Shown: positions 1-64,000 of the stretch, piece by piece | How positions within the stretch are numbered: position 1 is the stretch's first letter | Layout of the letters: every line of letters begins with the position of its first letter | DNA from: Mytilus edulis | Lineage: Eukaryota | Reading direction: 5' to 3' | Assembly: GCF_963676685.1 (NCBI RefSeq) | Contig: NC_092353.1 | Coordinates: 26,555,690-26,619,689 of the forward strand | DNA length: 64,000 nt | Position numbers and translations under genes: made by a program | Notes under the pieces: model-generated | Told to the model about the DNA's origin: nothing | Databases searched by the model: none | The model's input: the letters and a program-made list of their open reading frames with translations, nothing else

Positions 1-3000
1 CTGCCTATAGTATTTATTGCTGATTTGCTCATTCTGAACATTTATGAAATATTTGCCACTGGATAAAATGCAACCAACAATCAATCAATTAATCAACCCT
101 GTTGCTTCAACAAGTAGCTAGACACATCTATATATGTATGTAATGCTTCTTTTGCATAATTTCCAAATTGTAAGTAATTCATGAGGAAAATGCAATGTAA
201 ATTACAGAAATGTTTCTATGAACAAACTTGAGGCTATAATATATTTTCTTGATGTTTGTTTATACTTTTTTTGGCAAAGGACCTTTGACACTCTCCCCAG
301 GAAGGAGACCTAATTTAAAACAGATAATTCATCCTGTGAAAATAAATAAATACAGCTTTATGGATGAGCAATCATTTTCAATATAAGACACTATTTTTTT
401 ATAAATCAGATGAAAAAAATATGTGAACTGCCTAAGGGTTATACCAACTCAACCTGTACACTATTAACATACAGACAGTTCAGGCTAGCCTTTGATGACT
501 TTTTAAGTGATAAAATTTCAGGTTTCAATAATGTTGCTTGAATAATGTGTTACTTAGTTTCTTCAAGGTGCAGAAATTCACATATAGGTAGACGTTTTTT
601 TAATCAAACTGCATAATTTTACATTTTTAACAATGTTTAATAAGAAAATAAACATATTAAATTGCAAGATCTTAATGCTTAATTGTACATAAAAGTTTGC
701 TTGAATAATGGTGTCACAAAAATGAATAAAAGTGTCATGAAAAATATGTTCTGTGACAACTTTAAGATTAAAATAATGCAATTTAAACCTTAGATTTCTT
801 CTCCAGTGAGATGTATGTAGAATTTCAACATAGCTGACTACTTACAACTCAAGTACTAGATGTGAGTTGCAGACATAATTATAAAAGTATTATTATATTG
901 TCAATTTATAAATACAATGCACAACTAAGCATCACAATACTATATGTAGCACCATGCTGTTAGGCAAAATTCTTTATTGCTGTTACTCACTATGCAACAA
1001 CTGTTTTAGTTAAAAGGCCTTTTAGAGATTTGACCTTTGGAAAAGACATAAGTTTATTGTAGAGGACCAAATGGCTACCTCTAGATGTCATTGGTTTTTT
1101 TACGGTTGTTGTGATGCTGCCTCTTTCATACATTCAACATATCTCATTTTTTTAAGTGTTCACTTTTTACACATTGTAACTTGGATGGAGAGTTGTCTCA
1201 TTGGGAGTGCACACATATCACTTCTTCTTATTTCTATATTGTTAGATGTCTAGTCAGGCTTCTTTGTGTTATTGGATTGCCATGTCTTTTACCTTACAAG
1301 ATGTCATTGGGATTGTTTTAGACGTTGTTGGGCTGCTGTCTCATTGACCAACCTGATGTATCTTTTTTGTGAGTTGCTGGTTTCTGGTCTCATTGACCTA
1401 AGTAAAAGTTGTTCTGGTTTTGGTGTTGTAGTTGGGTTGTTCCATAAAAAATGCACGCATTGCTATAATAAGCAAGCACCCATTTGCATTTTAAAGTATT
1501 GGAAGTAAGTGTTTCTAAATCACAGATCTTGAAGAGCTATCTGAAACATTTGAACATCTGTAACTTAATTTGGACAATTATTGGCATATTCCCTCTGCTC
1601 ATACATTTTTCTACTCTAGATTCATAATTATTTGTGACTTATAAACTTTTATAGATTTCATAGGTATACAAATACCATAAAATTAATGTTCAACAAAGTA
1701 TAAATTTCTAAAAGTCAGCATGTAGACTTTAGTAAAACCATAAAATCAATAATTACAACAATAACCAATTTGGCCTCAATCCCAAAAAATTGGTTCCCCC
1801 AAAAAATAAATGAATTCACTATGTTCTGAACTGTCCTGACATCAAGTCTTTAATTTGTGACTGACGCACATTTGTATCAATGATTTTCTATTACTTGTCA
1901 AAGAGTCTTTAATGCCTTAATCTGAATAAACACAGTGTTTGTATATAATAGTTCTACAAGTTTTGTAAGTTCTATAAATATTGATTTACTTTGATAAATA
2001 TAAAGTTAATATGACTAGTTATATGAACAGATCAATACCAGTAACTACTGGTACTTAATAAGGTATGCTGATAAGTGTTTATGGAGGTAGACTATTTGAC
2101 AAACTATTACTCAATTAATATCGTAAAATTAATTTCCTTTGAAACATTTCCAGCAGACAAATCCTATGAATCCTAAATAAATTCAATTTATCAAATTTTG
2201 TGCTTGATTAATAGGCAAAATGGGAATCATTTGTTTCAGACGGACAGACTGCAAAAATTTACGGAAGCATAATAAAGGTTTCCTGTGATGGCTTGTGACC
2301 TCTGACATATCTTTTAAGCATAAATATTTGCTTTTGCTATTGTTTGCAAATTAAAAAAAAAAGAACTATGCAAATGTTTAAAAAGTTCAGTCCACCTTAT
2401 ACCGATGAAAGCATAAGGTATGTATTTTGCTCTAGTAACACACTTTCTTACATAATAAGTTGAAGTTACATATCCTGAGCTTTGTCAGTAACAAGTTTCC
2501 AAGCATACCGTTATTTTACGAAAGTTATTCATTGATATAATATTGTATAAAAGTAAACTGCGTCCATTTAATTATTTCTGTAAAAGCTTTTCATAGATGG
2601 AACAGCTTTTCATAGATGGAACAATTGACAATTAACCATTTTTTTTTTTAAATCCAAAGGTTGAAATCTGACAAAATATCCATATACTGATAAACAAACC
2701 AAATAACAACACACAAATCAATTTACTGGAAGGTCGATATTCTTTTAAATTTTTAATTTGAACAAATTGAAGTCCTCAAAAACCACTTAGTAGTAAGTAC
2801 TTTGGTGTTATCTAGATATCAAAAAGCTACTAGCTAGTTTAATAAATTCTGTAACCTTATTTAGACATCAAACAGCTTCCAACTTCATTATACCGCATTC
2901 TTAATTCAGTTAAAAGTTTTATTTGTGGATGGCATATATTAAGTCTTAGTGTCAATCAAGGCTTGGAAATAAGATTTTTTTCTACAAGCAACATTTTTAC

Positions 3001-3224
3001 ACAAATAAAGCAACCTTTAAGTAAAAACCATTAAAATGTAAGATTTTCCATTGGCCAAAAAATAGACCATAGATACATTGTAGTTGATAATTGAGTAAGG
3101 TTCCAAACGCAATAGGCACATAGAAACCCAATAAACTAATCCTTATGATTAGATAGTTTTACCCAAGGCAAACTTTTTTTTTTGCAGTTAACATTAGTAA
3201 TGTACAAAAAGATGTTACATAGTA

Positions 3225-3320
3225 GTATACAGAATGGAAATAGGGAATGTGTCTTAGAGAACTGACCAAAAAGAAGATAAAGCTCAAGGCCACCAACAGG
3301 TCTTCAGAACCGAGTCTAGT
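3225..3320 (+). mobile_element. SINE-like family B 5' fragment
   Basis: The sequence aatggaaatagggaatgtgtcttagag...ggccaccaacaggtcttcag matches the head of the 45058 copy. Confidence 0.5.
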
Positions 3321-6300
3321 AATACAGAATGTACTACATGTATTAAAAGTTCAAATTTTTTTGGAATGTATTGATTATTGCGAAAATTGAGACATGATAG
3401 GTTGAAAATTGAGACATTTTTGAAGCGATGTATCATTATTTGTTTGCAGCATATTCAGAAATTGCAATGATTAATCGAGCATTTATCAAGCATTAATCGA
3501 GCATCTGTGCCCATCGATCAACAATTGCAAAATTTAATGCATCCAAAACTTCTGAATTTAATTAGGACTTGTTATCATCTTAATGTATATTTTGATAAGA
3601 AGTTGTATCAAAGGAGTGTCCAAGAAAGCTAGCAGGCCAAAAAAAAAAAAGTCCATGTCAGTTTATTTCATCCTTGAAGAAAGAATGTATTACTCAGAAT
3701 TATCACAAAACAAAATGTTTAGAAAGACCTGAAAGGAAAGGAAGTAGTCAAAAGGTATTCACTTTACATTGTTACATCATTCATAAAATTCTACTATTAT
3801 ATTCTCCTCCTTTGTAACTTTGTTTCCAAACTGAGTAAAATCCAATAGATTAAAGACCAAAGTAAACTGTTAGTCTGATAATAATAAGGGGCATGTAGTC
3901 TTGATTATCGGTAACGTTTAACGACAGCGGTATAATTCTGGTTAATCCATGTGCAAGTAATGTGTTAGCGATAGTATTGTTTGGATGGATCTAACCGAGT
4001 AATTACAAACCGACCTGTTCACAACAGGTGAGAAGAGGACCTTGATTTACCGATACAAATGGGGCTCACTAAGGGAAATTGAAATGGTAAAACTACAATT
4101 TCTATCTTTATAAGCAAAATGTGTTCAACTGGTAACATTTTTTGTTTATAAAAAGGATTTTTGTAAGCACTAGATTCATATTTGTAATTAAAATGTAAAT
4201 CAAGAGATTTCCTAATCTAAAATCCCATGCAATTCCTTCAGATAAGGAACTTGATACCTGATAAAGTCACCTTTGATGTTAATATGCTAATTTAGAAATT
4301 GATTATCAAATAATGGTGAAATTTTAGACCTGATAACTAACTTTGAAACAAATTCTCAATGAAGTGGTTAATTTTAATAGAAATAAACAACATCCACACA
4401 ATCTATATGTTAAGTAAATGGCATGAGCTGAGTTGGCAACTTCAACAATGAAAACACAATACAATCTGTTGACTATAGCCTAAAACCTGGACTGAAACCT
4501 TTTGATGTATTATTCCCAGTTAAAATGCAAAGACTGTAAAGAATATTTCAACAACAATAAGTAAGCTATTAGGGGAGGTTGGTTCCTAATAATATACACT
4601 GACATTACAGAATAGTAAAAGTTAGCAGGATAACTCAACTTTAGGTTTGTAGGAAAGTGCTTTCCCAGGAGGTTGATTTCTAATAATGTTTCCCTTATAA
4701 TTCCATAAAATATTTCTCACTGTGGACCTTAAGAGTAATGCAAGCAATAGAAGTGGGAATTTACAACAGAAATAATAATAAAAAAAACAATTCATAAATT
4801 CATGTCATGCATGTGTAGCAAGATTGTGTTGCATTCACTTAGTTTTTTTCTGTGAATACTATCACAAAAGACTTTATTTTCATGGCAAAATACCATTTTT
4901 AGAGAGGAAATGTGTCCAATTCTCATAAGCTAAAATCTTACAACCCATAGAATAACAAGAACACCATCCACTACTATTTCTGATCAATTACTATAATTTC
5001 AGATTTAGTCAATAACTGTTTCTATTATTATTACAGTACTGATGTGTAATAATCAGGATTCAGGAGACAGAAATGTCAGCTTTAATTTGTTAAGTTCCTG
5101 AGTGTTTATCATTCAACATATGGTGTCCGCATTTTCTAATAAGATAATTTCCTATTCTTACTTAAATCTGTTAGACACAGTAGCAGATGTTATGACATTG
5201 AATATCCAATTTAAGTCATTTTTTGATAAATTTACAATAATATATATATGTGTCAGCCAATAAAATTGTCTGTAGTACAAGCCAGGTGTATAGAGTTACA
5301 AAAGATTTAGTCACTTTTTACAGTCATAAAAAAATGTTTTGATAATTAAAAGGAAATATTGCATAAATCCAATTTCAGTAATCTGCATTTATGATACTAT
5401 ACATATAAGGATGAAAAAATATTTAAATATATATCACATGCATAAAAATAAACTAATAAAAAAAGAAGCTTGAATATAGGTCTCACAAAATAAATATTAC
5501 AAAGTCCTGTAATAAATGTTTAACTCGAACAAACCACCCATTAGTCAAAAGAAGGGCATACTGATACATACAAACTGAAATAATTTACTATCCTAATAGG
5601 GTATATTTGTTGAAATTGTAATTTTTGTTCTAACTCTGTCAAGGAATGATATGGACCAAACTGGTGAGAAACATAACGTGGCAATTAAAAAATTGTAATT
5701 TCAACATGTATATATCTCAACATTTTGGTTCTCATCCAACCTAAGCGGGGTTAGTACACATATTTCAATTTACATGTATGGGGTTCTATCTGATTATCAT
5801 CAAGTCATTCAAGATTTTGGTTTAATGAATTTTGCTTGAAATTTAATATTATAGCAATTAAAAACTAAAATGGTAAAAAAAATATCTTTTTAAATAAAGC
5901 TTTCACACCCAATTCAGCTTGCAATACCTGTTTGTGTTCTTTCTTTTATTCATATTCCATTTTTATTAAAAAAAAAAAGTAGAACCTTACCTTTAAATTT
6001 AAGATATTTAGAAGTTATATCATTCCTTGCCATCTTTATTTGCTCATGTTACAATAATCCACAATATAAAATCCATATAATATGACACAGAAAATAGCAT
6101 TAATAAACATCCAACAGTATTAATAGTGCAACAATCACTTCTAGAAATGTTATTATAGGCTTCCTTCTGGTCAAAACACGGATCGATTATATGTGACTTT
6201 ATAATAAACTGGCAAAAATGAACAATGCTACAAATAGCTCTTGCGTACCATGGGTGTCACTGAGCAATTTGAACCCACTCAACATGTTTCAAAGGGTCTT

Positions 6301-9300
6301 GTCTTTAATATCACATGAGTTCTCTGTTTACATTTCCTTTGCATTAAATTAAACGTTTAAATTCATAAACTCTATTGACATTTGCTTAAGTAAATTTACG
6401 TAGCAGTGAACTTTCAATTGGTTCCCGTCACCGAATAACCGCTGACGTTCAAACAATTTAAAAATTTACAACATCCCATAAAATTTGCCAATGTTATCCA
6501 ATGTTACAATGTATCGTTTACTACATCCAAGATTTTGATGAAGTATGGTAGAGGCTATTGATTCACACACATGACATGTGTCCTAGTCTTGCTTTGTTGT
6601 TGAATACAAGCCATTCATACTCCCGCTATCTTTTGTTTGGGGACAATCTCAAAATGAAAAAAGAGACCAAAATATTGACAATCTGACTTTATGCTCCCTT
6701 CAACTTAATTAATAACCATTAGATTTTTATTGATTTTAGACTCTGTATAAGTGTTATCTCTAAATATTTAGAATTAAACATGAAAAGGCTGATAAAATAA
6801 TTTTCTAACAATAAGATACCCAGTGTAAATAATGAGATCAACTCTGGTGGGATTTTAATACCCAGTTATATAATATTTGTGGCTTTTGAACAAATATACT
6901 ATCAATCAAAAATTAACTTGTTCCCTAATGTGGATTTTTCACCTGGAAAAATGTTGACACAAAAGACTCTAATTTGAAAAATGCATGTTTAAAGTAATTG
7001 TGTTAAGAAAATGAAAGCCTGTTAAAAGTACTTTTGTACAATTGAGATTTTTATCAGAAATTTAGATGTAAAATTTTAACAAAAGATTTCAGTTATATTG
7101 GTGTCAATTTAAAGCAATTAAAACCTAATCTCTTTGATTCAATGCATCATTATGATATTGCAGTTTTCTACCAAAAAAAAAAATGGGAATATGTCAAAAA
7201 GAAAATTTAGGTGTGAAAAGAGGCACTTTTAATTTGGATATTTTTTTTCTCACAAAATCTACATACCAATTTTTTGCCTTACTTTACAGGCATCTTCAAT
7301 ATTTATTGACTGATGAATTGATGGAATGATAGATGGCTTCTTAAAATTCCTTTTCCGACCCATATCATAATAAACAAATCTTTGTTAAAATTATTAGAAT
7401 CTGTCTTTAATTCTCAAAAAAATATTTCTTTCAATGGAAACTAAAAAAGTATTCTTATAATTGACACATATTCAGAGTTCGTTCTACATTTATATATCAT
7501 AATTTCACATTCAGGACAACATTCTGTCATTTTCACATCTAAGATAACAAATCAGGGTATCTTTATAAAATCTCCTTTATCTAAAAATCTGAGACAAGTA
7601 TGGTATATGACAAATATGACATGACACTATCTCAGATTATAACTTAAGAGAAATGATATAACCTAGTTTGGAAAGGTCAAACAAACCAGTTTACATATTG
7701 GCCATCATACCTATAACCAGTTTTATATGGACACATACACAAACACTCAACTGTTTACGAGTTTAGATAGGAGACTTGTTTTACACCAGACAACAACATT
7801 CATATATACATGAATTTTAGCTAGCCAGTATTCTCATAAATGTATATGATTTAAGTGAACAGAACCAATAGTTTGTCTTGTTAGAGATGTTTAATTTGAT
7901 CAAGGGCGCCTATTGCTTTTACTTTGTTGATACACTTTACTTATTGTTGAAATGTGCATCTTGAGCAGCAAAATTGGTGCCGTTAATGTTTATATTAAAG
8001 TTACACAAAATATTCTTTAAGGTTTTCCCCCAAATTTTTTATTTATTACTAGTAATTCCAGGATTTCTATTTATCTTCAGATTTCCATCTCCTGAACAAC
8101 TTTTATAACAGTATATATCATTGCTGTTGTTGCATTGACTGAGAAATTTTCTTGATACATGTACATTGATAAACATTTATAATCATTAAAAGTAAGATCT
8201 GATACAAGATATATGATCAGGACAGGCATAATACAGAATATTTCTGATGGAGCAGACTTTGGATCATGATGCACTAGCTTAAAGAGTCAAACTTCAACCT
8301 TAATTACAACTTTAATATTCCTATTCCTTTTTTAGTATTTGAACTCCGGAACCTAGTTTAGTATGGCCTCCATTATAATAATCACTGAACTAGTACACAT
8401 TTTTGTATAGGGGCCTGTAGCATACTCCTGGGTGAGGGATTTTCTCACTGTGTTGAAGACCCGTTAGTGGCCTTTTTGCTCTTTGTTCGAGTTGTTGTCT
8501 CTTTGACACATTCCCCATTTCCATTCTCGATTTTATTATAGAAAGTAGGATATAGAGACCTTATGTTCATAAATTATCGTGACAAACAGACATGTGAAGG
8601 GAATAAACTATCTTCTCTAGAAAATGAATATTTTTGTGCATGAATATTTATGCTCTGGTTTATGTGTTTTGTGCTATCTCTGGCAACAAAATATTTCAAT
8701 GTGTTCCTGTGGACTTAAAAACTATTCTGACAATTTCATCACCATTAATATTTACAATGCTATTTTTTAGTTTTGTACATTTCCCAGAGCAACTGTAACA
8801 GTTTCCATGAAACAACACTAAAACAGACAACAAAATTGAAAACACAATGTAAATTCCAACTTAAGCATAATCTGATGCAAAATTAAAAGATTGTTGTTAA
8901 TTATTCTAAAGGAATTATAAAAAAACTGATCGTTTAAATAAAACCTTTTACGGATGTTATCTTTAATACCAGAAGAATCAATATTAAGAGTTCAAAGAGA
9001 GGCTAATTGGGTTCTGTTGACAAATCTTTACATGCTCCCAAGAGTAAATGGCGACAAATTCAATTATTAACTGTATGATTTCTGAAAAAATGTCCAAAAC
9101 AAACATGCCAAAAAAACACAATGAAGACAAATTTGTAGCAAATAGAAAAGGTCTCAATACGTTTTTCTTTGTAAATTTGTATAAGGTTCCACAAAAGTAT
9201 TTGGACACAACAAATTAAGACTAATATAGCCAACACAAGGACAAAAAAGAAAGCAATTTCTTTTATAACTCATTTCCTATGGCTGTATTTTCTCTAAGTT

Positions 9301-10617
9301 TCAAATTCTATGTAAGAAGGGTCCTAGAGTAGTTCTTTAATATTTTCTATCCACTTTAGTTTATATTCTCAAGTCCCACTGTTATTTTTTTTACATTTTG
9401 AGAATCACTCAATTAAAAAGTCAATCTAACTAATATAGCTTAAATAAATACAAATAAAATTAAAATTATTTTCAAATTAAAGTCTGCTTTTTCGACTGGA
9501 AATTTCGAAATAATAAATCCATAAAATTTCAAAATAAAATGTCAACAAAACATAATGATGTGTAATGAGGTCATATAAATCAAATCAATTTTGTCGTAAA
9601 CTTACAGATTTCACATGGTTTTTAACAAAAGAATGAAAATTAAGTCAAATTCTATAATAAAGTACATTTGATTGGGTTAAATTTTCATCGCTATAACATT
9701 TAAAATTTTTAAACCTAATCCATTCCAGTATACGAAAAACAAACAAATCGTGGCATGTATCACATCAAAAGGCTTATTCAGCTGCTTACAAATGAATAAC
9801 CTGCATACCTATATACATTTGATTGAAGAAGTGCAATAACATTATTAACCAAACAAAAATTAGATACAAGGATGTAAAAATATTTTATGTCAGTGGCTGA
9901 TCCAGTCACATTGAAAAAGGAGTTAAAGCGTTCACATACATAAAATAAGTCAAAAAGAAGGGGGAAGGGGGTTGGGTGCTGTTCCAGCCCCAAAACCTCC
10001 CCGGATCTGCAGACAGCAGACTTATGCAAAGGAGTAGGTTCAGTAAGACCCCTTTTTGGCCCCAAAATATAGCAGTTTTACAAAATTGTGAAAATGTAAT
10101 CTTTTAGCTGTTTATTGGAAAGAAGAATGCTTCTGCTACACAAATATGGGCTGTTTTTGACAATACAATGCACATATATCAACATCATTAAGTCATGCTC
10201 ACAATTTTAGATTTTTTTGTTAAATTTTAGACGGTTTCTGTCATAAAAAAAAAGTGGCCGCATTCGTGTTCATTCATAGTATTGAAATGTAAGTTGTATT
10301 TGATGATAATACATAACACATATAAAGGTGGAGGATGAACACAGATGCAGCCACTTTCATTTTTGACAAAAACCATCTGAAAAGTGACGATTTTTTGCAT
10401 ATTTGATAGATTTTTCATATATTAGCTTGAATCGGAGCGTTTGTAATGACTTTATCAGTTAAAATCATTGACATAAACTAATTGAATCAATTGAAATAGA
10501 CCCTAAAGTGTTTAAAAAGTGTCCAAAATATTTCGTTAGACGAACCAGAAATTTGAGGCCAAAATTGGCCCTTACCTGACCTTCTCCTTTGGGCCTTTTT
10601 TTACTACATGTATCGGG

Positions 10618-10696
10618 ATGTTAGATTAGGGTTAATTCTAGGTAGGTGTTTTAGGGTTCAGGCTAAGTAGGGTTAATGTCAGGTTAATGGTTAGAG
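10618..10696. repeat. Degenerate interstitial telomere-like tract with TTAGGG-related units (ttagattagggttaattctaggtaggtgttttagggttcaggctaagtagggttaatgtcaggttaatggttagag)
   Basis: There are multiple TTAGGG / TAGGGTT / GGTTA variants, all in one orientation. Confidence 0.5.
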
Positions 10697-12149
10697 AAAT
10701 AAGGAATAGCTCTATATGGGTTGGGTCCCCTTACTTAATAAAGGCCAAAAGTTGGTGACAGATTCCATGAGGTTGTGATTTGTAACATACAACTGTTAAC
10801 TACAGAAGAAGGTACAGATCTGCCAAAAATTATAAAGCAGTTTAACACCCTCCCCCGGATTCCTCCCCCCCCCTTTCCTTGAATTAGCCATGGGGAACAC
10901 AGATAAAATGTAAATGTGATAATTTTATATTCAAACATGTCACAGATAACCAAAGCTTGCCCCTTACATTATATAGATAAAAATGTGACTCCCGATTTCA
11001 GTTAACTGACAGTTCTAAATTTTTCTTTAAAAATTTATTGAAATTCATTTAAAAACAAGAAAACTTTAGGTATACATCTTGAATAACAATACCAGTACTC
11101 CAGTAGCCCAGTATTTTAACACCTATTCATGTGTTTTATGGTAAATTTAATCTGACAGTTTACACCTAATCCAGGTTTAATTAACCACATAATTCCACCA
11201 ATGCTACTGTTCCTCATACGATTAGAATACTACCTACAGTAAAACCTGTAGTTTAGAAAGATAATTGACCCATCGTTTATAATGATCCCTGGCATCTACT
11301 GGAAATGCCAAGAAACTTGTTCAATGACAAAGTGGGGAGAAATGGGCGTTTCAATTTTAGTTTTCATCCAATTTTCCTGTAAGTATCCAAGTGGTCTGAT
11401 TAAATCTGTTTACGATATAATAATTTGTAAATTGTGTCATGCATGACATTTATCTTCCTAAATCATAAAATACAAGACAGGGACTTTTCCTTACATGAAA
11501 TTACCCTATTGTGCTATTAATTGGACAAGGTACTGTCATTAAGTTGGAAATTTTGAATTTGCTTAACATAATTGGTAAACAAAGATTGGCATGAATCTAA
11601 TCTAAAATTTAGAATGCAGAGTTCTCTCCCTTTCTTCCTTTTATTTAGATTTTATATGCAAAACAAACAGCCTGATTCTTGTTTTAGTGAAAATAATCCT
11701 ACTTTCAGACATAATAAGGCGACAGGTGTTTAGACAGACACATTTATCATAATAATGTGAAAAATGACCTCAAGATTAAGTCCACAGTCAGTGCTTTGTA
11801 CTTTTATTTGGTCAGCAAACAACCAACCGTTTTGATCCTATACTGTACACATTAAATACAATAGGTGAACACTTTCAGTCTACATTGAACGATCACTTAA
11901 TTAAACCATTTGTCAAACAGCATGTTAAGATAGATGTTAAGCTAGGAAAATCAATATCTCAAAAAAAATCAACTTAGAAAATTTTCAGAGAGTCGTATCA
12001 TCGTATGTAAACTTTTTTTTGCATCTTTGATCATTAAACTATACAAATAATATAAATGGGACAAATTAACAATCAAACTGTTGGAAAAAAGTCTTTATTT
12101 CATGTAAATTCAAAGTCAGTTGCCATCTTACAATGTACCCAATATTTCT

Positions 12150-12410
12150 ATTAAATATGTATGTAAGGGGAGATTTTTTTTAACATATTTTATTGTTGTA
12201 CATGTATCTCAATATTGTTTTTCAGATCTGGCATAACTGTGTGAGATTAACATATGTAGGCTAAGTAAATATGTTTAGAATTTTCTATTAAATATGTATG
12301 TAAGGGGAGATTTTTTTTAACATATTTTATTGTTGTACATGTATCTCAATATTGTTTTTCAGATCTGGCATAAGGATAACATATGTAGGCTAAGTAAATA
12401 TGTTTAGAAT
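12150..12410. repeat. Local tandem duplication of a ~135-bp segment, two copies (ctattaaatatgtatgtaaggggagattttttttaacatattttattgttgtacatgtatctcaatattgtttttcagatctggcataa...)
   Basis: Direct comparison of 12150-12262 with 12282-12400. Confidence 0.85.
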
Positions 12411-12638
12411 TTTGATTTCATGTACTTCCAATGCACAATTCATGATGGTGGGTTTCTCTAACTGATTGGTGTTTTAAGACCTCAGTGGTGGAGATGAGGC
12501 AAGCAATAAGTACAAGACCCTTCAGAACTTGCAGAAGCATGAAACACATGGAATGATTGGTAATGATTAGGAAGTTCAAGGATTTGAAGTTTAGCTTTTT
12601 TAAGAGTCGACTCTCTTTGGGTTTTTCCTCAGTTTTAC

Positions 12639-12732
12639 CTTTATTTTCTAACATTCTTTGTTTGACCGTGTCCTCCTCTTCCTCTTCCACCTCCACCTCC
12701 ATTTCAACATCTTCACTGTATTTAGCAGCCAT
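12639..12732 (-). CDS. Candidate first coding exon of an unidentified gene (MAAKYSEDVEMEVEVEEEEEDTVKQRMLENK, then a G|GTAAAA donor). The continuous ORF would run to 12418.
   Basis: ATG with an upstream TATATAA on the minus strand (plus 12781-12787). The acidic N-terminus has protein-like composition, and a canonical donor follows codon 31. I recognise no homologue. Confidence 0.2.
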
Positions 12733-13411
12733 TTATCATGAAGTTATTCCACAGAATTAATCCACATTATTTAAATCCATTTAATTATATATCTAAAAAA
12801 GAAAAATTCATTCATAAAAATTTGTAAATCTAAAAAGCAGCCAAGGGGGGATAACTCAGATTTTTTTTAAGATTAAAAAATATCAAAATTAATAGATTGT
12901 AAAATATTTGACAAATTTGTTACTACCTTTGTATATTAGTTTGTATTTCCTGTACCAAAAATAATATCCCACCATGGAGAAATTTTCGAAATGAAGTAAT
13001 TCATAACATTTGTTTCCCTTTCGTGATGGCAGATAGCTTAATTTCATTCATCATTAAAATTTGAAGCTTTTGTTTTTTGTGAAGCCATATATCTTTTATT
13101 GAAGATCTGAAACTGACCTTTATATGCCTTTCTAGTTTTATTTTGTTTTATGGTTAAGGAACATTGATGTATACTCCACTATATGACTCTTGTTTGTATT
13201 TATACCAATCTGGTATATAGTCAACTCTAGTTCTGCTTATTTGATAATATGTCAAAGTTCATTCCAGCTATTTGTAAGCATTATCTTTATCATTACTCAT
13301 ACAAAGTGTAATATTTTCAATGACAATAATGATACACCCAACATTAAAACTGAGAGTTGTAATATTATACAAATCTTCATAAAAAAGTAAATAAATATGG
13401 AAGATACTATT

Positions 13412-13686
13412 ACAGCTGATTCCATTGAGTGTGTAGCGAAAGGTAATATCTTTGGTTAGCTTGCTTGTAAGCTGAACCGTGAAGTCATTATAAAGTCAGG
13501 TATACTACCCTCCTTTGGAAGTATCATAGTCCAACAGACAGATCGATGGGTTTTCTGTTGGACTAGTCTATTCTTAAAGTAGGGTAGTTTACCTGACCTA
13601 ACAATGACTTCATGGTTCAGCTAACAAGCAAGCTATCCGAAGATATTACCTTTGGCTACACACTCAATGGAATCTGCTGTAAACTC
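13412..13686. mobile_element. Foldback/MITE-like inverted repeat: two ~105-bp arms around a ~60-bp centre that is itself palindromic (gtccaacagacagatcgatgggttttctgttggac)
   Basis: 13412-13512 is the reverse complement of 13586-13686, with about 8 mismatches. Confidence 0.75.
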
Positions 13687-15082
13687 CTGTCAGTTTCGGC
13701 TAACTGGATTTCAAATAAATATGTTCATAATCTTTACCATGTAATACATATGCATCAAATTGTAAAAAAAAATATGTTAAAATTTCATAAAGTAAAAAAG
13801 AAAAAAATCCAAAAAATTACAATGCCCAAAATAGTGAATAGAACATACCTACAACCCAAAGGAAAGCTACAATCCAATGTTTCATTCATAAGGATCTCTT
13901 ACTCCACATGTTTTCTAAACTAAGGTCATTTATTTATCCACCTGGACAATATTTACAGTGAAACCTCTTAGTACTGATTTTTTTACACTTACATTTATAC
14001 TTGCGTTAGAAAGAAACAAACCAGTTCTTGGATCAAATTGCATATAGAAGGCACATCTGTATAAACTTAAATATGTCTAAACTTAACCACCAATCTGACC
14101 ACATATTTTGATTTATTTCATAGATTCACATAATATGATTTCACTGTAAATTAATTATCATGACTTGACAATACTATGTAATCCACAATAAAAAGTACAT
14201 GCTATAATGAAATAACTATACAATAATTATCAATTATTAATTACCAACAATCATTGTAACTATAAATTCTTTATGGATAACTAATTTGTCAAATATAATC
14301 AAGTTTAAGATTCAATTAGATAGGAAATCTTTTTGTCTGTATCTTATCTCTGTCATGTGGAGATGTGGACTAGATGTATAACAAGTACTAGGGGTCAAGG
14401 ATTTATAACTAATATTCATCCTTGCTAGGGTGCTTATAATTGATGTATTTGCAAAGCACTATCATTGTGTCTAACGCAAATCAAATGAAATAATTTACGA
14501 ATTATGTTCAATTCAATATTTGACCCTAAAACAAGCATTTTTATATTTTTTGTATAATCTAATTTAATATGCTAATCATTGTTACGATTTTTTACTTAAC
14601 AGTTCTCTGTAAGAAAAAAAACCCTAACCTTTCTATGCATTGGACCACAATCTAAATAAATAATGACCTTAAAGGGACATCCATTGTTTAACTGCTGTTC
14701 TCAAAGATACTACTGACCCAGCTCTGCTGTAAGTGGATGGCTGCTTACTAGACTGTTTTTAATTCATCAATCAAGTAGCCTTGTATTTTTGATAACATCT
14801 TAACTACCCAGTACAGCGTCTCACTTTAAAAAAAAAGGCCTGTTACCTATCGCCTTTTGGATTTGATTTTACAGTATTTACAACTTCAATATAAATTACA
14901 AACATTTTTTTGGTCTCTTCATTTAATAAGACATGATCATAGAACAACATGTGATCTATTGTTATCCGATTGCTCCAGGTGACAAAACAAGACAGGTATA
15001 TTATCAATTAGCGTAAATAAATAATGACATATAGTCTGTTGTATCATCCCTACAGGTAGTAATGATGTCATAAGATTAATGA

Positions 15083-18000
15083 AGAATCACTGATACATCG
15101 TACCTACACCCACCAAAACACTCATGTATCTATTCTCTTTACAACAAGCTTAGAGAATCACTGCTACATCGTACCTACACCCACCAAAACACTCATGTAT
15201 CTATTCTCTTTACAACAAGCTTAGAGAATCACTGCTACATCGTACCTACACCCACCAAAACACTCATGTATCTATTCTCTTTACAACAAGCTTAGAGAAT
15301 CACTGCTACATCTTACCTACACCCACCAAAACACTCATGTATCTATTCTCTTTACAACAAGCTTAGAGAATCACTGCTACATCGTACCTACACCCATCAA
15401 AACACTCATGTATCTATTCTCTTTACAACAAGCTTAGAGAATCACTGCTACATCGTACCTACACCCACCAAAACACTCATGTATCTATTCTCTTTACAAC
15501 AAGCTTAGAGAATCACTGCTACATTGTACCTACACCCACCAAAACACTCATGTATCTCTTCTCTTTACAACAAGCTTAGAGAATCACTGCTACATCGTAC
15601 CTACACCCACCAAAACACTCATGTATCTATTCTCTTTACAACAAGCTTAGAGAATCACTGCTACATCGTACCTACACCCACCAAAACACTCATGTATCTA
15701 TTCTCTTTACAACAAGCTTAGAGAATCACTGCTACATCGTACCTACACCCACCAAAACACTCATGTATCTATTCTCTTTACAACAAGCTTAGAGAATCAC
15801 TGCTACATTGTACCTACACCCACCAAAACACTCATGTATCTATTCTCTTTACAACAAGCTTAGAGAATCACTGCTACATTGTACCTACACCCACCAAAAC
15901 ACTCATGTATCTATTCTCTTTACAACAAGCTTAGAGAATCACTGCTACATCGTACCTACACCCACCAAAACACTCGTGTATCTATTCTCTTTACAACAAG
16001 CTTAGAGAATCACTGCTACATCGTACCTACACCCACCAAAACACTCGTGTATCTCTTCTCTTTACAACAAGCTTAGAGAATCACTGCTACATCGTACCTA
16101 CACCCACCAAAACACTCATGTATCTATTCTCTTTACAACAAGCTTAGAGAATCACTGCTACATCGTACCTACACCCAACCAAAACACTCATGTATCTATT
16201 CTCTTTACAACAAGCTTAGAGAATCACTGCTACATCGTACCTACACCCACCAAAACACTCATGTATCTATTCTCTTTACAACAAGCTTAGAGAATCACTG
16301 CTACATCGTACCTACACCCACCAAAACACTCATGTATCTATTCTCTTTACAACAAGCTTAGAGAATCACTGCTACATCTTACCTACACCCACCAAAACAC
16401 TCATGTATCTATTCTCTTTACAACAAGCTTAGAGAATCACTGTTACATTGTACCTACACCCACCAAAACACTCATGTATCTATTCTCTTTACAACAAGCT
16501 TAGAGAATCACTGCTACATCGTACCTACACCCACCAAAACACTCATGTATCTATTCTCTTTACAACAAGCTTAGAGAATCACTGCTACATTGTACCTACA
16601 CCCACCAAAACACTCATGTATCTCTTCTCTTTACAACAAGCTTAGAGAATCACTGTTACATCGTACCTACACCCATCAAAACAGTCGTGTATCTATTCTC
16701 TTTACAACAAGCTTAGAGAATCACTGCTACATCGTACCTACACCCACCAAAACACTCATGTATCTATTCTCTTTACAACAAGCTTAGAGAATCACTGCTA
16801 CATCGTACCTACACCCACCAAAACACTCATGTATCTATTCTCTTTACAACAAGCTTAGAGAATCACTGTTACATCTTACCTACACCCACCAAAACACTCA
16901 TGTATCTATTCTCTTTACAACAAGCTTAGAGAATCACTGCTACATCTTACCTACACCCAACCAAAACACTCATGTATCTCTTCTCTTTACAACAAGCTTA
17001 GAGAATCACTGTTACATCGTACCTACACCCATCAAAACAGTCGTGTATCTATTCTCTTTACAACAAGCTTAGAGAATCACTGCTACATCTTACCTACACC
17101 CAACCAAAACACTCATGTATCTCTTCTCTTTACAACAAGCTTAGAGAATCACTGCTACATCGTACCTACACCCACCAAAACACTCATGTATCTATTCTCT
17201 TTACAACAAGCTTAGAGAATCACTGCTACATCGTACCTACACCCACCAAAACACTCATGTACATCGTACCTACACCCACCAAAACACTCGTGTACATCGT
17301 ACCTACACCCACCAAAACACTCATGTATCTCTTCTCTTTACAACAAACTTAGAGAATCACTGCTACATCGTACCTACACCCACCAAAACACTCATGTATC
17401 TCTTCTCTTTACAACAAGCTTAGAGAATCACTGTTACATCGTACCTACACCCAACCAAAACACTCATGTATCTCCTCTCTTTACAACAAGCTTAGAGAAT
17501 CACTGCTACATCGTACCTACACCCACCAAAACACTCATGTATCTATTCTCTTTACAACAAGCTTAGAGAATCACTGCTACATCGTACCTACACCCAACCA
17601 AAACACTCATGTATCTATTCTCTTTACAACAAGCTTAGAGAATCACTGCTACATCGTACCTACACCCACCAAAACACTCATGTATCTATTCTCTTTACAA
17701 CAAGCTTAGAGAATCACTGCTACATCGTACCTACACCCAACCAAAACACTCATGTATCTATTCTCTTTACAACAAGCTTAGAGAATCACTGCTACATCGT
17801 ACCTACACCCACCAAAACACTCATGTATCTATTCTCTTTACAACAAGCTTAGAGAATCACTGCTACATCGTACCTACACCCAACCAAAACACTCATGTAT
17901 CTATTCTCTTTACAACAAGCTTAGAGAATCACTGTTACATCGTACCTACACCCACCAAAACACTCATGTATCTCCTCTCTTTACAACAAGCTTAGAGAAT

Positions 18001-19405
18001 CACTGCTACATCGTACCTACACCCACCAAAACACTCATGTATCTCTTCTCTTTACAACAAGCTTAGAGAATCACTGCTACATCGTACCTACACCCACCAA
18101 AACACTCATGTATCTATTCTCTTTACAACAAGCTTAGAGAATCACTGCTACATCGTACCTACACCCACCAAAACACTCATGTATCTATTCTCTTTACAAC
18201 AAGCTTAGAGAATCACTGCTACATCTTACCTACACCCACCAAAACACTCATGTATCTATTCTCTTTACAACAAGCTTAGAGAATCACTGCTACATCGTAC
18301 CTACACCCATCAAAACACTCATGTATCTATTCTCTTTACAACAAGCTTAGAGAATCACTGTTACATCTTACCTACACCCACCAAAACACTCATGTATCTA
18401 TTCTCTTTACAACAAGCTTAGAGAATCACTGCTACATCGTACCTACACCCACCAAAACACTCATGTATCTATTCTCTTTACAACAAGCTTAGAGAATCAC
18501 TGCTACATCTTACCTACACCCACCAAAACACTCATGTATCTATTCTCTTTACAACAAGCTTAGAGAATCACTGCTACATCGTACCTACACCCATCAAAAC
18601 ACTCATGTATCTATTCTCTTTACAACAAGCTTAGAGAATCACTGCTACATCGTACCTACACCCACCAAAACACTCATGTATCTATTCTCTTTACAACAAG
18701 CTTAGAGAATCACTGCTACATCTTACCTACACCCACCAAAACACTCATGTATCTATTCTCTTTACAACAAGCTTAGAGAATCACTGCTACATCGTACCTA
18801 CACCCATCAAAACACTCATGTATCTATTCTCTTTACAACAAGCTTAGAGAATCACTGTTACATCTTACCTACACCCACCAAAACACTCATGTATCTATTC
18901 TCTTTACAACAAGCTTAGAGAATCACTGCTACATCGTACCTACACCCACCAAAACACTCATGTATCTATTCTCTTTACAACAAGCTTAGAGAATCACTGC
19001 TACATCGTACCTACACCCAACCAAAACACTCATGTATCTATTCTCTTTACAACAAGCTTAGAGAATCACTGCTACATCGTACCTACACCCACCAAAACAC
19101 TCATGTATCTATTCTCTTTACAACAAGCTTAGAGAATCACTGTTACATCGTACCTACACCCACCAAAACACTCATGTATCTATTCTCTTTACAACAAGCT
19201 TAGAGAATCACTGCTACATCGTACCTACACCCACCAAAACACTCATGTACATCGTACCTACACCCACCAAAACACTCGTGTACATCGTACCTACACCCAC
19301 CAAAACACTCATGTATCTCTTCTCTTTACAACAAGCTTAGAGAATCACTGCTACATCGTACCTACACCCAACCAAAACACTCATGTATCTCCTCTCTTTA
19401 CAAGA
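15083..19405. repeat. Satellite DNA array, 71-bp monomer (about 61 copies; consensus ~catcgtacctacacccaccaaaacactcatgtatctattctctttacaacaagcttagagaatcactgcta), with monomer variants and a ~2-kb higher-order periodicity
   Basis: Head-to-tail 71-bp periodicity is directly visible. Recurrent variant sites are catcgt/cattgt/catctt, caccaaaac/caaccaaaac/catcaaaac and tctattc/tctcttc/tctcctc. The paired truncated ~35-bp units at 17250-17320 recur at 19238-19310. Confidence 0.95.
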
Positions 19406-21229
19406 AACTTCGTATACTTTATTTTTGTATTTGTACAAAGATATTTAAAGACATGTACCATCTGCAGAAGTGATGTCAACTTTAATTTGGATCCTAGATT
19501 TTGAATTGTTTGACCGGTTTTACTGTTAATGTCCTCCTTATCTTTTACTCCCTTAAATAACATGTTATGTTGCTTTTTACTACAACACCTACTTACATGG
19601 AAGGTTGAAGGTTGGGGGGAAAAATGAAGGAACCCAAATGATGTACTTAAGTTTTTCCAAATTGTAATGAAAAATACAAGAACCATGCATGCAATAATCT
19701 TACTTGTGTTCCATGAACCAATGAAAACGGAAGTAAGCAGCAAACCAATATACCTTTCACAAAATACTCAGAAGATCAGAATGCAAACACAGTCTTAATT
19801 ATTATTCAACCTTATACATAATGATACATATACTTCTGTATCAAAACCATTATGATTATTACTTGGATGTACTTCAAAAGTTTAAATATACATGTACTAT
19901 TCTGAACCATATTTATCCTATGGTTATTGAAACCAATTGGCTGTTAATCTTCTGTTCTATTTTCCATTGACAACTTTTGACCTACAAATTAGATTATGGA
20001 ACCTAAAACCTTCATGTCAACAAATACATCTTTAATGGCTCTTATAAAATAAATCAAGTTTCACAAATCTCTGTTATATAAGCTTCTTTATGGATAAATG
20101 TGCTACATTGCACAATTTTTCCCTTGAGATTAAATTTCACAGACATCTAGAACAAATCTTATAGAAAACAGAAAACTTTACCACTACTAAAGTAAACAAT
20201 GAATGGAGGATTGAGGAAATTCAATGAATGTCTACTTAATTCACAAATAATCCTTAGTGCACTGCTTGTGGTGTGCACAATATTACATAATCTAATTCAT
20301 TCTAAGTAACGTAAATAAAACATCAAGATGCATCAAATAATCTTTACAAATTTCACTGCACATTGGTGGACATAATTTTTTTTCAATACAAGTCATTCTG
20401 AAAAATCTTAGAAGTTATACTTGACTTATGTTGCCAAGTCATAACTGAATCAAGTAGAGTTTAATTAGAATTTTACAGACTTGGCCCCATGTCCATTAAT
20501 TGACTTATTCAGGACAGCTTTTTACCAAAATTTAAGAATTATGATTAAGTTGTATCTTCTGAAAATTTGAGCCCACTCCTATACCTCCTCCTTAAAAATA
20601 ACCAACAAATAAAAACAACCAAAAGAATATTTTACTTGAACTGAAATTCAATTGGATTTTTGCTGATGCTTCATAGACAAAGATTCCATCGGTAACTTAA
20701 ATTGAGATGAAAAATGGACATGCAAGTTTGGATAGCTATAGCCAAAAGCATAGGGAGTCAAACTTTTAACCTGAGATTTATGCTTTATTAAAACATCATC
20801 AAAGGTCAATTGTCTATCAATATCTTGTATTTGAACCACATTAAAGGTTAATGGTTTGATAAATTACCTTGTTAACGTACACATTTTTTAACCATAAGAT
20901 AGTTTTTTGCATAAAATTTCAACTTTCCCCGATAAAACAAATATTCATTATTATGATTAATCACAATACAAAGTAACCTTCAATATAATACAAGAGAACT
21001 TTAAATCGAGCAAAACAATACACTTATAATTTTGTTTTCCTTGTTTTCTTGACTGAATGGGTTTTAAAAATATTAAGATCAATTTTTTGAGTGAAAAATG
21101 TATAGTCCATCTAACTCAACCTCAGAGACTACCACCAGCCCCTTTTTTCAAATTTATTTTTTTTATATTTTACACTGCATTACAATTATATCAGAAACAG
21201 ATACACCTAAATTAATAAAATTTTAAAAA

Positions 21230-21440
21230 AAAAGATGCGATATGATTGCCAATGAGACAACTAACAATTTAAGGCTAAAGGACGAAAATGTGAAGTATTA
21301 CAGGTTATGCTCAGAGTGTACCATCCTCAACAATGAGCAAACCCCATTGTATGGCAATCATAAAATGCTCAATAATGACAAAATGTGAAACAATTAGACA
21401 TAAAAAATAACAGCCTGACTTACATAATATCATAGGGGAC
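21230..21440 (+). mobile_element. SINE-like family B-related copy
   Basis: Alignable to 49805-50020 (aagatg.gatatgattgc.aatgag...cagcctgactt). Confidence 0.5.
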
Positions 21441-24400
21441 AGAAACCCAATTAATAGTAAACAACAACTGTTTTAAACTTCCTTTTGTGTCTTCGAATGT
21501 ACAGCAACTGATAATTTTGTAATATTTGTTTTCAAAATTAATTATCAGTACCACTTACACTTTGAAAACCTCCTTAGTAGACCTTTAAAGATGTAAATAT
21601 GATCCTAAGCTTGTGTTTAGAGACCACAATATAGCAGAATGACCTACCAGTCTGCTAAGCATACCTCACCATAAATTACTATACACACAGCTTACAATGG
21701 ATGTAATACAATCATGTAAATCATCAGTGAAATTGACATTTGTAAACTAATGACCAGCCTTATTGCTTTCAAACATGCACAAGAAATATACATCATCGGT
21801 TTAACAGATCTGACCAAAGGGGTGTACACCTTTATACTGACAGTTCATTGTATGACCAAAAGTATGGTCATTAGTGTCAAAGAAACCAAATACCCAATAA
21901 AATATTTTTTTAGAGAAAATTACTTTCAAAAGAAACGAAAATTTGTGTTATTATAAGTTGTACTTGCAACAGACACATGCAGATAAGTGTGGGCTTTTTT
22001 AAACACATTTTAGATAAATTGGTGCAATTAATAAATGAATTTTAAAAACCTAGAATAACCAATATAAAAAAGTTTAGGTTAGTGTATTGTGAGCCTTCAA
22101 CAATAAAACCAGGAGCTATTCCCATATCATTATACATTATATGAGTAGGCTATGTATCCATAAAATATTTGAAAACATAAATCAACTTTTTTTCTAGATA
22201 GAGTACTGGTATTTTAAATACCATCAATTTCAGAAAGATAGTACATGTTTTGGTTCAGCTATATATCTTCATTTTTTTTTACAAATTATCTCCGTACAAA
22301 ATTCTATTAATGCAAGCATGAAAGCCCCATTTTTACACAGGTTAAGCATGAAGTTGTAGTGACATTACAAAGATAAATATGCCAGACATCTTCTTTATTA
22401 CAACTTATGCAAAGCATTAGTCAAAAGTAATGAATCCCCAGTCATTTATTCATTTTTTTCTCACCAGAATGTACGTATCAACCTAAAAATATCTAGTGCA
22501 GAAAAACAATAGATGTGTTTACATGTCTAAGGTGTGATAAGTGACTATGCACTGGCATGGCACTCTGTACAGTACCAGCTGTGCCACTTATTGGTTTAAA
22601 AAAATAAAAACTTAAAAACTAATCATTCTTATTCTTGTGTTATATGAAAAAAATCAAGAAAACTACAGAGGTATAAAGCCAAGCTGTAAATCCAAATAAT
22701 ATTTACAGTAAACAGATATATTTTTGATATCATGCCTTTTCTAAGATTAATAAAAAATCTAAGATTAATGTAATATTACCAACAAACAGAAGATTTTTAA
22801 TATAAAATATAAGAATTACTTACAAGCTCTTGTATGATGTTATATGAAATTCTTTATACCTCTTTATGCATAAATATCATTGAATATCTGCACTTCAATT
22901 GATAAAAACACCTTTATCAGGTTGCATATTCAGTATTTAACAAATTCACGTAAATGACACGACAAAATTATCACTATTATACAGAGATGAATTCTCCTGA
23001 GCAGGCACTATACCTAAACAACGTATCTTATTGACAAACCTCAAAATGATGACATAACACACATTATTAAAACTTTTCACCCTGGCAAACACTTCACAAA
23101 AAATATTTGCTTTGAGCACAATAATTGAGCCATACTCAGGATACCGGATCTTTTTAAAACGATATTAACTTTACCCTATTTATTTACCTAAAGAAAATTA
23201 TTACCCAGTTACGAAGACATGAACAAACAATTTGAAAGTATGATTATAAACTACGATCAAAATTTACGATAAACGATCATACCCACATTCCAACGATGGA
23301 CAATTTTTTCATCCTAAAATCCCTGATAAACTATCGTAAAGAGAACTCCAAGTGGATTTTCCTTGCAATTTTAAGTATGAAGATCAACGTAGATGTCAAA
23401 TTATGAAATGGATCATATTTAATGAGTTTTACTTGTTCATGTGTTACCCTGGTACAACGTTAAACATACCCAAAATGAAAAGGAGATATGACAACAGATT
23501 CTCAATGTTAACAAAATGCTACAGCGATGTGATCTAACCTTTACTCAAATACACAGCAACATAAAATTTTATTACATTTTGATTGTCAAATAATTCAAAT
23601 GAGGTTTAATAGCACAGTAGTATTTACCAGCTGCAAACGGAAACACCTTATTTTTTAACCTGTACATTATGTACAAAAGCTATCATAAAAAATTATGAAA
23701 TGACCTATTGTTGTGTATTTACATTTACTTGTAGTGATATGCACAAATTTCTATAAAAAGGCATTCTTGCAAAACATTTTGTAATTCTTTCTAGAATCAG
23801 TGCTCTATAGAACTAATTAAATTAAGAGCACTAAAGAACAGAATTTTTTCATGTTGCTTCTTAAGTCATATGAACCACATTTACTAATTAATCAGAAAGA
23901 TCAAAATAAAAATAATGAGATGCAAAATGTATATTTTCATGTATTTTCCACTCATAGTTATGATAGCAATCTTGACTGACCAGTTTCAAGTGAATTTAAA
24001 AAAAAAATTGTCAACAGTTGCAGAAAAGTTGATTGTGGCAGGGGTAATAAAGATCATGTATGATTTTATAGTTTGGTAGCAAGAATTTATTAATCTAATC
24101 TTCTATAAAATGAATGCTAATCTTATAATGTCTTTCACCCTTGCAGTTTGACTGCTCAATAACAGCACAGGAAAATCATAGTCTGATTATTTCAATAATA
24201 TTACACATTTTGTTAATGAATAAAGTCCTATGATAATGGAACCTTCTAATCTCTCTATTTAGCAGATAAAAATAAGTTGTGGTAAGTTTTCAACAGAAAA
24301 TGCACATCTTGTAATCTTACCTATCTAACGAGAAATCCCAAAATAAAACAATGTGTTCCCTGCAAATCTTACCTCAAAGACAACAAAAATTCTTCAAAAT

Positions 24401-25982
24401 TCAAAGATATTTCAAAGATGTCTTTCAGTAAAGAAATAGATCCAACCCATTCATTCCCTTTCTTTATTGTACCTAAATCACATTAAACATACACATGCAA
24501 AAATTTAAACATTACCGGGTACATCCATCACAAAATATTTGTTAATGCATATTTCCTTCAAAAGTCTGTATCCTTTTATTTATCTCAAATTACTTAAAAT
24601 GTTTCATTCATAAGAAGAATCTCCGACTTAAAAGTTCTACATAATCTTCAATATCAACAATATATATTTTGATCTGGAGAGGAATGCAGGGAAAATGTAG
24701 AATAAATTTTAATCACCCCATTACTTCACTTACCTTTAAGAGATTCTATCTTAACAACCTCAGATGACTGATAATATATAGATATCTCAATGGTATAATC
24801 CCCAGTCCACAAATTATCCCATTAAATTCAAATGAACATCAAGAGTCGTTGATTTCATTAATTACATAAGTTTTCGACAGGTGCTTGTTTCATTCATAAA
24901 ATGTGGTTTACCTGTAGTAAGTAAATGTAACAGTATTATAGACTCACAAGTTAAAGAAGCTATTATTTACAAATAGCCTGTAGTATATAAATCTACAGTA
25001 AAATCTAAATTATCAGTGACTAGTCGTTAACATTTATCATATAGTAAACAACAGAAATATATATATCTGATTAATACAATATTAAAACTAATACTTCATT
25101 TTAATACATTACTCATATTTACTTGTTAAAATGAAATTAGATCATGAATTGATATATTGTTCTCCTAACCGATATATGAATGCATGATCATGCCAATACA
25201 TCTTCTGCAATTAGTACTAAGATTATATAAGACATTGCTTTTACAATGTATTGCTCTGCTTTGCACTTGCACTGAAGGCTAATATACCTGTATCCTTTGC
25301 ATAACAAATCATCAGTTTAAAGTTAATTGTCGATAAACCTAATTTCCTCGCTATGTAGAGAATATTACTTAATTTTAGACATTTTTTGTAACACGTTTCT
25401 GCCATAGTTACCATGATCCTGCCAATTCTGTTCCATCTGCTACTTTTACTGCTAATGAAAACAAACTGCAAAATATATATGTGCATAATTAAATAGGATG
25501 CATGTATTCTGGTGTTAACCACAATCTTTATTTATCAAGAGCTAATTAATATATTGTAAGTGTTAAAATAATATTGCTATATTGAAACAGGTTCTGGTGA
25601 CTAGCTTCCATAAATAAATCTATAAATTTTAATATTTCCCTTTAGTAGATTGCTTGATTATTGCAGTAGAATAGAGCTTTGGATTTCTAGCTCAAAATCT
25701 TTTAAGGTTTTTATAGTTTGAGAAATATCAAGTCTTTTAGATGTTTAAATGATCCCATATCTTACTTCATCATAACTTTTCATTTTATGCCTAATTCCTA
25801 TTTATTTATTTTTGTACCTCAAGTTAAGTAAGAGTTATCTCCCTTTTAATAAAGGTTCTGATAACAAGTCACTAGGTCACTATAAAGAGCTGCTATAGAA
25901 GTACATGTATTTTTTCACCATATACATAAGTTTACTTCAATAGTTAGTGAAAGCTTAAAAATAAATATCACAAAATTTATAT

Positions 25983-26620
25983 AGAAGAAACTCTTTAAAA
26001 CCAGGTTCAATCCACCATTTTCTACATTAGAAAATGCCTGTACCAAGTCAGGAATATGACAGTTGTTATCCATTCGTTTGATGTGTTTGAGCTTTTGATT
26101 TTGCCATTTGATTATGACTTATATCTAGAAATTGACTATGCGGGTCGGTTGAAAACAAAACTTTACGACAAAAGAGATGATTTCAGCTTCCAAATTGTGT
26201 GAATTTTCATTTTTAAATCAAGAGTTCCAAGTGGTGAAGTTGAAATCATCACTTTGTAAATTTTACGGACGCCATCACGAGTTGGTTGATCGTTATGGAA
26301 TATCCGTTTCACAGATGATATCGGATGTGTTCCTTATGTCGTAACTACAATCCCGTTCCCTTTTCACGAATGTGACCTACCGAATAAGACTATTTATCCC
26401 TATTTGTGACATTTTTACCTATTGTTTTTGTTGTTTTGTTCACACCTCGTTGTCAATATAATGGAATTTGATGCGACTGTCATAGAAGTGAGAGGTTTAG
26501 CTAGCTTTAAAACCAGGTTCAATCCACCATTTTCTACATTAGAAAATGCCTGTACCAAGTCAGGAATATGACAGTTGTTATCTATTCGTTTGATGTGTTT
26601 GGACTTTTGATTCAATTTGC
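25983..26620. repeat. Tandem duplication with a ~512-bp period (1.25 copies)
   Basis: 25997-26105 is near-identical to 26507-26612 (aaaccaggttcaatccaccattttctacattagaaaatgcctgtaccaagtcaggaatatgacagttgttatc.attcgtttgatgtgttt). Confidence 0.8.
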
Positions 26621-26789
26621 CTTTTGATTCTGGATTTTCCTTTTTGAATTTTCCTCGGAGTTCAGTATTTTTGTGTTTTTACTTTTTTCTAAATACTGTG
26701 AAAGCAATAGAATACCTAACAAAGTAACATAAATCAATACAACAGAAGAATTTACCAAAGTGGCATAAAAGCACCAAAGAAAAAAAATT

Positions 26790-27380
26790 AAATGCTAAAA
26801 ACAGAAGGACCTTTATCCAAGTAAAGTGAAAGCTAAAAACAGAAGGACCTTACCACAGTAAAGTGAAAGCTGAAAACAGAAGGACCTTTACCCAACTAAA
26901 GTGAAAGCTAAAACTGGAAGATCTACCATAGTATAGTAAAAGCTAGAAACCTCAGGACCTTCTAAAGTAAAGTGAAAGCTGAAAGCCAGAGGACCTACCA
27001 AAGTAAAGTAAATGCTGAAAATATGAGAACCTACACCCAAGTACAGCTAAAAAATAAAAGAATACATATCACAATACAGTGAAATCTTCAAACAGATGAA
27101 GACTCACGCATACAGTGAAAGCTGTAAACAGAACACGGTCTTGTAAGGACTATAAATAAAAGAGGGATTAACAAAATTCAATGAAAGCTGAACATGATAA
27201 AATCTACCAAAGCTGTAAACAGAACATGTTGTATCTAATAGAAGAAATTCTACAGCTACTATCAAAGTATCACGAAAGCTGGAAAACAGTAAAATCCATA
27301 TCAAAGCTGTAAACTCTATATATAATATTCAATAGAAGAAGACCTACCCTAAAAGTGTAAAGAAAGCTGTAAACATTAAA
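26790..27380. repeat. Degenerate minisatellite with a ~38-bp unit (ctaaaaacagaaggacctttatccaagtaaagtgaaag), decaying towards 27380
   Basis: There are at least 8 recognisable head-to-tail units. Confidence 0.8.
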
Positions 27381-27744
27381 TATTCAATTTTATATTTACT
27401 TTTAAATGTACCAAGGACATTTAAATCAAAGATCATACTGTAGGAAAAATCTTTCAACCATGAATTATAATAATTAATGCATGAGTATATCTATTAAAAT
27501 CTCTTTCAAGTTGTAAAAACTTAAAAGGAATATTTTTAAGGTCGTCACCTCTTCGTGTAATATTATACAGGTTTTTTTGGAGGGTTGTTTTTTTAACATG
27601 CTTAATGCATTAATCTTTTGTTATTTTATTGTGTATATCTTTAATATCAATAATTTCAAAAATATCAACATTAAAATACTCATTGAAACTTTAGTTATTA
27701 TTTTTTCACAATATCAACCATATACATAGGCAATATTGATCGCC

Positions 27745-28112
27745 TTCTAAGGCAAAAACAAGAATGTGTCCATAGTACACTGATGCCCTACTCGCACTAT
27801 CATTTTCTGTTTTCAGTGGACTGTAAAATTGGATTCAAAACTCTAATTTGAAATTAAATTAGAAAGATCATATTAAAAGGAACATATGTACTAAGTTTCA
27901 AGTTGATTGGACTTTAACCTCATCAAAAACTACCTTGACTAAAAACTTTAACCATAACTTTAACCTGAAGCAGGACAGATGGATGGACAAATGTATGGAC
28001 AAATGAATGGACGAACGGTACGACAGACAAAAGAATAGACATATGGACGAATGGGCACACAAACAGACCAACTGACAGAAAAACATAATGCCCATAAATT
28101 GGGCATAAAAAT
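27745..28112 (+). mobile_element. SINE-like interspersed repeat (family A) with a 3' GGAC/GGAT-rich tract and a terminal hairpin (..AACATAATGCCCATAAATTGGGCAT..)
   Basis: Related copies lie at 33185-33410 (+), 34375-34575 (+, 3' part only) and 51562-51835 (-). Confidence 0.7.
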
Positions 28113-29882
28113 AATATAAACATACTAATACATGTACATGTATACAGTGATTCTTTTTTTTAACTTCAAAGAAAATAAAATGGTCTACGGCAAACGTAGG
28201 ATAAGTGACTCTTGATTAGCTAGTTTCACTTTTTTTTTCAGGGTTTGGGACTTTTGCAACCAAAAAAAAGTTTAAATTTATACAAGGCAACAAGTTTTGT
28301 CAATGCTCATAGTTGATAATTACAAAGTCTTTCTATACTTTCATTAATCAATAGCTAAATGAACATTTTTATCAAATTTATCAGACAAGTTTAATCCAAT
28401 TAATAATGGAAGACATTTGTGACTAGGAAAAGATAAGCTATTTAAGGACAAATTATGGATAAAAAAATCTGGATGGAACAGACATAATAACCATTGTGAC
28501 CCTCTGTCTTAACAACGCTAAACAAAGTAGGAAGGCGTTTATTTATTGTACCATATTAAAAAAATATATAGACATACTTTTTTAGAATTTATGACTATCC
28601 CTATTACTTCTATAAATGTCAACTCCTGTAAAACTCCAAAAGAACTTACATACCTTTGTAATTACAATACAATGTAACCTTAAAGATATTGATATATAAA
28701 ACCGGATATCAACAATGTTAAATGTCATATGCGTTGAGACAATTATCAATATTTTTGAGAGCATACTTTTCAATGAAGCTACTCTTAATCCTTATCAGCC
28801 ATCTACCCAGCCGACCATACGACACTATCAAGTATCATCATATTCAAATTTAATTGGGCTGAAAAATATACATTGTTCACAAAATTTGATAAAGAGACAT
28901 CTAAAGTGTTATCCGTGTAGATTATCAATGTGAAATATGATACTAAGACAAATATTTTAGTTATTCAGTAAAGTCAGGGTCATATTACGATAAACTTACA
29001 ATGTATTGATGCCTTAAATGTTTACTGTTCATCAAATTACAAGAAGATAGTTTAGTTTCAGCTTCAGTGAATTTTGTTTAAAGTAAAATTATCAACTTTT
29101 ATGGTCATTGAATAAAAACGCATATCTCTAGTGTCATAAATTTCACGGTACAATGTCTGATGAAGGTCATCTTTGAAATAAATCTAAATCTAAACATGTA
29201 GGGTTTACCCAATACTTTTCAGATTCACAATTCATTCCTACTTTATTGGATTTAAGGGGATTCAACATTTGATTTTGATTGTGGACACTGACTAATTTGC
29301 AGTTTTTTTTCTCAATTAAATCAAAGCTGCAAAATAATTGGCAGTCTTAAAAAGGTTATGGATGGGGAACCTTCACAAACCTGTGTTAACACTCCATATT
29401 TCTTCATGAACCTGTCTCAAGTCAGTAGCCTCTTATTCAATGGTTGTCATTCAGGTTGCTGTCTGCTTGATTTTCTTTTATTGTTTTTCAGTAATTCAGA
29501 ATAAGTTTTCTTATTTGAATTGTTTCATATTCTTTCATGTTCAAGGTTCTTATAGTTATACAGCATAGGTAATGCTCAATTTGCAGGCTTTAAAGCCTAT
29601 AGCTGCTTACATCCATGCCATTTATGGTCGAAATTTGTGTCATTGGCAATCATACCTCACTTATTTATTTTTACATTCTATAATGCCTTTCAGTACTTTA
29701 CCTTAACAACGAGGGATGGAAAACAGCATCAGAAGCCAAGTGGTTGCTAAAGTTAACATTGCCTTTTAGACAAGTGAGCTAAAAAAGAAATTTGAAAAAA
29801 GTTACAGGTAACAAAACCCAAATTACTCGTATAACCTTGATCCAGGTGAGAGTGATCTTTTCTCTTTTACTACAGTACATTA

Positions 29883-30061
29883 ATGTCGACAATAAAGACA
29901 ACAACACTCATGTTTTTACCACATAGTATCTGTTTATTGGGTCTACATGTTTCGCCTAGTAGATAGGCATCATCAGGTCTATCGATTAGGCGAAACATGT
30001 AGACCCAATAAACAGATACTATGTGGTAAAAACATGAGTGTTGTTGTCTTTATTGTCGACA
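29883..30061. repeat. Long near-perfect palindrome (two ~80-bp perfect arms), flanked by a direct repeat ttttac(ta)cagtacattaat at 29863-29882 and 30150-30168
   Basis: atgtcgacaataaagacaacaacactcatgtttttaccacatagtatctgtttattgggtctacatgtttcgcctag is mirrored exactly by its reverse complement. Confidence 0.85.
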
Positions 30062-32499
30062 TATTCATTTTTTTCAAGATGACTGGGAATACCTAGCGGT
30101 ATCCACTCGTTTTTACCCTACCGCATGATCACCACTTCAGGTGTTTGTTCACTTATATTTTTACAGTACATTAATATCAGAACAGAATAGCTAATCTCTA
30201 ATATGAACAGTTTATATGTTTTACACTGGAGATTTTATAGTGATCTTCTAATGTTAGAACAGTTTATTTATTTCAAACTTGGTAAGAAAACCAGAAAAAA
30301 AAAATAACTATGTTCTTCTATAAGAAATAGAAGGAAATATCTAATAATAATGTGGAAGGAAATTATAAATCTTAAAGCTTCAAAGAGAATGTTTCTGAAT
30401 CTATTTAATGCTTTACTGTTGTGTAAACAAAATTCCCTATATAGGTCACTTTTAAAATAAAATCTTTCCTGTTTATGCAATAACAATCACCATGCATTCA
30501 CTGTCAGAATGTGTAAATAGCATTAGCTATGCTGCAATATAGTATTCAAGAACTATTAATCCAATTAATTCACTACATCTATTATAATACATGCATTTTC
30601 AATAATTCATACACACATACCTTATGCTAATTAGTTGCAGGATTTCAAATTCCATTCTGCAGCAGATCTTGCCATTCAAAAAACCACTGGCATCGTTTTT
30701 CTAATGTACAGATTTAGATGAGTCATCTCTTTAACAACTGACAGTAAAAGATCATTTTAGATGCTCTTCACTAAAACTCATTCCAGCTTTCACTATACAC
30801 ATGTGCAAAACTGTAAAACAAATCTGTATTCATTTTATTTTGCTATTTTCACAAGTTTAATGGCTTTTCTGATTTATAAAGTGATTTAAATCTCTACAAA
30901 AAATCTACTCCTCCTCATGGCAGTATGATGTTATGCAAGTTCTTATATATATGATTAATAACTTCATATCTTGTGAATTTTATTAGAAAATTTGTTGCTT
31001 TTCATATTTTTTTTTATACAACATGAATCATATGTTAAAAAAAACTTCTTTTATTTTGTTTCATTGAATAACCATGGCTTTGATTGATTTATTAAAATTT
31101 GGTTGATTACATGTCCAGTGGCAAATATTTCATGCATATTCATCAAGATAAGAACACGTGTAAATTAGTTAATGACAGGAAACTTGTACTGAGCCATATC
31201 CACATCATTTGAACTCTGCAAATATTACATCAGTAGAAATCATACCACATCTTATCAACATATATATACAATGCCACAAGATAATTGGTAAAAGTCAATT
31301 AACCAGGAAGAAAACACTGTAAAAATTGGAAGGTTTCAAAAACTCAACCGAGAGAAGAGGTAGATATCATTTATGGTGCCACTAAAATCTTGTATATGAT
31401 CTGTTGGTTTGGGTAAGAAACTTTTACTATAATCATAATCCGACATTGATCAATCTTATTAAAGAAAAGAATAAAAACAAAAAAGCAACAGAAGATACCA
31501 CAACAAAATTCAATATGTTGAAGAGAAACTAACCATGACATGGCAAAAAAATAGAAAAAGACGAACAAGTCCACAAAACACTACTGTGGTACATTCAAAC
31601 TAGAGCAACATGAAACACACAAAAAAACAAACAGGGATTGCAAGACAATTTAAAAAGTATATGTTAAGAAAGATTGAAATAGTGAATAGAATTGCTTTTA
31701 ACTAATTTATTAGGTTTGAACATTGGTAAAATAGGCCAGGATATGATGGCATGAAGACAATGTAATGGTTTTAATGTCCAGCAGCAAGTTAATTAAGGCA
31801 TATTATACTGGACGAGAACACATTTAACCAATGTGACTTTTTATCCTGCACTGTTCTAGACCAACCTGCTGAGGCAGATCTTTAAAGTGCTTGTTTACAA
31901 GATAACAGTCAGCAGGTAGACTTATCACCCTATGCAGACATATTATTCTGACTCTGAGCTGACCAGTCTTTGTTCTTATACTGTATGTTTAGTTTATATA
32001 TAGAAGCAGCAAATACCACTTTAAGGTCTTTGGTTTTATATTTGGTAATTACTTCAATGACATTAAGGAGCAATAGCAAGTGAAATGAAGAGCACTTAAC
32101 TTTACTAAAAGTCTAATACACACAGTCTCTTATTGTAGTCATGGAGCAGATCCAGGATTTTGAAAAAAGGGGTTGGTACCAACTAGCACTAAAATTTTGG
32201 GATTTGGTCGTCTGAAAAGTATGTGAATTTACTATATATGCAGCATCATAAAAGGGTGGTGGCTATACAAAGAGAAATTGTAAAATGCAACTATTTTGAC
32301 CTTGTAATCCCAAAAGTACCAACTAAGAGGGTTGTCAAGTATGTTGTTTGCAACTTTACTTCAATAAATAAATGTATCTATTGGCAGGATATCAATCAAT
32401 TATCCTAAAGCTGTCATGCATATGTCAATACAATGTATAAAATTCAATATCTCATCAGGAGGAATAAGTTATCAAACTAACAAAAAATACCTAAACACA

Positions 32500-32645
32500 G
32501 TGGCGGATCCAGGGGGGGTTCCAGGGGTTGGAACCTCCCCTTTTTTTTGGCCGATCAATGCATTTGAATGGGGACATATAGTTGGAACCCCCCCTTTGTC
32601 CTGGGTTGGGAACCCCCCCTTTTCAAAATGGCTGGATCCGCCACT
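32500..32645. mobile_element. MITE (~146 bp) with 15-bp TIRs CAGTGGCGGATCCAG and an internal gggggttccaggggttgg / ggaaccccccc palindromic core
   Basis: The termini are exact reverse complements (cagtggcggatccag ... ctggatccgccactg). Confidence 0.75.
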
Positions 32646-33184
32646 GAAACATATATTATTAGGGATCTAAATTGACAACATAAGACTCATCTTAAAATAT
32701 CTATATATTTACCATTCCCATTTCCTAGCTGAAGGTTTGCAGCTTACTTCCAACACTTAGGCTTTCTCTACTAATAGCTGGAGTGTAAATGCTGAAATAT
32801 CACTGGTGTTTTTAAAGATCCATGACCATTAGGTCAAGGTCATATAAATTCTGTCAAACAGATACAGGAAGATGTGACATGAATACCTTACAATTATTTC
32901 ATATACCAAATATAACTAAACTATTATAATGCTTATAGTAATTGAAGAGCAGACTAAAACACAAAAAATTGAAAATGAGCTAAAGTTCACATGATACCTG
33001 CCAGACAGACATGTACGCCTCATAAGTATACCATAAACCAAACATAGCTGATCTATTGCTATTAATATTGGACCATTGAGCCAAATAAATGAGGAAAAGG
33101 TTATGTGATATCTGGCAGAGAGACACGTTCCTCTTGCTATCATTCAAAACATAACATATAGTTGACCTATTGAATAAAGTACTT

Positions 33185-33410
33185 TAACAAAAATGCGTCC
33201 TAAGTACATGGATGCCCCACTCGCACTATCATTTTTCATGTTCAATGGACTGTGAAATTTGGTAAAAAATATAATTTGGCCTTAAAATTAGAAAGATTAT
33301 ACCATATAGGGAACATGTGTACTAAGTTTCAAGTTGATTGGATTTCAACTTCATCAAAGACTATCTTGACCAAAAACTTTAACACAAGAGTGGGCATGCT
33401 GAAATGTCTC
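33185..33410 (+). mobile_element. SINE-like family A copy (3'-truncated), inserted in the 155-bp tandem array
   Basis: Shares ..gatgcccnactcgcactatcatttt..gtactaagtttcaagttgattgga..catcaaa.actaccttgac.aaaaactttaac. Confidence 0.7.
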
Positions 33411-34374
33411 GCCTTCTATACTAATCATTGATATTATGTTGATGGTCCTAAGTATAAAGCTAAGATTTATTACAACTATCACATAAACAGAACATTAACC
33501 AAGATAACTAAACAAAGACCAATGAACCTTGAAAATGAGGTCAAGGTCAGATGAACCATGCCAGGCAGACATGTACAGCTAACAATGCTTCTATACAACA
33601 TATATAGTTGACCTTTTACTTATAGTTTAAGAAAAATAGACCAAAACACAAAAACTTAACACTGTGCAATGAACCGTGAAAATGAGGTCATGGTAAAAAA
33701 AAACCTGCACGACTGACATAAAGATCATAAATTATTTCCATACACCAAATATAGTTGACCTATGGCATATAGAATTAGATAAAAGGACCAAAACTCAAAA
33801 ACTTAACTTTGACCACTGAACCATGAAAATGAGGTCAAGGTCACATGACATCTGCCCGCTAGACATGTACACCTTACAATCATTCCATACAACAAATATT
33901 GTAGACCTATTGCATATAGTATGAGAAAAACAGACCAAAACACAAAAATTTAACTATAACCACTGAACCATGAAAATGAGGTCAAGGTCAGATGACACCT
34001 GCCAGTTGGACTTGTACACCTTACAGTCCGTCCATACACCGAATATACTAGCCCTATTGCTTATAGTATCTAAAATATGGACTTGACCACCAAAACTTAA
34101 CCTTGTTCACTGATCCATGAAATTAGGTTGAGGTCAAGTGAAAACTGTCTGACAGACATGAGGACCTTGCAAGGTACGCACTTATCCAATATAGTTATCC
34201 TATTACTTATAATAAGAGAGAATTCAACATTACAAAAAATCTTAACTTTTTTTTCAAGTGGATACTGAACCATGAAAATGAGGTCAAGGACATTGGACAT
34301 GTGACTGACGGAAACTTCGTAACATGAGGCATCTATATACAAAGTATGAAGCATCCAGGTCTTCCACCTTCTAA

Positions 34375-34575
34375 AATATAAAGCTTTTAAGAAGTTAGCT
34401 AACGCCGCCGCTGCCGGATCACTATCCCTATGTCGAGCTTTCTGCAACAAAAGTTGCAGGCTCGACAATAACATGAAGTGGGGCGAACGGAGGAACGCAA
34501 GGACGGACGGATGAACGAACGGAGGCGAAGACCAGAAAACATAATGCCCCTCTACTATCGTAGGTGGGGCATAAA
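34375..34575 (+). mobile_element. SINE-like family A 3' end fragment (GC-rich variant with two hairpins), inserted in the 155-bp tandem array
   Basis: The 3' end reads ggacggacggatgaacgaacgg...agaaaacataatgcccctctactatcgtaggtggggcat. It also carries the hairpin gtcgagctttctgcaacaaaagttgcaggctcgac. Confidence 0.6.
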
Positions 34576-36506
34576 AAACAAACCAAAACAAAATAACTTT
34601 ACATTGACCAATGAACCATGAATATGAGGGCAAGGTCAGCTTAACCCTGACAGATCGACATGAAGATGTTGCAAGGAACCCATATACCAAATATAGTTAT
34701 CATATTACTTATAAGTGAGATCCACCTTCCTCAACCAATACAAACTGGCCATCACGAAATATCCTTAATGTGGGGCTTAAAAGTGGCATTAAAACAATAA
34801 CAATATTATTAATCAATCATAAATGAGAAATTCACATTACAAAAAAACTGTATTTTTTTCAAGCAGTTATTTCAAAATAAACATTTAGAGGATCCTATGA
34901 TCTGGTATTACTCAACTGGTAAAAATATGATTCTAGTATTTGGATATTTGGTTTGCTTGTACTCTTATCTGTTATAGACCTTATTTACTTCCATTAATGT
35001 AGATCGTGTATGTAAAATAGACCAATACACTAAGTGACATTAATAAGTCAAAAACATTGTTTTTGTCATTTAATATCAACTTATTTGTAGATATCAATTT
35101 GATAAACTTTTTGCCATTTAATCATGTTAATGTTTCTCTCTGAGGGCATTTATCATATTTTCTGCAAAAAATTAAAAAAAATATTGGCAAAAATTGTCTT
35201 TCAAGGGCAATAACTCATATAAGAGCTTACAAAAAATTGTCAATTTCAGTCATGTTAACTTCTTTGTAGGTCTAACTTTGGTTTACATATTTGACATTTA
35301 TGAGTACCTAACATAAGTTCTGCAAAATCTAACATTTTTGGTTCAAGGGCAATAACTCCCATAAAAGATCAGTTGAAGATTGGTCATGAAAGCCAATTTA
35401 TTAGCTTTTACTTTGTTGAATAGTAGTGCCACTATAAGTTTTTCTCTATCATACTCTTTGCAAAAAACTTTGAAAATTTAAATTAATTAAAAATGTGTTT
35501 CATGAACAATATAACTCCTATAAGAAATCAATAAACAGTTTTGGTCATCTGACTTATTTGTATATGTCTTAAAACATAAAATATGCTATATTTATTCATT
35601 GCAATATCAATATATCAATATCAAAATTTCCCCTTATATTCTGCAGTATTGACACTTTTTTCTTGCAATTAATTCATAATTCAAAAATTTGATAATTTTA
35701 AGGTTTTTTTCACTCCTTTAAATCTTGAGACATGACCAGTTGTGGTCTCAGACCTAATAGGATAGAAAAAGTTGACCAATCTTAATAAAACTTGGTATGA
35801 CTAAAGCTTTATAAATTATAACACTGCTTACAATGTATCATAACAATAGGAGATATATTATAGACAGTATGTTAAATTCTATACTCAACTTTGCGTGTTA
35901 AATTTTGACGTTAAAATTGAAAAATTTCAACTATCAACACTTGGGGCATTAAAAATTAAAATATTGCAAAAATATACTTTTTAAGTGCTTAAATATATCA
36001 ATTATCATGTACTAAATGCAATAGAGTACTCATTTGATTTGTCAGACTTAGCATAATTATTCAAAAGTAAAATTTATATGAGCCTGCACCTAAAAATTGA
36101 GGTTTTTCAATGAAGGGGGGCATTACATGAAGATGTAATATTTTCCAGCAATTTAAAATTTGTGAAGCTTTTTGGTTATAAATAATCCTTACATATGTAT
36201 TGAATGTACTTTAAATGGAAAGAAAAGTTACAAATAACATATCATATTAGTATAAATGGTCTTAGGCCAAGTAAGACTACAAATAATTTAGGGTCAATTT
36301 AGGCCGTGCCACATATTGACATTAAAAAATGCATATTGAGGCTATATGAAGAAATAAAAAATTGTGTCTTTTTTATCATTTCTATACTCATGTGACATGA
36401 TACAACAAATCTGAGCACAAAAAGACTCTTGCATTTAACTTTTCTTGCAGACAGTATGGTCTGATACAAAGTTTTTTGCCTTTTTAGTGAAAAACTTGTA
36501 TGCAAT

Positions 36507-39500
36507 TTTCACGGTGGGTATGGTTGTCCTGCGAGAGAATGTTCTGTGCTGGTGATTCGGTCCTGACGGGTGCTGGTGATCATTGAAAAAATGTAAACAA
36601 AGACGAAAATGATGATTTTTGACGTTTTCTCTCATAAAAAATGGAAGGAAACAGTTGAGATTTTTCAATTTTGTTTTTTATGGGTTTATAAGCAAACCAT
36701 TAAAAAATTGACCCTCTAAACTGTTTCAGTAAGCGTAGCACAAAAGGGCACATTTTCAGAAAATCTGGAACTGGAAAAATAAAACAAAAATGCTCATGAA
36801 ATCCGCTTTGTATACTCAAATCCAAAAGACAAAATTATTTTGTGAAAAACCCGTGCAATTTAAGAAAATTTTGCACTTTCTCAGTTTATTTATGTCCTGA
36901 TACTGTGCTGGTGGGTCCTTATACGGTGCTGGTGATTTTGTGTAAAAGGTTTGTCATATTTGAAACAAATGTTACAAAATCAATAAAATTTGGCTGATAA
37001 TTGTATTCAATCGGATCTGTGACTCCTTTTTTCACTTTAGTGCATCCATTTGGCTGTTTTATAAGCGTTTTCAAATAATAGTAACTCATATTACATAAAT
37101 GAGCAACATCTTCCGTCCAATATCAGATGAAAATATATCTAATTAGAATAGTTTTATTCAAGATATTAAATGCCCTTCAATTGATGATTCTTTACATAAT
37201 ATGTTAATTTAAACGGTTTTAAAAGGTGCTTAAAGTAAAGCGACATTTATAAGAGGGGGTCTTATATTGACATTAAGGTTTGACTGGTTTATTCAGTTAA
37301 ATATGCGTTCCACACACCGCTCGCAACTCCATCAAACCAACCCCTCCTCCTTTCCTCATTCATTGGTCAGTGGTGTAACAACACAAAAATTTATCACATA
37401 AAACAATAACATTAAGGGACAAATTATTGAACAACGCATACTCGCAGCTACTGTGAATTTCAAAGCTATTTCAAAGCCGCATTTTCAACTAACACCGGTA
37501 GATAAACCAAGTTATCTTAGATAAAAATCTCACTCGTACCGATCAAAAAGTTCATGTTTTAATGTTTGATAAAGCAGAACTTTGAAAGTGTGCAGTGAAT
37601 CTTGTGCTCACAACAGTTATTTCATAACTATGTATAAATCAGACATCTTAATTGAGAAGATACCGAGAAGTATTTCACAGTTAATGATCATGAAGGGGTA
37701 GAGATTGCATGGAAGTTAAACTAGGATAAGAAAAAAAATATAGTATGTTCTGGCGAAAGACTTGGCGGACAGTTATCTCATTGGCAATCGTAAGCACATC
37801 TTTTTTTTTATATTTAAATAAAATGTTTATGGAGTTTGATTTACTTTTAAGATTCAACCCTGGTGAGCCATGTTAATTGTCGGTATGCTGTTGCACCCAT
37901 CGCACGTAAATTTTCATATTTCCATCCTTTTTTCTGATAAATATTTCCACGTGACAGGATTTTTTGTCCCAGTAACCGGTGTTACCCATGTATATATTAA
38001 GTTAAAAAAATAAACAATACTATACTTATGTGTGTGTCAATTTGTTTAGGTAAAACAAAACTACAAAAACTTCGAAAACAAGAGAGATTTTTTTTTAAAT
38101 GTCATGACTATCTGTCGATTTCTAGAGCTATGCTTAGTATTAACTTCAGATGACAGCTAGGGACTTCACATACTGGTGACCATGCTATCTTTCATAATTA
38201 TATTCATATACATATATAAACTGAGACTACTATAACACAGTATCGGATATCAATTCATCGGATAATGTGAGTCTCCTTATAGTTAGCTACGTTATTTTAA
38301 CCTAGTTTCGTATTAAACCGTAGCATACGACATATATCACTACCTTATAACTCAGACAACTATAACACTGAGACTACTATAACACACTGTGTTTTTGAAA
38401 TTAAAAGCACATTTAACAAAACCGATTTCTGTAGGTGCAAACAAGTATAAATTCAACTGAGAAAAAAAAACTTACACGAAAAGATGAAATATTGATTTTG
38501 ATTTGCATATCTGATCCTTCTTCCCCATCCAGCAAAAGCTCTTTTTTTTGGGGGGGGGGGGGGGGGAGTAAAAATGGGCAATCATTTTATCGCATTCTAC
38601 TTCCAAGGCGTGTTTGAACTGATTGTTTTGTCCTGAAAACACATAAATAAAAAATGTTTAATATATCTGGCTTTAGTTTCGATTTATAAAAAATATATAC
38701 AAAGGTTACATGTTAATGTTATAATACTAAGAATTCACTGTATCAAAAAATGAAACAAATGCATGAAGTGAAATACCTCAGTAACGAGTCATTACTACAG
38801 AGAAGGTGTGTTTGGAACACAAAACTTAAAAGCCTCGCGATATTACCAATATTTATTTCTAGACTGGTATTTTTTTCCGTTCACTCGTTTTTCACTCAAT
38901 TTTAATTAAAATTATAAAAAATCTTTGACAACAGACTTTCTTTTGGGATTATAAAATGCAAAACTTAAAAAATCTTATTTTTGTTAGTGTTATCTAGGTT
39001 ATATCGTCTTCATTTTCTGACAAATTCAGACGTCCCTCTTACTCTGCCCCCCCCCCCCCCCAAAAAAAAACCATTAAAAAACATTAAAAAAAAAACGCAA
39101 TACTATAATAGACTAGTCATCCTTTAGTCAGCACTAACTTGTTTACAAAGAAATCTGATTGTAGCTGCTGAAGACACACGATTCTAACGTACAGAAACAA
39201 GGCTGAGTTTCATTTGGTTGAATAAAAAGAAAAGTATCTACAGTATCATACAAATTTGTCAGAGAAACAATATTCAGGATGTTTAAATTACACTGAATTC
39301 ATTATCCAAACTCATCTAAGAAGTGTTCAGGCTCACCTGAGTCTGATTGTTTGCATTGCTCAACTTTGTTTATTTTTGATTCGTACAAAACATGTTAAAT
39401 CCCCAAGAATTTTAGCGCCCGGTCCAAGTCAGGCGACTCTTGGATTTGTAAGTCTTGTATGTCTGTTTTGTTTATAATTTCATTACATTAAAATGTTGAT

Positions 39501-39989
39501 AACCGATAACATCTGTTTAAATCATTTTAAATAAGAAAAACAGAAAACAGTCAATTCAAAAATTATGGGTTCTTTTTTCATAATTGCAGTAAACAGATTC
39601 ACAATAATGTCAATTTTAAGAACACAGATAACAACTAATTAGTCAATTACAGTTAAGCATCAACGATCTTGAATAATTGCCACTTTTGACTAAAATATAA
39701 AGGCACAGAACCAGGACATTGGAGCACAGAACCAGGACCGTTTTTCTTATCACCAGCACAGCGTCAGGACAATTTCATTTAACGAACTTGCACGACTTTT
39801 GCAATAAAATATTGTTGTAATATACTTTGCATGGTACTTATGACGTATCAGAGAAAAATTAAGCGACAAAACAGTCGTTTTATTATCGTTCTGATACAAT
39901 GTAAATAAACCCACCAGCACAGAATCAGGACCCACCAGCACCCGTCAGGACCGAATCACCAGCACAGAACGTTCTCTCGCAGGACAACC
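36507..39989. mobile_element. Large (~3.5 kb) non-autonomous TIR element, CACTA/EnSpm-like: ~70-bp near-perfect terminal inverted repeats beginning CACGGTGGG, and subterminal GTGCTGGTG-type repeats
   Basis: 36507-36578 is the reverse complement of 39918-39989. Subterminal repeats are at 36895-36945 and 39700-39770. A possible 5-bp flank ATTTT lies on both sides. There is no long ORF inside. Confidence 0.6.
38550..38566. repeat. G17 homopolymer. It is opposed by a C15 homopolymer at 39047-39061 about 480 bp away, both inside the CACTA-like element.
   Basis: Counted directly; the flanking sequences are unique. Confidence 0.9.
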
Positions 39990-40377
39990 ATACCCACCGT
40001 GATTTTAGTCTCAACAGGCTTATATTTGAACCACTTACTATTCTACAGATGAAAATAAAGATATTATGTGAAATGAAACAGGTACAATAGACATTGTAAA
40101 GTGCTTTTTATACAAATTTAGTGAGGTTTATTTGATGGACTTCAACTTTTAAGTACCAAGCTCTCCACTTTTGACTTCTTCCAAACAGGCGTTAGACAAG
40201 GGTCATTTATACAACACATTTTGCACATATTGTCTGAGATAACCTTCTTTTCTGTAGATTCAGAGTTCATAAATAAGTAATAGAACTCCTTTAGTTTCAT
40301 GCTATTTGACAAATTATCACCATCAAATAATTTAGGGAAGTTGCTAAGGTACAGATTCTATATTTACAGATTTCACC

Positions 40378-40840
40378 TCTTAGGTCTGAGACCACAATTA
40401 ATTTGTAGTGCATTTCTTTTAGAACATAAATGAAAATTAAAAAAATCCCACCTGCGCTTTCTCAATGAAATTTTTACAGTGTGTTGTACTACTTTTGGGA
40501 CAAATTATATCAAAATTATAGAAAACTTCATCAGCTCTAACTCAAAATATGGACAATTTTATGTTTAGGGCACCTTGAAATCTTTTGAAAGCTCCCAAAA
40601 TACTAATTTTTAACCTTTTTCAGCTGGACCAAATCACTATACTTTCCTTTAAAATTCTGGACCCAAATTTTTTTACAGTGTAATTTCACCCCCCCCCCCC
40701 CTACTTCCAATTTGAGGCATAAAACATGGAGAAATAAATTTGGAAGGGGTATAAAAATATTGGCAAGTAACCCACTGTCAACACTATAGGGACTATATTC
40801 GTGAACAACGAAAATCAAGGGACGACAATTGTGGTCTCGG
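40378..40840. mobile_element. Candidate TIR element (~460 bp) bounded by ggtctgagaccacaatt / caattgtggtctcggacc and containing a C13 tract. A related terminus is at 35741-35765.
   Basis: The inverted ends are visible; the internal sequence is unique. Confidence 0.4.
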
Positions 40841-41060
40841 ACCATGATAAAATCAAATAAGCAACATATCGGGTGCAGTCATGTTAATTTTTAAGTGTTT
40901 CTTCTAAAAGTTGTTCTTGGTTTCCACATCTGCCAAAGCAATCCTTGCACAAGTCATTATGAAAAATTTGCACCTCAGACAACACCAGTCTGTGTCCACA
41001 CTTTTCTTTAAAATTTAATAAATGTTTCTTGATATATATTTGATCAATCCTTTTCAGAAT

Positions 41061-41303
41061 AGGAAACTAAGGGACGACATCAAAAGTTCAATGAAGGATA
41101 AAAAACTTAATTCACATAGTTTTTTCACTGACCCCCACACCCCCCCTCTTAACTTAATTTGGGAAAAATTGATTGACCAATAGGGATATATGTAAAATCG
41201 ATTTTAGATTAACAAAACTTGCAGCCATGTTGACCCCCCCACCCCCAAACTATTTGATTTAAGTTTTTTATCCTACATCGATCTTTTGATGTCGTCCCTA
41301 ATG
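41061..41303. mobile_element. MITE (~235 bp) with ~45-bp TIRs (taagggacgacatcaaaag..ggataaaaaacttaa), located 190 bp downstream of the TRIM-like gene
   Basis: The left arm 41061-41110 is the reverse complement of the right arm 41257-41303. Confidence 0.7.
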
Positions 41304-41453
41304 AGTAATGTTCTTGAGGAGTCAAAATAACATCCAAATCAATTCCAAATTAATGTTGATATATATACATGTATGTTTTTTTAAATATTATTTTTTTGTC
41401 ATTTCACACACTATAATTATATATAGCAGATATATTATCAAAATCAAAAATCA

Positions 41454-41459
41454 TTTATT
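41454..41459 (-). terminator. Candidate AATAAA polyadenylation signal about 35 nt downstream of the TRIM-like stop codon
   Basis: The plus-strand tttatt at 41454-41459 reads AATAAA on the minus strand. Confidence 0.3.
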
Positions 41460-41493
41460 CAAAATTAATTCAGTTTTACACAGTTTTAGATCA

Positions 41494-43245
41494 CTAGAAT
41501 CCAGAATATTCCAACTCATAAATTTTGGCTTTTAAAGTTTCTTGGCTGTCCCTTGTATTTGAGCATCCTACATAAATATGTCCTTCTGTAGACAAAGTGA
41601 GTCTACATGGATATATAATTCCAATGTCATGCAGATTGTAATGACCAATAAATTTCCCCTCAGAGTTCAATATGTGTAGTGTAGAAATGAATATATCTGT
41701 AACTAAAATATTATCTGCAGGAGTTGTAAGCAGGTCAGAGGGCGTAAATGTTTTTTCTTCAGTGTTGATTTTTGGTTGACCAATGTACACCTGTTTGATA
41801 TCTCCTTCTTTTCCTAATACCAAGACTCTACAATCAGAATCTATCCCATCCACAACACAGATATTGCCATTGTTGGTGCTTGTAATTAATCTAGGCCGTG
41901 TAAATAATGGTTCTTTGTTGCTGTCTTCTTCATATTTTTCCAAGCATCCACCATCCTGGCCCATCACTACCACAGCAGCCTTCGTTCCTCTTCGTCCTAC
42001 ACCTACTATAACTCTGTTATCTTTGGTTATATGGACACATACTGGTTGACTTTGTGATGTACAATTTGTATATGGTCTCACAACATAATTGGATTCATCA
42101 TGTTTGAGCCATACAGTGCTACTATTGATAATAAACAGTTTTGTTTCACTGATAATAAACAGTTTTGTTTCACCTAAGGCTGCTTCAACCAGGTTTGTGC
42201 ATGCATTCATTGCTGCCATGTCACAAATAGAAAAACAGTTTGACTCTGACATAATCGTAATATTTTGATTATCAAATTTTATATGTTGCAACTTTTCAAG
42301 AATACCATCATAAATCCACAGAGTACCATCAGAACATCTGCAAATATTATGAACATTTCTTAATTGTGTGGTGAATTGTTTAGCAATTTTAAACTCAATT
42401 TTAGGATGTTGAATTTCCAAGTTTCCTCTATTTTCCATTGATCCAAAATTTACCATTGTAATTTTGTCTGGCAAGAATCTCCCCAATAATGAAAACTCAA
42501 GGTTTTCTTGTGGTGTAGCTCCACACAAAGAAACAGCAAATTTATCAAAATCATCAAAGAATTTGACAAAATCTTTTGAAGTTGTAATACTTTTTACAGT
42601 GTTACTCTTCCTCTGTAATTTTTTTAAGGTTTTCTTAATCTTGCTATGCTTTGCCCCGATTTCCTGGCTATTTAATTCCCATGTCTGCTCCAGATCTTTT
42701 ACAAGATTATCAGCATGCTTATCAACTTCACACTTAAAAGCATCCCTGTGACTAAGGATATCTTGCTTGATTTTTCTAAATTTAGCATCTTCCTGATCTT
42801 TTATGTCCTGAACTTTGTGTAATGTACTGGTCAAATTATGTATACTTTCATCAGCTTTCTTCTGTCCACTTTTAGTTATCGTCTTTTTATCATTAAGCTC
42901 TTCTTCATCAATAAAGGTGTGTCCATTGTGGACTTTGGTTACACATTTTAAACAGATGACTTTCTTACAAGTTTGACAGTATACACAGCAAGCCTGGTCT
43001 GGATGTTCTAGACATTTAACATCTCTAAAGTTAAATGTATCCACTTCTTCTTCCAGATCCAGCTCTTTAATGTCTCTAATCCTATGTTCAGTTGCATTTT
43101 TAAATCTAGCATGGACTTTATCCTTGCATCGGCTGCACATTAAAAGTTGACAGTCCAAACATTTAAATTTGATTTTATTCCCACCATCACAAAGTTCACA
43201 ACCTACTGGAATTTGTCCTCTTTGTAAAGACTTAGAAGAAGCCAT
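41494..43245 (-). CDS. Intronless TRIM-like protein (583 aa): two B-box zinc fingers, a coiled-coil and a C-terminal NHL-like beta-propeller, with no RING finger
   Basis: Uninterrupted 583-codon ORF. N-terminal CELCDGGNKIKFKCLDCQLLMCSRCKDKVHARF is B-box1-like. CLEHPDQACCVYCQTCKKVICLKCVTKVHNGH fits the B-box2 pattern C-x2-H-x7-C-x7-C-x2-C-x5-H-x2-H. A charged heptad-like region spans aa ~115-240. C-terminal motifs GNICVVDGIDSDCRVLVLGKEG and DNILVTDIFISTLHILNSEGKFIGHY are NHL-like. Confidence 0.8.
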   Translation of the reverse strand: MASSKSLQRGQIPVGCELCDGGNKIKFKCLDCQLLMCSRCKDKVHARFKNATEHRIRDIKELDLEEEVDTFNFRDVKCLEHPDQACCVYCQTCKKVICLKCVTKVHNGHTFIDEEELNDKKTITKSGQKKADESIHNLTSTLHKVQDIKDQEDAKFRKIKQDILSHRDAFKCEVDKHADNLVKDLEQTWELNSQEIGAKHSKIKKTLKKLQRKSNTVKSITTSKDFVKFFDDFDKFAVSLCGATPQENLEFSLLGRFLPDKITMVNFGSMENRGNLEIQHPKIEFKIAKQFTTQLRNVHNICRCSDGTLWIYDGILEKLQHIKFDNQNITIMSESNCFSICDMAAMNACTNLVEAALGETKLFIISETKLFIINSSTVWLKHDESNYVVRPYTNCTSQSQPVCVHITKDNRVIVGVGRRGTKAAVVVMGQDGGCLEKYEEDSNKEPLFTRPRLITSTNNGNICVVDGIDSDCRVLVLGKEGDIKQVYIGQPKINTEEKTFTPSDLLTTPADNILVTDIFISTLHILNSEGKFIGHYNLHDIGIIYPCRLTLSTEGHIYVGCSNTRDSQETLKAKIYELEYSGF

Positions 43246-44024
43246 TTTTGAAGTCTGAAGTTAAAAAACCATATATATATATCAAAACTTTTAATCAAAT
43301 TATTAACACTTGTAGATATAATATGAAAGATAAAATATGAGGTTAATTAGATATGACATGTGTAATGTACATTTAAAATAAAGATGGACAGTGTTATCTT
43401 GTTTATTTGCTGCATCATATAACTTTTTTTTTATCAGGATAGGGGAAGCTAGTACACAAAAACATAATATTTTTTTTTTTTAAATATTATCCTTTAAGGG
43501 CAATAACTCATAAAATTATGATTAGTATGTAATATTTGCTACTGTCGTATAAGCAACAATATTTTATCATTGTATAAAAAAAATGTATTATTCTAATTTG
43601 CTACAATTTCAGCAGCAATATCTGCTTAAAATTAACCAGAAAATTTGTTATAATTTTGACCGATATTTTTGGTCTTATTGATTTAGTTTTTAAATGACAA
43701 CCCATAATTCTGTTTTGAGAAACAGTTGTTTTGTTTGTTATTGTTTAAAATCTTAGATAATTAAATTTCAATAGTAATTGCAAGTTACTTCCCTTAGCTG
43801 AAATGTTGAAGGTGCAACTGGTTGATTAATCCTTTTGAAAAAACAAAATTGAAAGCTAGTCGGAGAAAAGATTTTTAATTGATCATTAGTGATGCATTAT
43901 GTGAATGATAAAAAAAAAATTGTTGAGAAAACATTTTTTTTTCTTCTGGTCTAGCATCCACATGCAGTGAAACAATACAACATAGCAACAAAAGAGAAAT
44001 ACCTCTTACCCAAATCAAAAGGTA

Positions 44025-44723
44025 AACGGACAGAAAGTCACAGGACATGAAAAAGTCAGAGGACATAAAGTCACAAATTTGATAGGACAAAAAGTCACAA
44101 ATAATTTTTTGACAATTGTTTAAACATATTTTTATATATTTACTTTTTAAAACATATATATATTTTTAAGTTAGGGAAATTGCTCATTAACCTTGATAAA
44201 TGAAAATGTAGTTAGTACAATTTTAATCATGAAAAGGATATATTTATTGGCAAAATAAATCCATTCAAGTACCAAGCCACTTTTAACATTTTGTTTTCAT
44301 AAAAATCATGACAATTATTTGATCATTATTGATATTTAGTGAATAAATTTTAATTACAAAGTTGCTTCATAAAATAAAATAAATATATATTTTATTATAG
44401 TGTCACATATTGATTGACAATATTTACAAATCACAGTATACAATAAAACAATCAATACCCAGTCATAAATTTGACTTATGAGACACTTAACACATGTTAT
44501 ATACATTATTACATTTTGTAATAGAGTTTAACGGTAAAATTCATAAAATTATCATAAAAAAAAAGTTAAAACGTGTTTATGCATTTAAAAGCATATATAT
44601 ATATATAACTTCAAGAAAATACAAAAAAAATATTTTCAAAACCAATCTCAAAACTGAATTGTGACTTTTTGTCCTGTGACTTTTTGTCCTGTGACTATTT
44701 GTCCTGTGACTTTCTGTCCTACA
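44025..44723. mobile_element. Foldback-type element (~700 bp): inverted termini built from 13-bp subrepeats (AAAGTCACAGGAC)n around an AT-rich core with (TA)n
   Basis: The left end reads ggacagaaagtcacaggacatgaaaaagtcagaggacataaagtcacaaa. The right end 44660-44721 is its reverse complement. Confidence 0.7.
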
Positions 44724-45057
44724 TTCAATCAAAACATCAATTTATAAACTATACACACTATTTGCCAATTTCCTTAATTGAATTGACCCTGCATTAAGAG
44801 ATCCATTTTTTAGTTGTCTAACTTTGAAGGGTCATAAATTTTTCATTGGCAATGAAGAGCTAAGAAAAACAGCAAACTTATCTGTGAGAATTAAATGTGT
44901 GTAAGCTTTAAGTTTCTTAAATCTTTTAATTACAATAATTTTTTTGTTACTGTAAGCTGTAAACTGTTGGAATGTCACGGAACAGAAGTTCCTTCATAAT
45001 ATAATTTCCAAATGGAACAAATATTCTGGAATAAATATTACAGTAGATGTTCTTAAC

Positions 45058-45400
45058 GGAATAAATAGTATAAAATTGAGAATGGAAATGGGGAATGTGT
45101 CAAAGAGACAACAACCCGACCAAATAAAAAACAACAGCAGAGGGTCACCAACAGGTCTTCAATGTAGCGAGAAATTCCCGCACCCGGAGGTGTCCTTCAG
45201 CTGGCCCCTAAACAAATATATACTAGTCCAGTGATAATGAACGCCATACTAATTTCCAAATTGTACACAAGAAACTAAAATTAAAACAATACAAGACTAA
45301 CAAAGGCCAGAGGCTCCTGACTTGGGACAGGCGCAAAAATGCGGCGGGGTTAATTATGTTTGTGAGATCTCAACCCTCCCCCTATACCTCTAACCAATGT
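45058..45400 (+). mobile_element. SINE-like interspersed repeat (family B; conserved core ..aatggaaatggggaatgtgtcaaagagacaac..gccaccaacaggtcttcaa..ggctcctgacttgggacaggc..)
   Basis: Related copies lie at 48285-48545, 49805-50020, 21230-21440 and 3225-3320. Confidence 0.7.
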
Positions 45401-46059
45401 ATAAAATATTTGTTCCATCAGGTACAGGTATTATGACATTGTTTATAACAAAGTTTCCACTGGAACTTCTATTAGGTGGAACAAATATACGTTGACAGGA
45501 ACTCTGGTAACCGTTGCGCTTTTCATTTTTTTCTTCCAGAATTATTCAAATGCTGATATTTCATATTCAACTTATTTTGCCTTTTGAGGACAGACCCCAA
45601 ATTTGTACGATATAGAACCAGTCATATTTGAAAAAGAGAAGCAATTTCTGTATAATAGAATCAAATAGATAGTTGGCCAATGGACTATCATTAAGATGTT
45701 TCATTCAAATATGAATCATATGATCATGCAGGTATTTTTCAAATGTTTTGATTAAGAAACTGCAAAGTAATCAAGGGGGCACAGTGATGGTAATGGCTCA
45801 CATGATGCCTTGAGCTCAGAATAATTTATTTGCTATGCATTCAACCTGAGACTACTATGTGTTATAGTCTCAGATAATTTTTTTCAACTGTTCAAATTGA
45901 TTGTGGCCACCTCATCTGCAATGATTCTAACAGGAAGATGAGGTGACCATCCTGAACTACGTTTTTTCCTGTAAAAAAAATATGTTCTTTTATACTGTAT
46001 TTGTATCTGAGAAAGGATTGGGAAACGATGTGTAAACAATCCGGCTGCTTATCCAGCTA

Positions 46060-46082
46060 TTTTCAAAAAGGCGGGGAAATAT
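46060..46082 (+). promoter_or_regulatory. E2F-like motif (tttcaaaaaGGCGGGGAAAt) in a GC-richer patch about 350 bp upstream of the CDC5L ATG, marking a candidate core promoter region
   Basis: GGCGGGGAAA resembles the E2F consensus (TTTSSCGC, reverse complement). It sits in the only GC-rich patch upstream of exon 1. Confidence 0.25.
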
Positions 46083-46425
46083 CGTTCGATTCTCTCTAGA
46101 CTTTCTATTAGGCTGCAGAAGAATAAAGTGTTCATTTTTAGCATGTTACCAAAATAAAATGTATTTATCGAATTTTGTTCTTAAAATGATTAATTTTGGT
46201 TATATTAAATATCAGAACTATACAAAATATATGAAGAATAATAAAACTGTACAGAAATGCAGTCAATCATCATATATAGAGTTGTGTATCTAAAATATAT
46301 TCGTGTCCGTTGTTAATTTTGGTTATTAGCTAAATTTATTATACCCAACGTTATTGGAAAAAAAAACTTTTAGACAATTACATTTTAGGCACCTTTTACA
46401 GAGATCTAAGAAGTGAAAGGCCAAG

Positions 46426-46470
46426 ATGCCGAGAATTATGATAAAAGGAGGTGTTTGGCGTAACACGGAG
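46426..46470 (+). CDS. CDC5L: CDC5L (cell division cycle 5-like / Cef1 pre-mRNA splicing factor) exon 1: MPRIMIKGGVWRNTE followed by a GTAAAT donor
   Basis: ATG in a ccaagATGcc context. The 15 codons are identical to the conserved CDC5L N-terminus. The donor GT is at 46471. Confidence 0.85.
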
Positions 46471-46489
46471 GTAAATGTCCATACATTAT

Positions 46490-47577
46490 TGGAAGTTTTT
46501 TACTCTTTTTAATATACATTAATGATTTTCCAGAATACCTGGAACACAGCAAACTACGACTCTTCGCTGATGACAGTATTATATACCGAGAAATAACATG
46601 TCAACAAGACTGCACAAATTTACAAAAAGATCTTAACGCAGCAGCGAAATGGGAGGCTGATTGGCTCATGGCCTTCCATCCTGGAAAATGCACTATCTTA
46701 ACCATCACACAAAAAAAACAACCATTTAAACACGATTACATCCTTCATAACCATACTTTAGAACTAGTAACATCTGCAAAATATCTTGGCGTAACCCTAC
46801 AGTCTAACTTAAAATGGAACATTCACTACAACAACATCGTATCAAATGCAAATAAATCTCTTGGCTTTCTTAGGCGAAACTTAAAAATTTCTAACTCCAG
46901 TATCAAATCCCGTGCTTACCAATCAATAGTGAGACCAAAACTCGAATATGCCTGTAGTCTATGGGATCCACACACAGCAGATTATAAAAATAAGCTAGAA
47001 ATGGTACAGAGGCGTGCGGCCCGATATGTATGTAACAATTACCACAACACCAGTAGCGTTACATCCATGTTAAACGAACTACAATGGCCCTCACTCAGTG
47101 AGCGCCGCCTCAAAACCAGACTTATCATGTTCTACAAGGTCATCCATGGACTCATTGCAATCCCATCACTAGTCCTCATACCATCAGATACTAGAACAAG
47201 AAAATGACATACTCAAACATTTCGGCAAATATCCACCTCTAAAGACAGCTACAAATGGTCATTCTTTCCGCAAACAATCATTCAATGGAACATGTTGCCA
47301 CAAGTTGTGGTAGCAAGTCAAACCATTGAAATTTACAGAGATCAGTTGACACCAACTGTTCTCCACAACATAATTTAATTCTATAAATAACAATGTACAT
47401 ATTTTTTAATCACTTGTTGTTTTCTTTCATGTAAATATCACCAAGTATTCTACTAAGTTAAAGATAAATTTTTGTTCATATTTTTTAATCATATACTCCG
47501 CGCATGCAACAGTTCGTAATCTTCAATAATAATGAAGCTGTAACTGTATATCAGAAGAAGAAGAAGAAGAAGAAGTT
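46490..47577 (+). mobile_element. 5'-truncated non-LTR retrotransposon fragment (CR1/L2/RTE-like RT C-terminal domain plus 3' tail ending in an (AAG)7 microsatellite), located in CDC5L intron 1
   Basis: In-frame translation gives ..LLFLIYINDFPEYLEHSKLRLFADDSIIYREI..LQKDLNAAAKWEADWLMAFHPGKC..KYLGVTL.., which contains the FADD catalytic motif and a YINDxP motif typical of CR1-clade RTs. The ORF decays after 47207, and the element ends in (gaa)n at 47556-47576. Confidence 0.8.
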
Positions 47578-48284
47578 TATCAGTTCACACACGCTTACAT
47601 TTTTGTTTTACAACAGTGCATGTTTTTGTTTTGGCGTTTACATCAAACATTCTTAATATTGATACTGTTGTATAAGGGTGGTAATGGACATGACGAATAA
47701 CAGTTAAAATTGTTGCCAAATGACGTTAACAGTAATTTTTGGTGCATGACGATTAAATGTGCACTTTCTTTTTTAGACCATGTAGACAATAAAAAAATAA
47801 AGATTTAGTTGATCACGTTTATTTATTTCCAAAAATAACGGTAACGTTAATTATTTGAGCCCTCTGACGAATCACAATAAGGATATTTTTACAAATCACA
47901 GTAAAATTTTAATCAATTTGACGCTAACAGTAGCCGAAAATTGACAGTTGACGCCTGACTGTAAAGGGCATTACTACCCAGTTGTATGTCTAGTGATATT
48001 TCTGTAGCAGGCTACCTTTTGATATACTGTAATGACTATGTTGGAATCTGCAACACTGAACCTCAGAATTTGTGAAAAATTCACCTTTATGTGGCTTCTG
48101 ATTCAAAAGATATCTCTTGCAATGTCAAGGACAGGCAGGTACATGTAAATATCGACAAATGTATTAAAAAAAATCCAACCATTCTTACATGTATGTAAAA
48201 AATGGTGGATTAATATAAGAGTAAGAGTAAGTTATAGTTATGCTGTTTCTACAGCATGGTCAACAGTAAATTGATTAGTAAAAT

Positions 48285-48545
48285 TGAATAAAGAAATGGT
48301 GAATATGTCAAAGAGACAACTACACGACCAAATAACAGCAGAAGGCCACCAATGGGTCTTCAATGCAGGGAGAAAATCCTGCACTTGAGGTGGGCATAAG
48401 CTAACCCCTAAATAAAAATGTGTTCTAGTTCAGTGAAAACTTCAAAACATATAAATGAACAAAAAATAAAAAACATTCAAGACAAACAAATTAAAGGCCA
48501 GAGGTTCCTGACTTGGGACTGAAGCAAAAGTGAAGAACACACAGC
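48285..48545 (+). mobile_element. SINE-like family B copy in CDC5L intron 1
   Basis: Alignable to 45058-45400. Confidence 0.7.
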
Positions 48546-48686
48546 AATACCAACATTAAAATTCAGTTTATAAAATGCCTTTTAGTACTTAAAAGTAGGC
48601 CAGTTTAATGGGAAAAACTTATGTTAAACCAATGATATAAAGTATGCAATTGTATAATCATTCATTGACACTTTTCATTTCTATAG

Positions 48687-48893
<207 letters not shown>

Positions 48894-49423
48894 TAAGTTG
48901 AGATACATGTACACAATAAATTGTTACAGCGTAGAACTCCAGCTGAAATTACTTAAACTAGGAGCTAAATCTTCTTCAACAAAAATTATAATAATGAAGT
49001 AATTATCCCTAAGGTCTTGTGCTTCTTTTTTTTAATCAACTACTGATAAATTAAAGGTAAAGTTTAATGTGTGTAATTTGAAAGAAAATCAGTTGAGGTG
49101 TACTGATATTTTGCTGTAGTCCTACATACAAATATGAAGATCAGTGGAGTAGTTTAAGGCCAAAAATATATTGTGTTTTCAACTTTTCAAACACAAACAT
49201 GCTTTTTCTTCAAGTACCAATTTTAACATGAGAGGGGTTGGTCATGAACGTTCTTTTATCAAACTATTTACTTGAATGTAATCACTGAGTTGAATGTAAA
49301 TATAGAATTTCAATATAAAGTTTGTTTTTCCTAAACAAGGCTAATATCAAATGGACTGTACACTCCAAAAGTATCAACTAGAACATCATCGTCAATGACA
49401 GGAAATTAACAAAAAGAAATTGA

Positions 49424-49648
<225 letters not shown>

Positions 49649-49804
49649 TGAGTCTCATGATTCATAAGGACTTAATTAAAACATAAGTATATGAAAAATC
49701 TTGTATTAGCCTGTCATGAAAAATGAATTTAAAATGACAAGAATAGAATTTGGCATCTAGTAGCTGTGACTTACAATTCTAAAAATTTAACAACAACAAA
49801 ATAT

Positions 49805-50020
49805 TATATATGAAAAAAGAAGATGTGGTATGATTGCAAATGAGCATCTCTCCACATGAGACCAAAATGACACACCAATTAACAACTATAAGTCACTGTA
49901 TGGCCTTCAATGAGAAAACTAACAGGCTCCTGACTTGGGACAGGCACATACATACATAATGTGGTGGGGTTAAACATGTTAGCGGGATCCCAACCCTCCC
50001 CTAACCTGGGAGAGTGATAT
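49805..50020 (+). mobile_element. SINE-like family B-related copy in CDC5L intron 3
   Basis: Shares ..gatatgattgc.aatgag.. with the 21230 copy and ..aggctcctgacttgggacaggc..ggggtta.. with the 45058 copy. Confidence 0.6.
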
Positions 50021-50220
50021 AACAGTACAACATAAGAACAAACTATAAAAATGAGTTGAAAAAAAGCTTAACTCATCAGATGGGCAAAAATACAAGTGGA
50101 CGTGGACGTTTCTTTACAATGATATTGAGCAACATGAACCTCACCCAAAAAAAAATAGACATAAACTGGGTTATTAAATTTATGTTATTGAGAGGTGGTT
50201 TAATAAAATTTTACCTATAG

Positions 50221-50391
<171 letters not shown>

Positions 50392-50942
50392 TAAATGGTG
50401 GAAAAGATCGTTTGTTATAATAGTATTGTATTATCCAATGTACAAATGATGTAAATGTTAATATTTTCGAGGGGTGTTATATTCATGATTCTTATGCATA
50501 AATCTTTTATGTGGTGATTAAATTGTGCAATGATTGAAAAATTCTCCCTACAAATCACAAGTACAATACAATACAATGTGTTGTTATTATTATATAAATA
50601 ATGTTTGATGCCCTTATGTTTATACTTCCCATTCTGACATATGAGTGTGAAATATGGGGATTTGAAAACAATTGCATGCTGGAAAAGAATTCAACTGCAG
50701 CTTTGCAGGAATATGTTTTAAAAAAAAGATCCTAAACACAAAATACTATGACAAGGAAAACTTGGTCTTACACCAATAGATACTATGATAAAAGTTGGAA
50801 TGGTGTGGAATTTGGAATAGATTTCTCGTCAATGGAAAAACACTAAGCAATATCCAAAAAAAATAAATAGATAAAGCATATTGTATTGTATTTATAGATA
50901 GTCTTCTTTATTAAATGAATGTTGAAATTAATTTTGATATGA

Positions 50943-51086
<144 letters not shown>

Positions 51087-51504
51087 TGAAAGATATATAT
51101 TAGAAAAATAACTTTAATATGTATAACCATGGTTGTGACAGTATCCATAAGTTAGACAAGTGTAACAGGAAAAAGGCATGCCATAATTTGGATCTTTTAA
51201 AAAGAAATCATGAAATAAAACCATAAAAAAGATTGAAAGGGTTTGGACAAACCAAATATTTTTAAGTGTGGCCTAATGTCTAGAATGTAATGATTGAATA
51301 TTGAATGGAGCTTTTCACTCCCCTCAGAAAGGTTACCAATGTCTTAGCAAAAAACGTAGCTTCAGTCTGCAGAATTCAGCAGCAAATTGTTTTACAGAGT
51401 CAGTTTTGATGTTTGCCGCCTATCTTGCAGCTTCAAGTTTGCCTTCCTATTCACTAAGTAATTTTTTGAATTCTTAAAATCTCTAAATTGATTCTTTTTA
51501 CCAG

Positions 51505-51555
51505 GAGGTTAGCAGCATTACAAAAGAGAAGAGAGTTACGAGCAGCAGGAATAGA
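51505..51555 (+). CDS. CDC5L: CDC5L exon 6 (RRLAALQKRRELRAAGI)
   Basis: Acceptor tttaccag; donor ga|GTAAGT. The frame is consistent with exons 5 and 7. Confidence 0.85.
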
Positions 51556-51561
51556 GTAAGT

Positions 51562-51835
51562 TTTTATGTCCCATTTATGGGCATTATGTTTTCTGGTCTG
51601 TGTGTCCATTCCTCCGTCTGACTGTCCTGCATCAAGTTAAAGTTTTTTGTCGAGGTAGTTTTTGATGAAGTTGAAGTCCAATCAACTTGAAACTTAGCAC
51701 ACATGTTCTCTATGATATGATCTTTCTAATTTTAATGTCAAATTAGAGATTTTCCCCCATTTTCACGGTCCACTGAACATAGAAAATGATAGTACGGATT
51801 GGGCATCTGTGTACTATGGACACACTCTTGTTTCA
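51562..51835 (-). mobile_element. SINE-like family A copy in CDC5L intron 6
   Basis: The reverse complement matches 27745-28112, including the terminal atgcccataaatgggac hairpin. Confidence 0.75.
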
Positions 51836-52320
51836 TGTCATTTATTCATTGACACAGAAAAAATTTGAACAAGATATATATGTGATTGTTTAAATAGAAA
51901 ATTTGATATAAAAAAAGAGGTATGACTAGTTGCTATATATATTCTCTCCCCAGTTAAGATGTTTGAATACATTACCAAAGTAAAAGTCAGAGGGAAACAA
52001 AATAAGAAGGAAAAGTTCAAAATGTAAATAGTGATCATTAGCAGAAGCGATAATTCCATGAGCATTACATGCTTTAAACTCTTTAAATGTGGGTTAATAT
52101 TCAAAAGTGGTACTGTAGAATCATTATATTCATTGGATACCGGAAAAACCATGAATTTAAATGTTCAACAAATTGTAAATTTGCTGTATGATTAAATGCA
52201 GACTTTTGGAAAACCATGAAATAAATATCCACGAAAATGCAAGTTTTCCTCAATCCACGAAAATTGGTCCCCATGAAAATAAATGAATCCACAGTAACTC
52301 CCCGTGTATTACATGATTAA

Positions 52321-52470
<150 letters not shown>

Positions 52471-53085
52471 TAGAAATCATTTGAAACAAAAAATATCATA
52501 TATTGTCGTTATTTTGAAAAAAAGAGCATGAATTCAGAAAAAAGTTTTATTATAATTTTATAGGAATGAAAAATAGATAAATGAATTTAAGGTGTATGAA
52601 GCGGTCTGTTGCTATAAAGCAGTCTGATTTAACGGGCATTATACATTTTGTGTACAACTGTTATCAGAAAAGAAACTAAATAAAATGATACATTCCTTCT
52701 TGCACTAGTTTCACCCTTCTACAAACAGTAACTGGTAGATATGGGAGTCTATATAGTCAGCTTAAACAGCAACAAATTGATATTTCACAAATTAATAAAA
52801 AAAATAATATTTGAGGCGTTTAAGTAGGAAAGGACCAATTATTATCAGTTAATAACAAGCAACAAAATTGATCAATAAATTGTTGATTGCTAACATCCAG
52901 TGGCAAATATTTCATGCATGTTCAGGAGGAACAAGCAACTAGACGCAATACTGGCCAGGATATTTGATTACATGTCATAATGGAGAATTGGCTCAAGTAT
53001 TATCCAGATATGGAAAGGAGTACTGTCTGATGTAAATCTTTCCAATATTCCTTTTTATTATCAAAATTCCATTTATTTTTGACAG

Positions 53086-53189
53086 GTTTCCATGACACAT
53101 CTGAAGAAGTTTTTAAGCCAAAAGATATTAATTTTAAAAGATTAAGACAACAAAATCTGGATGGAGAAAGAAGAGATGATGCAGAGGCT
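53086..53189 (+). CDS. CDC5L: CDC5L exon 8 (GFHDTSEEVFKPKDINFKRLRQQNLDGERRDDAEA)
   Basis: Acceptor tttgacag; donor GTAAGT. Matches conserved GFYDTSEE...RKLRQQDLDGE. Confidence 0.85.
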
Positions 53190-53679
53190 GTAAGTCATTT
53201 CTTGCCAAGTATATTTTTAATTCATTTATTTTCATGGTAACAATTTTCCTGGATGTTGATAATAATGCCCTCGCGTATTACCTCTTAACATAGAACAAGT
53301 TCAAATTTGAGTGGCATCACTTTTTTGTTTGCTTTTGTCTGCATTCTCTCTTTACTTCACACCAGCGGGATATTTATAAACTAATACACCACCAAACACC
53401 GATCAAGTTAAAATTGGGTGGTGTCACTATCACCATTTAGGATTTATGTCCATGGATAAATGTAAAAATTACTGAATTTACCAATTTCATACTCTTTACT
53501 TTGCCACAACCAGCAACTTCTAAGAAAATCAAAGAGAAACAAAAGAGAATAGTTGTTGATAGATTTTTGAGACTATGATTTTCAAATGCAATGGGTAAAA
53601 AAATAGACTTATACTTTCTTTTTTTATCAAATATTTTCTCCCTTAAAGTAAAAACATGTATTTATTTGTATAATTTTAG

Positions 53680-53759
53680 AGAGAAAGAAAGAAAGATAAA
53701 CTAAAACAAAAGAAAAGAAAAGAAAATGATTTACCTGGAGCAATAGCCAGCCAAAGCAA
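53680..53759 (+). CDS. CDC5L: CDC5L exon 9 (RERKKDKLKQKKRKENDLPGAIASQS-)
   Basis: Acceptor aattttag; donor aa|GTAAGT. Aligns to the conserved [21 protein letters not shown] block. Confidence 0.75.
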
Positions 53760-53989
53760 GTAAGTGTAAAATTGTTTTGAAGCTCAGAGTAATTAAACAA
53801 ATGTTTGACTGGTCGCAATGTACAAAATTTATTACAAACATTTTTTTGGCTGTTTTGTTTAGTGTTTGCCTGTTTTTGGCATAGGATTAATTGGTGATAA
53901 ACACCACTTTCAGCACTAATGTTCTATTTTGTGGTGGTCATTGGTGGAGGCAGCTGGAGTGCTCAAAGAAAATCACCTACGGTAATACC

Positions 53990-54160
53990 TCCATTATAAA
54001 AACTGACAATCCTAGTCAATTAAGATTGGAGTAAAGTGCACCTTCCCCATGGGGGATTCGAACTCACAACCTCAGTGTGGATAGGCTAGCAATGTAGAAG
54101 TTTGACAACTTAGACCTTTTGGGCACTGAGATCCCGGTCAGAAAGAAGGAGAAAAACAGA
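53990..54160 (-). mobile_element. tRNA-derived SINE-like element. The reverse complement carries a T-arm-like GGTTGTGAGTTCGAATCCCCCATGG. A second copy at 54790-54933 is the host of the hAT-like element.
   Basis: A GTTCGAATC box is present on the minus strand. The second copy shares aggctagc(a/g)at..agaagtttgac...aaaaacagattt(a/g)aat. Confidence 0.4.
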
Positions 54161-54169
54161 TTTAAATAT

Positions 54170-54750
54170 TAATCCAATCTTGGCCAACGTCATCTTTGGG
54201 GTATCTAGTTTGAAAATGTGTCCGATGACCTGGCCATCCAACCAAGATGGCCGCCATGGCTAAAAATAGAACAGGGGTAAAATGTAGATTTTGGCTTATA
54301 ACTCTGAAACCAAAGCATTTAGAGCAAATCTGACAAGGAGCTAAATTGTTAATCAAGTCAATATCTATCTGCCCTGAAATTTTTAGATGAATTGGACAAC
54401 TGGTTGTTGGGTTGCTGCCCCCCAATTGGTAATTTTTAAAGAAATTTTGCCGTTTTTGGTTATTATCTTGAATACTAATATAGATAGAGATAAACTGTAA
54501 ACAGCAATAATGTTCAGCAAAGTAAGATCTACAAATAAGTTAACATGACCAAAATGGTCAATTGACCCCTTAAGGAGTTATTGCCCTTTATAGTCAATTT
54601 TTAACAATTTTCATTAATTTGGTAAATTTATGTAAATTTTTACCAAGTAATTTTCTCTGTTACTAATGGGCAAAGTTCATTATAGATATAATTGTAAGAA
54701 GCAAGAACGTTCAGTAAAGTAAGAACTTCAAACACATCACCATCACCAAA
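54170..54750. repeat. Solo, partial copy of the 501-bp repeat family, located in CDC5L intron 9
   Basis: High similarity to 61740-62190 (ggggtatctagtttgaaaatgtg...ccaagatggccgccatggctaaaaatagaaca...ttgggttgctgcccc). Confidence 0.85.
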
Positions 54751-54789
54751 ATACAATTTTGTCATGAATCCATTTATGTCCTTGTTTAA

Positions 54790-54933
54790 TATGCACATAG
54801 ATCAAGGTGAGCGACACAGGCTCTTTAGAGCCTCTAGTTTGCAGGCTAGCGATACAGAAGTTTGACTTCTTATACCATCTGGCCACCAAAGTCCCTGTTG
54901 TTATAAAAAATAAGAAGAAAAACAGATTTGAAT
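54790..54933. mobile_element. Second copy of the tRNA-like SINE family, which supplied the ATTTGAAT target site for the hAT-like insertion
   Basis: Alignable to 54060-54160. Confidence 0.4.
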
Positions 54934-55969
54934 CAGGGCTTCCAAAACGGTCATATATTCCGGTCATTTGTATAATGTCTGGTAAAAGTCCGGCTGGTCA
55001 AAGTATGAAACGGTCATATACTTTTTAGTTTTCAAGGCTTTTTCGGTCATTTTTACATAATTCACGATCTTTTTGACCAAACCTTTTGCCTTTAACATCA
55101 TCACATTTCCAGTCATAAATGTGACATGATGATTAATTACTATTAAAACAACACCTACTTCAATACTTTATAATTTTAATCAAGGCAAATTAGTAGTTGG
55201 ACAGCTGAAATCTACCTGTTCAGGTGACAGGTGAACTATGTTCAGTACCAGACATTGTATAAATTGATCGGTTATTCACAATTTTTGTTCTTACTTTTCA
55301 GCGGTTTGTTTCTAATTGATTTAGTCCAAAAGATTAAAATTATTAGAAATTAGTTATCAACATGATTTGATGAAAAATTTAAAAAGGATTTAAATGAAAA
55401 ATCCTCAGAACTACGTCGTATGAACTAGAACACGTGTGCGCATGTGCACAGGTGGGAAATTTAATTATGCATCCTACATTTCTTCAAAAATGCTAAAATT
55501 ATCATTGATACATGTATCTAACGTTCATTTCAAGTATTTTGTTGAAGAAATAACGTGGAAAGAGCTTCTTCACTCAGTCGTGCTTTGTTAACGTACACTG
55601 ATTTTACATATCCGTTTATGGTCCATGTTTTACCATTGTCAAGTCAACATCCGGTTGACCTCTCCGGTTAGAACAATGTGAAACGAAAGTAAAGTTTTTG
55701 ACAATGTCATTTTGCACAAATAAAAAGTCTAAGGCAGATATGAGCACGCTGATGTGCACACTTTGAATGATGCACTGCCAATTTAACAGTTACATCCGTA
55801 CATCAAATTCATATCATATCAAAGTAAAGTTTAAAATCGTTTTTTTTTTTAATGTAATGTCAATCATTGGAATGGCCATCTGATTACCATAATTGCCTTT
55901 TGTGACTAAGTCTTAAGGGATTAAAATCGGGATCAGATATGAAATGTCCGGCTGGCTCAAATATTTTTT
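54934..55969. mobile_element. Non-autonomous hAT-like transposon (1036 bp) with 14-bp TIRs CAGGGCTTCCAAAA and a perfect 8-bp TSD ATTTGAAT, nested inside a SINE copy in CDC5L intron 9
   Basis: The left TIR at 54934-54947 is the reverse complement of the right TIR at 55956-55969. The flanking ATTTGAAT occurs at 54926-54933 and again at 55970-55977. There is no long internal ORF. Confidence 0.75.
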
Positions 55970-56039
55970 GGAAGCCCTGATTTGAATAGACACAGCATAT
56001 GTAAAAATTCACTTTATATCATATTAATTTATTTTTCAG

Positions 56040-56115
56040 TTTCCAAGAACCAGTGAAAAAGAGAAGTAAACTTGTATTGCCAGCTCCACAGATCTCTGAT
56101 TTAGAATTAGAAGAG
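56040..56115 (+). CDS. CDC5L: CDC5L exon 10 ([26 protein letters not shown])
   Basis: Acceptor atttttcag; donor GTCAGT. Matches conserved [20 protein letters not shown]. Confidence 0.85.
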
Positions 56116-56830
56116 GTCAGTTGTATGTCTAGCTCTCTTGGGCAGATTTGTCCATGTGAACTAGTACAAACACATCTGACATATCTTTACAATTTGCATT
56201 TGTTATCTTTTACATTTTTCAACCTCCTTTAAAGTGATTAGGCTGATTTGAACTTGAGTTTATAGTTTCTGTTCTCTTATTTCAGCTTTCCTCAATGATA
56301 TACAATGCTGAAAAAACAAGTTTGAATTTGGATTTTTACCTTTCTGAAATAATGTCTCTTTATAAAGTTATATGAAAAATGGGGGGGACACATTCTTCAT
56401 CTATTTTAAATTTTATTATAATGTTGACATATTGCTTTGTATCTTGTTGAATTGTTAAAAGTAATTTCATGACAAGAAATAAGTTCTTTATTTTATTTGT
56501 CATACTTTTGCACCAATATATCATCAAAATGTAGATCTGTTAAGTTTGTGAAAGTAATTTTCTGTATTTCAAATATTAGATGCAGCCAAATTAAAGCAAT
56601 TTATATTTGTAAATTTATTCGTTTAACAAATATTATCATCACACTTTTCTACTACTCTTAAACAGAATGACTCCATGTTTGGTCAGCATCATGACAGTGA
56701 TGAGTTGTAAAGTATGAGCCTCTTTCTGAAGTGAAAGATACCAACTTCTTAAAATTCCAAAAGAGTTAATTTATACATTTTGTAAATACTAAATCTGTAC
56801 TGTATATGTTATTGCATAATTCTGTTTTAG

Positions 56831-57004
<174 letters not shown>

Positions 57005-57359
57005 TAGTATTTTTCTCTCACACTGTCATATGAATTTTTCTTTTGCAACTTTGCATTAAAAATCTTTTATCATTTTGATTTTTTTTTTATTCTTGAATAA
57101 ACATTGCTTTCAATGTATGAAAATAAAAGATACGGTCTCTATTTCATTAAAATCATTTTATTTGGACCTCATTCTGATTAACGGAAGGGTAAACACAAAG
57201 TAAATGAACCAATGTGAAGAAATTCAGCTAGAGACAGATTTTAATTATATCATTTTATTTTTCCACTTCTAAATTTAAATAGTTGTTTTGAAAGCTATGT
57301 TTTTTACTGGAACTAAAATTATCCCTTGTTTTTTACTATTTATATATACATAGAACTAA

Positions 57360-57557
<198 letters not shown>

Positions 57558-58320
57558 TAGACTCCAATGATTAATGTCACTTTCCTAGCTTTGCTACCAA
57601 AGCTGATTTTTTGAAGACCTCCAACTAGAATTAAATTAATTAGGAAACATTTGGGCTGCTCATAATTTGGAAAGAACCTTACTTAATATATTGAACAACT
57701 GAAGTTCTTATACTGTGATTCATTTATTTTGTGGGTACAAATTTGTATAGATAAAGGAAAAGAGATTTCCATTGATATTTTGTGGTTTTTCAATGGTCTG
57801 CAAATAAGCCAATAGAAAAATTGTACTTAGTTTAACATTTAAATGTGTGGTTCATCTGTATCTGCTTAATATGCTAAAATTGGTAATTATGAATAATAAT
57901 GAATCCCTAGTAGGTCACACAATCTTAATTCTATAGAAAGAAAGTGAGTTAGGCAATATTGAATGTTTGCATGTTTGATACCATATCTCCCAGTTAAAGC
58001 TTCTCTATCCTAAGATAGTACTGCACTGCACTTTTCATGTCATTCTGATAATAGTAATTTCCAGTGGAAAAGCAGAAATTGGATATTTTTCAACATTGTT
58101 TGAAGATCACATAGAATTGTCCTGTTATCTAGTATCTTGTTTATTGTTTCAGTTAAGAATACAAAATTATGTTACCTTTCATAATATAATTCATTAAAAT
58201 CTCCAAGAAAAAAATATAGGTTGTTAGTGATACCATATTATATGATGCTTATGTCAATTTTATTCTAAACAATTTGAATCAGGACCCTCTAATAGGGATT
58301 ATTTGTTTGAATAATTACAG

Positions 58321-58454
58321 CATTAACACCACATGGTATGACCCCTAGAATGGGCGTGGCAGGACAGACACCATTGAGGACACCTGTGAGAGACAAACTA
58401 AATATTAACCCTGATGAGGATTATGACATGAATGTTAATGACAAATTTTACCAG
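58321..58454 (+). CDS. CDC5L: CDC5L exon 13 (ALTPHGMTPRMGVAGQTPLRTPVRDKLNINPDEDYDMNVNDKFYQ)
   Basis: Acceptor aattacag; donor GTATGT. Matches conserved TPLRDKLNINPED. Confidence 0.85.
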
Positions 58455-58665
58455 GTATGTATAAATAAGCAGTTACTTAAGAATACTACATAAAAATTTG
58501 ATGCAGATGTTTTTAAGTTTGGAGCATTATGAATATGAAATAGATGTCCACTAGTAAAAAAAATGACTAAAATAGAAAATAATTTTATATGTTAAAAACA
58601 TGAAAAATTTGTAAACCAAGTGAAAATTTGACATAAATCATAAATATGATATTTATTGTTTTTAG

Positions 58666-58846
58666 AGAGACCTCAAAGACCAGTTAAAACATGGTTTGGC
58701 CAGTCTACCTCGTCCTAAAAATGATTATGAAATAGTGGTTCCCGAAGACATGGAGCAGGATATACATGAACCAATGCAGACAGACGATTACATTGAGGAT
58801 CAGGCAGACATTGATGCTGCATCAGAGGAGGAGAGGAGAGCTATCA
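58666..58846 (+). CDS. CDC5L: CDC5L exon 14 (RDLKDQLKHGLASLPRPKNDYEIVVPEDMEQDIHEPMQTDDYIEDQADIDAASEEERRAI-)
   Basis: Acceptor tgtttttag; donor a|GTAAGA. Matches conserved LPAPKNDFEIVLPE..YIEDAADVDA. Confidence 0.85.
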
Positions 58847-59219
58847 GTAAGATATACATACAGCTAAATGCCATCATTCAAGACTTTGATAAACTTATTG
58901 TTAATTCAGAAATTTTTTATGATCTTTTTATTATAGCAAACAATTGCAACCTATTGGTGACACTTTTTTTAAATCTTTGTAGAGTTATTAGTATACTATA
59001 TATACTGAAATGACAATTACTAATTTGGAATTTCTGTCCATTGTTTAACAAACTGAACAAATACAAACACAAATTTCTAAACTTGCAGTAAAGTTTTCAA
59101 AACATTCATTGATTTACATCAAATTAGGAAGAGTATGGTGGTTTCAGGCTGCACTCAGCAAAGCATTTTATTTTATATAATTTAATAGAAAGGTGAAATA
59201 ACCAGTGGTTATTTTATAG

Positions 59220-59344
59220 GACAAAAAGAATTAAGAATGAGATCTCAGTCAGTACAGAGAGACATGCCCCGTCCAACAGATGTCAACAGTAATATACTGA
59301 GAGTGGCTGGTCCTGGTGATCCTGCTCTTACAGATCTACAGAAG
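59220..59344 (+). CDS. CDC5L: CDC5L exon 15 (RQKELRMRSQSVQRDMPRPTDVNSNILRVAGPGDPALTDLQK)
   Basis: Acceptor ttttatag; donor GTAAAA. Matches conserved DLPRPSEVNETILRP...PLTDLQK. Confidence 0.85.
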
Positions 59345-59738
59345 GTAAAATCAATAGACATTTTAATACTTAACAATTCTACCAACCAAAAAGTTACCAA
59401 TTGTACAGCATGGCTCAACCCTTTGTCGTCTATGTCTAATTTAGTATTTGTTCTTTTGTACTACACTTAGGTGTAATTCAACAGGTTTTCATGTTTAAAC
59501 TCTGTTTGCTAGACCGGAAAAGCATTATCTATTTAGTATAGCATAAATATAATACTGTGGATTCATTAATTTTCCTGGATACATGAACATGATTTCATTG
59601 TTTGGTTCAAGTCTGCAGACAAGTCTAATAGAAATCTGTGATCTGATGAACATCCTTACAATTAATGAAAAGTGATACACAATGTATAAATAAATAAAGT
59701 AAATAGAATTTAATTATTTCTTTGTTCTCTATTTGTAG

Positions 59739-59933
59739 GCTGAGGAATTAATCAAAAAAGAAATGTTAACTATGCTTCATCATGATGCATTATATACACC
59801 AGGTTCTAATCAACTGGGTGTCGCACCAGGAAGTAAAAAACAAACACAAAAAGGGGTTCTAAATCAGGCCCAGCATGCATCATTTTTAGAGGAACATCCA
59901 TATGAAAAGGTCAATGAAGCTGATTTAGAAGAG
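59739..59933 (+). CDS. CDC5L: CDC5L exon 16 (AEELIKKEMLTMLHHDALYTP...EEHPYEKVNEADLEE)
   Basis: Acceptor atttgtag; donor GTATAG. Contains 65 in-frame codons and matches conserved SEELIKKEMITMLHYD...EHNPYEKFSKEELKK. Confidence 0.85.
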
Positions 59934-61158
59934 GTATAGTTTACATAGTGTTGCACATCAATTCGCCTTTTCTGAAACTTGAGGACTATGGGTAATCTCA
60001 TTGTTCGTACACCAAAATGAATATAACGCCACGTCATTGGTTGAATTTCCATTGTTTATGATGTTTTGATATACACTTTTAAAAATATAACCCAGGATGC
60101 ATTAGATTCTGAAACAGTGAATTATTGCATTTGAGTCTCAACAGTATTGGTATTGCAAAGGGTTACTTGAAGCTTGACGTCCACCTATAAACATCCTGTT
60201 AGCCATTTACCTCTACTCAATAGAGAGTTATTATAGATAATGTACATATCACAATCATTCATAACTAATAACAGCCTATATTAAGGTTTCATTGCAATGA
60301 ATTCATGAGCAACATGACAGGTCAAAGGTCATTAATAATTTTAAACTCGCACAAATATATATCCAAGAAAATAATTACTTTTCTCTCTTTCAATTTTTTC
60401 AAATTATTTATTGCTAACGGAATGTATTCTGTTATATATTTACATAAAAGTTTTTGAATAACTGGTCATTATCATGATATATGGACTGCCCACAGGACAT
60501 TGGTAGTGATAATGACTGAGCCGGAGGCGAGATCATAATCGCTGTTACAGTCAATACCACTTTCCTACGGGCAGTCTATATATCACGATAATGACCAGTT
60601 ATTCAAAAACTTTTATGTTTATTTCATTGAGGAACCATGTTTTTGAAAATTCTCATAAATTCAAAATGTCCAAAGCAAACTCAAGTAGTTGTACAATTTC
60701 TATGACAAAGAGTGAAGACAAGTCGTAGTAATACTACCATTCATTTTAGAGCATTTTTTCAGGATATGAATACTCAATCAAGTTCTCTATAATTTTATAA
60801 TTTACCAAAATAACAGGAAATGTTTTATTAAAGGAACATCTCTCTAAACAGAGAAACCACACCCCAACGGTCATTAACAGACGGAAACCGGGCCCCACTG
60901 GTCATTATCATCTAAAACGACCGGTTTTCTGGTCCGTTTTGTTCTGTTAATGATCAATGGAATTTATTACTGAAGAGAATCTTATTTTCAACCGATATGA
61001 AAAAATATATATTTCAATAATAAAATTTCCTTTACTGTGAAAGTGTTTTCTGTATACCCTTGTATACCCTTGTTTATACATGTTGTGCTAGGTTGTATGT
61101 TACAATACAGAAAATTCATTATTTAGAAAAAGAAATAATGCTTGCTGTAAAAATCTAA

Positions 61159-61488
<330 letters not shown>

Positions 61489-61699
61489 TAAAGTTCTGTT
61501 TTCAAGTTGTATATTGTGTGTACATGATAACATGGTAAATGTAAAATCAATTCTTTTATATATTTTGATCTCAATTTGATTCATTTTATTTTGACCAGCC
61601 TGTTGATTTATACCTATGTGATTTATTTTTAGCTCGACTGGCCCGAAGGGCCAAGTGAGCTTTTCCCATCACTTGGCGTCCGTCGTCCGTCGTCGTCGT

Positions 61700-64000
61700 T
61701 AACTTTTACAAAAGTCTTCTCCTCTGAAACTACTGGGCCAAATTAAACCCATCTTGGCCACAATCATCATTGGGGTATCTAGTTTAAAAAATGTGTGGCG
61801 TGACCCGGCCAACCAACCAAGATGGCTGCCTTGGCTAAAAATAGAACATAGGGGTAAAATGCAGTTTTTGGCTTATAACTCAAAAACCAAAGCATTTAGA
61901 GCAAATCTGACATGGGGTAAAATTGTTTATCAGGTCAAGATCTTTCTGCCCTCTAATTTTCAGATGAATCCGACAACCCGTTGTTGGGTTGCTGCCCCTG
62001 AATTGGTAATTTTAGGGAATTTTTGCTGCTTTTGGTTATTATCTTGAATATTATTATAGATAGAGATAAACTGTAAACAGCAATAATGTTCAGCAAAGTT
62101 AGATTTACAAATAAGTCAACATGACCAAAATGGTCAGTTGACCCCTTTAGGAGTTATTGACCTTTATAGTCAATTTTTAACCATTTTTCGTAAATCTTAG
62201 TAATCTTTTACAAAAATTTTCTCCTCTGAAACTACTGGACCAAATTAAACCAAACTTGGCCACAATCATCATTGGGGTATCTAGTTTAAAAAATGTGTGG
62301 CGTGACCCGGCCAACCAACCAAGATGGCCGCCATGGCTAAAAATAGAACATAGGGGTAAAATGCAGTTTTTGGCTTATAACTCAAAAACCAAAGCATTTA
62401 GAGCAAATCTGACATGGGGTAAAATTGTTTATCAGGTCAAGATCTTTCTGCCCTCAAATTTTCAGATGAATCTGACAACCCGTTGTTGGGTTGCTGCCCC
62501 TGAATTGGTAATTTTAGGGAATTTTTGCTGTTTTTGGTTATTATCTTGAATATTATTATAGATAGAGATAAACTGTAAACAGCAATAATGTTCAACAAAG
62601 TTAGATTTACAAATAAGTCAACATGACCAAAATGGTCAGTTGACCCCTTAAGGAGTTATTGCCCTTTATAGTCATTTTTTACCAATTTTTCGTAAATCTT
62701 AGTAATCTTTTACAAAAATCTTCTCCTCTGAAGCTACTGGGCCAAATCAATCCAAACTTGGCCACAATCATCATTGGGGTATCTAATTTAAAAAATGTGT
62801 GGTGTGACCCTGCCAACCAACCAAGATGGCCGCCATGGCTAAAAATAGAACATAGGGGTAAAATGTAGATTTTGGCTTATACAGTCGAACCTCGTTGTGT
62901 CGAAGTCGAAGGGACTGGACCAAAGTATTCGACTCATCCGAGGTCGAGTTTGTCGTCATAAATTTTGAATGCATGAAATACGGTATGAGAATTGAGTAAA
63001 CTAGATACAATGAACAGTGTGCCTTTTTTCTCTCGATAAGACACTTTATGATTGTGTATTCAATCTCCATTTTAGGTCCTTCGTAATAATTAAAAACACA
63101 AGTACAGATACAAATCATGCACAAATAAAATCAATAGTCTACACAAATATTTACAAAGGTCAGTCGCTATAAATTTTGAAATCACTCGCGGCACGAAATA
63201 AGTTCTGAACGGTCTCTGATGAGGTCGTCTGCTAACATTAAATCATCATGAATTTATTATAATTGTCATAATCCTTTTATCTATGGTAATTAATGAGTTT
63301 TAAATCTAACGATTCATTTAATCTCGGCTTGGGTTAATTAGATTCGTTTCGTTTTATCTCAGGTGAAAAATGTTCAACACACTAACATGCCGCTTGAACG
63401 ATCAACAAATTAGCGGTCACCATAAACATGTCATTTTAACTGTTCTACAAACAAGTATGTTTATTCAGCTTTAATCTCTTTTGAAAATGATTAGTTGACA
63501 TAAGAAATACATCCGATTTGAATTTTTATCATTAGGTCTGCATCTTTTGAAAATTCTTACTTTCGAAGTTCGAGACATCGGGGTCAATTTACATTATTTT
63601 ACTTCGACGGGACTATAAAATTTACTCGACTTAACCGAGTATTCGAATCAACCGAGTTCCACTCATCAGAGGTAAATATGCATTGATCAAACGGGAATTT
63701 TACCGGGACCAAGAAATTACTTCGACTCATCCGAGTTTTCGACACAACCGAGTTCGACACAACGAGGTTCGACTGTAACTCTAAAACCAATGCATTTAGA
63801 GCAAATCTGACATGGGGTTAAATAATCTATTAGGTCAAGATCTATCTACCCTGAAATTTTCAAACAAATGGGACAACCCGTTGTTGGGTTGCTGCCCCTA
63901 AATTAGTAATTTTAAAGAAATTTTGCAGTTTTTGCTTATTATCTTGATTATTATTATAGATAGAGATAAACTGTAAACAGCAATAATGTTCAGCAAAGTA
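61700..64000. repeat. Tandem repeat with a 501-bp period in the CDC5L intron after exon 17. It has about 3.5 copies, and the fourth copy is interrupted by the Tc1/mariner-like MITE.
   Basis: tctcctctgaaactactgggccaaattaaac recurs at 61721, 62222 and 62723. The same 98-aa ORFs in the six-frame track repeat within it. Confidence 0.9.
62882..63775. mobile_element. Tc1/mariner-like non-autonomous element (894 bp) with perfect 23-bp TIRs CAGTCGAACCTCGTTGTGTCGAA and a TA TSD, inserted into the fourth copy of the 501-bp tandem repeat
   Basis: Intact repeat copies read ggcttataactcaaaaacc. Here ggcttaTA is followed by the element and then TAactctaaaacc. The TIRs are exact reverse complements and there is no transposase ORF. 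Confidence 0.85.

Follow-up and report, generated by a model that had tools for sequence, protein, structure and literature searches.

A 64-kb stretch of Mytilus edulis DNA with a GC content of ~31% (the window) contains just one open reading frame (ORF) of 200 aa or more, the runner-up being 197 aa. What does this ORF encode, and is it a functional gene? With its ATG start, it runs over 41494..43245 on the minus strand, and its 583-aa translation is exactly RefSeq XP_071136338.1, an M. edulis "uncharacterized protein."

41494..43245, minus strand: single-exon CDS, 583 codons plus stop, assigned by identity to XP_071136338.1.

The original prediction of an uninterrupted, intronless coding region is supported by this identity and by all six family genes checked at the DNA level (the window gene, three Mytilus counterparts, and two paralogs), in each of which the CDS is a single exon spanning exactly 3 × (aa + 1) nt. 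No break in the ORF was seen in four haplotypes plus M. trossulus, which together cover three species (M. edulis, M. galloprovincialis, and M. trossulus); in each of the three, the syntenic neighbor is CDC5L, arranged head to head. No paralog fragments were found elsewhere in the window, and an Rfam scan of the entire window gave 0 matches. We consider it probable that 41494..43245 is a functional protein-coding gene of M. edulis, with one coding exon, belonging to a RING-less, Mytilus-specific TRIM-like family. The gene was already annotated but uncharacterized, and its recognition is a correct but ordinary observation.

What kind of protein does the gene encode? Five segments can be delimited from the N terminus to the C terminus.

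43072..43200, minus strand: B-box 1 (aa 16 to 58), the best Pfam zf-B_box stretch.
42907..43014, minus strand: B-box 2 (aa 78 to 113), from the second zf-B_box stretch and PDB matches.
42526..42906, minus strand: coiled-coil region (aa 114 to 240), from AlphaFold2 secondary structure and phmmer.
42397..42525, minus strand: linker, probably disordered (aa 241 to 283), from low model confidence and no Pfam match.
41497..42396, minus strand: six-bladed NHL-type beta-propeller (aa 284 to 583), from the AlphaFold2 model, Foldseek, and phmmer.

Pfam zf-B_box matches the protein in two stretches. The eight zinc ligands of B-box 1 (C16, C19, C29, C32, C37, C40, H45, and H54) are all invariant in 57 family members, those of B-box 2 (C78, H81, C90, C93, C98, C101, H106, and H109) are invariant or nearly so in the same set, and 16 of 16 are intact in the 583-aa protein itself. 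B-box 1 begins at residue 16 of the protein. In phmmer searches of PDB, B-box 2 matched the B-box2 domains of MID1, TRIM29, and TRIM28, and query residues 16 to 207 matched the B-box-coiled-coil of TRIM28/KAP1. AlphaFold2 (AF2) predicts a coiled-coil of ~125 residues, made of a long helix (114 to 221) and a second helix (226 to 240). Model confidence (pLDDT) falls below 50 over aa 236 to 280, and no filamin/Ig domain was found between the coiled-coil and the NHL domain, aa 241 to 283 forming a low-confidence linker with no Pfam match. This linker sits where TRIM2, TRIM3, and TRIM71 have their filamin domain.

For the C-terminal half the evidence is of a different kind. A Pfam HMM check bore out the predicted B-boxes (39.1 bits versus a cutoff of 24.1) but not, on the 583-aa protein alone, the predicted NHL propeller (12.9 bits, under the cutoff of 20). 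Nevertheless, the NHL assignment is confirmed by other methods. The TRIM2 NHL domain was matched by query residues 422 to 563 (phmmer versus PDB, E 3.9e-6). A Pfam scan of 57 full-length family members found B-box in 57/57, NHL in 24/57 (E≤0.01), and RING in 0/57. The best Foldseek PDB matches of the AF2 model are the NHL domains of TRIM2, TRIM3, Lin41, Brat, Thin, and Mei-P26 (E 1.8e-14 to 1e-11, target TM ~0.73), with TRIM2/TRIM3 the best. In the AF2 models 24 propeller strands build six four-strand blades, with a pLDDT of 81 to 94 except in the duplication area (aa 361 to 400) and the block 561 to 570. Pfam found no RING in the protein or its 57 relatives, and none of the reading frames across the 64 kb contains a C3HC4-like motif or a RING exon. 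Pfam zf-B_box, AF2, Foldseek, and phmmer therefore agree on the RING-less B-box1/B-box2/coiled-coil/NHL layout first proposed; against a strict TRIM (RBCC) definition, the B-boxes and the coiled-coil are present and the N-terminal RING is absent.

How large is the family to which this protein belongs? Homolog representatives number 2093 at E≤1e-3, 542 at 1e-10, and 146 at 1e-30, the last being the family clusters defined at 50% identity and E≤1e-30. Most family representatives are ~555 to 580 aa long and align from residue 1. Named members in the 20 clusters sampled for genus were all Mytilus, and unnamed Logan and ENA members could be other mytilids. A profile search for non-Mytilus relatives with the 57-member alignment added nothing to the 25 proteins already recovered with the single sequence. 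The predicted large lineage-specific expansion is upheld by the count of at least 146 clusters and by this genus sampling, and the "incomplete TRIM" family that includes this gene is both very large and specific to Mytilus. Family members are spread over many chromosomes, and their public annotation is inconsistent (TRIM71-like, TRIM33, TRIM9/67, or uncharacterized). None of the papers covered by the literature search links Mytilus, tripartite motif, and NHL repeat, and the pan-genome papers are silent on TRIM or B-box. The gene alone is of little importance, as an annotated member of a huge family with a long-known Brat-type architecture; what the analysis documents is the Mytilus expansion of a whole ~560-aa RING-less TRIM-NHL family. 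An M. californianus protein (P0004) considered as the ortholog was rejected, as its gene is located inside a giant tyrosinase/VWC gene; an M. galloprovincialis paralog (P0005) likewise lies within the tyrosinase/VWC gene, 15.6 Mb from the orthologous locus.

A coding region without introns invites the idea, put forward originally, that the gene was recently retroposed from a multi-exon TRIM-NHL parent, and homology to the tyrosinase/VWC-nested paralog is indeed limited to the CDS plus ~4 nt upstream and ~20 nt downstream. This limit is uninformative, however, since noncoding flanks would not align anyway at a dS of ~0.5. Single-exon CDSs in 5/5 relatives (the three counterparts and two paralogs above), with no multi-exon parent found, and the synteny of the locus across three species make a recent retrocopy highly improbable. 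Of the hallmarks of a processed retrogene, the locus has the intronless coding region, but a poly(A) remnant, flanking direct repeats, and a parent gene are not evident. Because the relatives are single-exon and the locus is syntenic in three species, any retroposition would be ancient, ancestral to the family rather than specific to this gene.

The flanks of the coding region contain three further features.

41068..41301, no strand assigned: MITE-like element of 228 bp (41071 to 41298) plus TAA duplications, from inverted arms, target-site duplication, and empty site.
41454..41459, minus strand: candidate AATAAA poly(A) signal, 34 nt past the stop, from sequence reading.
43255..43268, minus strand: acceptor-like ttttttaacttcag, 9 nt 5' of the ATG, from sequence reading.

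The MITE had been placed ~190 bp downstream of the gene and does lie there, 195 nt past the stop codon, with 53-nt arms (41070 to 41122 and 41247 to 41299) that are 91% complementary and a TAA target-site duplication at 41068 to 41070 and 41299 to 41301. The same site is precisely empty in both M. galloprovincialis assemblies (L001 and L005), which, with the short noncoding sequence, the inverted arms, and the TAA duplication, completes the structural signature of a MITE. By this comparison the element is an insertion in this M. edulis haplotype, absent from M. galloprovincialis. No further copies were found in the 64-kb window or in ~137 kb of Mytilus loci. Farther along, a LINE-like insert of 1.07 kb occupies 46499 to 47571. 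The AATAAA, expected ~35 nt after the stop, was likewise located; it is kept in M. galloprovincialis and is not at that position in M. trossulus. Upstream, ttttttaacttcag is shared by M. edulis and M. galloprovincialis and is missing from M. trossulus and from the M. californianus paralog; a 5'-UTR intron might use it as its 3' splice site. Four Logan contigs were rejected as cDNAs, as they look genomic: L004, which carries the window protein, matches the genome collinearly over 220 nt 5' of the ATG and ends 1 nt after the stop, and L008 to L010, from relatives, have AT-rich flanks and no poly(A).

The propeller contains a tandem repeat, and the question is how old it is.

42126..42173, minus strand: perfect 24-nt tandem duplication, two copies, from TRF and codon alignment.

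TRF gives a period of 24, 2.0 copies, and 100% matches. An exact 24-bp duplication had originally been placed at 42127 to 42174; it is real and in-frame, but its phase was 1 nt off, which created an apparent t/c mismatch. It encodes ETKLFIIS|ETKLFIIN (aa 359 to 374), and the codon alignment attributes the S/N difference between the copies to the junction codon (AGT versus AAT). In the AF2 models and the NHL motif register, the duplicated unit corresponds to the B-C turn plus strand C of propeller blade 2. Four haplotypes carry the duplication, namely the M. edulis window itself, a Logan contig, and a pair of independent M. galloprovincialis assemblies; in one of the four the junction codon has mutated from AGT to ATT. 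The duplication is missing from the syntenic M. trossulus ortholog and all other relatives. The junction (...IIS|ETK...) persists in XP_071153503.1, a 90%-identical M. edulis paralog on another chromosome, whose protein sequence alone suggests a 24-nt duplication followed by a 15-nt loss. Given the four haplotypes, the paralog trace, and the M. trossulus ortholog without it, the duplication is younger than the M. trossulus split, yet neither a private nor a very young allele. The claim of a "very young indel or polymorphic allele" is thus not supported, in view of its presence in 4/4 haplotypes, the mutated junction in one of them, and the trace in the paralog.

Blade 2 has three lineage-specific insertions in the codon alignment, and this part is modeled with low confidence: pLDDT is below 50 at aa 369 to 378 of the window protein, whereas the duplication-free paralog P0005 stays at 84 to 95 through the equivalent site. 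Loops connecting the blades differ among TRIM-NHL structures (PMC9634614). We propose that a slippage-type tandem duplication copied strand C of blade 2 within a propeller indel hot spot of this clade; M. edulis and M. galloprovincialis now share it, through common ancestry or introgression, and it is evidently tolerated. The locus thereby offers a natural case of a single beta-strand duplicated in-frame inside a propeller blade and persisting in two species, and the duplication could serve as a dated marker (M. edulis/M. galloprovincialis/M. trossulus) and in studies of the insertion tolerance of propellers.

Is the gene still under constraint? Comparison with M. trossulus gives a dN/dS of 0.51 for the full coding region, 0.30 for the B-boxes, and 0.56 for the propeller. 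Within the set of four M. edulis and M. galloprovincialis haplotypes, 14/14 segregating sites are nonsynonymous, and dN between haplotypes (0.003 to 0.009) is close to the divergence of the flanking noncoding DNA (0.4 to 0.6%). These polymorphism figures, together with the three blade-2 insertions and the low model confidence around them, are what a duplicate gene drifting toward pseudogenization might show, its blade 2 damaged by the strand duplication and indels and now under little constraint. Such decay is distinctly unlikely, since the ORF is unbroken in four haplotypes and M. trossulus, the zinc ligands are complete, dN/dS is below 1, and 0/14 synonymous changes are fewer than neutrality predicts (P about 0.04). 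The last signal is weak, because at ~0.4 to 0.6% flank divergence only ~2 synonymous differences are expected per haplotype pair. We prefer the reading of a functional gene, on which selection, judged from these comparisons, is purifying but relaxed; the 14 nonsynonymous sites and three blade-2 insertions could equally reflect recently relaxed constraint.

What might such a protein do? TRIM proteins suggest an analogy in which the long helix would form an antiparallel coiled-coil dimer with one propeller at each end, the B-boxes would drive higher-order assembly, and the fast-evolving propeller would be the ligand-recognition module; dimerization and ligand binding are inferred from this analogy. 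As it lacks a RING, the protein would have no E3 ligase activity of its own, and its role may be that of a sensor, a scaffold, or a regulator, perhaps in pairs with RING-bearing relatives. A role in defense or stress is plausible on the same analogy; the original "immune-type" label is unsupported beyond two hints, fast evolution (a dN/dS of ~0.5) and the excess of nonsynonymous polymorphism. A bolder version, which we hold to be rather doubtful, would make the Mytilus family a diversified cytosolic recognition repertoire, with the NHL propeller in the part played by B30.2/SPRY in vertebrate antiviral TRIMs; the blade-2 duplication, the indels, and the all-nonsynonymous polymorphism would then reflect diversifying selection, rather than drift, acting on a surface that binds ligands or serves as a decoy.

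[quoted passage not shown] The domain layout is the same as that of Brat, an "incomplete TRIM" without RING (PMC4015489), and the NHL domains of Brat, Lin41, TRIM71, and Mei-P26 are among the top fold matches. However, identity to those domains is just 14 to 18%, and the mussel propeller is net acidic (pI 5.65, 29 K+R versus 36 D+E, net charge -7, a crude proxy for surface charge), whereas the top surface is strongly positive in those TRIM-NHL domains that bind RNA (PMC4015489, PMC9634614). The Mytilus family also comprises at least 146 diverged, fast-evolving clusters, against the few conserved developmental TRIM-NHL genes, three in flies and four in C. elegans (PMC4015489). An RNA-binding repressor is therefore unlikely.

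How does the mussel protein compare with known systems? Drosophila Brat shares its B-box1, B-box2, coiled-coil, and six-bladed NHL, and likewise lacks a RING and a filamin domain (PMC4015489). The mussel protein is not a Brat ortholog, and identity between the propellers is ~14 to 15%. Brat regulates development, is conserved and low in copy number, and binds RNA through a basic top surface, whereas the mussel protein is short (583 aa), has an acidic propeller, and comes from a fast-evolving family of at least 146 clusters. The vertebrate class VII proteins TRIM2/TRIM3, the best propeller matches, have the order B-box2, coiled-coil, and NHL in common with it, but they carry a RING with E3 ligase activity and a filamin domain, both absent from the mussel protein, which unlike them has two B-boxes. 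The filamin domain, present in TRIM2, TRIM3, and TRIM71, is also lacking in TRIM32 and Brat.

At the family level, fish finTRIM and primate TRIM5-like clusters are lineage-specific TRIM expansions. Like the mussel family, such expansions show large genus or species copy numbers, a C-terminal recognition domain that evolves rapidly, and many members labeled just "B box-type domain-containing." Vertebrate immune TRIM expansions keep the RING and end in B30.2/SPRY, whereas the mussel family has an NHL propeller and no RING family-wide. A bivalve-expanded B-box orthogroup (PMC8382680) is, like the mussel family, a lineage-specific TRIM expansion. RING-less vertebrate TRIMs such as TRIM29 combine B-box and coiled-coil without RING, as the mussel protein does, and act as adaptors or regulators, not autonomous E3 ligases (PMC8720877); they have no NHL propeller and are not close to the mussel protein in sequence.

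The uninterrupted ORF of the original prediction is present on the minus strand (41494..43245; 583 aa, starting with ATG). It is far beyond chance expectation, because DNA of ~31% GC, as in this window, is rich in stop codons; no other ORF in the 64-kb window reaches 200 aa, the runner-up having 197 aa. RefSeq XP_071136338.1, "uncharacterized protein [Mytilus edulis]," recorded on an 84.8-Mb chromosome, is an exact match over all 583 aa, and near-identical copies occur in M. galloprovincialis 'Lola' (VDI05859.1; locus L001), the M. galloprovincialis chromosome assembly (XP_076079271.1; locus L005), and one Logan contig (L004). Within a huge Mytilus-specific family of RING-less TRIM-NHL proteins, the gene is an unremarkable member whose sequence had already been deposited. 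The features around it are as follows.

41068-41301: inverted-repeat element (MITE; 228 bp at 41071-41298) with a TAA target-site duplication on each side
41454-41459: candidate AATAAA, 34 nt past the stop, a putative poly(A) signal read from the sequence
46427-46471, plus strand: first exon (MPRIMIKGGVWRNTE, with a gtaaat donor after it) of a CDC5L-type Myb gene

The HMM evidence for the predicted domains was divided: Pfam zf-B_box matched two stretches of the protein at 39.1 bits (cutoff, 24.1), whereas NHL scored 12.9 bits, under its cutoff of 20. phmmer searches of PDB sequences recovered the NHL domain of TRIM2 (E value, 3.9e-6; query 422-563), the B-box/coiled-coil region of TRIM28 (query 16-207), and the B-boxes of MID1. 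An AlphaFold2 model built with 26 homologues as input (mean pLDDT, 71.7) gave, together with Pfam for the B-boxes, the following layout.

aa 16-58: B-box1
aa 78-113: B-box2
aa 114-221 (108 residues), then 226-240: coiled-coil helices
about aa 241-283: linker, low confidence
aa 284-583: propeller of 24 strands, pLDDT 81-94 except at aa 361-400 (around the duplication) and in the 561-570 block

The best Foldseek matches in the PDB were the NHL domains of TRIM2, TRIM3, Lin41/TRIM71, Brat, Thin, and Mei-P26 (E values, 1.8e-14 to 1e-11; target TM, ~0.73). The zinc ligands of B-box1 (C16 C19 C29 C32 C37 C40 H45 H54) and B-box2 (C78 H81 C90 C93 C98 C101 H106 H109) have canonical spacing and are invariant or nearly so among 57 family members. 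B-box1 starts as early as residue 16, no RING family in Pfam matched the protein or its 57 relatives, and no C3HC4-like motif was seen in any frame of the 64-kb window. The prediction of a B-box1/B-box2/coiled-coil/NHL protein without RING is borne out; its domain architecture, its fold, the conservation of its zinc sites, and the family-wide absence of RING are established.

Searched exhaustively with phmmer, 1.84 billion representatives yielded 2093 proteins at E<=1e-3, 542 at E<=1e-10, and 146 at E<=1e-30, most of them 550 to 580 aa long with alignments beginning at residue 1. All named members in the 20 clusters sampled, with identity down to 26%, come from Mytilus (M. edulis, M. galloprovincialis, M. 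trossulus, M. californianus, and M. coruscus), which supports a lineage-specific expansion. The sampled members are scattered over many chromosomes and inconsistently annotated (TRIM71-like, TRIM33, TRIM9/67, B box-type domain-containing, or uncharacterized). Among full-length members, a B-box was found in 57/57, NHL in 24/57 (E<=0.01), and RING in 0/57. An expanded B-box orthogroup has been reported in bivalves (PMC8382680); our literature search found no paper on this specific Mytilus family. The proteins P0004 (M. californianus) and P0005 (M. galloprovincialis), 62 to 65% identical to the window protein, were rejected as the same gene: they represent a different paralogue, which sits within a giant tyrosinase/VWC gene on the same chromosome, at a distance of 15.6 Mb.

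The coding region is intronless, as predicted. At the DNA level, six family CDSs were checked, namely that of the window gene, those of its three counterparts in Mytilus, and those of two paralogues; all measure exactly 3 × (aa + 1) nt. The single-exon state is common to every relative examined and to the syntenic orthologues and is thus ancestral rather than recent; the analysis found neither a parent gene nor a poly(A) remnant or flanking repeats, and the proposal of a retroposed copy is not upheld. Logan contigs carrying family sequence look genomic. An acceptor-like ttttttaacttcag 9 nt 5' of the ATG makes an intron in the 5' UTR possible.

The 24-nt tandem duplication is real, in frame, and perfect (TRF: 42126-42173, period 24, 2.0 copies, 100% matches). 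In coding orientation it reads GGT GAA ACA AAA CTG TTT ATT ATC A/GT GAA ACA AAA CTG TTT ATT ATC A/AT and encodes ETKLFIIS/ETKLFIIN (aa 359-374). The t/c mismatch noted originally is only apparent, arising from coordinates shifted by 1 nt, and the S/N difference is due to the junction codon alone. The duplication is present in 4/4 haplotypes of the M. edulis/M. galloprovincialis gene, with a later change of the junction codon from AGT to ATT (S366I) in L005. The M. trossulus syntenic orthologue and all other relatives carry the single-copy consensus GETxLKIIN-STTGQIT-DSNYD. P0002 (XP_071153503.1), a 574-aa M. edulis paralogue, 90% identical and on a different, 108-Mb chromosome, reads ...ETKLLIIS ETK SSTVW...: the IIS/ETK junction is kept and the next five residues are missing. 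Judged from the protein sequences, this retained junction would place the interchromosomal gene duplication after the 24-nt duplication, and the most economical history would be the 24-nt duplication, then the gene duplication, then a 15-nt deletion. The 24-nt duplication is younger than the M. trossulus split (dS, 0.18) and common to two species of the M. edulis complex via shared ancestry or introgression. A very young indel or polymorphic allele, as first proposed, does not agree with its presence in all four haplotypes and both species; it is an older shared variant, neither private nor nascent.

According to the register of the NHL motif and the strands assigned in the two AlphaFold2 models, the copied unit comprises the B-C turn and strand C of blade 2. 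Without the duplication, P0005 has pLDDT values of 84 to 95 across the equivalent site; for the window protein, values at aa 369-378 are under 50. Directly after the duplication (~42058-42125; aa 375-396), the gene differs in length from M. trossulus and from the family consensus by two more lineage-specific changes: SSTVWLKHDE instead of STTGQITD, where the nucleotides look like several small frame-compensating indels, and a 9-nt insertion (NCT). These changes make blade 2 an indel hot spot of the M. edulis/M. galloprovincialis lineage. Connecting loops are the known variable parts of TRIM-NHL propellers (PMC9634614).

Selection on the gene is purifying but relaxed, as indicated by dN/dS values of 0.51 against M. 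trossulus (B-boxes, 0.30; coiled-coil, 0.51; propeller, 0.56) and 0.38 against the M. californianus paralogue. Among the window, L001, L005, and L004 (41497-43245), 14/14 segregating sites are nonsynonymous and none synonymous (probability, ~0.044 under strict neutrality; McDonald-Kreitman-like Fisher test against 118:54 fixed differences from M. trossulus, p = 0.011), an excess that is suggestive only, because four haplotypes from two species are pooled and flanking divergence is just 0.4 to 0.6%, at which few synonymous changes are expected anyway.

The locus is syntenic across M. edulis, M. galloprovincialis, and M. trossulus. Exon 1 of the CDC5L gene lies head-to-head with the window gene, 3.18 kb from its ATG, an arrangement kept in the other two species, and a shared bidirectional promoter region is accordingly possible. 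Intron 1 of the CDC5L gene holds a 1.07-kb insertion (46499-47571), missing in M. galloprovincialis (L001, L005) and M. trossulus (L002), with a reverse-transcriptase-like fragment (...LRLFADDSILYREI...) followed by a 179-aa ORF (46668-47207, plus strand) that had no match in Pfam.

On the other side, the predicted MITE and poly(A) signal both follow the stop, the MITE 195 nt past it and beyond the signal. Its inverted-repeat arms (41070-41122 and 41247-41299; 53 nt) are 91% complementary. Both M. galloprovincialis assemblies have the exact empty site ggaaacTAAtgag, which identifies the MITE as an insertion of this M. edulis haplotype only, either young or polymorphic. With a 3-bp TAA duplication, it would match elements of the PIF/Harbinger (Tourist-like) type; a 2-bp TA duplication is a possible alternative reading.

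Tandem repeats were also noted. A large satellite array at 15083-19410 (71-bp unit, 61 copies, 95% matches, C-rich on the plus strand) accounts for the raised GC at 14 to 20 kb and for the strong negative skew in GC there (-0.35 to -0.57). A 147-bp repeat at 33517-34136 (about 4 copies, 75% matches) turns up again in M. galloprovincialis, downstream of the gene (L001, ~18600-19400; L005, ~20350-21180), and also close to the M. californianus paralogue at its unrelated locus (L003, ~14550-16510); it is therefore dispersed in mussels, either as a satellite or as a repeat carried by transposable elements. A short array occupies 26794-27034 (36- to 37-bp unit, about 6.5 copies, 74 to 77% matches).

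How might such a protein work? By analogy with established TRIM biology, the long helix would form an antiparallel dimer presenting two propellers, the B-boxes would mediate higher-order assembly, and the propeller would be the recognition module. Lacking RING, the protein would not be an E3 ligase by itself and would rather serve as a sensor, scaffold, or regulator, possibly alongside RING-bearing relatives. The expansion and the evolutionary rate make a putative role in immunity or stress plausible. The layout is that of Drosophila Brat, termed an "incomplete TRIM," which shares the B1-B2-CC-NHL order without RING or filamin (PMC4015489). RNA binding of the Brat/LIN-41 type uses a basic top surface (PMC4015489, PMC9634614), and the net acidic propeller of the mussel protein (pI 5.65) speaks weakly against this mode.

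Follow-up and report, generated by a model that had tools for sequence, protein, structure and literature searches.

A non-autonomous hAT-like DNA transposon at the edge of a low-copy repeat segment in a CDC5L-like intron

The stretch of DNA analysed here (64 kb, referred to as the window) is eukaryotic and AT-rich, with about 31% G+C. When the scallop CDC5L protein (P0003) was compared with it by tblastn, 17 collinear matches were obtained on the plus strand from 46426 to 61398; the best CDC5L protein match was that of the scallop Mizuhopecten. A 179-aa open reading frame (ORF) at 46668-47207 (+), right after the first CDC5L exon match, resembles the C-terminal part of a LINE reverse transcriptase and gave no Pfam match at E<=1. 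Just upstream of CDC5L, at 41494-43245 (-), lies an intact, apparently single-exon ORF of 583 aa, TRIM-like in that it has B-box zinc fingers and matches NHL weakly; the exact protein is absent from the public collection. The scallop as best match, the expanded B-box/NHL type of this ORF and the Helentron-type carriers (see below) suggest that the DNA is that of a bivalve or another mollusc. The features of the intron under study are listed in Table 1.

Table 1. Coordinates of the repeats and exons at the host intron (positions in the window)
Feature	Position	Strand	Remarks
CDC5L-like exon upstream of host intron	53680..53757	+	tblastn, aa 255-280
Paralogous segment ("related empty site")	54083..54167	.	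target 8-mer once, ATTTAAAT at 54160-54167
5'-truncated HINE-like element of Helentron type	54168..54840	+	1.2 units of a 502-bp tandem repeat and right module ending ...GGTGAGCGACACAGGCTCTTTAGAGCCTCTAG
Host segment left of the insertion	54843..54933	.	91-bp low-copy repeat, sole part homologous to 54083-54167
TSD, left copy, ATTTGAAT	54926..54933	.	8 bp, exact
Non-autonomous hAT-like DNA transposon	54934..55979	+ (orientation arbitrary)	1,046 bp, perfect TIRs and perfect TSD
Left TIR, CAGGGCTTCCAAAA	54934..54947	+	14 bp
Subterminal CGGTCAT x4, direct	54948..55050	+	starts 54948, 54961, 55011, 55044
Right TIR	55966..55979	-	exact reverse complement of left TIR CAGGGCTTCCAAAA
TSD, right copy, ATTTGAAT	55980..55987	.	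8 bp, exact
CDC5L-like exon downstream of host intron	56038..56118	+	tblastn, aa 281-307, 89% identity

The element in the intron is bounded by terminal inverted repeats (TIRs) that are perfect over 14 bp, where the inverted repeat stops. A hAT-like MITE with TIRs and an exact 8-bp target site duplication (TSD) had been reported for this locus in a preliminary description; TIRs and TSD are present, with CAGGGCTTCCAAAA at the termini and ATTTGAAT in the flanks. Position 55977, given there as the end, leaves out the last 2 bp of the element, which reaches to 55979; the right TSD ends 10 bp beyond 55977. [quoted passage not shown]

The window was scanned for perfect TIRs of at least 10 bp with an exact 8-bp flanking duplication, spanning up to 5 kb. 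Two structures were obtained, the hAT-like element and one long palindrome. The mean number of such structures in 200 first-order Markov simulations of the window was 0.045, and a TIR of 14 bp or longer was seen in none of them (0/200). At the base composition of the window, identity of two 8-mers by chance has P = 4e-5. A chance coincidence or a local rearrangement that produced the TIR and TSD without a transposon would be in keeping with the single full copy of the element in the window. Self-comparison of the 64 kb revealed no second copy, and no further TIR 14-mer was found in the window with up to two mismatches tolerated. This explanation is, however, contradicted by the simulations and by the probability of the TSD, and is refuted by an independent copy that ends at the same base (see below). 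Its probability is negligible, and a chance origin of TIR and TSD is excluded.

The independent copy was obtained from a protein search. The stop-free stretches of the element were translated and compared with a collection of 5.8 billion proteins, which includes ORFs from metagenome contigs. One stretch of 67 aa matched two ENA contigs, L001 and L002; a concatenate of the remaining stop-free stretches had no match in the same collection. The unrelated metagenome contig L001 carries the left 533 bp of the element, 96.4% identical to window positions 54934-55465 (3.6% difference), and gives the left end of the family only. Its homology with the window ends exactly at the outer C of CAGGG (54934), and the sequence beyond is an unrelated flank, ...GATGCCCCAGAC. 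This stop proves independently that a repeated, transposed unit ends at 54934. Thus, copies with the same terminus are found at different loci, as far as the left end is concerned.

The second contig, L002, carries a 118-bp internal piece of the element (corresponding to window 55062-55179) in another context. This suggests that the interior of the hAT-like element is mosaic, or that the piece is common to several families. At positions 1-522 of L002, the 118-bp piece adjoins an element of about 270 bp with 30-bp TIRs (TTTGATTTTTATGGGGGGGCTAGGATGAAA) and a TCCTGCC(T)n run. The copies of the family on record are one in the 64-kb window and, in public contigs, one partial copy and one 118-bp fragment. 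Three GC-rich bacterial contigs retrieved in a scan of JGI metagenomes with the TIR plus 7 nt have only the 21-mer in common with the element and were rejected as chance matches. The element end was not found in scans of prokaryote genomes or of viral contigs, and a full-text search of the literature with the TIR and the repeat motifs brought up nothing relevant.

Four copies of CGGTCAT lie within 103 bp of the left TIR, while the heptamer occurs five times in total on both strands of the 64-kb window. A fifth subterminal site, at 55110, reads CCAGTCAT in the window copy and CCGGTCAT in L001, where CGGTCAT is intact. The right end has no exact CGGTCAT and one CGGACAT with a single mismatch. 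No Pfam domain was detected in any frame of the element, which is thus non-autonomous. Two further internal repeats were observed. The left subterminal stretch 54966-54984 recurs in inverted orientation about 280 bp inward, at 55246-55264 (19 nt, 89% complementary), and a 23-nt stretch with GTCCGGCTGG is present in direct orientation near both element ends (54984-55006 and 55942-55964).

Elements of the hAT superfamily have an 8-bp TSD, TIRs of 5-27 bp and subterminal repeats, often asymmetric between the ends, to which the BED domain of the transposase binds. Their TIRs carry the terminal motif YARNG. As target, members of the Ac family prefer nTnnnnAn and those of the Buster family nnnTAnnn. 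In bivalves, hAT is among the richest superfamilies of DNA transposons. The element described here has an 8-bp TSD, a short, perfect 14-bp TIR that begins with CAGGG, and subterminal repeats at its left end. With T as its second base and A as its seventh, ATTTGAAT agrees with the Ac pattern and not with that of Buster; for this single TSD, such agreement has a chance probability of p = 0.12 and is weak evidence. Of the two diagnostic positions of nTnnnnAn, the flank of L001, CCCCAGAC, matches one.

Assignment of a superfamily from TIR and TSD alone is conventional and does not amount to proof. An 8-bp TSD is not exclusive to hAT, and no transposase could be linked to the element: a transposase-encoding partner with these TIRs was not found in public collections, which gave only chance bacterial matches or nothing. 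The element could accordingly belong to another superfamily with 8-bp duplications, such as P, Merlin, Novosib or some Mutator-like elements, but this is very unlikely. The CAGGG start and the short TIR suit hAT, and the TSD matches nTnnnnAn. The TIRs of P elements are 31 bp long, Mutator TIRs are usually long with TSDs of 9-11 bp, and Merlin and Novosib are, among molluscs, almost confined to cephalopods. The element is therefore most probably a non-autonomous hAT transposon, inserted fairly recently in a 2.3-kb intron of the CDC5L-like gene, its right TIR lying 58 bp upstream of the acceptor site of exon 56038-56118.

The closest parallels are the non-autonomous Ds of maize and the hAT elements Mar and Vege of Drosophila willistoni, which share the 8-bp TSD, the short CAGRG TIRs and the lack of coding sequence. 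An AT-rich interior and short subterminal repeats are also common to the present element and to non-autonomous hAT elements and hAT MITEs. Mar is a hAT MITE of 610 bp with an 11-bp TIR, CAG(G/A)GGTAGGC, and its TSD follows the Buster pattern, whereas that of the element here fits the Ac pattern. The interior of the present element has no relative among known sequences. With its 1,046 bp, the element exceeds the typical length of MITEs, which mostly stay under about 800 bp. Of the earlier designation "hAT-like MITE", the hAT hallmarks are thus retained and the MITE label is not; "non-autonomous hAT element" is the better label. Hermes and Ac prefer nTnnnnAn targets, a pattern that ATTTGAAT fits, and resemble the element in the 8-bp stagger and the asymmetric subterminal arrays, which in them are bound by the BED domain; in Hermes, too, the two ends differ. 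The Ac transposase binds AAACGG repeats, and AAACGGTCATATA occurs twice in the present element, a likeness that is a lead and not a test. In contrast to Hermes and Ac, the element has no transposase gene, and both its repeat motif and its TIR sequence are different.

The age of the insertion was assessed from CpG content and from comparison of the copies. The observed/expected ratio of CpG reaches 0.85 in the element, as against 0.30 in the intron outside it and 0.38 over the whole window. Four of the differences from L001 have TpG or CpA in the window copy and CpG in L001, as is typical of early decay driven by methylation. The intact TIR and TSD, the small difference between the copies and the slight CpG depletion give the insertion a young appearance, and it is probably young. 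It is younger than the Helentron-type carrier and the unclassified old repeat fragment beside it.

The sequence to the left of the element had been regarded as part of a tRNA-like SINE into which the transposon was nested, with a second copy of that SINE at 54060-54160 showing the uninterrupted sequence. Self-comparison of the window confirms that a second copy exists, at 54083-54167 (copy 1), which is 72.5% identical to 54843-54933 (copy 2) over 91 bp (E = 2e-9); the two segments are 766 bp apart and only these 91 bp are common to them. The stretch aaaaacagatttaaat at 54152-54167, which contains the target 8-mer once, lies just outside the range given before. A doubling of the 8-mer in the uninterrupted copy had been named as a finding that would speak against the nested insertion; there is no such doubling, ATTTAAAT being there a single time. 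Alignment of the copies, proposed as a way of confirming the empty site, upholds it in this respect only. The similarity of the segments ends exactly at the target 8-mer, a different repeat starts at 54168, and the sequence to the right of the insertion (55988-56037) shows no similarity to anything. Thus, the element was inserted at the edge of the shared segment and is not demonstrably nested in it. The supposed empty site is a 72.5%-identical paralogue and not an orthologous empty allele. The best-conserved part of both segments is the 26 nt beside the insertion site (88%).

The repeat between the two segments was identified from its relatives. The 84-aa stop-free stretch at 54746-54997 (-) was used for an exhaustive protein search, and three short ORFs led to the contigs L006, L007 and L008, each of which carries a copy of a HINE-like family, 79-86% identical to the window. 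Three other hits from that search were discarded: in P0027 (presumably also P0028) only a repetitive TGIYDRFG motif was matched, and P0032 is an unrelated repetitive protein. The similarity to the three contigs stops at window 54836-54840, ...CAAGGTGAGCGACACAGGCTCTTTAGAGCCTCTAG, and the flanks beyond are unrelated. The four HINE-like copies end in ...GGTGAGCGACACAGGCTCTTTAGAGCCTCTA(G/A/T), that is, with the 3' terminus GGCTCTTTAGAGCCTCTA(G/A/T), followed by unrelated flanks. As in the right module of a HINE, a subTIR-like GGTGAGC is followed by a terminal palindrome, GGCTCTTTAGAGCC. The interval 54790-54842, which had been counted as SINE, is this right module.

A complete HINE-like element of about 640 bp is present in L008, and its other end matches the sequence that precedes a tandem array, at 61626 in the window. 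The left module, seen in L008 and in the window copy from 61626 onward, combines the inverted repeat AAGCTCAC/GTGAGCTT with a (CGTC)n microsatellite, as expected of a HINE left module. The array itself consists of 502-bp tandem units at 61742-64000, of the same repeat as in the copy at 54168-54840; 502-bp units are present in L008 too. This second window copy (61626-64000) has at least 4.5 monomers, extends past the window end and lies within a later CDC5L intron. The copy at 54168-54840 has no left module and is therefore truncated.

HINEs are non-autonomous Helentrons that act as satellite carriers in oysters, as described for Cg_HINE of Crassostrea gigas (PMC7492417). The elements here share with Cg_HINE a left inverted repeat with a microsatellite, central tandem repeats, and a right subTIR with a palindrome (PMC7492417), and a T follows the element in three of the four copies. 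Monomers measure 502 bp here, as against 140-180 bp in most Cg_HINEs (PMC7492417), and the sequence is, as far as checked, unrelated to published elements. The segments 54083-54167 and 54843-54933 abut both ends of the truncated copy as direct repeats of about 90 bp. Helitron-type elements make no target duplication (PMC7492417), and these flanking repeats are unexpected for an insertion of this type. The junction of copy 1 with the HINE-like element falls at the same segment position at which the hAT-like element was integrated in copy 2.

Two explanations of the 91-bp segments were weighed. According to the first, the transposon interrupted a minus-strand tRNA-derived SINE whose family has a second, intact copy at 54060-54160. 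Introns of bivalves often contain SINEs with a tRNA-Ser head, and the sequence here shares with the tRNA-derived SINEs of bivalves (superfamilies V, Meta, Deu and Core) its intronic location, a length of about 325 bp in copy 1, box-A/B-like motifs and an A-rich end. A loose A-box-like motif is found at the same alignment position on the minus strand of both segments (TGGCCAGATGG and ATCTCAGTGCC); copy 1 alone has a B-box-like motif, AGTTCGAATCC, followed by an A-rich stretch that ends near 53842, and it carries the target 8-mer singly. However, a B-box-like 11-mer with one mismatch is expected about once per window by chance. No tRNA was found in either segment by ARAGORN (default and -ps), and the Rfam tRNA model matched nothing at E<=10, whether applied to 3 kb or to 161-nt slices with either segment at the centre. 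A "tRNA-Arg" called by ARAGORN with -ps70 at 54043-54131 (-) was dismissed as noise, five other calls being made in the same 1.2 kb. RNA folding of the supposed heads gave z = -0.2 for copy 1 and z = -2.6 for copy 2, with a cloverleaf in neither.

The extent and number of the copies also argue against a SINE. Only 91 bp at 72.5% identity are common to the segments, the homology does not continue on the right of the insertion, and 54790-54842 belongs to the different, HINE-like element. The best-conserved 26 nt would precede the tRNA-like start, an unusual arrangement in a Pol III SINE. Neither the 64-kb window nor 13 kb of related contigs (L001, L002, L006-L008) contained a further copy of the segment. 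A protein search with a concatenate of ORFs of the host repeat and one CDC5L exon returned only CDC5L homologues and no SINE copies, and the host segment was not found in a scan of viral contigs. Unlike bivalve SINEs, the sequence has a head that tRNA models do not recognise, and it is represented by two adjacent partial copies only. The placement of the insertion inside a tRNA-like SINE is thus unconfirmed, and we consider a SINE origin unlikely; box-like motifs read by eye are insufficient to call a tRNA-derived SINE.

According to the second explanation, the host segment represents the tail of a plus-strand retroposon, LINE or SINE, or a local duplication tied to the HINE-like insertion, and the transposon hit its last 8 bp and not its interior. 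On the plus strand, both segments end in the purine/A-rich AAGRAGAAAAACAGATTTRAAT, which is their best-conserved part, has the look of an A-rich 3' tail and marks the stop of the similarity, and the segments bracket the truncated HINE-like copy. This origin is possible and is put forward tentatively, the balance being somewhat against it: no LINE partner or additional copies were seen, a duplication of about 90 bp is not a known by-product of Helitron-type elements (which make no TSD), and the segments are 27% diverged from each other, as against 14-21% between the HINE copy and its relatives.

For the hAT-like element, a mode of insertion can be proposed from what is established for the hAT superfamily. 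A hAT transposase encoded at another locus of the genome would bind the CGGTCAT subterminal repeats and the 14-bp TIRs and mobilise the element in trans. The enzyme would excise the element and join its 3' ends to a target cut with an 8-bp stagger at ATTTGAAT, and gap repair would then produce the 8-bp direct duplication. The target would have been the outer edge of an old low-copy segment of about 91 bp, abutting the 3' end of the Helentron-type carrier.

The hAT-like element itself is ordinary, a newly found family of a well-known type. With it, the repeat inventory of a probable bivalve gains a non-autonomous hAT family, apparently a young one, in a group where hAT is already known to be abundant. 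The locus shows a small intron built almost wholly of successive repeat insertions, and the flanking "SINE" is corrected to be largely the end of a Helentron-type satellite carrier. A more far-reaching interpretation joins two proposals: that the hAT-like family is still mobile, the copy 58 bp from the CDC5L acceptor being a possible splicing-affecting insertion polymorphism, and, separately, that the repeats of about 90 bp reflect an undescribed route of Helentron-type insertion or repair. The intact TIR and TSD, the 96% identity of the copies and the near absence of CpG decay would fit a mobile family. If so, the element could alter the splicing of CDC5L, an essential splicing factor. Taken jointly, the two proposals are speculative and rather improbable.

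Other repeats were observed elsewhere in the window. A near-perfect palindrome (foldback) at 29884-30061 has arms of about 75 bp and a 28-nt loop, its outermost bases including the palindromic TGTCGACA. Short tandem arrays of about 75% identity lie at 33517-34136 and 26794-27034, with periods of 147/294 bp and 36-37 bp, respectively. A 71-bp satellite at 15083-19410 comprises 61 copies of 95% identity and shows a strong C-over-G skew in the composition profile.

Follow-up and report, generated by a model that had tools for sequence, protein, structure and literature searches.

A TA target-site duplication (TSD) and a terminus in CAGT occur in both Tc1-like and pogo-like elements, and CENP-B is a domesticated pogo-like transposase. 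Emigrant/Lemi1 of Arabidopsis and the human MER2-group/Tigger-derived MITEs derive from pogo-like transposons. These families are short, non-coding and flanked by TA, with CAGT...CCTC-type terminal inverted repeats (TIRs) like those of a pogo autonomous element; the insertion described here is alike in concept but resides in another host and has another sequence. In the published classification pogo is a superfamily apart from Tc1/mariner within IS630-Tc1-mariner, with a TA TSD and TIRs that mostly do not exceed 40 bp (PMC7386202). One of its members, Miye-pogo from the scallop Mizuhopecten yessoensis, is tabulated as an autonomous pogoR element of 2996 bp (Gao et al. 2020, Mobile DNA 11:25, Table S1; PMC7386202). 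According to the same source its transposase has 547 aa, with CENP-B_N/HTH_Tnp_Tc5 and DDE_1 domains and a DD30D signature, and its insertions are flanked by a TA TSD (PMC7386202). The published table annotates one end of this element, with the TIR CAGTCGAACCTCGTTATCTCGAACTC (PMC7386202).

Close to the end of the window, by which we mean the whole 64-kb stretch of DNA that was analysed, lies an insertion that shares with the tabulated Miye-pogo a TA target and a TIR starting with CAGTC. Its 894 bp are non-coding, in contrast to the 2996 bp and the transposase listed for Miye-pogo. We hold with high confidence that it is a non-autonomous, MITE-like transposon of the pogo superfamily, most probably of the pogoR family, which inserted at a TA of a 502-bp repeat after this repeat had been duplicated and which would have been mobilised in trans. 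The element, its termini, its target site and the host repeat are located as follows.

62882-63775, + strand: non-autonomous element, very probably of pogo type; 894 bp, GC 35%, single copy in the 64-kb window
62882-62904, + strand: 5' TIR, 23 bp, CAGTCGAACCTCGTTGTGTCGAA; perfect match, 0 expected by chance
63753-63775, - strand: 3' TIR, 23 bp; perfect match, 0 expected by chance
62880-62881, no strand: left copy of the TA TSD, from the alignment of the junction with the empty sites
63776-63777, no strand: right copy of the TA TSD, from the same alignment
61693-62881, + strand: host tandem repeat with a 502-bp unit, copies 1 and 2 intact and left part of copy 3
63776-64000, + strand: remainder of copy 3 to the right of the insertion, 88.8% identical to unit positions 184-407, continuing past the window end
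54168-54611, + strand: isolated, dispersed copy of the host repeat unit, 88% identical, third empty site

Each strand of the 64-kb window has exactly one occurrence of the 23-mer CAGTCGAACCTCGTTGTGTCGAA, and no further match with up to 3 mismatches was found there; the number of matches expected by chance, estimated from 100 dinucleotide-preserving shuffles, is 0. Counted with the flanking TA, the TIR arms are 29 nt long and 97% complementary. The perfect 23-bp TIRs reported in a preliminary description of this locus were therefore recovered as such, at 62882-62904 (+) and 63753-63775 (-). Its start at 62882 holds as well, while its end at 63777 includes the right TA and the element itself stops at 63775. 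No second copy of the 894-bp element is present in the 64-kb window.

The target site could be defined from the host repeat itself. Copies begin at 61693, 62195 and 62697, which sets the period at 502 bp from start to start instead of the 501 bp first proposed, and they occupy 61693-62194, 62195-62696 and, on either side of the element, 62697-62881 and 63776-63999 and beyond. Copies 1 and 2 are 96.6% identical. In the copies without insertion the sequence is GGCTTATAACTC, at 61870, 62372 and 54293, and each has just one TA, at the corresponding position (61876-61877, 62378-62379 and 54299-54300). The filled site reads ...TTTTGGCTTA-TA-[CAGTCG...CGACTG]-TA-ACTCTAAAACC. At the left junction the empty-site sequence is kept up to and including GGCTTATA, after which CAGTCG takes over; at the right junction the sequence leaves CGACTG and rejoins the host repeat at TAACTC. 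Aligned with the three empty paralogous sites, the filled site thus has exactly one TA doubled, as the preliminary description had claimed. Both hallmarks of IS630-Tc1-mariner elements, a TA duplication and terminal inverted repeats, are present in the 894-bp element. The same description had spoken of three neighbouring empty copies: there are three, two of which are neighbours, but the third stands alone at 54168-54611. This third empty site lies 8.6 kb upstream.

These junctions also bear on the reading that no such insertion took place, the structure being instead an inverted repeat due to chance, an artefact of chimeric assembly or a member of another superfamily (PIF/Harbinger with a TWA target, or Helitron). 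In its favour, the two extra nucleotides may formally be counted as A...T of the element, inserted between T and A without any duplication. However, zero TIR matches are expected by chance, the flanks rejoin paralogous sequence precisely, no 3-bp duplication of the PIF/Harbinger kind is present, and we see neither the 5'-TC/3'-CTRR ends nor the terminal hairpin of a Helitron. We give this reading a negligible probability. Among the other superfamilies considered, PIF/Harbinger (Tourist-type), with its 3-bp TWA TSD, was discarded on the 2 nt duplicated here, Helitron/Helentron on the CAGT...ACTG ends with 23-bp TIRs, and hAT, Mutator, P, CACTA and piggyBac (TTAA) on the 2-bp TA TSD.

The element is non-autonomous: it lacks the DDE/D transposase of an autonomous element, and we file it so because its longest open reading frame encodes 51 aa and none of its ten longest stop-free segments has a Pfam match above threshold. 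This agrees with the earlier statement that no transposase reading frame is present. No Rfam match was found inside the element, and a collection of 5.8 billion proteins contained no match for the reading frame at its 3' end or for its 33 stop-free segments taken as a concatenate. Across the window, where stop-free stretches of at least 62 aa were searched and a 71-bp array was sampled by two such stretches, no transposase domain was detected; the Pfam families found were Myb/Myb_Cef (CDC5L-like exons, + strand), B-box, a fragment of RVT_1 and weak singletons. Being short and non-coding, with TIRs and a TSD, the element has the structure of a MITE, although 894 bp is close to the largest size usual for this class. 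The label MITE used in the preliminary description is reasonable on structure and size.

We then compared the termini with those of published pogo elements. At end B of the element, the 3' TIR and the 3 nt adjoining it on the inside, taken in the inward direction, are identical at 24/26 positions to the annotated TIR of Miye-pogo, CAGTCGAACCTCGTTATCTCGAACTC, the TIR string alone being compared. Published pogoR elements have TIRs of at most 40 bp, a CAGT-type end and a TA TSD (PMC7386202); the element has 23 bp, CAGTC and TA. Termini resembling those of an autonomous element with CENP-B_N/HTH_Tnp_Tc5 and DDE_1 domains are a further mark of the family, and the 24/26 identity provides such a resemblance to a published TIR, in another species. 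The subterminal regions follow the same trend in the pogoR rows of the table. The order seen at end A, in which the TIR is followed after about 5 nt by (A/C)GGGACC and, about 12 nt further inward, by the inner TIR in inverted form, also appears in the rows of Crassostrea gigas, Aedes aegypti, Locusta migratoria, Nilaparvata lugens and Nematostella vectensis, and the order of end B, direct units followed by GGTCCC, appears in those of Colubraria reticulata, Myzus and Bombyx. Identity between the ends of the element and these other tabulated pogoR ends is about 50-57% over 60-78 aligned nt; the latter belong to autonomous elements.

The outermost nucleotides are less informative. The tabulated TIR of Tig1C, a Tigger element (DD36D) of Rhodnius prolixus, is CAGTCGAACCTCGCTTAACGAGCA, and its first 14 nt are identical to those of the element; the extreme terminus thus does not distinguish families within pogo, and the pogoR placement rests on the extended TIR match and the subterminal layout. 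An origin within the pogo superfamily from a Tigger-family rather than a pogoR-family element would account for these 14 nt. The Tig1C TIR departs from the element after nucleotide 14, however, while agreement with the Mizuhopecten pogoR TIR stays at 24/26, and the layout containing GGGACC is found in many of the tabulated pogoR rows, the Tigger rows having been compared unsystematically. We therefore regard a Tigger origin as decidedly unlikely.

A second alternative is a strict Tc1/mariner MITE, an animal counterpart of the plant Stowaway, moved by a DD34E or DD34D transposase. The TA TSD and the CAGT terminus, common to Tc1-like and pogo-like elements, speak for it. Against it stand the extended TIR, with its 24/26 identity to a tabulated pogoR element, and the subterminal layout, which agrees with published pogoR ends in a comparison that drew on tabulated pogo termini; the format of the repeated units, described below, is a third argument. 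This alternative appears very improbable. The original designation as Tc1/mariner-like is consequently acceptable in its broad, older sense but not in the strict one, the termini matching the pogo lineage.

The subterminal regions at the two ends of the element are located as follows.

62905-62950, + strand: end A subterminal region, with GGGAC at 62911-62915 followed by the inward-facing 15-nt unit TTCGACTCATCCGAG at 62928-62942
63608-63761, + strand: end B subterminal region, two direct modules with units of period 15-17

Nine of the window's 12 GTCGAA/TTCGAC hexamers fall inside the 894-bp element. The 15-nt unit TTCGNNNNANNCGAG is present there in four exact copies, all on the + strand, at 62928, 63642, 63721 and 63738, for an expected count of 0.05 in the whole window, and the inner part of both TIRs consists of versions of TTCGNNNNANNCGAG one nucleotide shorter. 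At end A, TTCGACTCATCCGAG repeats the inner TIR imperfectly and in inverted orientation. At end B, the modules 63608-63665 and 63704-63761 are 96 bp apart and 78% identical; each opens at GGGAC and contains units of 15-17 nt, the exact copies of TTCGNNNNANNCGAG being located at 63642-63656, 63721-63735 and 63738-63752. All three GGGAC of the element are on the + strand, one of them 30 nt from the 5' end. The arrangement of the units is mainly direct, with inversion at the terminal units only, and the two ends are asymmetric. Subterminal inverted GTCGAAG/TTCGAC motifs had been announced at the outset: the concentration of hexamers (9/12) stands, whereas the inverted layout does not, since the four 15-nt units are all on the + strand. 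The sense strand of the element is probably the - strand of the window, because the elements in the pogoR rows compared have their open reading frame downstream of the multi-unit end.

The core of the CENP-B box is NTTCGNNNNANNCGGGN (PMC4904201). The unit TTCGNNNNANNCGAG agrees with it at 8 of the 9 specified positions and with equal spacing, one core position differing (G to A); the context is a transposon end here versus a centromeric satellite for the CENP-B box. This comparison suggests that the TTCGNNNNANNCGAG units are putative transposase-binding units in CENP-B-box format. The likeness fits the pogo assignment because CENP-B derives from pogo-like transposases. It also argues against a strict Tc1/mariner origin, since the unit has the bipartite format of the CENP-B box, to which a domesticated pogo-type DNA-binding domain binds (PMC4904201).

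Relatives of the element were sought in metagenome contigs with the 17-mer TACAGTCGAACCTCGTT, made of the TA and the first 15 nt of the terminus, as family query. It matched at least 120 contigs, concentrated in a few JGI sample series; the samples include the series Ga0209781/2, Ga0209364/6, Ga01263xx and Ga00491xx. A few of these matches are due to chance and lie in bacterial DNA; most termini continue to resemble the element. The second end was searched with the 13-nt core only, allowing up to 2 mismatches, which yielded at least 38 distinct paired relatives of 173-1458 bp, mostly 580-985 bp. Four examples are listed below.

L047, 4194-4823: paired relative
L081, 1263-2184: paired relative
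L097, 390-1354: paired relative
L114, 5545-6418: paired relative

A TA was present at the end not fixed by the search pattern in 30 of 33 relatives, compared to a background of 7%, which makes the A...T assignment of the two extra nucleotides implausible. A failure to find other copies with TA TSDs had been named beforehand as the observation that would count against the original interpretation; relatives do exist, and they carry this TA. Homology extends past the 17-mer: in the 54-61 nt that follow it, ungapped identity is still 57-65%. End B is 68-72% identical, ungapped, to end B of relatives over 78 nt, and end A is collinear with their end A with at most 1 gap column. The match is specific to like ends: the 5' end of the element agrees with the A ends of relatives at 23-27 of 51 positions compared to 13-14 of 51 with their B ends, and its 3' end agrees with their B ends at 28-33 of 51 compared to 9-11 of 51 with their A ends. 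End asymmetry is therefore a conserved character of the family, both asymmetric ends being conserved over about 75 nt among relatives. GGGACC motifs in direct orientation and units like the CENP-B box are part of these conserved stretches. Likeness is limited to the termini, the interior of the element showing no similarity to the relatives, and the inner TIR of the relatives reads TTATATCGAA versus TTGTGTCGAA in the element.

The contig set, chance bacterial matches included, carries animal genes (MH2, homeodomain, Mo25, ankyrin/Mab-21). The hosts of the relatives are not closely related to the species of the window, as no other repeat is common to both. No transposase reading frame or DDE_1 domain was seen beside the relatives among the 25 of 66 Pfam families listed; the long reading frames adjoining TIRs in these contigs are host genes (ankyrin/Mab-21, MH2, homeodomain), reverse transcriptase and bacterial genes, and a pair of TIRs 3300 bp long in L042 encloses no transposase. 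The exact 20-mer of the TIR was absent from the metagenome and viral contig collections, the family-consensus 17-mer had no match in viral contigs, and the TIR string gave only chance primer matches in the literature. An 18-mer match in genome contigs concerned a single bacterial contig (L124) and looks like chance; it was set aside.

We infer that the units are bound by a transposase, that the element was mobilised in trans and that its insertion is recent. In the mechanism we propose, the 15-17-nt units, which form the inner part of each TIR and recur in the subterminal regions, would be recognised by a pogo-type transposase whose gene would lie elsewhere in the genome; this enzyme would make contact through its two helix-turn-helix domains (CENP-B_N and HTH_Tnp_Tc5), catalysis being provided by DDE_1. 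The element would be excised at its CAGT...ACTG termini and reinserted at a TA by a 2-nt staggered cut, the repair of which would duplicate the TA. The landing place was the third unit of the 502-bp tandem repeat, presumably in an intron. The insertion is later than the duplication of the 502-bp unit, since one of the four copies is interrupted.

The base composition of the element gives a further indication of its age, no other stretch of 894 bp in the window being as rich in CpG. The observed/expected CpG ratio is 1.54 in the element compared to 0.36 in the rest of the window, where 623 sliding windows reached a maximum of 0.88, and the interior of the element alone contains 19 CpG for 5.5 expected (Poisson P ~5e-6). 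Perfect TIRs and CpG richness in CpG-depleted surroundings suggest a recent arrival. Alternatively, the high CpG content may reflect protection from methylation and not youth. The element may be the very recent product of a still-active pogoR transposase, within a family that spread horizontally among invertebrates and whose conserved, undescribed end architecture is read by a bipartite CENP-B-type domain. This extended scenario is drawn from the perfect TIRs, from a CpG ratio four times that of the surroundings and from ends of about 75 nt that are nearly collinear in unrelated animal hosts; we put it forward tentatively and consider it fairly unlikely.

Short non-autonomous elements of the IS630-Tc1-mariner/pogo type are abundant in invertebrates, and one more intronic insertion is a matter of routine annotation. 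The value of this one lies in a textbook demonstration, in cis, of TA duplication, in the lead that it offers to a pogoR transposon that may still be active in the source species, and in putative binding units whose CENP-B-box format fits the known origin of CENP-B. Active elements of the pogo superfamily such as Passer are proposed as genetic tools in the published account (PMC9976928).

The element and the host repeat lie downstream of a CDC5L-like exon (61195-61390) of a gene on the + strand, and the insertion presumably sits in the intron that follows this exon. Contigs L002, L003 and L125-L127 are too short or too diverged for an empty-site comparison. In contig L001 (Logan SRR29152237), the CDC5L-like exon is conserved with about 90% DNA identity, and similarity stops at position 61470 of the window, before the host repeat.

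The 894-bp non-coding pogo-type element is set apart from its surroundings by its composition, with a CpG observed/expected ratio of 1.54 (62882-63775) compared to 0.36 elsewhere in the window; the element is a CpG island within a CpG-poor window. It also carries three copies of GGGAC (62911-62915, 63609-63613 and 63705-63709). Because all of them lie on the plus strand, the motif stands in direct orientation at both ends of an otherwise inverted-repeat element. Many of the autonomous pogoR transposons, from cnidarians to insects, in rows of Table S1 of Gao et al. 2020 (PMC7386202) possess GGGACC/GGTCCC at comparable distances from their ends. A second subfamily was observed among the metagenome contigs listed, at 1095-1911 in L057, 590-1390 in L011 and 2396-3218 in L065. 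Its copies begin with the same 17-18 nucleotides as the family of the element, followed by ...GTTAGCTCGCC/GTTACCTCGCC; they are flanked by TA and their interiors differ.

The element sits downstream of the exon at 61195-61390 of a CDC5L-like gene, presumably in an intron. The following genes and coding remnants were identified in the window:

58666-59467 and 61159-61488, plus strand: exons encoding Myb_Cef and Myb domains, from a CDC5L/CEF1-like gene for a splicing factor
41494-43245, minus strand: TRIM-like single-exon ORF of 583 amino acids, with B-box zinc fingers
46464-47204, plus strand: reverse-transcriptase fragment (RVT_1), probably a LINE remnant

No record of the 583-residue B-box protein was found in a collection of 5.8 billion proteins.

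Past position 61470, the contig L001 from a related species shows no similarity to the window. The 502-bp host tandem repeat interrupted by the element is preceded, in the region 61620-61700, by a unique leader in which a GGCCCGAAGGGCC hairpin occurs together with a (GTC)n run. By analogy, the array may be a repeat lying inside some larger mobile element, a precedent being the bivalve satellites carried by Helentron and MITE elements, as described in two published reports (PMC7492417, PMC3879986). A solo copy of the unit (444 bp, 88% identity) was also seen at 54168-54611, and since the sequence around it is unrelated, the unit also spreads singly.

A near-perfect palindrome of 177 bp, whose 68-nucleotide arms are 90% complementary, was observed at 60442-60618. 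The block that holds it (60388-61134) is entirely missing from L001. Rfam returned matches to miRNA precursors for this palindrome, all of them below threshold; it looks like another hairpin-type MITE. Elsewhere in the window, a satellite-like array extends over 4.3 kb (15083-19410) and comprises 61 copies of a 71-bp unit with 95% matches.
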